Shown here: piece after piece, positions 1-64,000 of the stretch
Position numbering within the stretch: the first letter of the stretch is position 1
Layout: each line of letters opens with the position of its first letter
Assembly: GCA_044892525.1 (NCBI GenBank)
Contig: CM097885.1
Location: 32,428,001 to 32,492,000 of the forward strand
Reading direction: 5' to 3'
Length of the DNA: 64,000 bases
Source of the DNA: Schmidtea polychroa
Taxonomy: Eukaryota
Program-made: the position numbers and the translations under genes
Notes under the pieces: generated by a model
What the model saw: the letters and a program-made list of their open reading frames with translations, nothing else
Database searches by the model: none
Told to the model about the DNA's origin: nothing

Positions 1-2797
1 AACTTATCATGAAGCTCAGAAGGAATTACAAGATCAACTTCAAGAGTGTATCCATAAGACAAAGATTCAAGATTTAAATTCCTACATTCATCCATTATTT
101 TATCAAATCCATCAAGAACCCAACAAAATTCGCCACAAGGTAATGATTGACTTAAAGCCCAGCCATAAAGATTATTAATATCTATATATAGTAACTCGGT
201 GTTCTCGTGGGTCTTTACGTAATGCTTATTCACAAAAGTAAGACCGCCTCTTATTCCACCCTCATAAAAGCTAAACATTTCGTTTTCAGTTATGAGTTCA
301 ATTGGTTGGTCTAAGGACATTAATGCAGAAGACCAAGACATGCCTGGAATTCCGAAATAATTCAAAGGCTCTAATCTATTGTGAGCAATTGGTTTCAACC
401 TAAACTGATGAAAGAAATCAGCCAAAAGAAAACAATCAAGTTTTAGGTAGATCATCATATAATCTAATAAAGTTCGGCAATTAGATTCTACCCAAATCTC
501 CTGAGCTTTTTCATACTCAAGCTCAGTGACACCCTCCCAGATTGGTGGTAATTCATACGTAGTTTGTAGAACATCTAAAGAAGTGGCGAAATTATAAGGG
601 AAGATTCCTTTTTCACCTACTATGGTGCCAGAAAAAGCAGAATTAGTAAAAGGCAAAGAATTCAAAGTTTTGACTGCTTTAGCCAAAGAATCATTGACAA
701 ATTGATATGAATCAATGAATCTTAGGCTAATTTTGCCTAAATGAGCAATCAAAGATATAAATTTTTCCGTAGTTATTGGGATGCACCCTAAATTCCAATT
801 TTTAAATTTATTTAATCCATATTTAAGTATATTCAAGTTGTGAAATACGATAGGCAAAATTTTATTTATTTTTCTATTTACGTTACATGTGCTACAAGCT
901 GCACCCAAGTATTTGCCCGTAAAATGATCGTGATCTCTAACAGGATCCACGATAGATTTCAAACAAAGATAACAAACCGTTGAATTAACGAATTGTTGTT
1001 GCTCAATTTTCGTTAATTTAATCATTGGTTTCCTACCCATTTTATAATAAAAAGGAAGAACCTTATTTAATGCTATATCCTCTATAGCACTTAAAAAACT
1101 CTCGACGCAATCTAAACCTATGAACTGCTGATAAGATTTAGATCCGTCAAAGTTATTTACTAGTAAAAGACCAGCAGATATTGGCATGTGTCGCTGAAAA
1201 TGATCATTATCACAAGGTAAAATAGCCTCAAAATCGGCATAAACTACGAAAGGAGGAGTTACTGTTTTCGACCAGTCAGTAAACTGTAAGAATTTATTTT
1301 GAGGGAAAGTATAAAGAGTAGTTCCTAATTGATTGCGTTTGCATAATATTTCATGTTTTTCTAGTGCGTTTCTATTTTTAAAACCATTCAAACATCGATG
1401 ACACCATAATGATTGTATGCGTGTAGGACAAGTAGTGTTGATACCACAATTCAGTAACCTATTTAAATTGCTTATAGCAACGTAATGGAAATTGTTCCCT
1501 TTATTTAATAATAGTAAATTAATTACTGTTCCATTTAAAACTTTGGAACGATGTATAATGTCTAAATGTGGGTGTTTTAAAACGTAATTATCTGTTAATT
1601 GTTTGTTATTATCATAAGAAAAAACGTTAATTATTAAGCCTGGATTTTTGGCCTCGAATTTTCTAATGTCTTTTAATTTCATGGGTAAGTCTAATGGATT
1701 ATATATTAACTCAGATAAATTATAACTGGATGTTCTATTTCTATATTGTTTAATAACTTCATCATATTTTAAAATAGCTAAAATGCTATATAAAAAACAT
1801 GAATCGTCGGTGTTTTTTACATTAATTAAACAATATTTATTTTTTAGACAAGTAGGTAGTTCAATGAAACTTCTACCACTTAATCTACTTAGCCTACTTA
1901 TCTTTGTTATGGTGAAGTGGATTTCAGTTATTTTTTTTATGATCCAGCTACTACCTAACTCTGTGATATTACTTATTTTCTCGTTTAGTTCCCTAATGCC
2001 TTCATCAAAAAATGTTGAAGTTAAAGGTTTTGCATAATTCGAAATATTATTAACCTTTATTTCCCCGTCTTTTTCAAATTCGATTGTTATTCCGAATTGA
2101 ATTTTGACGGAGCCTAATTCGTTAATAATATCTCTCAATTTTATAATTAATTGTTCTGGAAATATTATTTCCTTTATATTCAAGTTACTAGTATTTAAAC
2201 TTAAAATTTGATGTGTACCCCTTAGATCTTTTTGTACTATGGGTACATTACCTCCTATTTGTACATTAGTAGTTCCATCCCAAGAGTCGAGTGAAAGATT
2301 ATCCAATTCATCATTGGATTCACCTACATTCCAAGAGTCGAGTGAAAGATTATCAAATTCATCATAGGATTCAGCAACTAATCCGACCTGGGATTCAACA
2401 AAAGGCAATCCGACCTGGGATTCAACAAAAGGCAATCCATCATTGGATTCAGCAACTAATCCGAACTGGGATTCAACAAAAGGCAATCCATCATTGGATT
2501 CAGCAACTAATCCGACCTGGGATTCAACAAATGTATTTAATTTAATTTTTTTATTAGTTGTATTTATTTCAATAGTTGAAGGTCGTTTAAAAATAACATC
2601 TTTTTTAGAATTGAACATATTTAAATGATGTTTATGCTTATTATAAAAAACGCTATATGTTAAGGGCTCACTAATCTTACATATGGGGCATATAAAAAAA
2701 GTTTTATTATAATATTTTTTAGAGTAATAATTCTCCATTATAGAATGGCAATTATTATTATGTTCTTTCGACGAACAATAATTTGGGTAAAGTATAC
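1..2797 (-). CDS. Protein-primed family B DNA polymerase (pPolB), main exon, 3'-truncated by the window edge
   Basis: Manual translation gives FVVYADFEAIL (~1235), RDHDHFTGKYLGAAC and YIDINNLYGWALSQ (~182); the first and last share a frame with ATG 2738. Absent from the ORF track, probably because it has no stop in the window. AG acceptor at 2798-2799; probable upstream exon at 4598-4682. Short in-frame deletion after VFHNL. Confidence 0.9.
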
Positions 2798-2956
2798 CTA
2801 AAAATATATACATTTAAAAATTTGGCTAAAACATTTGATAAAAATATATTTAAAAATATTACTATTAAAATTTTCTTATAATTTTGCATGTATGCATCCA
2901 ATAAAAATTAATTATTTGCTATAAATGATAATTTAATGAAATAAATTTAACAAAAA

Positions 2957-3390
2957 ATGTCTACTATAAATAGTATCCTATTAGAAGAAAATAGTACATC
3001 AGTTATAGGTATGGTATGTAAACCTCCTATTCAGTTCCTTCAATATAATATGTACTATTTGAAATATCCTATTACTTATTCGTTCAAGGTAATTTTTTTT
3101 TTATTTAATTATTTAATATTAATTTGTTATAGGAACCAGTTAATTTAAAAACATGTCAATTCAATATTGAAATTGGAGATATTGGGGAAGAAGATAGAAA
3201 AAATCTTGGAGAAATTCTTAAATTAATTAATAAAGAAATGATTTTTAATGAAAAATTTACATTTATGAATTGTGAAAAAGGATGTAAATTAGACGAAGAT
3301 AAAAAGTCAAAAGTTCGAATACTTATTCAAGGAGTCAAGATAAATGGAGTTATAATTAAACCAATTTGGAAAATTACAAATGTTTTTTGA
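2957..3390 (+). CDS. Conserved hypothetical protein, 129 aa, join(2957..3088,3133..3390)
   Basis: Removing a 44-nt GT-AG intron gives an open frame ending ILIQGVKINGVIIKPIWKI, which matches IAIQGYKVDNNDVYSPIWKI of ORF 15246-15656. Confidence 0.8.
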
Positions 3391-3462
3391 ATAAATATTT
3401 AAGTGTTATTTTAAATGTTGTTGAAAAAGTTTTAAAGTTAATAATTATTTAATAAGGGTCAG

Positions 3463-3700
3463 ATTATTATTATTATTAAAGACTACTGCATGCTCACTGC
3501 AGACTATTATGTAGCTACGTGCTCACTGTAGACTACATTATTATTATTATTAAAGACTACTGCATGCTCACTGCAGACTATTATGTAGCTACGTGCTCAC
3601 TGTAGACTACATTATTATTATTATTAAAGACTACTGCATGCTCACTGCAGACTATTATGTAGCTACGTGCTCACTGTAGACTACATTATTATTATTATTA
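3463..3700. repeat. Tandem repeat, 74-bp unit x3
   Basis: AAAGACTACTGCATGCTCACTGCAG... recurs at 3478, 3552 and 3626. Confidence 0.95.
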
Positions 3701-4084
3701 TTAATTTCTATCATTATAAAAAAAAATTTGCGAGCGATTTCCCCTTATTTCAAAATAAATATCACTAAAAAAATAACATTAATAATCATTTTTTTAAAAA
3801 AACAAAAATAGATAAATTTCATCTTTAAATATCAATATAAAATTTTTAATATCATTATATAAATTTAAATATTATTAAAAAATGCTAATAATTTCATCAT
3901 TAAATATTATAAAAAAAATTTTTTACGAGGAATTTCCCCTTATTTCAAATTATTTTTACTCTTAAGATAAAATAAAATTTTATTAAAAATATAATTAATA
4001 ATCATTTTAAAAAATATTAATAATTTCATTATAAAATATTATTAAAAAATGCTAATAATTTCATCATTAAATATTATAAAAAAA

Positions 4085-4492
4085 TTTTTGCGAGGGATTT
4101 CCCCTTATTTCATTATAAAATTTTATTTAAAATATTAGTAAAATATTAGATTATAAAAAATGAGTGAATTTCCTCTTAAGATCAAATTTTTGCGAGGGAT
4201 TTCCCCTTATTTCATTATAAAATTTTATTTAAAATATTAGTAAAATATTAGATTATAAAAAATGAGTGAATTTCCTCTTAAGATCAAATTTTTGCGAGGG
4301 ATTTCTCCTTATTTCATTATAAAATTTTATTTAAAATATTAGTAAAATATTAGATTATAAAAAATGAGTGAATTTCCTCTTAAGATCAAATTTTTGCGAG
4401 GGATTTCCCCTTATTTCATTATAAAATTTTATTTAAAATATTAGTAAAATATTAGATTATAAAAAATGAGTGAATTTCCTCTTAAGATCAAA
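4085..4492. repeat. Tandem repeat, 102-bp unit x4
   Basis: CGAGGGATTT recurs at 4091, 4193, 4295 and 4397. Confidence 0.95.
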
Positions 4493-4684
4493 TAAAATTT
4501 TATTAAAAAATTATATAAAAATATCATTAATAATCATTAAAAAATATTAGTAATTTCATCTTATAAAATTTTATAAAAAATTGATAAAAATACTTACATT
4601 TGACATTTTTGTTCATAGTTTCATTCATTTCAGAATTTTTGTTCATAGTTTCATTCATTTCAGAATTTTTGTTCATTTTCATAG

Positions 4685-5188
4685 TATACATCTTTTATTT
4701 CCGATGTATTTTTACGAGATTTCACTGTGACTGAAGATGGTGTTGTTATTCCATTCCAAGAATTTGATGAAGATACGATTTTAGACCCATTAGAAATTGA
4801 CTATATAAGATTTGAACAAGACCTGTTAACTAATATTACATTAGTTCATCAAAATTTAATATCAAATCAATTGACACGACTATTTGGCAAAATTGGATTA
4901 TTTTTAGATGCTAAAATAACATTAGAAACAAGAAAAAAATTAGCGATTTATTTAGGTTTTGAATACGAATTAATGGAAAGATGTTTGGAGAATTATAGTA
5001 ACCAATATTTAGTATATTTGGGAAATATACAATTTATTGTTGATAATATTTTAAATATAGAAGATATCGATGGTTTATTACAAATAACTCGAATGATAAG
5101 ATTGTTGATCGAGCAAATTACTTGGGATGATGTTTTGAAAAATAAGCTCGAACATTTAATTGTGAATATTATTTTGTTTTGTGAATAA
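4685..5188 (+). CDS. Helical accessory protein, possible death domain; start uncertain
   Basis: Open frame 4685-5188. RKKLAIYLGFEYELMERCLENY resembles the death-domain helix 2-3 pattern. ATG 4704 is one base out of frame. Confidence 0.55.
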   Translation, partial: YTSFISDVFLRDFTVTEDGVVIPFQEFDEDTILDPLEIDYIRFEQDLLTNITLVHQNLISNQLTRLFGKIGLFLDAKITLETRKKLAIYLGFEYELMERCLENYSNQYLVYLGNIQFIVDNILNIEDIDGLLQITRMIRLLIEQITWDDVLKNKLEHLIVNIILFCE

Positions 5189-5236
5189 ATTATTTTAATT
5201 GTGAATATTTTAAAAACAACTTTTTATTATAAAAAT

Positions 5237-5615
5237 TTATTTCATTGACTTTAACCAAGCCAAACAATGTTGTCCACATGTTTTTGTTATAGGAATTTGG
5301 TAACGTATTCGATTGTATTCAATTGGCATTGACATTGATTGTAGTTTATTGATTAATATAGGTGGATAATAGAATCCCATTGGATCAAATGCATATATTT
5401 TGTCTGGTTTCACGTATACTGCAAGCCAATGTTCACCATTCAGATTAGCAGATTGAGTATTTACAATTATTGCTTTGTTGACATCTAAATAAGGTATTTT
5501 GTCTAATGGGAAAACACCTAGAAATTCTTTTCCTAGTAATTTTCTTCCGATAACATGTATCTGAATAGAACTAAATTAATAAAAATTAAATAATTTAAAT
5601 TAATTCTTACTTCAT
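5237..5615 (-). CDS. Adenain-like cysteine protease, 112 aa, complement(join(5237..5570,5611..5615))
   Basis: ATG AA|GTAAG..TTAG|T TCT gives MNSIQIHVIG...GEHWLAVY...FDPMG...TCGQHC; homologous to the 21967-22351 gene. Confidence 0.9.
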
Positions 5616-5649
5616 ATTTGATTAATTGACTTTCTATATTTGGTTTATA

Positions 5650-6819
5650 TTATACCAAAACAGTACGAGTAGATGTAATTTGAATTTCTTTTTCAAAAAC
5701 TCCATATATAATTACAGAAACAGCTTCAGTAAGTGAAGATGCGAATTTAATATCTAATCGCAAATTTCCACTTTGTGGTAACTGACTTTGATGAAGATCA
5801 AAATCTGGTGCCAATACGAATATTTTTATTTAGATAACCCATATTTCTAATAATCGATTGCATATAACTTGTCTATAATCATCATTCTCAAAATCTTGAC
5901 TATATTTTTCGCGATAATCACTTCCTTTACTTAAAGTTATGGACTTGACATTAAAGTGATCAAATATAGAAAATGATTCTGAAAACGATCCACTAAATCT
6001 TTTACTAGATTGAAATGCAACAAGTATAAAATTAGGTAATCGTCTATCTCCAAATATTTGTTCTTTATAAAAAGAGGAAGAACCAATAGGTAATGAGAAA
6101 TCAACAACTTCTTTGCTTCTTAAAGGATAAATTGCATTTTTTGTAGACAGACCAATTTGATGTCCTGCCAAAACCGATGGTTCAACACGAACTCTTCTAA
6201 CCATTAATTTTGCGTCTAATAATAAAATTTTCGGTTCAATTTTCGCACAAGTTAAACTAAGTGTTGGATTTGATCTTGTTAATTTAATTTGAACACTAAC
6301 ACCTGGTAGTAAATATTTAGGTTGATCAAAGAAATCAAATTGAAGTGGGGAACATAAAGAAAAGGATTTTGATTTTTCAATCCATGTTTTTCTCGTAAGA
6401 TCTTTGTTAGTATACCCCATTCCACCTAAAGATGTTCGTTTAGTATCTCCGTCATAATTTATAAGTGTTTCAATTAATGCTTTGTGGGCAAATCTATCAT
6501 TTGATCCTTCAACTTTGATTGAATTAAAAATTAATTCAACGTCTTTAAAAAGGGTTTGGAAGAAGAAATTATTTGGAATTACTTCTGATTCGCCTAAATT
6601 CTCACCTAAATTATTAACAACTTTCAATTGAATATATAACAAAGTATCATTCAAATCTAAATATTCAGTCTGCGATCCATTTATGTAAAATTGAATCGAA
6701 GAAGAACCGGCATCTGTAATTGAATTTCTTGGGTATACATCTTCAAATGCTCCATGTTCAATCACTGCTTGGGGAGAAGGTCTATCAAAAAGACATAATT
6801 CTGATTTAGCACTAATCAT
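5650..6819 (-). pseudogene. Major capsid protein (double jelly-roll type) with frameshift and deletion near 5820-5870
   Basis: SELCLF..., YLDLNDTLLY, QPKYLLPGV and C-terminal GNLRLDIKF...VIIYGVFE. About 17 codons are missing relative to the element 2 copy. Confidence 0.85.
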
Positions 6820-7214
6820 TTTTCAAAGATGGTACCATATCCTTTCATTCTTTTGTTTATATGTTTCTTCATAATTTTTCGGCGTTTAAGTATTCCGCCT
6901 TTTTGTTCTTTATCATTTTTAAATACATCGGAAACTTTATTAATTACTTCAGGTAAATGTTGCATCACAGCTGATAATGATTCTTTAATTTCAGAAATTG
7001 CATTTGATTTTAAAGCAGGCAAGATATTTGCATTGTTATTTATTACGTCATTAGCTGTTTTCATACCAAAATTTCCTATTCGTCTAAGAATTGGGAGTGC
7101 AAATCTACCTATTGTCTTCAACCAACCGGTTCCATATTGTTTACCAACAAAATATGGTAAATCACCACCCGATTGGTTACTACTATAAAAATGTATTATG
7201 TCAGGATTACTCAT
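6816..7214 (-). CDS. Virion core/membrane-active protein (adenovirus pVI-like) with QxGG/QxGxG motifs
   Basis: QSGG, QYGTG followed by amphipathic WLKTIGRFALPILRRIG, and a basic tail. Lies between the minor and major capsid genes; ortholog at 20354-20722. Confidence 0.75.
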   Translation of the reverse strand: MSNPDIIHFYSSNQSGGDLPYFVGKQYGTGWLKTIGRFALPILRRIGNFGMKTANDVINNNANILPALKSNAISEIKESLSAVMQHLPEVINKVSDVFKNDKEQKGGILKRRKIMKKHINKRMKGYGTIFEK

Positions 7215-8224
7215 TTATTTTACGAAAATGTAATGTCAAGTATGTTTTATCTTCTTTTCCAAATATATATTTTCCACTATCATCTCGTATATTGATTTCT
7301 ATATTGTTTATATATGAAGACGATACAGGTAAGTACATTGGATTCTTTTCAATTATTTGTACTAAATCATCTTTTTTATGTTTTTCCACCCAAATACATT
7401 TCAAAAGAGGGACCAATGTATCACCAACAATAATTGGTTCGATAATATTTGTATAGATCATCAATTGTTGATTGCGTTGTAATACTTCAGGTTCTTTAAA
7501 ACCAATAATAAGTTTGTCAGTATATGTTTCTTCTAATAATCCTAAACTATTGGCTAAAAATTTACTAAATTGAACTTTACTGACATCATCATCCATTACA
7601 ATTTTAACGATTTTTCCTTTTTGAATATCAACAGATTTAAATGGACGAGGATAAAAGAGTGATAGTTGATCATTTATTTGTGAAAGATCTGTAATGATAT
7701 TTTCTTCGAATGTATCTGTAAACTCGACATCGTAATAATATTGTATAGTTAATCGAATTGTATCAAACTTTATTTTTCGATTATTTGGAGGAATAGTGAT
7801 TTGGTTCAAGGTTTTTTTAAAAGTTATTTCTTTTTCTGAAAATCCCAATTTTTGCGCTTCTTTAATACTATCGAATTCTACTTTAAAAGGAAAATATTTA
7901 CAATTAATGTTCAATGTATTTCCATCAATATATATTAAATAAAATGGAGAGTCGTGACTGATTGTATATTCATTTTTTTTCTTGGTTAAAGTAAAAGTAT
8001 TCATAACTTGTATGTAATACACTTTTACTATATTTGACATTTGAATTGTTGTAAAAAGGAAAATAATTATACACAAAGGTAAAGTCCATGAGAGCTACTT
8101 CCCATTCACCATCCAAGTAAATAGGATTTTGAAATTCGACATTAAATTTACCAGCTTCATTATTTGGATGAGTCTGAGGACAACTATTAGAAGGTAAATT
8201 CACATAAAAATCTTTTTTAATCAT
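7207..8224 (-). pseudogene. Minor capsid (penton-like) protein, copy B, frameshift near 8070
   Basis: N-terminal FYVNLPSNS...EWEVAL in ORF 7970-8224; C-terminal IYTNIIEPIIVGD...LHFRK in ORF 7207-8076. Confidence 0.82.
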
Positions 8225-9242
8225 TTATTTTACGAAAATGTAATGTCAAGTGTGTTTTTGTATCTCTACTAAATTTTATTAATTTTCCATTATCATCTCG
8301 TATATTGATTTCAATGTTGTTTATAGAAGAATTAGAAATTGGTAGATACATTGGATTCTTCATTTCTAGTTGCACAATTTCTCCTTGTTCATATTTTTTT
8401 ATCCAAATAGATTTCAATAACGTTACTCTTACATCTCCAACAGTCAATGGTTCGATAATATTTGAGTAAATAAACATTTGTTGATGATGATTAAATAATT
8501 TTGGAATTTTTGTTCTAATAATTTCTTTCTCTGTAAATGTTTGTTTCTTTAATCCCAACGTTTTTGTTAAATTTTTATCAAAGGTTATTGATGAAATGTT
8601 ATCAGCAAGACTTATTTTAACCAATTCATTATTTTGTATTTTTAAATCTTTAAAGGGAGACGGATTAATTGTCATTAACTGACTATGTATTTCAGATAAA
8701 GTATTGATGTATAGTTCATCTTCGAAATAATGTTCAAATTTTGTTTTTTCAACAACACTTATAATTATACCAAATTGATCAATTGTTTTATCTTCTGTAA
8801 ATTTTGGTAATTTAATTCGCAAATGATCACTATCACTAATAACCGATACTGATTTTAATCCAAATTTAATAGCATGTTCAAAATCTGGAAACGTTATTTT
8901 AAATGGAACATGTGGACAAACAACAACCAAATTCTCATATCTTTCAATGAACATGTCAACTTCAGGAGTATTTTTAGGATTTATTACTTCAAAGGTTCGA
9001 TTTGAATTATTTATTCTAAAATATTTAATTTCTTCATCCATCTTTACTTTTTCATATTGTATCAATGAATTACTGTAATAAGGAAAAGTATTATACACAA
9101 AGGTAAAGTCCATGAGAGCTACTTCCCATTCACCATCCAAGTAAATAGGATTTTGAAATTCGACATTAAATTTACTAGCTTCATTATCAGGGAAAATAAG
9201 AGGACAACTATTAGAAGGTAAAATAATATAAAAATCTTTCAT
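8217..9242 (-). CDS. Minor capsid (penton-like) protein, copy A
   Basis: FYIILPSNS, EWEVAL, IYSNIIEP, IEINIRDDNG and LHFRK motifs typical of Polinton minor capsid proteins. Confidence 0.85.
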   Translation of the reverse strand: MKDFYIILPSNSCPLIFPDNEASKFNVEFQNPIYLDGEWEVALMDFTFVYNTFPYYSNSLIQYEKVKMDEEIKYFRINNSNRTFEVINPKNTPEVDMFIERYENLVVVCPHVPFKITFPDFEHAIKFGLKSVSVISDSDHLRIKLPKFTEDKTIDQFGIIISVVEKTKFEHYFEDELYINTLSEIHSQLMTINPSPFKDLKIQNNELVKISLADNISSITFDKNLTKTLGLKKQTFTEKEIIRTKIPKLFNHHQQMFIYSNIIEPLTVGDVRVTLLKSIWIKKYEQGEIVQLEMKNPMYLPISNSSINNIEINIRDDNGKLIKFSRDTKTHLTLHFRKIND

Positions 9243-9247
9243 AATAT

Positions 9248-10404
9248 TTATTTAATCAATTGATTTTCGGATATCCAAGATGGAGTTTCATATCCATGCC
9301 ATTTAACATAGTATTGTTTATATTTACCATCTTTTTTGGTTTTTAAAATCTTTTGAATTCTAAATATTGTAGGAGCAGGAATTACTTGGAGTTCTTGTTC
9401 ATAGAATTTACCAGTGATTGGTTTGTTTTCATGATCAACTATCACATACATGACAGGATTCTGTTTTGTATCGATTTTAAAAATTTGATATACTTCATCA
9501 CTCCAATTATTATCAAGGTTTTCGATGAATGGTGAAGAATTGATTTTACTAATTCTCACATGATCACCAACCTTGTATTTCGGTTTATTGATTTTTTCTA
9601 ACTTTGTTTGATTTTTAGTAAAATCTGCAGGTGTTTGTCCTTTTAATCCTCTGTGTGGTGAATGATTGTAACTGAAAATAATTTTTGGCAAAACATTATC
9701 CAAGTTTTATTACCTTGATATACAAAATATTTTTTCAAGCGTTCTCTTAAAGTTCGATTAAATCGTTCTACGTGAGCAGCTTTGAACTGAGAAAATACTG
9801 AGTAATGGTTTATTCCTTTGATAACCTCTTTAACTTTGCTGTTATAAAATTCTTTACCTAAATCATATATTTAAAAATTAATTAATTAAATTTAATTACC
9901 TAAATCCGTTTGTAAATTAATAGGTTTACCATCTGCAAACATTTCTTTTATCGCATCAGCCATTTCATTTGCAGATTTAGTTTTTGTAGGAACAGCACGA
10001 GCATATCTATTAAAAACATCTATACAAGTCAGAATATATTTGTACCCCTTGTTAATTTTTGAATAAGGTATCATTTCCATCAAATCCATTTGCCATACAT
10101 CATTGTTTCCAATTGTTTTGTATGGTCTTGTTGGAAAACGTTTCAACATTGGTTTATTTAAACTATATGCTAATTGATTAGATAACCATTTCTGAGTTTC
10201 TTTCTTTGAATTATTCACTCGTTTTGTTAATTTTTCTACGCCACCAAAACCATCTGGATCTTTTGGGTTTGTCCATATGGTTTTTAATTTTTTCTCTATT
10301 GTTTTCACTTTTTTCACTTTTGTTTTCACATTTTTCACTTTTGTTTTCACTTTTGTTTTCATTTTTTCCACTTTTGTGTTGGTTTTGTGATACGTTTCCT
10401 TCAT
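9248..10404 (-). pseudogene. Retroviral-like (RVE) integrase with C-terminal chromodomain; intron 9858-9899; 1-bp frameshift near 9700
   Basis: WQMDL, QTDLG|KEFYN, VERFNRTL and YYVKWHGY motifs. Confidence 0.92.
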
Positions 10405-10474
10405 TATTACAACAAGTTGTCAAAATATTAAAATCTACAATATTTTTATTTGGTAATGAACTCTTGATACCCAT
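10211..10474 (-). CDS. Small putatively myristoylated protein overlapping the integrase 5' end
   Basis: MGIKSS start and a CC motif; positional homolog MGANPS...SSCCN at 18183-18410. Confidence 0.6.
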   Translation of the reverse strand: MGIKSSLPNKNIVDFNILTTCCNNEGNVSQNQHKSGKNENKSENKSEKCENKSEKSENNREKIKNHMDKPKRSRWFWWRRKINKTSE

Positions 10475-10800
10475 TAAGAACTTAATGATGAGATTGCACT
10501 AATTGCAGATAAGACTATAGGAATTAGTGCACCCAAGAACCCTCCTTTTTGTTTATATATTATCTTTCTCATTAGACGACGATTTTTTGTATCAACTAGA
10601 GATAAAAGTGATCTTTTATGTCTTTGCAATACTAATCTTTTAGCTTTAGTTATATTTACATTACCGCGGAAAACATTTATAATAACTTCAAGTAAATCAT
10701 CAATAACAAATGATGGAAAAGACTGTAAAATTGATATTCGTTTCGAATTTGGTGCCTTTATTAAAGCATTAAAATATGGTAAACTCCGTTCAAATTTCAT
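10474..10800 (-). CDS. Basic core protein with adenovirus pX-like C-terminus
   Basis: Ends QKGG|FLGALIPIVLSAISAI. First ATG is at 10800. Confidence 0.75.
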   Translation of the reverse strand: MKFERSLPYFNALIKAPNSKRISILQSFPSFVIDDLLEVIINVFRGNVNITKAKRLVLQRHKRSLLSLVDTKNRRLMRKIIYKQKGGFLGALIPIVLSAISAISSLSS

Positions 10801-10829
10801 TATTATTATTAATTTACGCGACGGATTGT

Positions 10830-10982
10830 TTATAATTTGATCCACTTCTTGATTTGTTTCTTAGTTTTTGTACTTTTTGTACTTTTTGATCCACTTTTTG
10901 TTTTCTTTGTACGTTTTGTTTTCTTGGTAATTTTCTTCGAAACACTTGGAAGATTTTTAACAACTACTTTTTTAAATGACAT
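10830..10982 (-). CDS. Small lysine-rich protein, 50 aa (possible DNA-condensing core protein)
   Basis: MSFKKVVVKNLPSVSKKITKKTKRTKK...; a basic segment occupies the same position in element 2 (from 17665). Confidence 0.55.
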   Translation of the reverse strand: MSFKKVVVKNLPSVSKKITKKTKRTKKTKSGSKSTKSTKTKKQIKKWIKL

Positions 10983-11001
10983 GATTAATTTTATTTAGTT
11001 T

Positions 11002-11625
11002 TTAGTTTTGTTTATAAATCGTAACACCGTTTATATTAAAAATATCAGTTCTAATACGCATATCATCTGGACATTGTTGTGTAAAATCAAAAAATAAATA
11101 TCCATGAGGAATTTTTGTCGCATCTTGGAATGAATCAATCAAAAATTTTCTATTATTTGGATAAGCTTGTCTTGCAAGAAAATCTATTATTGTTTGATCT
11201 CTAGGATTTTTGAAAATAATTAAATATTGGACATTTAAATTACGTGTTCTATGACTTCCACCTTGATGAAAAAGATTTTGTGTAATGAAAATAACTGTAA
11301 CTCCGCAATGTCTACTGATTTTTGTAAATAAATTATTAAAATCTTTTTCTTTATTTGCTTCCTGGTACAGATCATCGATAATAATAACATCACCTTGGCG
11401 TAATCTAGATGACCAATTTTTATCAAATCCTTTAATTATTGTCATTTTTAATTTACAGAAACTGTTTTGAGTCAATCCATGTTCTTCATCTGCACCTCGA
11501 TGCCAATATATTTTATTAAATTTAGATTTAAACATGTTTGATTGTAATAAATTACATACAAATAAAGTTTTCCCGCTTCCACTAGGTCCTACTATTTGAT
11601 ATACTGCGTCATTTCTTAATTCCAT
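11002..11625 (-). CDS. DNA packaging ATPase (FtsK/A32-like)
   Basis: Walker A GPSGSGKT, Walker B IIIDD, ISRH, FITQNLF and FKNPRD. Confidence 0.95.
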   Translation of the reverse strand: MELRNDAVYQIVGPSGSGKTLFVCNLLQSNMFKSKFNKIYWHRGADEEHGLTQNSFCKLKMTIIKGFDKNWSSRLRQGDVIIIDDLYQEANKEKDFNNLFTKISRHCGVTVIFITQNLFHQGGSHRTRNLNVQYLIIFKNPRDQTIIDFLARQAYPNNRKFLIDSFQDATKIPHGYLFFDFTQQCPDDMRIRTDIFNINGVTIYKQN

Positions 11626-11677
11626 TTTTTTTAATTAAATTATTTTATTTAATTTGTTTATAATTACAATAATTAGA

Positions 11678-12154
11678 ATGATCAGCAACATTAATTATAG
11701 AGGAAGATGTGTAGTTAATGGAATGAAGTTCCCATCAGGAAAACCTCAACATGTCGTGGACAGAAGTGGAAAATATCCAATTTTATTCTTCAAGAGCGGG
11801 AAATGTAGGATAATGGGATGTAAGAAACCATTACAGGAAGGCGATCTCAAATATCAGATTCAAGATTTACAAATCCAATCAATTACATTAACGCTAGATA
11901 TGGGTACATGCATTGATTTAAATGCATTGTCAAGGAAAACCGATAGTTACTACGAGCCTGAAATATTTCCAGCTTTACGTATTCTCAAGTATAACCCCCT
12001 ATGTGTAAATGTTTTTTCAAGTGGGAAAGTTGTTATATTAGGGATTAAAACATTTCATTATTTTAATCAAATTCAAGAAATTCAGAAATTCATTAAATCA
12101 TTAACTATAAATATCACAACAAATGAAGAAATATTGGAATATTTATTAAGTTAA
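11678..12154 (+). CDS. TATA-binding protein (TBP)-like protein
   Basis: Two-repeat pattern: LFFKSGKCRIMG and YEPEIFPAL...VNVFSSGKVVILG, compared with TBP YEPELFPGL...LIFVSGKVVLTG. Confidence 0.88.
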   Translation: MISNINYRGRCVVNGMKFPSGKPQHVVDRSGKYPILFFKSGKCRIMGCKKPLQEGDLKYQIQDLQIQSITLTLDMGTCIDLNALSRKTDSYYEPEIFPALRILKYNPLCVNVFSSGKVVILGIKTFHYFNQIQEIQKFIKSLTINITTNEEILEYLLS

Positions 12155-12217
12155 TTAAATTAATTTAATTAATTGTGTTTAAATTAACTGAATATCTACA
12201 ATAACAAAAATTCAAAA

Positions 12218-12565
12218 ATGGATGACGATAAGCAAGCTTACATATTCCAGACTATATTAACGAAGATGGAAGAATTGTTCCCGAATATAAAGAACAGACT
12301 TTCATATTGTGCTCCGGAATTATTAGCTTATAGAATCAAGCAATTAACGGGGATCAATATAGAAGAACTTATACGAAGACATTTCGAATCTGTACAAGAA
12401 TCAATATTTAAATGCATAGACGATTGTGAAGTATGTATGGATCCGATGAAATTACCATGTCCGTTTAGATGTAGATGCTGCCAAGAATATGAGATGAAAG
12501 AAGTTGTTCATATTTTACTAGCAGAATTAAGAAGAGCTTATTACAAGCAAATATTGGATGAATAA
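12218..12565 (+). CDS. Cys-rich hypothetical protein (CxFxCxCC...LRRxxY)
   Basis: Homologous to 15999-16409; same position downstream of the TBP-like gene. Confidence 0.8.
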   Translation: MDDDKQAYIFQTILTKMEELFPNIKNRLSYCAPELLAYRIKQLTGINIEELIRRHFESVQESIFKCIDDCEVCMDPMKLPCPFRCRCCQEYEMKEVVHILLAELRRAYYKQILDE

Positions 12566-12644
12566 ATTTTATATCTTTACATTTGTTAATTGTTTGTGTT
12601 TTATGTGTCTAGTTCATTTTTATGTATTTGGTCGATATATTATT

Positions 12645-12675
<31 letters not shown>

Positions 12676-12949
12676 TTATTCCATTAAAATTTTCATTTGA
12701 CTTTGAAAAATATTTCATTGAAATTATCTTAAAATTTTCCATCTAAAATTATCATTGAAAAATATTTCATAAAAATTTCCATTAAAAATTACTTAAAAAA
12801 ATTATTTCATAAAAATTTTCTATTAAAAATTACTTAAAAAAATATTCCATAAAAATTTTCATTAAAAAATAATTCATTAAAATTTCTATTAAAAAATTTC
12901 AATTCTTAAACACCTTCAACTTTTTGTAATTAAATTTTAAAATCTTACT

Positions 12950-13838
12950 TTAATTTACTTTAATTTACTTATTTAAAATTTTTTACCATTGATTACTTAA
13001 TTTAAAAATTTGGACCATTATTTACTGTAATTTAATTTTTTAGAACCTTAATTTACTTTAATTTAATTTTTAGAACCATAATTTACTTTAAATTTAATTT
13101 TTGGACCATTGTTTACTTTAATTCAATTTTTAGAACCATAATTTACTTTAAATTTAATTTTTGGACCATAATTTACTGTAATTCAAAAATTTTGGCCATA
13201 ATTTACTGTAATTTAATTTTTTAGAACCTAAATTTACTTTAATTTAATTTTTGGACCATTATTTACTGTAATTCAAAAATTTTGGCCATAATTTACTGTA
13301 ATTCAAAAATTTGAGCCATAATTTACTGTAATTGAAAATTTACCACGTTTTTTAGTGTAGATCAGCTTTTTCTCAGGTCCATCGAGACCCCCTCGCTATA
13401 GTGTGATAAATCCTTGGCTTTTTTAGTGTAGACCAGCTTTTTGTATTGAAAAAAATTTTATTTGTATTGAAAATCCCAGGACCATCGTTTTTGTATTGAA
13501 AAAATTTTATTTGTATTGAAAAATTTCCAGGACCATCGTTTTTGTATTGAAAAAATTTTATTTGTATTGAAAATCCCAGGACCATCGAGACCCCCTCGCT
13601 ATAGTGTGATAAATCCTTGGCTTTTTTAGTGTAGACCAGCTTTTTGTATTGAAAAAAAATTTTTGTATTGAAAATCCCAGGACCATCGAGACCCCCTCAC
13701 TATAGTGTGATAAAAAAAAATTTGGACTAAAAATCCCTGAAAGCAAAAAAATGAGTTGGGAACAATTGCGTAATAAAAATTTGGGAACAATGGGGGGGTA
13801 ACCCCCCCATTGTTCCCGTAAGCTACTAACTACCTACT
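12950..13838. repeat. Probable terminal (TIR) region of element 1: ~30-bp degenerate tandem repeats, longer nested repeats and a terminal hairpin
   Basis: CCATAATTTACTGTAATT units; GGACCATCGAGACCCCCTC-like units x3; perfect inverted repeat at 13783-13817. The partner TIR is outside the window. Confidence 0.7.
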
Positions 13839-14152
13839 ATAACTGTTTTCTAAATTCTCCAATCTTTGAGATATTCTTTTTCCTGGATGCTTTGACCATT
13901 TTGGTTTGTCAAGAATATATAAAATATCCATCAACTTGGCTGTATCGGACAAACACATATTGATTTATTAAAAGACTTCACTGTTATTGTTGTATTGTGT
14001 GAGCACACACTCGTTATAATAATTAGCAATATGAATATAGTTTTCATGGTGTATCAAATCAAAACCTTTCTTTTACATTTATAGTCTATCAACCAATCAA
14101 AATCATACGGTATTAGTATAAATAAAACATCATATTTTTAATTATTGTAAAA

Positions 14153-14673
14153 ATGTCTCGTTTTATGGAAAATCTTTTAAGCGAAGTTATCAACAAGAAG
14201 ATTATGGAAAGCCTCAGTTTCCTGGTCGATCGAACCGAAAAGATTATCGAAGGAAATCATATTGATTATGAAGATATGCTCAATTCCGATTGCATCGAAA
14301 CGAAAAAATTCTATTTTCATAGGATTTTTAACTGCCTATGTCACGATGAGATGAAGTGGACCCGAATACTAGTAGGGTTCGCTTATATGAAGATTATAAT
14401 CGAAAAAAGTTTATGGGACTCTGAACATTATTATCAGTGGTCTCAAGAAGTAATACTTTTATAATCTATATTTTATTAATATTTATTTTCTAGATAATCA
14501 AGTCAAAGTTTCAACCATGGATTGAAGCCAATGGCGGATGGGGCGTACTGAATCAACTCGCCAGAAATGCGAAGGAAATTGATGAACAGAAAATGAAATT
14601 TAAAAACTATATAAAACTTGCAACAGGTGCTGCTATTTTGTATGCTTTATCGCGATTTTTAAATAAAAATTAA
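14153..14673 (+). CDS. Bcl-2 family protein, 158 aa, join(14153..14449,14494..14673)
   Basis: BH1-like MKWTRILVGFAY; after a 44-nt intron, BH2 WIEANGGW; hydrophobic C-terminal tail LATGAAILYALSRFL. Confidence 0.85.
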
Positions 14674-14744
14674 TATAGTTATTTTGTTTGATTTTTTAAA
14701 TAAAATTTTAAATAAATTTACAAACACTAATTAACTAAAATTTA

Positions 14745-15118
14745 TTAATTAACACATTCGCAGTCATCATCTCCACATTTCATTATATTTTCAACGACAT
14801 GATCAATACAATCATTCGTAATATTATCTTTAGATTCATCTTTAGGTTCATCTATAGGTTCATCTATAGGTTCATAGATTTCCTCATCAATTTCTTGAGT
14901 ATCAGTTTCTTGAGTTTCTTCCTCATCGTCAAATCCTGTATCTTGACTCTCAACTATCCAGCCGATATTTAAGGCATTTGTAATAGATAATATGTCCTCA
15001 ATTTTCACACCAGCTATTTCTGCTAACTTTTCCAACAAAAAGTTGATTACAAATTCTAAATAATAAATAATTCGGTAATTAATTAATCATGTTAACCTTT
15101 TTCTGCATTCATTTTCAT
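14745..15118 (-). CDS. Acidic hypothetical protein, complement(join(14745..15055,15097..15118))
   Basis: A 41-nt GT-AG intron links an ATG exon in frame; D/E-rich centre with EPID repeats and a Cys-containing end. Confidence 0.6.
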
Positions 15119-15245
15119 CACTTTAAAACTATATTATAAGTTTGTTTATAGATTTTCTTTGTTAAATTTGCATGTCATTTGCATTTATGTTGCAATTAAT
15201 AAAGAGAAAAAACAAATATGACTAATACATTTATTAAATATAACA

Positions 15246-15656
15246 TTAAAATAATTGTGAAAGTCTAGCAGACATAATTTTCCAAATAGGAGAATATACA
15301 TCATTATTATCAACTTTATATCCCTGGATTGCAATTGTTATATACCAATTTTCATTTTCTTTGAAACTGATTTCATCAAAAGCATCATAAAATCTTGCAT
15401 ATCTATTGTTGAACCATGCATGTTGATTACACGATAGATTCGAATCTATCCGTTTAAAAACATCATCAATAATTTTGACATCAATCATTGAAAGCGTGCC
15501 GGATAAGAATTGAAATTTAGTTGGAATTAGCTTGACTGGTGCAACCAATTTCATATTGATTTCTTCTTTCAAAAAATACATTTTGTAGTTGTGGAACATT
15601 TGAACTGGTTGTACCATTTCTTTAGGTTTTTCGGTGCATGAAATTTTCTTGGTCAT
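15246..15656 (-). CDS. Conserved hypothetical protein (homolog of 2957-3390)
   Basis: Shares PxQxxxYxMYxL and IQGxK...PIWKI motifs. Confidence 0.8.
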   Translation of the reverse strand: MTKKISCTEKPKEMVQPVQMFHNYKMYFLKEEINMKLVAPVKLIPTKFQFLSGTLSMIDVKIIDDVFKRIDSNLSCNQHAWFNNRYARFYDAFDEISFKENENWYITIAIQGYKVDNNDVYSPIWKIMSARLSQLF

Positions 15657-15998
15657 AGTGAATAATGATGAAATTGAAATGTTACAGGGTTTTTATACCT
15701 TTGACTCATGCCTATCAACCAATCAGATTATAGCATGTCTTTGTTTAAATTTGCATGTCATTTGCATTAATGCTGCATTTATGTTCTATTAATGTGACAT
15801 ATTATTACTATTTCTATTATTATTTCTATTATTATTATTTCTATTATTATTATTACTATTTATATTATTTCTATTATTAATATTACTATTTATATTATTA
15901 TTACTATTATTATTTATATTATTACTATTATTATTACTATTATTATTACTATTTCAAATATAAAAACGCAAAAACGCTATAGAACAAAAATACATTTA

Positions 15999-16409
15999 TT
16001 AATATTTATCAACAATCCGGGAGTAGTGAAACCTTCTCAGAGTTTTCACTAACTTCCATTCGACATATCGCCGATATCGATCGGCACAACATGAACATCC
16101 GAACATACATTGATACTCCGGCTCCATTTCTTTCATGGTTCTATTAATCTTGATATCCCATAAAAATTGATGGAATACCTCCATGATTCTAATTTGAGTG
16201 GAATAGAAAATCAAATCCAAAATGATTTCTGGTTCTCTATCCTTGATGATTTCTGCAATTTGAGGATAATAATATTTTATCCTATTCAGCATTACTTCTA
16301 AATATTTTTCTAAAATAATAAATATAAAAAATGTCAAAATAAAAATTTTAAATTTACCATATTCGTCAATATCTTTCATTAAATTTGCTGCGCTTGGTAT
16401 TTTGTACAT
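15999..16409 (-). CDS. Cys-rich hypothetical protein; probable 48-nt intron 16310-16357
   Basis: CMFGCSCC...LRRFHYSRI matches CPFRCRCC...LRRAYYKQI of 12218-12565. Confidence 0.8.
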   Translation of the reverse strand: MYKIPSAANLMKDIDEYGKFKIFILTFFIFIILEKYLEVMLNRIKYYYPQIAEIIKDREPEIILDLIFYSTQIRIMEVFHQFLWDIKINRTMKEMEPEYQCMFGCSCCADRYRRYVEWKLVKTLRRFHYSRIVDKY

Positions 16410-16483
16410 GTTGTTGAATAAATGAATCCTAAACCAAAAACTGTTTGTTTAAATCAACCAATAACCAATTAGAAATTAACCAA

Positions 16484-16921
16484 TTAGAAATCGACCAATG
16501 AAATTATCTCATTTCGAACATTGTCAACAAATTCTCTATACTCCAAATTTCTCAACCCCAGCATGACAACCTTTCCACTAGCAAACACATTGATACATAT
16601 AGGGTTATATTTTAATAGACCTAGTGCCGGAAACAATTCCGGTTCAAACATACAATCACATTTTCTCGACATGTTTTATAGATTGATACTATGTCCCATA
16701 TCCATAGTAACGGTAATTGATTGGATTTTAATATTATTTATTCGATATTGTAATTTATTAATATCCAAAGGTGTCTTACATCCCATGATTCTGCATTTAC
16801 CAGTCTTGAAAAATATTATCGGATATTTCCCGCTTCTATCGATAATTTGCTGGGGTTTCCTTGGTGGGAACCTCATATTCGATACATCAAAATTTCCTCG
16901 ATAATTTATATTTGCTAACAT
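16484..16921 (-). pseudogene. TBP-like protein, frameshift near 16675
   Basis: IFFKTGKCRIMG in one ORF and FEPELFPAL...NVFASGKVVMLG in the next; ortholog of 11678-12154. Confidence 0.85.
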
Positions 16922-17024
16922 TATTAAATCATTTATGAAAATTAGTCTTTATATACAAATTGAGCACGAGTTCATTAAATCATCGAATATAAACAAATAC
17001 ACATATATTTATAAAATTTTTGAA

Positions 17025-17646
17025 ATGGAATTAAGAAATGATGCAGTATACCAAATCGTTGGTCCGAGTGGTAGTGGAAAAACATTATTTGTTTGTAAAT
17101 TACTAAAATCAAATTTATTCAAATCAAAATTCAACAGGATTTATTGGCATAGGGGTGCTGATGAAGAACATGGATTAACTCAATCAAGTTTCTGTAAATT
17201 AAAAAACATGAAAATAGTAAAGGAATTCGATAAAAACTGGTACAGCCGATTAAAGAAAGGTGATGTCATTATTATCGATGATTTGTATCAAGAAGCTAAT
17301 AAAGAAAAAGATTTAAATAATTTATTTACAAAGATCAGCAGACATGTCGGTGTAACAGTTATTTTCATAACATCTATTTCATCAAGGTGGGGCACATCGA
17401 ACACGTAATTTAAATGTACAATATTTAGTTATTTTCAAGAATCCTAGAGATGCAACAGTGATTGATTTTCTTGCACGTCAAGCATACCCTAACAATCGTA
17501 ATTTTCTTATCAGTGCATTTCAAGACGCTACAAAAATACCTCATGGATATATATTTCTCGATTTCACGCAACAATGTCCCGATGATTTACGAGTAAAAAC
17601 AGATATTTTCAACCCAAAAGGTGCCATGGTTTATAAACAAAGTTGA
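17025..17646 (+). pseudogene. DNA packaging ATPase, frameshift near 17370
   Basis: GPSGSGKT and IIIDD; very similar to 11002-11625. Confidence 0.93.
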
Positions 17647-17664
17647 AAACCTCTATGAATAATA

Positions 17665-18179
17665 ATGTTTCTAAAAGCAAGGGTGAAAAATATTAGGAAA
17701 TTAAGAAAAAGTATTAGAAAGAGTATTAAAGTTCCAAAAGTTCCACCATCTAAAAAACTTGTAACTGAAAATTTCTCTGCAATGAATCTTATTTCGAAAA
17801 ATCCTAAACCTAAACGTAAAACCCGTAAAACCCGTGAAACCAGTAAAAAAGTAGTTAAAAATCATCGCAGTTTTCCATTTTTAATGCATTGTTAAAGGCC
17901 CCGAGTATGAAAAGAATGAACATATTGCAATCATTCCCAAATTTCGTTGTCGATGATTTACTCAATATTATACTTAAAGTAGTCAAAGGCAAAATTAAAA
18001 TCAGTTAATCAAAAAAGCATTTATTGAGCAAACATAGGAAACCATTGTTATCTTTAGTAAATAATAAAAATCGTAACCAAATGAGGAAAATTATATATAA
18101 ACAACAAGGTGGATTTATTGGTGCATTGATACCTCTGGCATTATCATTATTAGGTGGAGTTGTAGGAAATCAATCATAA
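17665..18179 (+). pseudogene. Basic core protein with pX-like C-terminus (frameshift ~17880, stop ~18006)
   Basis: Lys/Arg-rich N-terminus, then LQSFPNFVVDDLL and QQGG|FIGALIPLALSLLGG. Confidence 0.72.
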
Positions 18180-18182
18180 ACA

Positions 18183-18410
18183 ATGGGTGCTAATCCTTCA
18201 TTGCCCGACATTAAATTTAATTTTAAATCTTCTTGTTGTAATGGAGAAGATTTGGACGAACCCAGAAGACGAAGCCGGTTTCGGTGGAGTGACAAAATTA
18301 AAGAAAAGAGTTCCGAATTCGAAAAAAGAAACCCAGAAGTGGTTATCAGATCAGCTTGCGTACAGTTTGAACAAACCAATGCGGAAAAGATTTCCAACAA
18401 GAGCGTATAA
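18183..18410 (+). CDS. Small putatively myristoylated protein overlapping the integrase 5' end
   Basis: MGANPS start and a CC motif; homolog of 10211-10474. Confidence 0.6.
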   Translation: MGANPSLPDIKFNFKSSCCNGEDLDEPRRRSRFRWSDKIKEKSSEFEKRNPEVVIRSACVQFEQTNAEKISNKSV

Positions 18411-18628
18411 AACATTTGGTATTGACGATTTATGGCAAATGGATTTGATGGAGATGATACCGTATTCGAAAATTAACAATGGGAATAAATATATTTTAAC
18501 ATGTATTAATGTATACAGCAGGTTTGCACGAGCAATACCAGTCAAGGCAAAATCTGCAGAAGAAATGTCCAAGTTAATTAATATTTTATTTAAAAATGGA
18601 CATCCTAATAACTTGCAAACAGATTTAG

Positions 18629-18714
<86 letters not shown>

Positions 18715-19348
18715 TTTAGGTAAAGAATTCTACAATAGCAAAGTTAAGCAAATCCTCGATAAACTGAAAATAAATCACTACTCGGTACATTCTCAATACA
18801 AAGCTGCCCATGTTGAAAGATTTAATCGAACATTGAGAGATAGATTAAAGAAATTGTTCGTGCATCAAGGTAATAAAAAATGGGTAAATGCTTTACCGAA
18901 AATAATAACTAGTTATAATCATTCATCACATCGAGGACTGAATGGATTGAGACCGGTTGATATTACATCAAAAACATCATTGACTTCTAAGAAATCTGTA
19001 AAAATTGCAAAACCTAAATATAAAGTCGGTGACCATGTTAGAATTAGTAAAATTAGTGCATCACCATTTATTAAAAATTTTGATACAAATTGGAGTGATG
19101 AAGTCTTTGTAATTTCAAAAATAAATACTAAACAGAATCCTGTAATGTATGTCATCAAAGACAATGATAATAATATTGTACAAGGGAAATTTTATGAGCA
19201 GGAATTACAAGTCATTCCTCCCCCAAAAGTATTTAGAATTCAAAAAATATTGAAAACTAAAAAGGTCGGTAAGGATAAACAATACTATGTCAAATGGTAT
19301 GGTTATCAAAACCAGTCATGGATATCAGCAAAAGACCTAGTAAAGTGA
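18241..19348 (+). CDS. RVE integrase with chromodomain, join(18241..18628,18720..19348)
   Basis: Splicing a 91-nt (ATT)n intron restores QTDLGKEFYN in frame; WQMDL, VERFNRTL and YYVKWYGY present. Confidence 0.93.
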
Positions 19349-20361
19349 ATTTTTATACTATTTTACCGAGCAATAGATGCCCATTAATTCATCCAGACAA
19401 TCAAGCCAGTAAATTTATGGTCAATCTCCAGAATCCGATTTCTTTAAATGGTGACTGGGAAGTTGCACTGCAAGATTTTACATTCGTGTACAACACATTC
19501 CCATTTTATAGTCAATGTAAGATTGATTTCAAAAGGAATATTGTGAAAACATGTAGCGGTATCTTTGTTATCAGTAATTATGATAAAACATATCATATTC
19601 CGAATCAAATATTAGATTCGCATTGCTATATGTTTTACAATGATGGAATAAATATCAGTTGTGATTTTAAACCATTTACAATAACATTCGAAACTATTGA
19701 AGATGCCAAACGAATCGGTTGCAATAAGTTGAAAAATATTATTACGGAAACCGAGTATTTATTACGTTTTAATCTATTTGAAGCAAACAGTATAGTGAAA
19801 GAAGAAATCAAAATATCTGTGTCGTATAATAATGAAGTTGAAGAATCATTTACCTTTGCTGATGAATTATATTTTGATAAACTTGATGATTTACTTAAAT
19901 ATTTAAAGTTCGATTGTTCACCCATATTTAAAAATTTGGAAATTGTGAAAGATTTGATGTTTACCTTCAGTTTGAATGAGGATATTTGCGAAGTTACATT
20001 TGATAAAAATTTGGCAAAGTCACTTGGATTAGATAAGCAAAAATATCGAGAAAAATCGACTGGTATACGCAAACCAAGAATACTAGAACATCATCAACAA
20101 ATGTTCATATATACTAACATTATCGAACCCATAATTGTTGGTGATTCCAGTGTTCCTCTTTTGAAATCGGTATGGATTGGAAAATATGAACATGATGAAG
20201 TTGTCAATATAAATATCGATAATCCCATGTATTTACCAATAGCAAGTTCATGTATAAACATTATAGAAATAAATATTCGTGATGATAGTGGAAAACTTAT
20301 AAACTTTCCAAAAGGTTCAAAAACTCATTTGACATTACATTTTCGTAAAATAAATGGCTAA
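19294..20361 (+). CDS. Minor capsid (penton-like) protein; start uncertain
   Basis: FYTILPSN, DWEVAL, IYTNIIEPIIVGD and LHFRK. Confidence 0.85.
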   Translation: MVWLSKPVMDISKRPSKVNFYTILPSNRCPLIHPDNQASKFMVNLQNPISLNGDWEVALQDFTFVYNTFPFYSQCKIDFKRNIVKTCSGIFVISNYDKTYHIPNQILDSHCYMFYNDGINISCDFKPFTITFETIEDAKRIGCNKLKNIITETEYLLRFNLFEANSIVKEEIKISVSYNNEVEESFTFADELYFDKLDDLLKYLKFDCSPIFKNLEIVKDLMFTFSLNEDICEVTFDKNLAKSLGLDKQKYREKSTGIRKPRILEHHQQMFIYTNIIEPIIVGDSSVPLLKSVWIGKYEHDEVVNINIDNPMYLPIASSCINIIEINIRDDSGKLINFPKGSKTHLTLHFRKING

Positions 20362-20722
20362 TTCTGATATTATTAGTATGTATAATGGTAGCCAATCTGG
20401 CGGTGAATTACCATATTTTATTGGTAAACAGTACGGATCAGGATGGTTGAGAACAATTGGTAGATTTGCATTGCCTATTCTTAAACGTATTGGTAGTTTT
20501 GGTATGAAAACTGCAAAAGATGTTATTATGAATGAACAGAAAATATTACCATCTCTAAAATCAAATGCTTTAGCAGAATTAGGGAAAGTTTTACCTTGGG
20601 TTGCAGGTATGTTTCAAAAACCTCCAGCTCCAGCTCCAGCTCATGCTCCAAAACGTAAAAGACATGGAATATCACGTATAAACAAACGAATGAAAGGACA
20701 TGGAACTATATTTGCAAAATGA
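20354..20722 (+). CDS. pVI-like core/membrane-active protein
   Basis: QSGG, QYGSG|WLRTIGRFALPILKRIG; ortholog of 6816-7214. Confidence 0.75.
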   Translation: MANSDIISMYNGSQSGGELPYFIGKQYGSGWLRTIGRFALPILKRIGSFGMKTAKDVIMNEQKILPSLKSNALAELGKVLPWVAGMFQKPPAPAPAHAPKRKRHGISRINKRMKGHGTIFAK

Positions 20723-21939
20723 TTTGTGGTAAATCTGAATTATGTATATTTGATAGACCGTCACCCCAGGCTGTAATAGAATTTGGGGCATTTGAGGAAG
20801 TTTTTCCTATGAATTCAATTACCGATAGTAGAAATGATATCGAGTTTTATATTAATGGTTCGCAAACCGAATATTTAGATTTGAACGATACTTTATTGAC
20901 TGTTCAGATTAAGGTTGTAGATAAAGATAGAAAAGTTTTGGATGCCAATGCAGATGTAATACCGAACAATTTCCTGTTTCATACTCTTTTTAAAGATGCA
21001 GTGTTGGGATTTAATAATATCAAGATTGAGGGCGGAAATAATACATTCATTCACAAGGCATTAATAGAAACTATTTTAAATTACAATTCTGATACTAAAA
21101 ATACATGTCTTACTCCTATGGGTTATGGTAGTGATGATGAAAGAAAAAAGTGGGTAAAAGGCTCAAAGGTTTTCACCATGTGCTCATCATTACAACTTGA
21201 TTTTATGGATCAACCGAAATATTTACTACCGGGAGTTAATGTACATATTAGACTGAAAAGGTCTGATTCTGCATTATCTCTTACTAGTGCAACTACTACA
21301 CCAATATGTCAATTAGTTGATGCAAAATTATTGGTAGAAGAGTACGAGTAGACCCCTCAGTATTAGCAGGTCATCAATTGGGTCTTAATTCAAAACATGT
21401 AATTTATCCATTAAAAACAAAGGAAATTGTACAATTTGCTATTGCTAAAGGTGCTTCATCATTCTATAAAGAACAAATATTTGGTGACAGAAGAATGCCT
21501 AATTTTATTCTGATAACATTTCAAAGTGAAGCACAATATAATGGATCATATACTGCGTCCAGCTCAATTTTCCAAAAACTTTAATGTTACATCATTGACT
21601 TTGTCGAAAAATACTGATAATAGAGAAACATATATTCAAGATTTCGAGAATGACAATTACTGTGCGACATATATGCAGAGTATTGTTAGAAATCTGGGTT
21701 ATTTAGATAAAAATTTGAATTGCGGAATAACTCTAGAAGATTTTAAAAGCAAATACCCATTTTTTACATTTGTTTTAGCCCCTGATTTTGATTTAAATCA
21801 AAGTCAATTACCTCAAAATGGAAATTTACGACTGGATATAAAGTTTGCAAAAGCTATTACTGAAACAGTACATGTTATAATATATGGAGTATTTGAAAAT
21901 GAAGTTCAAATTACTGCAAATAGAACAGTGTTGGTATAA
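20719..21939 (+). pseudogene. Major capsid protein with two frameshifts (~21340, ~21575)
   Basis: Three consecutive ORF pieces collinear with the element 1 capsid. Confidence 0.85.
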
Positions 21940-21966
21940 ATGTATACAGAAACACAAAATGTTGTC

Positions 21967-22351
21967 ATGGAGTAAGTCGTTTTTTATACTCTGGATTTAT
22001 TTAAGTAGTTCTGTTCAGGTCAATAAAATCGGAAAACAGATATTGGGAAATGAATTTGTTGGAGTTTTTCCTCTTGATAAAATTCCATATTTGAGCAATA
22101 ATCAAGCAATAATCGTCAATACTCAATCGTCTCATTTTGGTGGAGAACATTGGATAGCTATATATATGAAACCTGGTAATATATTCGTGTTCGATCCTAT
22201 GGGTTTTTATTACCCGGCTTTGTTGATATCAAGACTACAAACAATGGGGAAACCTATTGTGTATAATAAAACTATGTTTCAAAATCCTTTGACCCAAACA
22301 TGTGGTCAACATTGTTTAGCTTGGTTATTGTACAAAAAATTTGATGTTTAA
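21967..22351 (+). CDS. Adenain-like protease, join(21967..21971,22009..22351)
   Basis: GEHWIAIY, FDPMG and Q...TCGQHC; ATG GA|GTAAG intron at the same position as in element 1. Confidence 0.9.
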
Positions 22352-22390
22352 TAAATGTATCCTTTCCTTTGTTGTTGTGATTATTATTAA

Positions 22391-22452
<62 letters not shown>

Positions 22453-22463
22453 TTTTTATTATA

Positions 22464-22502
<39 letters not shown>

Positions 22503-22835
22503 TTTAATTAATTTTATTATTATTCACATAAATATTATTAATTCAAGATAAAGACCACCTATGCCTGAAGCATGCACAGTGCAAGTTAACAAAGGCATGA
22601 CTAACAAAGGCAGTCACATGTAATTTCTGTGTGATTTACATTACATACAAGCATGCGTGTGATTGGTTGAGAGAGTAAATTATTCAGTGTCTATGTGTGT
22701 GTGCCTAAACTCTCATTGGCTGGGACAGGAAAATATTCATTCTCTTTATAAACATTGACAAATCTTAAATTTGTCACAATTATTTTAAAATTTTTCAACA
22801 ACAAACCATTTAAAATTTTTCAACAACAAACCAAA

Positions 22836-23734
22836 ATGTCGAACAAATCAAGCAACAATATTTTTCGAGGACTTTTGTCAACTGGTAAATTATTATTTTT
22901 ATTTATTTTTTATTTAGATTCTTTTGACTGGTTAGAAGTAACCGAGGATGAGACGTTATTGAATGTGGATCGAATTTTTGGTAAATTTATTATTCTAATT
23001 TTTATGAAATTAATTTTGTTTTTTAGAACCGATTACAATTAGTGACGACGATGATGTCGTGTTTATTGGGCAAACTGATGCCCCTAATGTAAGAGAAAAT
23101 GATGCTGAAAGTAAATTTATTTTATTTTTTGTATATTATTTTTAAAAAATCATTTAGAGTTTAATGTGGACTTGGATAATGGTGGAAATGCCCTCAGTTT
23201 AGAGGAGGTAGCAAAAAATGCCCTCAATTTGGAGGAAGTAGCAGAAAATGATAATGGCCTCTCTGAGGATGATTCCGATGAGGAACCTCAATGTAAGAAT
23301 TGATTTTTTTATTTATATATATATATATATATATATTTTATTAAAAATTAAACAATTTTCGTAATCACTTTTTAAACATTTGCATAAAAATTTTTGTAAT
23401 GTTATTAAATGTTATTAAATTATGATGATAAGAAGAATATGATGAAAAATGATGATATGAAGAAAATGATGACATGACGAAAATAAAAATGATTATGAAA
23501 ATGACGAAAAATATGATGATGAAAATATGAAGAAAATGATGAAAATATGACGAAAATTATGAAAATTATGAAAATGACGAAAATGATGAAAATGACGAAA
23601 ATTATGAAATTATTATTATGAAAATACTACGTTTCTGAAAAATAATGAAATTATTATACAATGTTAAAAAGTGATTACGAAACTATAGTTATAAATATTC
23701 CTTGTAGTTTGCAATGTGCATCTACAATAGTTAA

Positions 23735-23824
<90 letters not shown>

Positions 23825-26800
23825 CTTTTATTCTACATTATCTTTAAAATAATATACCAAATTTTATTAATTGTTAATAATTAATCCGTTTTATAATTAT
23901 TATATAATAAAAAACGGATTAACTACTAACAATTGGTAATAAATATTTAGAAAAATATTCAAATAATATTTAAGGATTTATCATTATTAGGTAAATTATA
24001 TCCACGATACTGCCAGGCTTCTGGACATTCAAAATCTTGTCATAAGACAATGAAAAAATATTATGGCCATAAATTCTATGGACTCAAATACTATTTATGT
24101 CCATCATGCCAGACTTCCCAACATATAAAATATACTGATTTTTACAAAACCCATAGTAACCATCTTAATCAGTTTTTTATAAAGAAACTTACTCTCTTTA
24201 AACGGATAAATAAAAATCCAAATAAAAATGTAAATAATGATGCGATTAGCGCAGAACATAAAACTGTAAATAAAACTGTAAATAATGATGCGATTAGCGC
24301 AGAACATAAAACTGTAAATAAAACTGTAAATAATGATGCGATTAGCGCAGAACATATAATTAAAAATGTAAATAATAATCTAAATAAAAATGTAAATAAA
24401 AATGTCAATAATAAACGGCCTGCTGTTATTCAAGATTCTTGTATACCATCTAAAGTTATTAAAGTTAATGGTGGTGATGAAATAAATATCCAAATTAATA
24501 AGGAAATAGGTGGGTCAATACACGGTTCAGTCGATATAGATGACGAACCAGAAATAGAAATAGATTTTAAGGGGGCTAGAAAAAATCTAAGGTTTGACGT
24601 TGAGAAAAACGACTTAGTTCAAATATCGTTAACATCAAAAATTATAGAAAAGTTAATAGCCGAAATAAAAGGAATGGGGCCGGTTAAAATACAGTTCACT
24701 GTTCTCATACAATTTGAGAAAGATGGCGAAATCCGAGATAATTTTTTCTCCAATAACGCCGAAGTTTTTTCCGATAATTTTCTATTAGAGGGCATCACTA
24801 AGTTAAATAATAAAATTGAAAAATTCACCTATTTAGGAAGCGGATGGCGGGTTGTTAGGATAAAAGAAATAGATTTTATAATAAATAAATATAAATTTAT
24901 AAATAGATTAGCTGGCCATAGTTACATCCCCACCCCAGCGGCTTTAAAGTCTAAATGCGCAATTGTAAATATACAGAACACAGATGATATGTGTTTCATC
25001 TATAGTATTCTAGCCCTCTTAAAGCGTGATGTTATACACCGCAATAGGCAACGTGTTACTGCTTATGAGAGTTATTTAAACGAGATCAATTTCGATCCTA
25101 TTAGTGATTGCCCGATGAAATTATGTGACATACCCAAATTTGAACGCAAAAACAGTGAACTGAACTTGGCTATTAACGTTTTAACTTATAGGAATAAACC
25201 AGCTAAGCCTATTGAACATCAAGATATAGATTATATTCCCCATCACCCACATCTAGATATTATTCACCGCTCTAAGGTTATAGGTGGTGAACCCATATAT
25301 TTATTATTATTAGAAGACGGTAGTAATTTTCATTACACCGCAGTTTTTGATCTCCAAAAACTTATGAATTGTCACCGTAATAATTCCTGTGATATACAAA
25401 TTCGCGTAAAATGGTGTCCCCATTGCCTTAATGGCTTTAGATATAATAAGATATTTAATATACATGTAGATTTATGTAGTAAGAACCAAATAGGTACTAC
25501 ATTGTATACCCTACCTAATGACAAAAATTTAATTTTTAAAGATTTTTCCAAAAGAATAACCCCGCCATTCGTGATATATGCCGATTTTGAGGCAATCTTA
25601 CCTGAAGACATCACCCACCACCAAAAACATATGCCAATAACAGCAGGCATGTTATTAATTAATAATTATAATAATACCAGATTTTATTATGAGTTTGTTG
25701 GGAATGATTGTGTGTTGTCTTTCTTGCGTAAGGTGGAGGAAATTGCTGTCACAATTGTCCTGCCATATTACGAAATTAATGGGGAAAAGCCCATGCAAAC
25801 CTTGTCTTTCACTGAAGAACGTGTCTTTCGAGAATCCAGAACCTGTTATCTATGTAAAAAATTCATTAATGATAGAGTTAGGGATCATTGTCACTTCACA
25901 GGCAAGTATCTTGGTGCTGCCTGTAGGAACTGTAATGTTTCGCGACGAATTCAGAAACAGTTACCGGTTGTCTTTCACAATTTGAGGGGGTATGATTTAC
26001 ATCATATTTTGAAGTATGGTTTGAATAATTTTCCTTCTTGGGAATTAAATATTATTCCGACCACTACTGAGAAATTCATCTCCCTCATCGCGTATATTAA
26101 CAAATTGCCTGTTCGTTTTATTGACAGCATGCAGTTTGTTAATTCATCTCTAGCAAAAGCAGTTAAGACTCTTTCCAATCTGCCTTTAACTTCTTCTATT
26201 TGGACTCAGCAAAATTGCAACAACATGTTAGATTACATGTTAACTTACCTTAAATTAGACGTGTTTCTTCTCGCAGATTATTTTACACAATTCCGTGAAA
26301 AGGCCATTGCTTACAATGTTCTGAAGCCTCTTAATTTCTATGGCATTTCCGGTATGTCATGGGCCTCAGCGCTTATGACATTAACGGAACCCATTGAACT
26401 TCTGCGGGACATGTAAATGTTTAATTTCTATGTAGGAGGGATACCGGGTGGGTTAACATTTGTTAACAAACATTATGTTGTAAGTTCTGAAGACACAGAA
26501 CTCTTGTATATTGACATAAATAACTTGTATGGTTGGGCCTTAAGCCAAAAGCTTCCGTATGCTGACTTTGAATGGGTGTATGATGATCTTGATTCTGTCT
26601 TGAATGAATGTATGAATGAGGATATTGAAAATCTTCCATATGGATATAAAATGGAAGTGGATATTGATATCCCTCAGTGTGTGCATGATTTTTTGAATGA
26701 TTTTCCAATTGCTCCGGAAAAGATGTGCCCGCAGGATTCGAAATTTGAGAAGCTGATGCTCACGCATTGGCCGAAGAAAACCATGTTCTTCATTGGCGAC

Positions 26801-27286
26801 TTCTCAAGTTGTATATAGAATTGGGGGATGTAATTAAAAATGTACATAGGGCAATTAAATTTAAACATGCACCCATTTTTAAAGATTACATATCGACTAA
26901 TACTAATTTGCGCTCAAATTTAACATGCGAGCTGCACAGAGATTTATATAAATTATTTAATAATAGTCTGTATGGGAAATCCGTGGAAAACCTTAAAAAA
27001 CGGATGAATTTGAGGCTATGCAATTCAGCTGAAAAGATGATTGTATATGCTTCAAAGCCGACTTTCAAGAAATCAATCAAAATTGATGATGACTTGATTT
27101 TTGCACATCTAAATAAGGATTCTATATTTTTTAGACAGGCCTAGCTACATTGGCCAATCTGTGCTAGACCTGTCTAAACTGAGGATGTACCAGTTACAGT
27201 ATATAGAATTGGCAAAATATCGTTTAGAGTTTAACTGTGATATAAATATCGTTTCCGGCGACACCGACTCCTTTTTCTTAGAGATA
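22836..27286 (+). pseudogene. pPolB with four spliced acidic N-terminal exons; internal deletion, nonsense codon at 26414, frameshifts, 3' truncation
   Basis: join(22836..22884,22918..22980,23027..23110,23158..23292,23991..) is in frame with ORF 24050. YADFE, endonuclease-VII-like RDHCH, DINNLYG, NNSLYGK and GDTDS motifs. Confidence 0.88.
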
Positions 27287-27436
27287 AATTCACTTGAAAA
27301 GGGCAGTGCCGAAAATTTGTGAGTTTCAAAAAACATCGATATTTTTCTGTATTTATTAAATACCTTGACTATGAATCAGTAAATATATCGATGTTTTTGA
27401 TATTCACAAATTTTCGGCATTGCCTTTTTCAAGTAA
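27287..27436. repeat. MITE-like inverted repeat (~60-bp arms) at the pPolB truncation point
   Basis: CACTTGAAAAGGGCAGTGCCGAAAATTTGTGA... and its imperfect reverse complement; related units at ~29896-29945 and 56626-56745. Confidence 0.7.
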
Positions 27437-28149
27437 GTAACATATAATAAATATGTCAAAATGTAATATGTCAATGTTAATCATATGCTGGGCATCGAAT
27501 ATACCATAAAATGTTCTGAATACATCCACCAAAAAATACAGAATATAAATTTATAATAAAACATGAGGATTTGAAAATCACATAAAACAAAATTTGGAAA
27601 TTCTGAAGCTGGTCATGATAAAGAAGAAGGGCGAAAAAATAAAACAATAAAACAATTGTAATTATCTTGACGATAAAATAAATTTTAAGATTCGGTTACC
27701 GAAGAAAAAGAATTGTCGATTTTAGGAAGAAATTATAAATCCAAAATGATCCAAAAAATTTCTGACAAATGCTATATTTATTTGCAGTATTTTATTTCAT
27801 ATCATCTAAATGTGAATATGTGTGTTAAATAATTCAAAGATTGGTGTATTTTAAAATCTATTTTATGACATAATAGTTCAAGTATTTATTTTTTTAGGAT
27901 CGAAGACTATTTGTAATAATGGACATGAAATATAAGACATGTTTCAGACATACAATAACATGCACATATGCATCAAACCATTCAAGATAATTATTAATTA
28001 GGTAATTTAATTATTAGAATACTATTAGAGTGAATGAATTAGAACGCCGATTTCGAATAATTAGAGATTATTATAGTCTATTCGTTATTAGTATTAGTGT
28101 TGATTGTTATTTCTTCGTTTGTCGTGTATGTTTGTAGTAAGAGAGTTTG

Positions 28150-28807
28150 TAGAGCCGAGCAGAGTCTCTTTTTAAAAAATGTCTCGGAACAGGTGGGATA
28201 CTCGTGTGTTAATTTTGTGTATGAGAACGAAAATTAGAATAAATGTTAAATTAACATAAAATATTAAAAACTAGTGCAACTCTTACAAGGTTTATTAAAA
28301 AATATATAAAACCTTAAAATTTAGGAAGTTGAGAATTTCGATTTTGTATAGGGCGAAAATGTTTCTTTTAACTTATATTAAATTTCTTTCCCTGAATTTG
28401 GAATATTGAGATTTTCGATTCTGTTTAAAGTGGAAAATGCTTCTTTCAACTTATATTAAATGTCGTTCTTCAGATAGAGTTCAATCAGTATCTAGTGCAC
28501 TTAACGAACTAGAGAAAACTTTCAACAGTTAATGCTCGTGAAATGTTCGGATGATTCTGTTTATCCACTAACTGTGTTTATTAACTTTTAAAACTTATTT
28601 TTTTCAATCGATTTTTATTTTTTTAAACTTTTATTATTTTCGATTTTTTAATTTTGTAATTTTCTATAGTAATTATTTACTATAAGGAATTATGCTATAT
28701 AGAACTATTTAGTTTGTTTATGCAATAAACGCAATAATAAAAATAACTTTACATTGTCATTCCGATTCAAATTTCATAATTGCAACAACAAAAAATATAA
28801 TATAACA
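28150..28807 (+). repeat. Diverged relative of the solo-LTR family at 32318-33069; limits approximate
   Basis: Shares the TTTTGTAATTTTCTATAGT...TTTACTAT block with 32898-32950. Confidence 0.45.
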
Positions 28808-31800
28808 GTACACTATAGAGATTATATATTCGCATAAAAAATATTTACTAATTGGGTTGACATATTGGCAGAAATGAAATTTACAATGAGCGCTACAATA
28901 GAGAAATTGTAATTATTTTTGATTTTAAAATAACAGAGAATGGACAAACAATGAAAGTTATGTTTTTTAAAAGCCTTTTTGAAAAATTACAAATTATTAA
29001 GTAAATAATTTTAATTAATTTATGAATTTTACCTTGTCTTATTGTAGACGAAAATATTTTGATGTTCTCATATTTACAGTTTTACACTTCAATCGGCACT
29101 TTTTATAAAACCATTAATTTCTGTCTGGATTAAAAGGATTTTATTAAAACTCTCTTTAAAGTATTTTTGAAAAAGAAAGAAACAAAATTTTTTGATACTT
29201 TTATTTTCATTGTTAAAATTAATTTACATAACAAGGTGATAAATTTTATAAAAACATTAAGATTAATAAAAATATGAAATTTATTCTGGAGTTAGAGATT
29301 GCAATAGAATTTCAAGCGATAAAACAAAAATCGTAATGGATTATTCTTTGATACCCTAAAAATAATTATCAAAAGAAATAGATAAGAAATCGGTGATTGA
29401 TGGTTTTTTTTGTTTGCTTTTTACATAATGAACGACAAGTCTATGAAATTAAGAAGAAATCAGAAAATTAATTCGGAAATTATTTTTAATACATATTTTA
29501 TTTTTGTTTTCTTTCATATAACTCAATAGTAGGTTAGGAAATGAAAAAATATCCACAATAATTGTACAGACTCCTAAGGTTAAGTTACATAATAATCAAA
29601 ATGTTATGTAACACTTTATTTAATAACCGAAAACCCGGAATTATAGAAAAAAAAGTGTTGTTATATGTTTTGTAACCGAAATTTTATATTATGTAATCAA
29701 GTTGCAAAACTACCATTAAATAATATGTAATTTCATTACGTAACTAGTAAATATGGCTGTCTAGCTTAAGCAGAGGTCAAACTAAGGACGCAAATGAAGG
29801 TTTAGTCAAACAACAAAGTGAAATATGGTAAAAATAGTTAATCAGACAGAAATAAATATCTAACTTTTTTTTCTTATTTTTCAATTTTTTTTTAAAAATT
29901 CGTGAATATCAAAAAAACATCGTTATCTTTACTGATTTATAGTTAATTTTTTTATAAATACAATTTTATTATGGAATTGATAAAAGTACTCTCTCTAAAT
30001 AAGAACCGATAAATATTATAAAAATCTAATAAAAAATTCAAATTTTTTGAGTAAATTTAATGAGAAAATATTTGTTTGATAATCCTTCACAATGTCGGCA
30101 ACGGTAATATTTCTTTTAAATTATATTAATTAGATCTTTGGGAAATATGTTTCTTTTTTAGCTATGTCAAAAGGGATTATATTTTTTAATAGTATTTATA
30201 TATCAATTCATTTGTTCTTTTTGAGTGGCTATTAAAGTTTCCTTTAAATTGTCGGGTTTACTCAAATGATCCCAACTGAAATTCTAATACAGATAAAAAG
30301 CTAATAAAATTTGAAAAACAAAGGTTGGAGCTGGTAGCAAACATAAAGATATGTCAAAGTATAATAGTTGCAAATTAATGTGAGGCTATCAGACAAAGTT
30401 ATTGCAAAAATACAAAGTAATTAATTAATTAAAACCTTGTAGACGATTAGTTTTCATAATTTTTCATAATTTTTCATAATTTTTCATAATTTAATTGTTA
30501 ATTAGTTTTCATAATTTTATTGTTTAAGCCAAATCAGATTTGTGAAGAATAAAATAGTTTGGCGTCGTTTGACTAAGGAACATCTGACCTTAGTTCAAAC
30601 TTTAATTATTTGAATGATTGAATCAATGTAATTACTATATTGGAAATAAAACGTATTTGTGTTGGGTTCTGTTGTTTTAATAATAGTGAAAAGTGGATTC
30701 AGGTTGTAATTTCTTTGCTGCCTAATTTATTTAATAACTCATAAAAATGATATTTAATAATTCTTTATATCCAGAATATCCAGAATATCCAGGATACCTA
30801 AATAATGAATAATATTATAAATAAATAAAATAACCTGGTGGAAAACCGATAAGGGGATTGGGATAGCAATCTGAAACTGTGAGAAGAGAACGATAGAGAA
30901 AAAATTAAAAAAGGTGAAATGAGGAGCAAATAAAAAAAATCAGACAACAAAGCAGGAGAAAGATCATTGCTAATTAATAAGTACAAAATGGAAAAAAAGG
31001 GAATTCCAAATTATAAAAAAATAAGACAAGAGAAATATTCATATCTTGAAAACTTGTCAGGGATATCAGGAGTGTAGGAAAAGACGTACTGTACAAATAA
31101 TGGAGAGACAGGAATGGAAATAATGGATTATTACAAGTGTTTGACAAGTGCGGAATATAGAAGCAAAAGGTTTCTTAATGGAATCAGAAGTTAGTGGTCG
31201 AAAAAAAATTTAAAAGGTAGTCGAGAAAATAATTCGGATTTAAACAGTAGAGAAAAATTAAAGAAATTGGAAATTAGAGAAATTAGAAGTGAGAAATTAG
31301 AAATTGGAAAGAAGAGAAAATATTGAAACTAAAAGGTGCGCTAAAATTGAGTTTAAAGTATACTGAAGAAATTCAAGTCAAAGCAAAGGAGAATTCAATT
31401 CAATTTACCAAGTTATTGAGTCAGATCATCTGCTGGTGATTGTTAAGTATTTGGAAATTATACGCGTAGAGCTATTCCTCGCATAGTGTTGTAATAAGCT
31501 CTGTGTAATTACCTATTTGAGTGTTGAATTGATCGTGTTGTTATCATTCGTGTAATCAATTGTGATAATCAATGTAAGTTTATTATGTCTGAGAATTGTT
31601 ATTTTATGGATCAGATAAAGCACGCTTTGGAGAAACAGATTTGATTGGTAACTTTTAAATATTACCACCAACCCAATAACCCAACAATATAAATTTTCAC
31701 TTATCACATTATTTCATGCTTTTCATTTTATTCAGACCACAGAATGGAAATTAAAGAGAAATTTTAAATAAGAAGATCGTAAGGGGAGCGAGCCATCTGA

Positions 31801-32203
31801 TACAAGGTTTATGATTCAATGAGTCGTCTGGCACCTATATTCTCAAACTTTGCTACGCATACCGTTACTGGTTATTCTGGTAGTACATGAAAATTTATAA
31901 ACAAAAATAAATTTCGGCCAGTCAAAACAATTTTTATTTTGTAATTATAATCTCATAATTTTTAATTTTGGTTTATTTGTAGAAAAATACTTTTTTAGAA
32001 AGATTTTCTAGAAATCGTGGTATTATTTATAGTATCCGGTGTGTCGACACCAACACAATCAGCAATATCTTTTTGGGAAATAATAATCAGTGACATAATT
32101 TAAGGACCCAGACAATCAAAAATAATAAATCACACAAGCAGGCATTACATAATATAGGGCAAAGGTTAGGGAAATCAAATATTCCATTATAATTAGATCA
32201 CAT

Positions 32204-35200
32204 CCCCCTCGTTTTAAATGGCTTTACCATTCCACATTTCTAGTAATACATTTATTATCAGCATTCCTTAATAAATAACTATTTTTATTATATTTTCCCC
32301 TTATTTCAAAAGGTCCGTGTTATATTAATTGTTATATTAATTGTTATATTAATGAAAGTGCTTGTTGATTCCGTGAATGTTAAGAGAAAATAGATGAGCC
32401 CGAAAGAGTTACCGATAAAAAAAATGTGTTGGGACAATCGGGGTGTGTGTTGTGTAATGTAAATTAAAGTAAATTAATATACAACAATAATGGTTACAGT
32501 AATAAAACTTTTATTTTACAAAACAACTAAATAATAGTACTTTAGAAATTACCACTTCGTTTCCAAGATTAATTCCGAAATTAATATTCAATGTTGCCAA
32601 TAATGTTTTTGACCACTGAAGGCGACTAATGGAGCAGGAAGATATTCACTGAAATTTGAATAGTATTTAATTTCCTTGTAGCGACAATTAAAATTTATGA
32701 GTCGTAGTAGCTTCGTTGTTTCTGGAGCAGGAAGATATTCACTGAAATTTGAATAGTATTTAATTTCCTTGTAGCGACAATTAAAATTTATGAGTCGTAG
32801 CAGCTTCGTTGTTTCTTTTTTCGAGGGACGGTTTTAATTCTAAATTAGCTTTTAGCTTCTTCGGTTGTATAAATTTTTATCGATTTTTTTTAATTTAATT
32901 TTGTAATTTTCTATAGTGATAATTTACTATGGTAAATTATCACTATATAGTTTATTTTTTTAAAAATAAAATAAAAAACCTTCTCCACGTGCAACGTGCA
33001 GAATTGTTGTTTGCATTCATACCAAACGATTAACAGAACCAAAAAAATAAAGAATTACAATACATTACAGTCCGCAATACCTGTTATCTTGCTTGTTTCT
33101 GATATCTTCCTTGACGAGTACCAATTCACCGACTCTGAAAGATCTATGTATTCGATTTTCTTGATTATAATTATTTATACGGTTCAATGATTTAATATTC
33201 AATGCTATTTCATGCTTCTTTGATTCTTTAGTATCAATTTCTGGACCATTAGTAAAACGCTCTTTGCAAAATTTCCTTCCATATATTACTTCAACAAGAC
33301 TAACTTTTATACTTGACTGCATTGTTGAATTCATTGCAAATTCTATATGAGGCAATGCTTCTTCCCATGTCTTAAGTTGTTTCTCTTCCAGACAGCAAGA
33401 AATCCAGTCTTAGCATTCTAAATTGTCTTTCAATTTGTCCATTAGATTGATGATGATAAGGGCTTGAATAAACTATTTTCAAGTGATAATTTACTGCCAT
33501 ATTTTTAAAAACTTGGGATTCGAAGCATTTTCCTTTATCAACATGAATTTCCTTTGGCGGTCTAAACTTCAATATCCACGAACTTTTCACATTATCAATT
33601 AATGTCTTTTCTTCTTGTGTTCTTACAGCTTTTAATACTATATATTTACTAAAATGATCTATTATAGCCATCACATATCTTTTGCCAGATGGTGTCATTT
33701 TAAAGTGGTTACAAAAATCAATATATATTTTTTCAAATGGTTCATGCGCAATTAATTTTTCAATAACTTCTTTTGTTTTCCCAGTAAATGTTTTATGTTT
33801 CTGGCAAATTTCACAAGTTGTGATAATTCTCTTGATACTTTCATCCATTTCTTGGAAATTGTAATAATTCTTTGTGTAATTTGTAGTTTTGTTGATTCCT
33901 GGATGACACAATTCTTTATGGATTTCTAGAATAAAATCGTTTTTCATAAATGAGTCATAATAATTCCATTGTCCACATAATAATCTTCAGTTTTGCCGTT
34001 CTGGATATTGTTTTTTATTTTCATTATTTCTTCAGAATTATTTTGCCATTTAAATATTTGATCTTCTATTGACATTTCTAAAATTTTAGTTTTATTTTTT
34101 TCTGCTTTAGTATCAATTTGATTCATTTGGCATTGTGTGCAATTTCCTATATTCAGTCGTGATAGTTCGTCGGCATTATTGTGTTTCTCACCTTTGCGAT
34201 ATTCTAATTTCAAGTCCAAACTACTTAAAAAATTTATCCAATTTTGAAACTGAGCGGTAATTGGTTTTTTAGTAGTTAACATAAATGTGATTGCCTTATG
34301 ATCAGTTCTTAAAATAAATTTTTCCCGTAGAGATAATGTTTAAAATGCTGTGTAAAATGGAAAACAGATAATAATCAATTCCTTGTTATACAGTACCCAA
34401 TTTCATGTTTATTCATACTTTTTGATCCATATGCGATTATCTTTTCTTCATTATTGTCATCTCTTTACGATAAAACAGCGCCAATACAATAAAAAATAGC
34501 AACGGTATCTAAAATGAACGTTTTATTAAAATCCGGGTGGCATAGTAATGGTGCACTGATCAAACTATATTTTAACTCGTCAAAAGCTTTTTCACATTGT
34601 AATGTCCAAATAATACTTTTGTTTCACCTCTAATCAAAGATTCCAATGGCCTAGCTAATTTTGAGTAATTTTGAATAAATTTGCTATAGTAATTACACAA
34701 TCCTAAAAACACTCCTAAGATGTTTCACACAATTAAGTTGCTTTACATCTTTAATTGTTTCAATCTTAGAATTATCTGTTTTGATACCTTTTTCATTAAT
34801 TATATGTCCAAGAAACTTTAATTCAGATACTAAGAACTTGCATTTCTCAGGGTTAATTTTTAGTCCGGATTTCCTAATTCTAAGGAAAAGTTTATTTATT
34901 CTTTCTTTTTGTTCTTCAATAGTTTTCGAAAAGATTAATATGTCATCTAAATAGACTAATGCTTCATTCCACATCATATCTCCAATTATTAATATCATAA
35001 GTTTTTGAAACGTTGATGGTGCGGCAGCTATTCCAAAAGACATCCTACTAAAACAAAGTTGGCCCTGTCTTGTAGAAAATGCTGTTTTCAATTTATTCTC
35101 TTCATCCAATTCAACTTGATAATAGGCATTTCCTAAGTTGATCGACGAAAAATATTTGGCCCCATACAAAGAATCAAGCATTTCATCAACATTGGGAATT

Positions 35201-35740
35201 GGAAAAGTTGGTCTAACTGTATTTGAATTTAAAATCCTAAAATCCAAACACATCTGAATTTCAGAAGTTCCCTTTTTTGGCACACATACTATTAGTGAAT
35301 TCCAAGGTGATTCGCATTTCTCGATAATTTTATTTTTCTCTGGGTTTTTAACAATTTCCTCTAGTTTTTCCTCATAATGCATTGGTTGTTGCCGCGGCTT
35401 AATTGGTATTGGGTTGCAATTAGTTTCTATTCTGTGCTTTAAAATATCTGTTTTGCCTATATCCCATTTATTATACATAAAAATATTTGAGAATTAAACA
35501 ACTATTTTATATATCGGATTGCAATTTTTCAGCAATCGATTGGGATAAGACACTTATTTTTGCTCCTGTGTCAAATAATGAATTAAAAGTCACATTATTT
35601 AATTTGACATTATTAAATGGTCTACCATCTACATTACAATATCCTATATCATATATATTTTTAATAACATTAACACTCGGTAATTTTAATTTTTTATTAG
35701 ATATATTTAAAAAACAATCATTTTTATCACAATCACTCAC
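32204..35740 (-). pseudogene. pol: Gypsy pol (protease, RT, RNase H, integrase), frameshifted and interrupted
   Basis: LFDTGA, YLDDIL, TDHKAI, HPGINKT...CEIC, IHVDKG, SNGQIER and GPF motifs. Confidence 0.93.
32318..33069 (+). mobile_element. Solo LTR, 752 bp, inserted in the Gypsy integrase
   Basis: TG...CA ends; 5-bp TSD GTCCG (32313-32317, 33070-33074); splits YCG|PFEI; internal ~95-bp tandem duplication. Orientation not established. Confidence 0.88.
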
Positions 35741-36009
35741 AAATAATCAGTCATTCACATTGTTGTATTACAATTATTAATTAAATAAAAATCAGAATCA
35801 AATTTTTGATTAGGGAAAAAATCAACATTTAGATTATCAAACAAACAATCAACCAAACAATCATTACATTCAGCATTTAGGGTCCTCAAAAAATTATCAT
35901 TGTTCCATTGTTTAGATCATTTTCTTGATTAGACTGTCTACCGTATCGATTGAAATCCCCATGGTTTTGATTCGAAGTTCTTTGCAATCTCATTTCGTAC
36001 TGATTCTGT

Positions 36010-36957
36010 TTTCGAAAACACTGAAAACTTAAGTGACCTGCTTTACCACAACACGAACACCGAATATTTGGGCATTCCCGACAAATATGACCAATTTCAA
36101 GGCATGCGTAACATTGTACTTTTGAATATTGATCTGAACTTTGATTTTGATACCAGGTCTTTCACTGAAATTTTTATTGAAATTTCTTTGATAATCTCGT
36201 CTTTGATAAACTCGTCCTTCTTGGAATTGATTTCTTTGTAATTTTGAATATTCATTTTTGTTATCAGTTTGATTTAGCTGATTTCCATAATTATTTCTTT
36301 TCTCATTATTATTGTATCGACCGTTTTTCACAATTGACGCGTATGAGGTATTTCCAACGGCTGAATCTTGTTGTATCTTGGATTTATCTTCATCCATTTT
36401 CTGTAAAATTCTTTTAATATATTTATTTGCCATTGGATCTTTTTGTACTGGCTCTCCATCATTTCTTAAATTTTCTTTCGATAATTTTACTTTCAATAAA
36501 TCTTCCGTAATTTCATATCTTTTTATTTCACGTTTCTCTTCTTCATTATCAAGCCAATGTTTTAAGAAGAACGTTGTCAAATTTGACATTGTTAGCTTGT
36601 GCTTCAAGATTTTCTGAACACCTTTCTCAATCTTACTAATGTAAGTTTCTGCATCATCTTCTTCTTTTCGATAATTTATCAGCTTTTCCAAATCCTTAGC
36701 TAAATTCAAGTTGTCTTCGAATGCTAATCTAAGCCTTTCGCATAATCTTCTTCATCTGGAATTTTGTCATATTTGTTGCGGCAATTTTTATCCAAATAAG
36801 CTCGAACAATTACTTTTCTTTGACTATTGTCTAGTTGAATAATTGAAAAGTATGATTCAATCTTCTCAATAAATTCTTCCAAATCATCTCCAATTGAATA
36901 GATTTTCGGTTGTGAGAGAATCCGTAATAATTCCTGGGTTGAAAGCGTGGTCGCCAT
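36010..36957 (-). pseudogene. gag: Gypsy gag, frameshifted, two CCHC knuckles
   Basis: CYACLEIGHICREC and CSCCGKAGHLSFQC read in an alternate frame near 36010-36115. Confidence 0.85.
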
Positions 36958-38528
36958 GTAAAGAATAAGAATAATTGATAAATTCCAAAAACTTTATTTA
37001 AGAAATTGTGGTACTATTTATAGTACCCGGTGTGTCGACACCAACACAATCAGCAATATCTTTTTGGGAAATAATAATCAGTGACATAATTTAAGGACCC
37101 AGACAATCAAAAATAATAAATCACACAAGGAGGCATTACATAATATAGGGCAAAGGTTAGGGAAATCAAATATCCCATTATAATTACATCACATAGTTGA
37201 AAAAACGAAAGATTCTCTACAAAATTATGTTTTTTTATATTTTACAGTACTATTGGTAATTAAATATTTTTTTGAGAAAGACGTCTCATCTCCAACCTCC
37301 TTTTTTAAGATCAATGCCATTTTGAAGTTAGCATTTAAGAGTAAGGTCATCGTAACGTGAAATTTGTGTTATTTAATGCATAAACTTGCATTATCATGAC
37401 ATTTCTTGTCTTGATAGGATTTTGTTTTAGCTATAATTATTAAGTAAATATTTTTTATCAAGTCGGGCAACCAAAACTCCATTTATGTCCAAACATTGTA
37501 CTTGCTGCTTTACCCTCACAGCTTTCACCGATTCTCTGTATTATTAACTCTGTCGACATTATTCTCCTAACATTACGTTATTTTTCTCATTAAATCCACT
37601 TCACCCCAATATTATTTTCAGTCACACTCACTTTACCGTAACAGTAACTCTCATTCAACCACACCCGCTTCACTTCAATGCTATTTTTGTCAACAATAAT
37701 TTTTAAAGGTATTATTAATAGTATTAGTAGTGAATAGTAAGGACTCCAGGACACTTTCAAGGTCATCCCAATGTCCAGATCAAATATAGGTCAATCGAAT
37801 CATTTATTTTTTAAATTAACATTTTATTTAATTACTTCTTTTTAATTTTTAATTTTTTATTTTTTCATTTTAATTTTATTAATTAATTATTTTATTATGT
37901 TTTATTTTAATTTATTACATTTAATTAATTTATTAGTTTATTAATATTTTATTTTAATTACTTACGCTATTTAATTATTATTATTATTATTATTATTATT
38001 TTTTTTTTATTTTATTTTTTTTTAATTAATTAATTTATTTTTTAATTTTATTTAATTACTTCTATTTATTTTTTTTTCCTTTTTAATTTTCTTAATTAAT
38101 TATTTTATTATGCTTTTATTTTAGTATTATTTTATTATTTTATTTATTATTATTATTTTTTTATTTTTTTTTTATTTTTTTTTTAATTTTACATTTACAT
38201 TATATTCTAACAAGAGGTAAATTATAACGATAATATTTCAATTTGAATAAAATTTTAAATAGTAATTATTCAATTTGAATAAATTTTAATTAGAAATTAT
38301 TTAATTTATTATAAAATAAAACGCTGAGTTAATTTTAGATAAACTGGATATTAATATTTCGGAAAAAATAAATAAATAAATAAAATAAACACAAAAATAA
38401 TATTTCTTACTTGAAACTAATTATCTAAATTAATTGGACAAATGAATAATTAAATGATAAAACACATTTTAATTAACTAAGTCAAACAATTCACAATATA
38501 TATTTTATTATTCACATAAATTTAATTG

Positions 38529-41393
38529 TTAAAGTGCTTGTTTCGATTTGCATTCATTTATAGACATAGCAGTTGCAATATGCATTTGGCGAATCTTATA
38601 GTGACCGTAGGCATAACTTTCATTACAATTGTACCAATACCTTTTATCGTCCAAACATTGGAGAGCTCGTTTTTCTGTCATGAAAGTATACAACTGATGA
38701 TTGGCACTTCCTATTCTTTTTTGTGGGATGCTCACTGTTCCACCATCAGTATACACTTTTTTATAGGCTTCATGTGTAAGATTAGAGTTTGTAAGTCTTA
38801 TTCCTTTTTAGCTTTTAGAGTGTTTTTCTCGCCTTGGAGTGAGTAGCACTTGGGTCGAAGAAACACCCATTCTTTATATTGATTTCCTTTATTCTCATCC
38901 TTGAATTTCCCGATTACCGAACAAATTTTATCTGAGAACAATGGATCAGTCACTGGATAATTTGAAGTATCTAGGAGCCCACCGGCAATCATTTTTGGAT
39001 ATAGTTGTAAGCGTAAATCTACATTTTTACACTCTAAAAAGAAGGAATCTGTGTCACCGGCTACGATATTAATTTGACAATTGAATTCTTCTCTATAACT
39101 CTGTAGTTCTTTATATTGAAACTGGTACATGCGAAGTTTGGATAAATCAAGTACGGTTTGTCCAATATACATTGGTCTATCTAAACACACAATTTCCTTA
39201 TTGAGTATAACAGCAATGAGATTATCCGCAATCTTGATGCTACGACGAAACATAGGATTACTACAATAAGTTATCAATCTTTTGCTTTTGCTGCATAATC
39301 TCAAATTTATACGTTTCTTCAAGTTTTCCACAGTTTTACCGTATAAACTGTTGTTCTTTAACTTATAATAATCTCGCTGAAACGAATCTGTACTAGCTGC
39401 TCTCATTTTGGTATTGTAATCAATATAGCCTTTGAAAATAGCCACTTGCTTGAATTCTACAGCACGATTAACTTTTGTGACTTTTGCGCCGTAACTCAAC
39501 CACTCTGTCAAAACTCTACCATTAACTACATAGTTTTTCATAGGCTCATGAGTTAACAACAGCTTTTCAACTTTACTACCAGGTGGATAACAAAGCTCAG
39601 GAGCTATAGGTAAATCATCTAGTTTATCTTGTATACTATCAGGAATGACGATGTCAACCTCTAGAACATATCCACGATCTCCATCAAACTTATCCCCATT
39701 TGCACATCTTTCAACAATACCATTCATTTCAGTCTGATCATTTATCCATCTAAATTCACCAACAGGAAGTTTTTGCGACAGCGCCCATCCATATAAATTA
39801 TTAACATCTAGGTATGACATTTGTGTTGATTCATCAGCTTCAACATGATGTTTGTTGATAAATGTCATTCCACCACGAATACCAGCTTCAAATAAACGGT
39901 AAAGCTCTGGATCTTGAATAAGTTCTACTGGTTCAGGTAACTGTTTAATAGCTGATGCCCAACTTAATCCGGGTATGGAAACAAACGATAGAGCCTCAAG
40001 TCCATCTTCGTCAAATGTTTTTTCTCTGAAAGCTTCAAAAACATCGGCCAATAGAAAAACATCCAACTTGAGATATACTAGCATGTAATCTAGCAGTGTC
40101 TCACAGTTGTATTGTTGCCAGATTCGATTTGCATGTATATAATCTTCTTGACTAACTCCCTCCCAAATCGGTGGTAATTCTGTTATTGACTGTAAAACAT
40201 CCATTGATGTAGCCATATCATAAGGAAATATGCCTTTACCAGTTATTAAATGCGAATTAAAAATCTTTGAAGTAAGTGGAAGACGTGGCAAGTTTTTTGA
40301 TAAATTTGCCAAGCTGCTATTTAAAAATTGTAAAGAATCAATGAATCTAATTCTTCTGCCTTTCGATGTCGCTGTAAGTGTGAGACACTTTTCTGCTGAT
40401 TGAGGAATAACAATTAAATTCCAATCGGGGAATTTTCCAATTGCATATTTTAATATATGATGAATGTCATATCCACGAAGATTATGAAATACAACAGGTA
40501 AAGACGGATTGATTCTTCTAGCCAAATTACAATCTTGACACACTGCTCCGAGATATTGACCGGTAAAATGATCATGATCCCGAACAGGTATATTGATAAT
40601 CTTTTTACAAAGGTAGCAATGAGTTTGATTCGTAAATTCTTCCTGCTGTTCCCAAGTGAGTTCCATCATTTCCTTCGATCCATTAATTTTATACCACGGA
40701 TAAACTATGTCTGTAGCTATATCATCCAATGCTTGTATAAACTGAATGATACAGTTTTTCCCAACAAATTTTTCATTTCGAATCGGACAACCTTGATGAA
40801 GAAGCACAAATTCAGATGCAATCGGCTCATGTTTTTGGAAGTGCTTGTCATCTAGAGGTAATATTGATTCAAAGTCCGCGTAGACAACAAACTGCTGTTT
40901 TATAGTTTTACTCCAGTCTTTAAATTCGATATATTTATTCTCTGGCATTGAGTATAGAGTCGTCCGCTCCACATTCTTCCTACAAAGACCTATATGTCTT
41001 TCAAAAGCAGGACGTTTTTGAAACCCATGAAGACACGTATGACACCAATGTGATTGGATTCTGACTCCTTCTACTCTATCTCTGTAATTGAGCAGTCGAT
41101 CGAGATTAGTTACAGCCAAAAAATGATAATTTAATTCTAAAATTTAGTTAAAATTTTTAATGATTAAAGGAAATATTACCTTCTTCAATCAATAAGAGAT
41201 ATAATTGAGATCCCGTCGAAGTACTTCTATATACCAAGTCAACGAACGGATTCTTGAAAATATCATTAGTTTTTTGTTTAATTGGATCTTTATTATATTT
41301 GAGAACATTGATCGCTAGATTTGGATTCATTGCTTCAAATTGGCAAATGTTAACCAACTTCATTGGAAACCAATCTGATTTCCATTTTAACTC

Positions 41394-41461
<68 letters not shown>

Positions 41462-42558
41462 GAATGATATAAATATATATTACCACTTAAATTATATTTC
41501 ATTATTCTTTCTCTGTGATGTTTTATGTCATCATAATGTAATACGGCCAGTATGCTATATAAAAAGCAGAATTGATCATTATTTTGAACATAACTAAAGC
41601 CTGGCAGTTTTTCAGGTAATTTGGCGTTTTAATGTAACTTGAACCTAAGTAAATATCTTGATTTATATATATAATAATGTAAATAAACTTACCAGATACA
41701 TGTATTATGTCTGATAATTTAGTTAAAATCATAGTAACTTCTAATATTTTATGAATTCTCCACCCACTACTTTGTTGAGTGTATTTCTCCAACTTTTCTT
41801 TTAATTTTTCAATTCCATCATTAATAAATAAAGATGACATTGTAATTGCTTTATTCGACAAACACCATTTTTTAATTTCACCATCCTCTTTGATAAACTC
41901 TGCACAAAGTCCAAATTGGATTTTTACTGTCCCCATTCGTTGAATATGATCTTCTATTTCTTTGATGAGACAATCTGGAACAACAATGTCAGGAGAATTA
42001 ATTGCAGATACATCGCTTGTCAATTCAACACGAGAACCATTTAAGTCAGACTCCCGACGTGGACACAATTGTATGTTAGAGTCTCCATTTCCGTAAAATA
42101 TTGACTTTCGTTTTGTGGTGCCAGAGTTTTGTCTAACTATATTTATAATTAATATTAAACAACTTAAATAACATAACTTGTAACATATTCTTTAATCTGC
42201 TTAGGATCGTATGATGTGTTCATTTTCGATTGTACTATAAAAAAAAATTAATAATTGTTAATAGTAGAAAGAGTATTACTTTTAGTGATCATCCTGCTCT
42301 TCGTTTCTTCGAATCTTCTAAGATGGTGTCCGTGTTGTCGTACAAACATTAACCACCTACCTGATGATATAATGAGACATTCCGGACATATGTAACCCGA
42401 TAAGGTAGAGTCATTTATCTTGAAATATGATGATGTAACTGATTTACAGTTCTCCACATCTTCATGACTTTCGGCAATACAAAATTTATATAAACTGCAT
42501 CCGTTCACTAAAAGAAAATAATCAATAATATTAGATAGAGAATAAAAAATTATTCACT
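38529..42558 (-). pseudogene. pPolB, left-arm copy, six introns, frameshifts near 41590 and 38805
   Basis: Mirror of 44890-48934 with two 1-bp indels in exons. Confidence 0.88.
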
Positions 42559-43544
42559 TATTAAATTAAAAGTTTAAATGACAAACATTTGAAAAGTTAC
42601 TGCTTATATATTACACATGATTAAATTCTGACCAATCAAAATGAAGGAAGGGGTAGGAAAAATAAATATATATATTCTGACAAATCAAAATCAAGGAAGG
42701 GGTAGGAAAAATAAATGCATTACGTTGCAGTATTTTAAAACACATTTTGATGCTAAAAATGACTTATTTAACATTTTTCATAATAATTTAATAAAAAATA
42801 ATGTGATGAACCCACAAAGTAATATCATTTTTCATCAAAACAGTAATATCGTTTTCATAAAATTGTAACAAAGTAATATTTCAGATAAATTTTCAACAGT
42901 TGTAAAATATTTAAGCAAATTGTAACAAGATTAGAAAATATTACAACAAAGTAGTAACATATTTCAGAGAATTTCAACAAAGTTGTAAAATATTTATCAA
43001 ATTGTAACTAAAATAATAAAAATATTGCAACAAAGTAATAAAATAATGATGTTAATTGGGACAAATCAATACATTATTTCGAAGACGGACAACAAATTAA
43101 AAAGAATATTGTAATAAATTGTGAAGTCTTTCAGTAAATTACAACAAAGTAATAACATATTTCGGAAATATTTCACCAGATGTAAAATATTTAAGCAAAT
43201 TGTTATAAGATTATAAAAATATTGCAACAAAGTAATAAAATAATACAACATTTTAAACTCTAGATCAATCCATTTTATAGAAAATTAAATTTTATCTCTA
43301 TAATATATGAATAAATATACAAGGAAATTACGTTAACTGTATGAAAAATACAAATTTATCGGAAAAACATGTGTGTATTACACACAATGCGACAAACTAA
43401 AATTGTAATTGAGCCATTTTGTAGAGAATTAAATTCTGCCTATACATGGTTACACTTAAATCCCAATCGGACAAAGAGAAAAAAGACAAAGGGGTGAAAA
43501 AGAGAGAGAAAAAACAGTAGAGTAGGGTATTGTGTGGACCCGGG

Positions 43545-43903
43545 AACAAAGACATATGACGTCATCGATGACGTCACAGAGACATATGACGTCATACCCC
43601 CTACCCCCGGGGGGTATTTTTTTTCATTTTTTTTTAATGTTTTTTTTTAAATTTTTTTTTAATTTTTTTTTTAATTTTTTTTTAAAAATTTTTTAAAAAT
43701 TTTTTTAAATTTATATTACGTTGCGGTATTTTAAAATTTATATTACTTTGCGGTATTTTAAAAATATATTACGTTGCGGTATTTTAAAAATATATTACGT
43801 TGCGGTATTTTAAAATTTATATTACGTTGCGGTATTTTAAAATTTAATTATATTTTATTTACATCATTCGAAAGGTCTTGAAGAGATCTTCGCAAAGGAT
43901 TCA
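43545..43903. promoter_or_regulatory. Unique central spacer with three CRE-consensus TGACGTCA sites, a G/C hairpin and ~24-bp repeats
   Basis: TGACGTCA at 43557, 43569 and 43587; TACCCCCGGGGGGTA at 43602; ATATTACGTTGCGGTATTTTAAAA-like unit x5. Confidence 0.5.
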
Positions 43904-44810
43904 CCCGGGTCCACACAATACCCTACTCTACTGTTTTTTCTCTCTCTTTTTCACCCCTTTGTCTCTTTTCTCTTTGTCCGATTGGGATTTAAGTGTAACC
44001 ATGTATAGGCAGAATTTAATTCTCTACAAAATGGCTCAATTACAATTTTAGTTTGTCGCATTGTGTGTAATACACACATGTTTTTCCGATAAATTTGTAT
44101 TTTTCATACAGTTAACGTAATTTCCTTGTATATTTATACATATATTATAGAGATAAAATTTAATTTTCTATAAAATGGATTGATCTAGAGTTTAAAATGT
44201 TGTATTATTTTATTACTTTGTTGCAATATTTTTATAATCTTATAACAATTTGCTTAAATATTTTACATCTGGTGAAATATTTCCGAAATATGTTATTACT
44301 TTGTTGTAATTTACTGAAAGACTTCACAATTTATTACAATATTCTTTTTAATTTGTTGTCCGTCTTCGAAATAATGTATTGATTTGTCCCAATTAACATC
44401 ATTATTTTATTACTTTGTTGCAATATTTTTATTATTTTAGTTACAATTTGATAAATATTTTACAACTTTGTTGAAATTCTCTGAAATATGTTACTACTTT
44501 GTTGTAATATTTTCTAATCTTGTTACAATTTGCTTAAATATTTTACAACTGTTGAAAATTTATCTGAAATATTACTTTGTTACAATTTTATGAAAACGAT
44601 ATTACTGTTTTGATGAAAAATGATATTACTTTGTGGGTTCATCACATTATTTTTTATTAAATTATTATGAAAAATGTTAAATAAGTCATTTTTAGCATCA
44701 AAATGTGTTTTAAAATACTGCAACGTAATGCATTTATTTTTCCTACCCCTTCCTTGATTTTGATTTGTCAGAATATATATATTTATTTTTCCTACCCCTT
44801 CCTTCATTTT

Positions 44811-44845
44811 GATTGGTCAGAATTTAATCATGTGTAATATATAAG
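44811..44845 (+). promoter_or_regulatory. Putative pPolB core promoter (inverted CCAAT and TATA)
   Basis: GATTGG at 44811 and TATATAAG at 44838, about 50 bp before the start; mirrored in the left arm. Confidence 0.45.
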
Positions 44846-44889
44846 CAGTAACTTTTCAAATGTTTGTCATTTAAACTTTTAATTTAATA

Positions 44890-45987
44890 AGTGAATAATT
44901 TTTTATTCTCTATCTAATATTATTGATTATTTTCTTTTAGTGAACGGATGCAGTTTATATAAATTTTGTATTGCCGAAAGTCATGAAGATGTGGAGAACT
45001 GTAAATCAGTTACATCATCATATTTCAAGATAAATGACTCTACCTTATCGGGTTACATATGTCCGGAATGTCTCATTATATCATCAGGTAGGTGGTTAAT
45101 GTTTGTACGACAACACGGACACCATCTTAGAAGATTCGAAGAAACGAAGAGCAGGATGATCACTAAAAGTAATACTCTTTCTACTATTAACAATTATTAA
45201 TTTTTTTTTATAGTACAATCGAAAATGAACACATCATACGATCCTAAGCAGATTAAAGAATATGTTACAAGTTATGTTATTTAAGTTGTTTAATATTAAT
45301 TATAAATATAGTTAGACAAAACTCTGGCACCACAAAACGAAAGTCAATATTTTACGGAAATGGAGACTCTAACATACAATTGTGTCCACGTCGGGAGTCT
45401 GACTTAAATGGTTCTCGTGTTGAATTGACAAGCGATGTATCTGCAATTAATTCTCCTGACATTGTTGTTCCAGATTGTCTCATCAAAGAAATAGAAGATC
45501 ATATTCAACGAATGGGGACAGTAAAAATCCAATTTGGACTTTGTGCAGAGTTTATCAAAGAGGATGGTGAAATTAAAAAATGGTGTTTGTCGAATAAAGC
45601 AATTACAATGTCATCTTTATTTATTAATGATGGAATTGAAAAATTAAAAGAAAAGTTGGAGAAATACACTCAACAAAGTAGTGGGTGGAGAATTCATAAA
45701 ATATTAGAAGTTACTATGATTTTAACTAAATTATCAGACATAATACATGTATCTGGTAAGTTTATTTACATTATTATATATATAAATCAAGATATTTACT
45801 TAGGTTCAAGTTACATTAAAACGCCAAATTACCTGAAAAACTGCCAGGCTTTAGTTAATGTTCAAAATAATGATCAATTCTGCTTTTTATATAGCATACT
45901 GGCCGTATTACATTATGATGACATAAAACATCACAGAGAAAGAATAATGAAATATAATTTAAGTGGTAATATATATTTATATCATTC

Positions 45988-46071
<84 letters not shown>

Positions 46072-48934
46072 GAGTTAAAATGGAAATCAGATTGGTTTCC
46101 AATGAAGTTGGTTAACATTTGCCAATTTGAAGCAATGAATCCAAATCTAGCGATCAATGTTCTCAAATATAATAAAGATCCAATTAAACAAAAAACTAAT
46201 GATATTTTCAAGAATCCGTTCGTTGACTTGGTATATAGAAGTACTTCGACGGGATCTCAATTATATCTCTTATTGATTGAAGAAGGTAATATTTCCTTTA
46301 ATCATTAAAAATTTTAACTAAATTTTAGAATTAAATTATCATTTTTTGGCTGTAACTAATCTCGATCGACTGCTCAATTACAGAGATAGAGTAGAAGGAG
46401 TCAGAATCCAATCACATTGGTGTCATACGTGTCTTCATGGGTTTCAAAAACGTCCTGCTTTTGAAAGACATATAGGTCTTTGTAGGAAGAATGTGGAGCG
46501 GACGACTCTATACTCAATGCCAGAGAATAAATATATCGAATTTAAAGACTGGAGTAAAACTATAAAACAGCAGTTTGTTGTCTACGCGGACTTTGAATCA
46601 ATATTACCTCTAGATGACAAGCACTTCCAAAAACATGAGCCGATTGCATCTGAATTTGTGCTTCTTCATCAAGGTTGTCCGATTCGAAATGAAAAATTTG
46701 TTGGGAAAAACTGTATCATTCAGTTTATACAAGCATTGGATGATATAGCTACAGACATAGTTTATCCGTGGTATAAAATTAATGGATCGAAGGAAATGAT
46801 GGAACTCACTTGGGAACAGCAGGAAGAATTTACGAATCAAACTCATTGCTACCTTTGTAAAAAGATTATCAATATACCTGTTCGGGATCATGATCATTTT
46901 ACCGGTCAATATCTCGGAGCAGTGTGTCAAGATTGTAATTTGGCTAGAAGAATCAATCCGTCTTTACCTGTTGTATTTCATAATCTTCGTGGATATGACA
47001 TTCATCATATATTAAAATATGCAATTGGAAAATTCCCCGATTGGAATTTAATTGTTATTCCTCAATCAGCAGAAAAGTGTCTCACACTTACAGCGACATC
47101 GAAAGGCAGAAGAATTAGATTCATTGATTCTTTACAATTTTTAAATAGCAGCTTGGCAAATTTATCAAAAAACTTGCCACGTCTTCCACTTACTTCAAAG
47201 ATTTTTAATTCGCATTTAATAACTGGTAAAGGCATATTTCCTTATGATATGGCTACATCAATGGATGTTTTACAGTCAATAACAGAATTACCACCGATTT
47301 GGGAGGGAGTTAGTCAAGAAGATTATATACATGCAAATCGAATCTGGCAACAATACAACTGTGAGACACTGCTAGATTACATGCTAGTATATCTCAAGTT
47401 GGATGTTTTTCTATTGGCCGATGTTTTTGAAGCTTTCAGAGAAAAAACATTTGACGAAGATGGACTTGAGGCTCTATCGTTTGTTTCCATACCCGGATTA
47501 AGTTGGGCATCAGCTATTAAACAGTTACCTGAACCAGTAGAACTTATTCAAGATCCAGAGCTTTACCGTTTATTTGAAGCTGGTATTCGTGGTGGAATGA
47601 CATTTATCAACAAACATCATGTTGAAGCTGATGAATCAACACAAATGTCATACCTAGATGTTAATAACTTATATGGATGGGCGCTGTCGCAAAAACTTCC
47701 TGTTGGTGAATTTAGATGGATAAATGATCAGACTGAAATGAATGGTATTGTTGAAAGATGTGCAAATGGGGATAAGTTTGATGGAGATCGTGGATATGTT
47801 CTAGAGGTTGACATCGTCATTCCTGATAGTATACAAGATAAACTAGATGATTTACCTATAGCTCCTGAGCTTTGTTATCCACCTGGTAGTAAAGTTGAAA
47901 AGCTGTTGTTAACTCATGAGCCTATGAAAAACTATGTAGTTAATGGTAGAGTTTTGACAGAGTGGTTGAGTTACGGCGCAAAAGTCACAAAAGTTAATCG
48001 TGCTGTAGAATTCAAGCAAGTGGCTATTTTCAAAGGCTATATTGATTACAATACCAAAATGAGAGCAGCTAGTACAGATTCGTTTCAGCGAGATTATTAT
48101 AAGTTAAAGAACAACAGTTTATACGGTAAAACTGTGGAAAACTTGAAGAAACGTATAAATTTGAGATTATGCAGCAAAAGCAAAAGATTGATAACTTATT
48201 GTAGTAATCCTATGTTTCGTCGTAGCATCAAGATTGCGGATAATCTCATTGCTGTTATACTCAATAAGGAAATTGTGTGTTTAGATAGACCAATGTATAT
48301 TGGACAAACCGTACTTGATTTATCCAAACTTCGCATGTACCAGTTTCAATATAAAGAACTACAGAGTTATAGAGAAGAATTCAATTGTCAAATTAATATC
48401 GTAGCCGGTGACACAGATTCCTTCTTTTTAGAGTGTAAAAATGTAGATTTACGCTTACAACTATATCCAAAAATGATTGCCGATGGGCTCCTAGATACTT
48501 CAAATTATCCAGTGACTGATCCATTGTTCTCAGATAAAATTTGTTCGGTAATCGGGAAATTCAAGGATGAGAATAAAGGAAATCAATATAAAGAATGGGT
48601 GTTTCTTCGACCCAAGTGCTACTCACTCCAAGGCGAGAAAAACACTCTAAAAGCCAAAGGAATAAGACTTACAAACTCTAATCTTACACATGAAGCCTAT
48701 AAAAAAGTGTATACTGATGGTGGAACAGTGAGCATCCCACAAAAAAGAATAGGAAGTGTCAATCATCAGGTGTATACTTTCATGACAGAAAAACGAGCTC
48801 TCCAATGTTCGGACGATAAAAGGTATTGGTACAATTGTAATGAAAGTTATGCCTACGGTCACTATAAGATTCGCCAAATGCATATTGCAACTGCTATGTC
48901 TATAAATGAATGCAAATCGAAACAAGCACTTTAA
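44890..48934 (+). CDS. pPolB, right-arm copy, apparently intact, six introns
   Basis: Introns 44891-44940, 45169-45213, 45271-45311, 45756-45803, 45966-46072 and 46286-46328 give one continuous frame. YADFES, RDHDH, DVNNLYG, KNNSLYGK, GDTDS and RPKCYS motifs. Confidence 0.92.
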
Positions 48935-49879
48935 CAATTAAATTTATGTGAATAATAAAATATATATTGTGAATTGTTTGACTTAGTTAATTAAAATGTG
49001 TTTTATCATTTAATTATTCATTTGTCCAATTAATTTAGATAATTAGTTTCAAGTAAGAAATATTATTTTTGTGTTTATTTTTTCCGAAATATTAATATCC
49101 AGTTTATCTAAAATTAACTCAGCGTTTTATTTTATAATAAATTAAATTATTTCTAATTAAAATTTATTCAAATTGAATAATTACTAATTAAAATTTTATT
49201 AAAAAAAAATAATAATAATAAATAAAATAATAAAATAATACTAAATAAAATAATAATAATAAAATAATAATACTAATAAAATAATACTAATAAAATAATA
49301 CTAAAGCATAATAAAATAATTAATTAAGAAAATTAAAAAGAAAAAAAAATAAATAGAAGTAATTAAATAAAATTAAAAAATAAATTAATTAATTAAAAAA
49401 AAAATAAAATAAAAAAAAAATAATAAAAATAATAATAATAATTAAATAGCGTAAGTAATTAAAATAAAATATTAATAAACTAATAAATTAATTAAATGTA
49501 ATAAATTAAAATAAAACATAATAAAATAATTAATTAATAAAATTAAAATGAAAAAAAAAAATTAAAAAGAAGTAATTAAATAAAATGTTAATTTAAAAAA
49601 TAAATGATTCGATTGACCTATATTTGATCTGGACATTGGGATGACCTTGAAAGTGTCCTGGAGTCCTTACTATTCACTACTAGTATTATTATTGTTTTTT
49701 TTTAATTATATTATTTATAATTATTTTTAAATAACTTGACCATCGTGTTTTAAACTACATTCAAACTACGTTTTTACTCATAAACGCGGATCGCTTAACT
49801 CATATTCATTAACCCTTGAGAATGTAAGCATAGCAAATTAATTCAAAGATTAAAGTTAGTTAACTAAAAAGGATTGAAC

Positions 49880-50350
49880 TTATATTAATATTGGAATAAC
49901 GATTGATTCATGTTGCAAAATGTGGAAAGAAAATGTTACCGAACATGTTAAAGTAGATGAGATTGCATTTCGTAAATTACTTGAATTTGCCACGTTGAAT
50001 GTGAATTTTCTCTTTAAAAATGAGTGGTACAAACAGGCAATGGTGTAGCTGTGGGTTTCCCTTTGGCTCCAACAATGGCATTTATTTTCATGTCAAGTTT
50101 AGAAAAAAAGATTCCATCATACAATTTAACTAACCAACTGTGTATAAACGTTATATTGATGATATTTTTTAGTGTTTGAAAATCGTTAGCATGATACCGT
50201 TTTTGGATCCGCTTATTCAACGGAAGGAAAAAGACGATCAGACGAGAAGCGACTGATACTGGTCTTTATACTATCCCTGAAAGCTTTTGTAAATATAAAT
50301 ACATGCGAAATATGGTGAGAGGATTAGTTTTTCGTGCATGGTTTTCATGC
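49880..50350 (+). pseudogene. Penelope-like reverse transcriptase remnant
   Basis: WYKQ.NGVAVGFPLAPTMAFIFM, YKRYIDDIF and ATDTGLY across frameshifts. Confidence 0.75.
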
Positions 50351-51451
50351 ATATTATCTTGAGCAAATGACAAAAATGACCGTTGATAAATAAATGATGA
50401 ATATTCATGATCCTTGCACAGATAAATATGAGGGTAATGATCCAATTTTTGATGTTGAAGTTAATAAGTTGTCAGGTTTGGAAGATAAAAAATATAAAAA
50501 ATAATTGAAGAAAAAACGAATGAAATCTAGTATACTACTAAAAAAGTAATACTTTTTAAAAATAAGTCCAACTAGTCAAAAGTTTGAGGTTTCCTTCTCA
50601 ACATAATTGTTAACACTTTCATAAGGCAGATACCGTTTTATTTAATCAGGTTGGTGAATTATACTGAAAAGTTGTGTATTTTTATTTTTACTATTAGTCT
50701 ATTATTAGACAACTTGTCATATTTATTTTGTAACTTCTTTTACTATCATCTGTATTTGAATTATTACATTTACATTCGAATTTAATTTACCAAATCTGAA
50801 AATCCCGATTGACATTGACTTTCTAGTCATCATTGCTGAATCTATATTTGATTTATTATCACCTCCAAATTGTCAACTTTGTTTTAATGATATATTGCGG
50901 TATCCTAAAATTAATTATTTATGATAATAAAAAATGTTTATTTAATTAATTAAATTTTTTTCTCTGAACAGCCCAAGGAACCTCGTTACGCAAATGTTGT
51001 TTGACATGTATTTTATCAGTAGGATTTAATTTCAGCAATTTAATTCGTGGAATATATTTTATTATAATTTTTTATAACTTTATACACAATTGCTCATACA
51101 TTTTATTCCATTTGCGTATAAAATGAAGAATTCAACAGATGATAAATAGGAAAATAAAAAGGATTTCAAAATACTCTTCACAAAGTATTTTCTTAATGTA
51201 TCAATATGTTTCATTTCGAATAAAAGGTATAATTAAAATGTATTTAGTTAAACAAATTTCATTGTTTTAAAATTATTTAGCACTAGAACTACCAACATTT
51301 TATGTATATCTAGTTGTATCAATCCGTCAATTTGACAGATGTATAAAAAATGGAATTAATAAAAAAATTGTGAATAAATAAAATTCATTATTTATGGTAA
51401 TTTAAAATTAAAAAAAGTAATCATTCAGATAAAGTATATAAGGAATAACAA

Positions 51452-52251
<800 letters not shown>

Positions 52252-52479
52252 TATATATTTCGTGCATTTAAAACAAATAGAATTTGTTTTATTTTTATTG
52301 CATAATTTTCACTGCATATTTTTTTTAGAGTTTTCCGAAGTCGAATCAATGGACTCTATATTTCATTTTACTAGCTGAGTAGATTTTGATCTTTTGGTAT
52401 ATGTAAATTCGTTAGCAAGCTCTTCAGATAATTTGTATTTTTAGTTATATTTTCGTCAGTAGTATCTTTATATAGTCTC

Positions 52480-52760
52480 TACGAAAATGACCATCTACAA
52501 AAACTTGCTTTTACACTGTACTTGCGAGCCATTTGGTCAATAGCGTCTACTTCGAACTTAGTTTTCTTATAGAATTCGACAGTTTCATGTAAAAGTTTAT
52601 AATAGTTGGCAATCTTCACAGTTGTATTTTTGGAACTTAGAAGTAATATTTTTTCTTAGGTTTGAATTTGTAAATAGTGAGAACTATATTATCAGATTGT
52701 AATAGTATGGTTTCATGCCGAGCCATGTTATGCTTTTTTACTGTTACCATTTTCAAATAT
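52480..52760 (-). pseudogene. piggyBac-like transposase remnant
   Basis: ETVEFYKKTKFEVDAIDQMARKYSVKASFCRW resembles the piggyBac YNxTKGGVDxxDQ...RRW motif. Confidence 0.7.
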
Positions 52761-55700
52761 GCAATTTCTGTAATAAATATCATTATCTAACTAAACTCAT
52801 CAGCTAAGTAAATGCATAATACCTAAAAGCAATTTTTTTTCATTTTTTGGGATTCCACGAAAATCCTAAAATGTCAAAATAAAATACTAAAATTTTATTT
52901 TTTACTAAAGGCTTTGGTTTTTCATTCCAATGAATGAAAATTCGGCTCATATGTCTAAGTACAAAAACAAAATGATTAGTTCCGTCATTTTGACGGGCTA
53001 GTAAAAATAGGTATATGTTAGGTTGTTCCTTAACATTTAAGGGTTGATAAACAAGAGGAAAGTTAATTTGTGAGTACGTTGGTATCATATTAAAAGTATT
53101 CATAAATTTTCAAAACAATAATAAATTTTATGCCTAGATATACCAATCCATCAGTTTTAATGTTAAAATTGATTATTTATGGAAGTTTGATTTATGAAAT
53201 GTAATTTTGTGATTTCCTTTATAATTTTTAAAAATAAAATCCCAATATTATATCGAATAATATTTCCAATTATTAAAATTTATAAATGTTCATTGTAAAA
53301 TTATTAGATGTTAGAACTGAATTATTAACATACTTTATTTAAACAAAATAAAATTAATTGATTAAAAATCTCAATTAATAAAAAATTTAAAATTTTCTTT
53401 TAATTAAAAGAAATTAAAATGGTTTTAATTGCTATCTCTCGAGGCGAATCTATATTTGTATTTTTTTACAATTTGAATAAAATTCAGCATTTAATAAGAG
53501 ACTAAATTATTTGATTGAAATTTATAAATGCGACCGATTAAATAATACCTATTTAATTATCCTCGTTCATTTTTGATTTTGTTTCGCAACCTACACAAAA
53601 AACATAACATAAAATTTCTATTTCAAACAACTATTATATGTATCCTAACCTTTTCATTAGCACTATATCTTGAAAAAAGTTTTCTTGTTTTAATTTTAAT
53701 TCACAACAGTAGGTATATGATGTTTATTTGAAGTACGAATAAACGAAAATTTAAACAAAATCAGTGAAATTATATAAATTCAAAATTTTGAGGAAGTAAA
53801 ATCCAAATTTAATTAAAAGAAATAATTAATTCGCCGAGATTAAATTGATTAATTGATGAAATGTTAACTTTATATATATCATTTCCTTTTAGAAATGATT
53901 TAAATTGGTTACTCAAAATTTCTAGAAAATATAATTTCCAAAAATCTAAAAATGAAATCTAAGAATATTTTGTAATAAAACACATTTATTGATAATCAAT
54001 TACAAACAATCAATTTTAGACTATTGAAAGTATAAAATTAAAATAAAATTAATTTTAGTAAATAAAGCAAGAACTAATTTTAATATTATTAGTTGAATAA
54101 TTTTAAAATATACATATATAAATATTTTAAATTTCTTTTTTTTTGAAAATAAGTAATAAAACTTGTTGTAGGATTTTATCTGATAACAATATTTATTTAA
54201 TAAATCTCAATCCAAAATATATAATAAATGAAATGTAAGTATTGTTAATGATTCAGATCATTCATACACACTTATTTATTTTTATAATTGTACACACAAA
54301 CATTTCCGCATCAGTCATCACACATCAAGGTCATAGTAATTTGATTAGATAATTGACTTATTATCGAATATTATTATTTCATTTATTTCATCATCATTTT
54401 AAAGATTTTAAATTTTACATATCGAATAATTTGAAAAACAAAATAAAAGCAAAATAATGAAATAAATCCCACAAAATATTAGATAAAATCGGTTCAACTG
54501 AAGTTTATGTAAGAAAAAGTATTGCCAAATCAGTTACATTTCACCATTGACTAAGAATTCTGCTACATTTTTATTTGCAAAAAATACAATTTTATTAAAA
54601 ATAACTGTGTATGCAACTCCACCGAAAGCAGAACCAAATTTCAAATAACAAAAAATACCTTTGATTATTTTTAATAAATACATGAAATAAAGTGAGAATT
54701 TGTAATTTCAATTTATTTTAAAAGTTTTTTTTTTCACTTGTTTACTATTTATGATCAAATTTTATAATCTAATTTTGACTCACTTTCACACTTTGATTAC
54801 CTTGAAATTAATTATATACATCCATTGCTTCATTTACGGCGGAAATGTTCCACAGAAAACCGTGTAGAAATAGAAATAGAATGCATTAAAAAATCGATGA
54901 TTGGTTCCCTAAATTTAGAAAACCATACTAATGAAAATGTGTAAGAAAATAAATAAAATAAAAGCCAAATAAATAAATTCTGGAAATATTTTTATTACAA
55001 TATTACAAAAATACATGTTTGATCCGGCATTTGACTACGCAAGTGTTCAAACAACAGATGAGACACGTATACAGCTTTTTTTGGCGTTGGTAAAATTGTT
55101 AAGCCCACACCGTATGCAATTTGGTGCAGTTTATTCAAACACGCGACGCAATAACGCGCAAAATGGAAAATAATTAATTAATTAATTCTGGGATTTGTGC
55201 TAAAAAAAGATATAGTTAAGATATGTATTCATTCATATAAATTCATTCTTTTTTGGACTTTGTTATTTCAAAATCACGTAAAAACCATGTAAAAGTTAAG
55301 TGTATACAATAAAATTATATTTTAAGGTTAAAATATAAAACAATACAATAAATATTAAAAAATATTATACAGTTGTAATTATTTTAATTTATACACTTTA
55401 AAAATACTAAAAATTTTAAAAATAAATAAATAAAAATATTTAAAACTAACTTTAACTAGAATATGTTAAAAGGAGAAAATAGAATTATGAATTCGTCTAG
55501 CCTCAGCAAAATTTGGATAAAAGAGAGGTACGGATGTATAAAATATTAGAGTTATACAATACACTTATATATTTTTGTAAATGAAATTACTTAGTATATA
55601 TTCTTCAGCTTTGAGCCAAATTTAAAGGTCTATGGAGCAAGAAAATTGAATGATGTAGAGGTAACCCTGGTATAATTATGACCTTAGTTCAAAGCCAAAT

Positions 55701-56762
55701 ATTTTGGAAAATGTCTTAAATTTAAGAGCAAAGACTGTTTCACCATTAATTAATAAAACTCTTATTTATACTATTTATTTTATTTATACTATTTATTTAA
55801 TTTATACTTTATTTATATATATTACAAACACAAGAAAGGTTCAGTTCAATCTGAAAGGAAGAATTGGAGGAGCATAAAACATCTTTAAAGAAATATGTCA
55901 TTTGATTTGTTTTGACGTGTTTAAAGTTGGCTCTTTCTACAGATATTCAATTTCTTAGAGAATATCCCATTACAAATAGAATTACCAGAGTTGATTAATA
56001 TATTTAGATATTAAAATATACCAAAATTCATGTATTTACATTGGAAAAAAATATTTTTAAAATTATCATACTTAGAAACAATAAATATTAGATGTTATTA
56101 ATTTAAAAGGAAAAAATGTGAAATCATCCCCACCATCAATATTAACAAGAATGACAAAAAACCTGCAATAAAATAATTTGTAAATTATTTTTATGCCAAC
56201 TTAGTTAAACAAATATATTTTAAATACTTGTGCATTCACTTTCTCTTAAATGTGTTGAAATTTTTATATATTTTCAATATTTCGCCAATATTTGATATTT
56301 ATTATTTCGAGTATATAATAAATTATTTATATTATTAATATAGAATACTGAACATCTACACAGAGTTGAAGCAATACGTGAAAGATTAAAATTATTGTCA
56401 CGTACTATTAGAATATTGTTAGTTTATGCATATATATAATCAAAGAAAGTTAAAATATAACATTGCTATATATTTTGACCATTTAACATTCTTCTTCAGG
56501 CTAGAAATCGTATTAACAACTACTAAATGAAAATAAGAATATTCAAACAAATTAGCAAATTATAATCGTAATCAAATTGTATAAAACTAAAAATTATTTT
56601 TAAAAAGAGCTTGAACACTATAAATCAGTAAATATATCGATGTTTTTGATATTCACGAATTCTCGGTACTGCTTTTAATGAAGTGAATTTGGAACTCACT
56701 TGAAAAAAGGTAGTGCCGAAAGTTCGTCAGTATCAAAAACATGATTTATAGTCTTCCACCTC

Positions 56763-56847
<85 letters not shown>

Positions 56848-58190
56848 GACTTCACAGGCAGTCACATTTGACAATACTGCTGACAAAAATCTTCTTGCAC
56901 AAGAAATATAGAAAGATCTCTATATTTATTTAAAAGAAGATACAAAAATTATATATGAAAACATTTAGATAACATTACTTTGTTTCTAAATATATTTGAA
57001 ATGAAAGAAGGGTATGGAGCTCGTTTATTAAAAGGATATTTTGATCCAGAGATTTTGTTCGAGAATTTAATCGAGAGAGGATTTTGGAAAAGACCAATTA
57101 CAGTGGAAAGATATTTACGAAAATAGATCGACAAGTTTCGGATTAAGGAAAAAAATGAAAGGAACTTTAAACATCTTTTAAGTACAATATAGGAACAGAA
57201 GGCTTTTGGTGTATCATTACATAATTAAAACGATTTAATATAGTTTAAAAGTAAAAACGATAATAAATACAAATTTTTGAATATTAGAGTTAAATTAGAT
57301 AAAAAATAATAAAATTTTATTTTACTGATTAATTTTATTTCATTTTCCATTCAAAAATTCCAATCATAAAATTATAATATAATCATGTTAGGCGTAATTT
57401 TCGAAAATATGAAGAAAATACATAAATTGTCCATGTTTAACAAAGCTCTGCTAATTAGCATTAATAAATAAAAATATCATTTGATACAGTTGATATATTC
57501 TTTTTTTATTTTGATTTTTCTTTGCTGATGTTTACTTTTCAATTCATTTTCTTTGTTTTAGTGTATTCGAATCTTTAATAATTTTCTTTTTATTATAATA
57601 AAGCGCCACTCAAACATTCGTTTTACTATTTATTTCGACAGTTTTCCTGTCATCATCAGGTAGGAAAGAAAGTATAGATGTTTGAACAAATTTATTAATT
57701 ATATTAAATTTTTAATAAAATTATTTTATTCTTTAAAAATTATAATTTAAATAATAAATCATTTTTTAAATTGTAGCAATTAGAAAATTATAATCATTAA
57801 AAATAATACGAAATAATTTTAAACCCGAATGATTTTATTTGGTGAGTATAAGTGAACAAAAATTTATGACATTTTTTATTTTTTTTACAAAATTTTGATA
57901 TATACACTTGACTGGATTTCCTTTTTTGTGACCTTTTAGAGTTTTTCTCAATAGAGTGTAATAATTTTTCAACTTGAGCTTAGAAACGAAATTTCATTGC
58001 ATTGGATTAAAATTTAATTAGACAGATTTTATTATCAAAAAATAACATTATTTTTCCAATTCAGATAAGATTTGTACATATTTGTAAATTTCCAACGAGT
58101 CTGTTTTTTCGTTATTTAATTCATCTTGACTTGCATTTTTGGCAGCCTTGTTGAGGTTAAAATTAAGTATTCTTTGTATAACAGCAAACT

Positions 58191-58699
58191 CGTGTACAGA
58201 CAATTTATCACGTTGACATTTTATCACGCGACATATTATCACTTTATATATTTTTAATTAATAAATACAATTTTATTAAATAAACGATTAAAAATGGATT
58301 CATTTGAATTTGGAGTTTCTTCAAGAGGAAAAGAAACAGTAATTTTTGAAAATTTTGAATATAATAAGCATCGAAACAACAAAGATGGTACTATTCAGTG
58401 GAGATGTCAGTTTTATCAAAAGTTTGGTTGTAAGATATCGAGATATTCGCAGAAGAGTGGAAACAACAGTTTCAAGGTACAGTAGGATGTTAGCGTGGAT
58501 TTTTTGAGAGCAATCGCTTTTTTATTACACGAATGAAACATTTAATTTTATTAATTTTATATTATTTTATTTTATACAATTTGTTAATTTGATTTTTATC
58601 TTACAATTATTATTCAACGTGATAGGTTGTCGCGTGATAAAATGTCAACGTGATAAAATGTCACGTGATGAAATGTCGCGTGATCAAATGTCACAAGAC
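58191..58699 (+). mobile_element. Non-autonomous MULE-like deletion derivative with a FLYWCH fragment (58294-~58435)
   Basis: SSRGK...FEY...WRC...GC; inverted subterminal CGTGATAAAATGTC repeats; near-identical flanks CAGCAAACT and CAGCAAAAC. Confidence 0.68.
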
Positions 58700-60981
58700 C
58701 AGCAAAACTAAATACCAGATGTTTGGATGCTGTTTATTTGTAATGATAATATACCGTTTATGAAACCTTTTAATTTCGTAGTGGTTTATTCGCTGTCTTT
58801 CTGAACGTTTCACATTGATTCACTGCTGTTAAAAATATACGAAGAGTAAAACAAAAGATTCTGATATTAATAAATTCGAAAAATTGAATAAATTTGAAAG
58901 ATTTTGTAAATCTTTAACTGCTGCCCACATCCTAAAAAAGGCACATTAGCATATTACCTGCCCCACATAGTAGCTAGTAATCTTTCATTAATAAAATTTT
59001 TGACTCCCTTACAATAAATTTTATAATTATTAAATTATGTCTCATTGCTCAACATTGAAGCATACATTTGTCCAAATTTATTGTAAAATTAATTTTCAAT
59101 GTGCATTAGGTAATTTTATTGTTTATTTACTAAAGAACACAATGATTCTTTAATTAACCGACTATTAATTGGATATAATTAAGGTGACCAGATTATTAAA
59201 AAAGAAATTATTGTTAATTAAGAATAAAGTTATTAAAACATTTTTATGAATTATAATAATATTTTTCATTTGAATGAATTTTCTTCAATAATTTATTGAT
59301 TTCTTTTAAAACATTACAATGGCATTCATGTGTCTGGTGGACATTTCTACTACTGACAAAGTTTCTATATACTGACCCCAGTACCAGGGTATTAGGGATC
59401 ATCAAAAATAAGTATTGTACTTCCGAAAGTAGTGATTCTGGTCGACTTAATTAATTAATGTTAATTGATAATATTTATTTTTATTTTATTTTTCCATATT
59501 AAATTTCATAATAAAAAGGTGCAAAGATACAAAAATATATTTTAACAATCAATAATTGTAGGAAATATTCAATATAGTAAATTCATTCTTTTAATATAAT
59601 TAATGACTGAATTCATGAAATTGACAACATATTTAAAATATTGTTTTAATAAAACAATTAGAAAGATTATTTTAAAACAAATCAACGAAATGGATTAATT
59701 AGTTTCAAAACTTTTTCAAATGAGGATGTTTTTCAGGCATTTATTGTAAGATGTAACTATTCAAAAGAAATTAAGTAAATTGCTTGAATTTTTTATTAAT
59801 TAAAACAAATTAATTATTAATGATGAAATAATTTGATTATTGATTTTAATAATGAGAATAAACTTCAAACAAATTAAATTTTGAAATTGAAGAATTGAGT
59901 AAATTAGATGATATTTTGTTTATTTTGCATATCTTAAATTTAATAATCATTGCAAAATTGTTATAAATAATCACTCCATAAAAGTGAAAGACGACAGAAA
60001 TCGTATTTAAAGGTATTTATCTTAAAGAAAACATTCACTAAAAATCATTATTGCGAATGATCTCAGTGAAATCTTCAAGTGGTAAATTGTTACATAAAAG
60101 CCTAAAATGGTATAATGTTAATAATAAAAGGAAAAGAAAACTTGCCGTAAATGGCGAGATTAATTACAATAGACACCAGCATTTACTATTACTCAGAATC
60201 CAAATGTAGTATTATGCCTGTTTTCACGAAACTATATCTCAGAAATCAAGAACAAAATTCAAGATCAACTACCCGGGACAATTGGACTTGACAACTGACG
60301 CCTTTTCTCGTGGGGCTCCTATATTTGATACTCAATCTCGAAAAACAATACTTAGTCATCAAGAAATAACAGAAATTGTTGATTACTGCATGTTAAAAAC
60401 TTCAGTATTTTTAAGATAATTCTATAATATGCCAATAATAATATAGTAATTGAATTTGAAGATTTTTAGAATGTTTATAGACAATTTTTTGATATGATGT
60501 ATAAACAAAAATTTAGATGTTTACATGAAAATGTCCTTACTTAAAATTTCATAAATGGCATCTAATATCTCATATTTTACAACATTCATTTTTATTCAGA
60601 TGTGCCAATTTTTTTAACATTTATAATATTTCTCTTGTAAATGAATTAATTACAATTTAATATCATTTAAAATATCTATTTATTTTTATTTACTTTTTTA
60701 ATTTTTATTTATAAAGAAAATGTGAATGTTGAGAATCAAATAATTTATTTTTGAGAGATATTGCTCATTATCATCTTCTATAATCACAAGTCTTCATTAT
60801 TTATTATTTATTAAAATAGAAATTTTTATCTTGAAAACTTTAAAAATCTATCTTTCCCAATCGTGCCTTTTTTAAAACAACGGATTAGGTTTTCTTTTGA
60901 AATGTTTCACTACATTTCTATTCAATAGATACTATTTGACATTTCGTTATTTAATTTTTACTTTTTACCTTTTTATTTTAA

Positions 60982-61022
<41 letters not shown>

Positions 61023-62896
61023 GCTTTTATTAATTTTTATTTTATTTGTTTTAAATGACTTTTGAATATTAAAATTAAAATTAAAAATTAAACTGTTTCA
61101 TTAATTACTTTTTAGTTGTAACATGAAGATTGATAAAATTCTACTCCATTAAACTACAGTTAACCAACTGGAACTTTGTCGTCCTTCATTGCCTGATTAA
61201 ATTGTATAAATTGTACCAAGGCATAAAACGTTTCTCCAATCTACAATTGAAGATATAAATAATAAATTATATACCATTCAAATGAAAATTAAATCCCATA
61301 AATAAAGCCAGCAAAGAGATTCGTAATAAACGGATTCTAATTTCCCATTATTAATTTTCTTTTAAATTTTGTTGTTTTTGTTATAATTTGTTACATTTAC
61401 AAATTTAATCATTTTTTCTTTAATTAACAATAATAATAATTAATAATAATAATTTATTATGAGTATTGAATACTAGTAAAATTTAGAAATAAATGATTAA
61501 AATATTTTTTTTGAAAATATTAAATTTAAATGTTAAAAAATTCTCAAAATAACATTAGTTTAAATATTCTTGTTTTAAACAAAAATGGATAAAATTAAAA
61601 AATTCTAGGGTACAATAAATTAATTTAAATTAAAAAAATTTATAAATTATTTACATTCCAGTATTTGATAGATACTTTTGAGATTTCTAATATTTTTATT
61701 GATAATGGGATCCTTATAGAACAAAATACAGAATTTTAGTTGACTTTTTTTTTAACAAATTCAGGCATGTTACTGGCTTGCTTAATTTATTTATTATTTA
61801 TTTAACTTCAAATTTCGAAGTTTTTTTGGACCCCTAAATTGTTTGTCATAGTCACAAAAATAATATAAAATTCAAAAGATTCAAAAATTTAATTAAATAT
61901 TATTAAATATTATTAGTTAATTAAATATTTGTTGGCATCATCAATCATTTCATTTGGAAACAAAATATCCGAGTTTGCAGGAATAAATAACGGTCTGTCA
62001 AACAACGGCAAGATAATTGAACTTCATGCTTGCTGATTTACAGAAAACTACAGAATAGATATAAATTGATGTGGCCAGAGCCTGTCAGAGCTAATTTGAG
62101 GCCCAGATCAAGCAACATACGTAGCCCACTATCTAATGAAAAAAATTTCAAAATTGTTCTGTTTTGCCAAAAATATTTATGAAAGTAAAAAATGTAATTC
62201 AAAATATAAAAATACAAAAACGAAATATAGGAAATATTTTAAATGGCGCCTTTCGAGTTTTTAGATTTGCAAACGAACTTTTTAATTCGGAATATTCCAC
62301 ATTTTTGCAGTTTCACAATTAATATTTAGAGTTACCAAACAATTGACACGATTCTGGACCATTGCTACGCTAACTGGCAAGATTATAAATATTCTTAGTG
62401 CAATAGCAATATTTGGATATATATTTAAAAAACTCATTTCAATCTTTTAAAGGCTTACACGGATTCGTGCAGCCTTTACAATTTTATTTATTCACTTTTA
62501 AGAAATTTAAATTCTTCTAACGTATATTACCAAATAGTATCACTACACCTAATAGTATCATTAATACTATATTTAGTGATACTATTTAAATAATATCACC
62601 ATATTAAAACATTGTATATGGAGTGTATATGGAGTGGAGTTCTGTAAGGCGTGGATTTCTTCAAACACCGAATCCCGATTAAATAACGAGTCTATACTTG
62701 ATGAAAATGATTATTATGAGGACGTTGAGTATTTGGATGATGATGATGAATAAATTTTTGATAATTATCTAAACTTATTTTTTATTAAAATGACCAAAGC
62801 ACTGAATAATATCACTATACTAACTCTAATATCTAATATATTTTTTTTTGGTGATATTATTTTTATAGTATCACTGATACTATTCGGTGATATCCG

Positions 62897-62983
<87 letters not shown>

Positions 62984-64000
62984 GGCTGAAACGGAGAACT
63001 GACAGTTTGTTTTAATCGATCGAAAATACCTAACACAAAAACCGCAAAGTTGAAAAAATTTATGATCAAGGTTTAATATAAAATAAATAAAATAAATTAC
63101 ATAGAACATTAAGAATCAATAAGTATAATAGAATAAAGAGATAAATAATAAATAAATTTAACAAAAAAAATTGAACACTTAAAAATTTCGATAGAAAAAT
63201 AATAAAATGTAAAATAGAATTATTTAAAAATTATTTAAACGATATAAAAATTAAATCGTTAAAATAATAAAATTAGTCAACATTATGTAAATTGTAAAGT
63301 TTATAGAATTTAATGGTTAGAATTATGTAACTTATTAAATTTAAAGAATAAGTGTTTAAATTAATAAAAATTAAAATAACTAAAATTATTTAAATTATAA
63401 AATTTATAAAATTAAATTATTAAAATTAATAAAAAATTAAATAATTAATTAATTAAATCAATTAAATTTTAAAAAAAATAAATAACTGCACACACTCATG
63501 CATAGACGCAAAATTAATTCAAAATTTCTCGCACTCTAATTGGATAGAGTAGAAGAGGTTGCATGAATGCACATTTAAAATCAGTATAAATACTGATTAC
63601 AAATTCATTTGAAAAAACGAAACTACTACTTTTTTCAACACCACAACTTGATTTTCAGACAGTAAACATATGCTCTCAGTTTTCGATTGAAGACCACAAA
63701 TAATCTAAAAACACCATACATAGTGAATAATGACGTAAGACCTTCTATCGGCCGTCTAGAACCCGAAGAGAAAATACAATGGGGAGTGTACACAAATGGT
63801 TGAAAGTAAAATAGTCATGGAGGTGCTTAGGAAGAGTCGAGTGAATACATATGATTACCCCTAACGTATTTAAAATTTAAAATGACACACCCCTAAGTAC
63901 CCAACAATATATATTCGTGTAAGCCCATCTATTAATGATTCAATGATCTCATTAAAAATCTGGTTTTGAAAATATACTTCTGCAGTTACTTGATCTTTTA

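Follow-up and report, generated by a model that had tools for sequence, protein, structure and literature searches.

Family B, the palindromic Polinton family whose copy in the window (the whole 64,000-nucleotide stretch of DNA analysed here) spans 37726..49681, is a mobile element with over a hundred insertion sites, not a single copy. As a polymerase-only, mirror-image family it is a variant of the known Polinton kind, and it is probably the copy-back half-genome of a lost Polinton, able to copy itself and integrated by a helper.

Architecture of the element

The window copy measures 11,956 bp, of which the two arms (5,819 and 5,778 bp) make up 97.0%, in agreement with the inverted arms of about 5.8 kb reported in a preliminary description of this DNA; arms and spacer together fill its entire length. 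The terminus AGTAGTGAATAG stands at both 37726 and 49681 and AGTATT flanks both sides, which bears out the Polinton-type ends and perfect 6-bp TSD of that description. From 38382 inwards, the arms differ from each other by 8 substitutions and 3 indels, whereas an AT-rich stretch near 38100-38260 shows far higher arm-to-arm divergence. The spacer contains three TGACGTCA motifs, a C-run/G-run hairpin, and T-rich and 26-27-bp repeats. The preliminary description had assigned one outward-pointing pPolB gene to each arm; direction and number stand, but the extent of the open reading frame does not, since the gene is spliced and larger and its left copy is frameshifted (Table 1).

Table 1. Features of the family B element in the window, with the neighbouring element 1
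Feature	Position	Strand	Remarks
Element 1, family A Polinton (context only)	1..13838	-	14,456 bp; TSD ATAACT; first 618 bases lie outside the window, to its left
TSD AGTATT, left copy, 6 bp	37720..37725	.	
Left arm, 5,819 bp	37726..43544	.	opens with family terminus AGTAGTGAATAGTAAGGACTCC
Left pPolB gene, outward	38529..42504	-	frameshifts near 38805 and 41590; upstream end approximate, mirrored from right arm
Central spacer, 359 bp	43545..43903	.	asymmetric
Right arm, 5,778 bp	43904..49681	.	
Candidate most upstream pPolB exon	44944..45168	+	aligns with the N-termini of homologues that lack introns; neither boundary is certain
pPolB exon, terminal-protein region by position	45312..45755	+	acceptor at 45251 or 45311
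Intron, 48 nt	45756..45803	+	GT-AG, phase 1
pPolB exon, start of putative vOTU domain	45804..45965	+	domain label inferred
Intron, 107 nt	45966..46072	+	GT-AG, phase 1; contains (TA)n tract
pPolB exon	46073..46285	+	
Intron, 43 nt	46286..46328	+	GT-AG, phase 1
pPolB catalytic exon	46329..48934	+	exonuclease and polymerase motifs, endonuclease VII-like insert
TSD AGTATT, right copy	49682..49687	.	

The polymerase gene

The pPolB exons were labelled by the domain order of PMC11161782. In Pfam, the long family B ORF matches DNA_pol_B_2 (PF03175; E 8e-32) and, weakly and just under the cut-off, Endonuclease_7 (E 6e-5), while five of the six frames tested of the window element give no domain; the catalytic motifs of a protein-primed family B polymerase are found in the family B pPolB. 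Depending on the splice site, the splice dinucleotides are present in 37 to 47 of 47 family B arms, with matching phases, and the catalytic exon is open in 30 of 43. The predicted intron joints were absent from four contig sets aligned to 44850-45975, but the RNA status of these sets is a guess and their comparison is uninformative. The closest metagenome homologues, at 61-62% identity, are intronless, in contrast to the intron-containing gene of family B. Identity is 54-57% to the pPolB of family A and 45% to that of family C, and family B occupies its own branch in the tree; judged by these comparisons, its pPolB is not derived from either.

Insertions across the genome

The family B terminus has 281 exact occurrences genome-wide (control, 0), which include 117 inverted pairs with a median length of 12,975 bp, 87 of them at 12-14 kb. 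A single copy had been named beforehand as the outcome contrary to a mobile element, and these 117 paired copies dispose of it. Family B comprises about 164 loci in total, 46 of which were read, 29 at both ends; a perfect TSD is present at 27 of these 29, with 25 different TSDs. Perfect and mostly different TSDs mean that family B moves as a unit, as the preliminary description had claimed, and is no assembly artefact: Polinton ends and TSDs recur over many insertions, none of those read having an integrase. A fold-back error of assembly or reads, which could be invoked for the inverted flanks that replace the TSD at the other two loci (one near a contig end with a nested repeat), is barely credible as an explanation of the family, being contradicted by direct 6-bp TSDs with unrelated flanks at the 27 loci, by the scatter of the arm differences and by a related asymmetric spacer that recurs in at least 20 other insertions. 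Two segmental duplicate pairs occur among the family B loci.

Missing genes, parent and candidate helpers

A tblastn search of the window element with 25 proteins, including the integrase, capsid, ATPase and protease ORFs of three resident Polinton families, returned pPolB matches only, all others having E >= 0.54, so that the earlier statement that these four genes are missing holds for this copy; among the 46 of about 164 loci read, none has an integrase or capsid of its own. An autonomous element with the same termini, the search for which the preliminary description had proposed, was not found among these 46 either. All seven pairs longer than 14 kb were read; none is a parent, their length being due to nested insertions, a longer centre or a fold-back. 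A search for variant termini of 16 nt yielded 3 matches where the control yielded 8, a background level. In public data, viral contigs contained no relative, and the closest metagenome homologue sits on its 3.9-kb contig with no other gene. Two candidate parents were rejected: at locus L109, a truncated family B arm lies about 2 kb from decayed and scrambled ATPase, penton and capsid fragments belonging to a family with 39 other listed matches at 87-88% identity, and at L049-L051 (23.8 kb) a whole family D element is nested in one arm. This genome seems to have lost the parent, although a rare one is possible at the coverage of 46 of about 164 loci.

No complete element with the family B terminus was found among the loci read, so any helper has to end differently. 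Families A and D, both abundant and complete, are candidates: they have 5 and 8 terminal bases, respectively, in common with family B, and complete lengths of 14.5 and 17.1 kb (A) and about 15 kb (D). Family A has 4,049 termini in the genome and includes element 1, which carries integrase, ATPase and protease genes, putative capsid genes, a TBP-like gene and its own pPolB. The preliminary suggestion that the helper probably belongs to a family other than that of element 1 is unproven, family A being one of the two abundant candidates. The idea that element 1 is itself one old palindrome was rejected, as it is a family A element abutting the roughly 70%-identical genes of another family.

Arm similarity and selection

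In the catalytic exon of 12 copies, the arms of one copy differ by a mean of 2.9 substitutions, against 21.2 between copies (median 12, counted over 2,595 bases). Two family B subfamilies, both palindromic and with a 17-mer in common at their centres, have exchanged parts to give mosaic copies, and the dN/dS of their split is about 0.17. Variants common to at least two of 26 insertions comprise 43 non-synonymous and 50 synonymous changes (neutral expectation 3.9:1, p 1.7e-12), whereas those shared only among other insertions (16 and 8) are indistinguishable from neutral. This shows purifying selection on pPolB between the two palindromic subfamilies, a statement that does not extend to the young burst; the signal comes mostly from the subfamily split and could be older than the palindrome.

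Mutations private to one copy yet present in both of its arms look neutral (33 non-synonymous, 6 synonymous, p 0.55), include stops and indels, number up to 22 per arm pair, and are explained no less well by arm-to-arm copying within the inserted element; the copy with 22 such changes has an inverted flank of about 2 kb. Arm differences show no positional gradient (p 0.83; the window copy is covered over 3,053 sites only). Arm-to-arm copying in place probably also occurs, and arm identity by itself is therefore no proof of a replication route.

These neutral private changes, the inverted flank and the low between-copy median also suit an unlikely alternative, a passive, non-autonomous element that receives both polymerase and integrase from a helper. 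The pPolB would then be intact because the burst is young, its selection would be inherited from extinct complete parents, and chromosomal gene conversion would keep the arms alike. In the same direction, among ten A-type end pairs that were sampled, six lack coding matches in their outer 4.4 kb and four of these six have a TSD, so that palindromes can apparently be moved without a polymerase of their own. Against passivity stand the palindromic form of both diverged subfamilies, with their related centres and mosaic copies, the open catalytic exons and kept splice sites, the lack of a significant correlation between the numbers of private changes seen in both arms and in one arm (rho 0.31, p 0.28, n=14), and the two segmental duplicate pairs, where no site is changed in both arms of one duplicate, a weak test in pairs so young.

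Proposed origin and life cycle

For the favoured reading of family B as a self-copying half-genome, replication of a parent Polinton would have switched templates in the non-coding centre and copied the pPolB end back on itself, so that a second pPolB half took the place of the one with integrase and capsid. The product would have the same terminus on each side and a polymerase gene in each arm; its own protein-primed polymerase could therefore start copying at either end. The copy-back replicon of the preliminary description is plausible in its origin, with an analogue in family A, while the switch itself is a step that we infer. Adenovirus and linear-plasmid replication is the model for the displaced-strand panhandle step: by this analogy, the displaced strand may close into a 6-kb stem, the repair of which would make the arms alike. 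Exact ends and 6-bp TSDs in an element without integrase suggest that the integrase of another Polinton family, with A and D as candidates, acts in trans, and pPolB is presumably transcribed outward from a common central enhancer. A helper, packaging and free linear DNA would likewise belong to this cycle. The defective-interfering or satellite Polinton of the preliminary description, whose copy-back structure family B fits, might in addition borrow a capsid from its helper and interfere with it.

Family A provides a precedent, an analogous copy-back product beside the still-present complete form: of ten end pairs that were sampled, two have a pPolB gene at each end, with 96-97% identity to that of the complete element. 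Two further family A palindromes, with TSDs, contain only integrase and capsid genes. Both half-genome kinds thus exist in family A with TSDs, and it is conceivable, if quite improbable, that a divided genome is at work here, with a polymerase-only and an integrase/capsid-only palindrome as its two complementary segments and arm doubling keeping each at a packageable length. Most B pairs lie near the lengths of complete A and D elements, a narrow Maverick size range is read as a packaging constraint in PMC8097293, and bidnavirus segments have common termini (PMC8502044). The tight size range is also expected from one young founder, however, and an integrase/capsid segment with family B ends, comparable to a bidnavirus-like second segment carrying the missing genes, was not found among the 46 of about 164 loci read. 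The two family A palindromes also differ in their fold-back points and may be one-off events, and the abundance of complete A and D elements makes a partner segment unnecessary. A bolder version holds that Polintons here split into complementing mirror-image half-genomes that behave as independent segments. Replication would come from polymerase-only palindromes, integration and packaging from integrase/capsid-only palindromes or from complete elements of other families, and arm doubling would be favoured by selection for bringing a segment back to a length that can be packaged. Family B would then be an ancient polymerase segment without a parent, which survived the loss of its virus, acquired introns and depends on a foreign family's integrase for its movement. 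We consider this version improbable; if true, the germline would preserve a naturally occurring transition from an undivided virus genome to a divided one.

Relation to known systems and implications

Family B shares with Polintons/Mavericks (polintoviruses, adintoviruses) the AGT-type ends, the 6-bp TSD and a pPolB with exonuclease, polymerase and endonuclease VII-like parts. Its length of about 13 kb compares with 13-25 kb and 12.7-24.6 kb, and its 5.8-kb inverted repeats with 100-1,500 bp and 46-1,447 bp, in PMC10748475 and PMC8097293, respectively, the latter also describing intact vertebrate Mavericks as having intronless ORFs. A retrovirus-like integrase is part of the Polinton definition (PMC5499653). 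Unlike autonomous Polintons, family B lacks integrase, capsid, ATPase and protease, and its polymerase gene is doubled and interrupted by introns. From invertron-type linear plasmids and bidnaviruses it differs in being nuclear and spliced and in integrating with exact ends and a TSD.

Kapitonov and Jurka reportedly described, in 2006, zebrafish Polinton-N elements with Polinton ends and TSDs that are mobilised in trans, lack a selected polymerase and have ends matching a complete family in the same genome; family B, in contrast, keeps pPolB and has no complete same-end family among the loci read. One Polinton-N may have multi-kilobase inverted repeats, and the shape of family B would be less novel if these are real. 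Adenovirus vectors with internal inverted repeats are said to have given copy-back defective genomes (Lieber, in 1999). Copy-back genomes of protein-primed replicons resemble family B in having one end doubled as a mirror image about a spacer and, as is probable for family B, in depending on a helper; they are transient and leave no chromosomal lineage, whereas family B is inherited at more than 100 sites with its polymerase kept.

A literature search over titles and abstract openings returned no palindromic polymerase-only Polinton, although examples could be listed in the supplements of PMC10748475 and PMC8097293. The survey filter given in PMC10748475 requires several core genes within 20 kb, and since filters of this kind would miss polymerase-only palindromes, these may be common.

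Family B implies that an element whose sole gene encodes the polymerase can persist and that a Polinton integrase acts on the ends of another family. To our knowledge, Polinton replication and integration have been modelled rather than shown. The 6-kb arms record arm-to-arm copying as hundreds of scorable sites, so that population sequence is enough to test the panhandle model against gene conversion in the chromosome. Over a hundred 13-kb palindromes are, moreover, a source of chromosome rearrangement, and two of the loci read have inverted flanks.

Structure and gene content of the palindromic element

The palindromic, polymerase-only Polinton of this window, a copy of a family here called B, measures 11,956 bp, ends on both sides in AGTAGTGAATAG and is flanked on either side by AGTATT, its arms of 5,819 and 5,778 bp making up 97.0% of its length around a 359-bp spacer. 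pPolB is the sole recognisable gene, present once per arm in outward orientation, with matches to PF03175 (E 8e-32) and, weakly, to an endonuclease VII-like domain (Pfam). When 25 proteins from the window and one nested element, including integrases, capsids, ATPases and proteases, were compared with B, nothing but pPolB was recovered at E <0.54. The preliminary description, which had reported long arms with an outward pPolB each, a 6-bp target-site duplication (TSD) and no integrase, capsid, ATPase or protease, is thereby confirmed on these points. Inward of 38382, 8 substitutions and 3 indels separate the arms, divergence being far higher in an AT-rich stretch, and the left pPolB carries two frameshifts.

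The pPolB gene is spliced; intronless metagenome homologues, the best full-length ones 61-62% identical, align to four right-arm blocks. Three introns are delimited by GT-AG with matching phases, and a fourth, upstream of them, has two acceptor candidates. Across 47 B arms, the GT or AG of the six splice sites is present in 37-47 arms per site; a donor is altered in 2 of the 47, the remaining shortfall being arms unmatched by the motif. PMC11161782 gives the domain order terminal protein, vOTU, exonuclease and palm, carried over here as putative labels.

Features of the window (window positions)
Feature	Position	Strand	Remarks
Family A Polinton	1-13838		14.5 kb; TSD ATAACT; pPolB 3' end absent in this copy
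TBP-like gene within family A	11639-12154	+	Pfam PF00352, E 9e-16
Decayed Polinton-like region adjoining A	13839-~27300		ATPase, integrase, penton, capsid, protease ~70% identical; opposite orientation
Putative small spliced gene	22830-23300		Short acidic segments with intervening T-rich GT-AG gaps; lies upstream of family C pPolB
Decayed Gypsy-like LTR retrotransposon	32010-37194		194-bp LTRs, 97% alike
Family B palindrome	37726-49681		
AT-rich stretch of B	~38100-38260		
Left pPolB frameshifts	near 38805 and 41590		
Right pPolB intron	45756-45803	+	GT-AG, phase 1
Right pPolB intron	45966-46072	+	GT-AG, phase 1
Right pPolB intron	46286-46328	+	GT-AG, phase 1

Copies, insertion sites and the search for a parent

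A search of the 781-Mb genome with the 22-base B terminus yields 140 forward and 141 reverse matches, against 0 for the control, and all 281 termini resolve into 117 inverted pairs and 47 unpaired ends, the pairs having a median length of 12,975 bp, with 87 of the 117 at 12-14 kb. In all, 46 of ~164 loci were read, 29 from both ends and 17 from one. Perfect 6-bp TSDs bound 27 of the 29, with 25 different TSDs, the two same-TSD pairs being segmental duplicates; further copies with different TSDs, as the preliminary description had proposed to seek, therefore exist. The remaining two loci have inverted flanks, and such flanks seem to reflect either arm-to-arm copying running beyond the element end or an assembly fold-back; that B as a whole is an artefact is scarcely credible across so many TSD-bounded sites.

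All 46 loci are palindromes or deletion/insertion derivatives of the same arm, all seven pairs >14 kb are accounted for by nested elements, longer centres or a fold-back, and ends that match the terminus for 15 bases and then diverge numbered 3, as compared with 8 for the control. Accordingly, no complete Polinton with B ends was seen among these 46 of ~164 loci, and the autonomous relative with the same termini, also to be sought, did not emerge there. At the loci read, integrase or capsid genes are confined to a foreign element nested in B (L049-L051), to flanking DNA (L043, L073/L074) and to decayed neighbours (L109).

Several B loci show further rearrangement. Copies at L075/L076 with L097/L098, and at L017/L018, are flanked by inverted copies of their own flank, in the former ~2 kb long, 99.5% identical and internally rearranged. 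L057/L058 (C4:44464209 onward) consists of three 8.97-kb units in tandem, of which two were read, each containing one B arm plus two short glycine-rich ORFs whose N-termini are hydrophobic. At L040, an insertion of unassigned type inside a B copy contributes a 1,153-aa open frame with an internal repeat (L040:1751-6260), and the same copy contains an A-ended element without coding match (L041/L042).

Lineage and candidate helpers

The B polymerase is 54-57% identical to that of family A, 45% to C and 28% to D, and in the tree it clusters with metagenome proteins apart from A and C, so that B derives from a separate lineage. Family D, ~15 kb long, carries integrase, ATPase and capsid; its terminus has 2,911 matches, mostly four per element, its 246-bp terminal repeats each being bounded by 24-bp inverted ends (L099-L104; L049-L051), and all three elements read have TSDs. 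The B end has 8 bases in common with that of D and 5 with that of A; both families are candidate helpers of B. The D integrase ORF includes a phospholipase A2-like domain, and the D copy nested in a B arm lies within a locally inverted segment.

Half-genome palindromes in family A

The Polinton region at the window start, previously described as one element, comprises two, a family A Polinton and a second, decayed Polinton-like region. Family A has 4,049 termini in the genome; among 10 sampled end pairs (outer 4.4 kb each), one is complete, two have pPolB at both ends, one carries integrase and ATPase at just one of its ends and six have no coding match, with TSDs in 8 of 10. In the two double-pPolB pairs the inverted ends are 99.7-99.8% identical as far as read (middle unread), and their pPolB is 96-97% identical to that of the complete A element. 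L081/L082 and L095/L096 represent a second type of double-pPolB element, with A termini and different TSDs, ~13.4 kb long and 97.9% alike (middles unread). Two more A loci (L023-L025, L026-L028) are integrase/capsid-only palindromes with TSDs and differing fold-back points. Half-genome palindromes thus arise here from either Polinton end. That B is itself one part of a complementing divided genome is a reading which these two kinds of half bring into view, both having been found in family A, and we regard it as rather improbable. Further inverted integrase pairs lie 6-9 kb apart elsewhere in the genome.

Selection and subfamilies

Variants common to at least two of 26 B insertions number 43 non-synonymous (N) and 50 synonymous (S) against a neutral 3.9:1 (p 1.7e-12). 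The bulk of this signal is the split between two subfamilies (dN/dS ~0.17), variants shared only among other insertions being 16 N and 8 S, most of them within a single short tract. Of 43 arms, 30 retain an open catalytic exon, a proportion that the youth of B alone could explain. That B is a passive element whose selection signal is inherited is an unlikely, if arguable, account of it.

Both subfamilies are palindromes whose centres differ yet have a 17-mer in common, and mosaic copies join the end of one to the centre of the other, making a common palindromic ancestor the simpler reading. The centres contain repeated motifs, TGACGTCA, TGACTCA, TCAAGGTCA and TTACGTAA, which we take to be CRE, AP-1, NR5A and PAR-bZIP sites, respectively; the centre is a putative enhancer serving both outward genes.

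Homogenisation of the arms and proposed mechanism

Over the 2.6-kb catalytic exon (12 copies), arms of one copy differ by a mean of 2.9 substitutions and arms of different copies by a mean of 21.2 (median 12). In the arm tree most copies have their two arms in one cluster, a mosaic copy forming a clear exception, and L047 has an identical internal deletion in both arms. B arms are homogenised copy by copy, which fits panhandle repair at replication as well as chromosomal conversion. Mutations carried by both arms of a single insertion and by no other insertion (33 N, 6 S) agree with neutral drift (p 0.55). Across whole arms of 14 copies, 75 both-arm private changes stand against 60 one-arm changes, with no significant correlation between the counts (p 0.28) and no positional gradient. 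The copy with most both-arm changes has a ~2 kb inverted flank, which points to in-place copying; two young segmental duplicate pairs show no both-arm copying event. Probably both routes act, and the data do not separate them.

For B, the structure, copy number, TSDs, lack of integrase, arm homogenisation, purifying selection between subfamilies and A analogues are established. We consider it likely that B is a copy-back, self-replicating, helper-integrated element: a copy-back event would have given rise to it, its own polymerase would be expressed and replicate it, and a foreign integrase would insert it.

Relation to known Polintons

By published definition, Polintons combine pPolB with integrase (PMC5499653); their reported terminal repeats span 100-1,500 bp (PMC10748475) or, in elements whose ORFs lack introns, 46-1,447 bp (PMC8097293). 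PMC6431247, PMC13215967, PMC1864894, PMC3185507 and PMC8502044 bear on B by analogy only. By definition B is not an autonomous Polinton; it works like a non-autonomous derivative that presumably copies itself. No B-like element was found described at title and abstract level. The founding Polinton paper of 2006 reportedly included non-autonomous zebrafish Polintons, among them perhaps one whose repeats were very long, and a precedent for the mirror shape may thus exist. What stands as new is a polymerase-keeping, intron-bearing palindromic family at >100 sites, parent-free among the loci read, and its occurrence beside both half-genome kinds from a second family, A.
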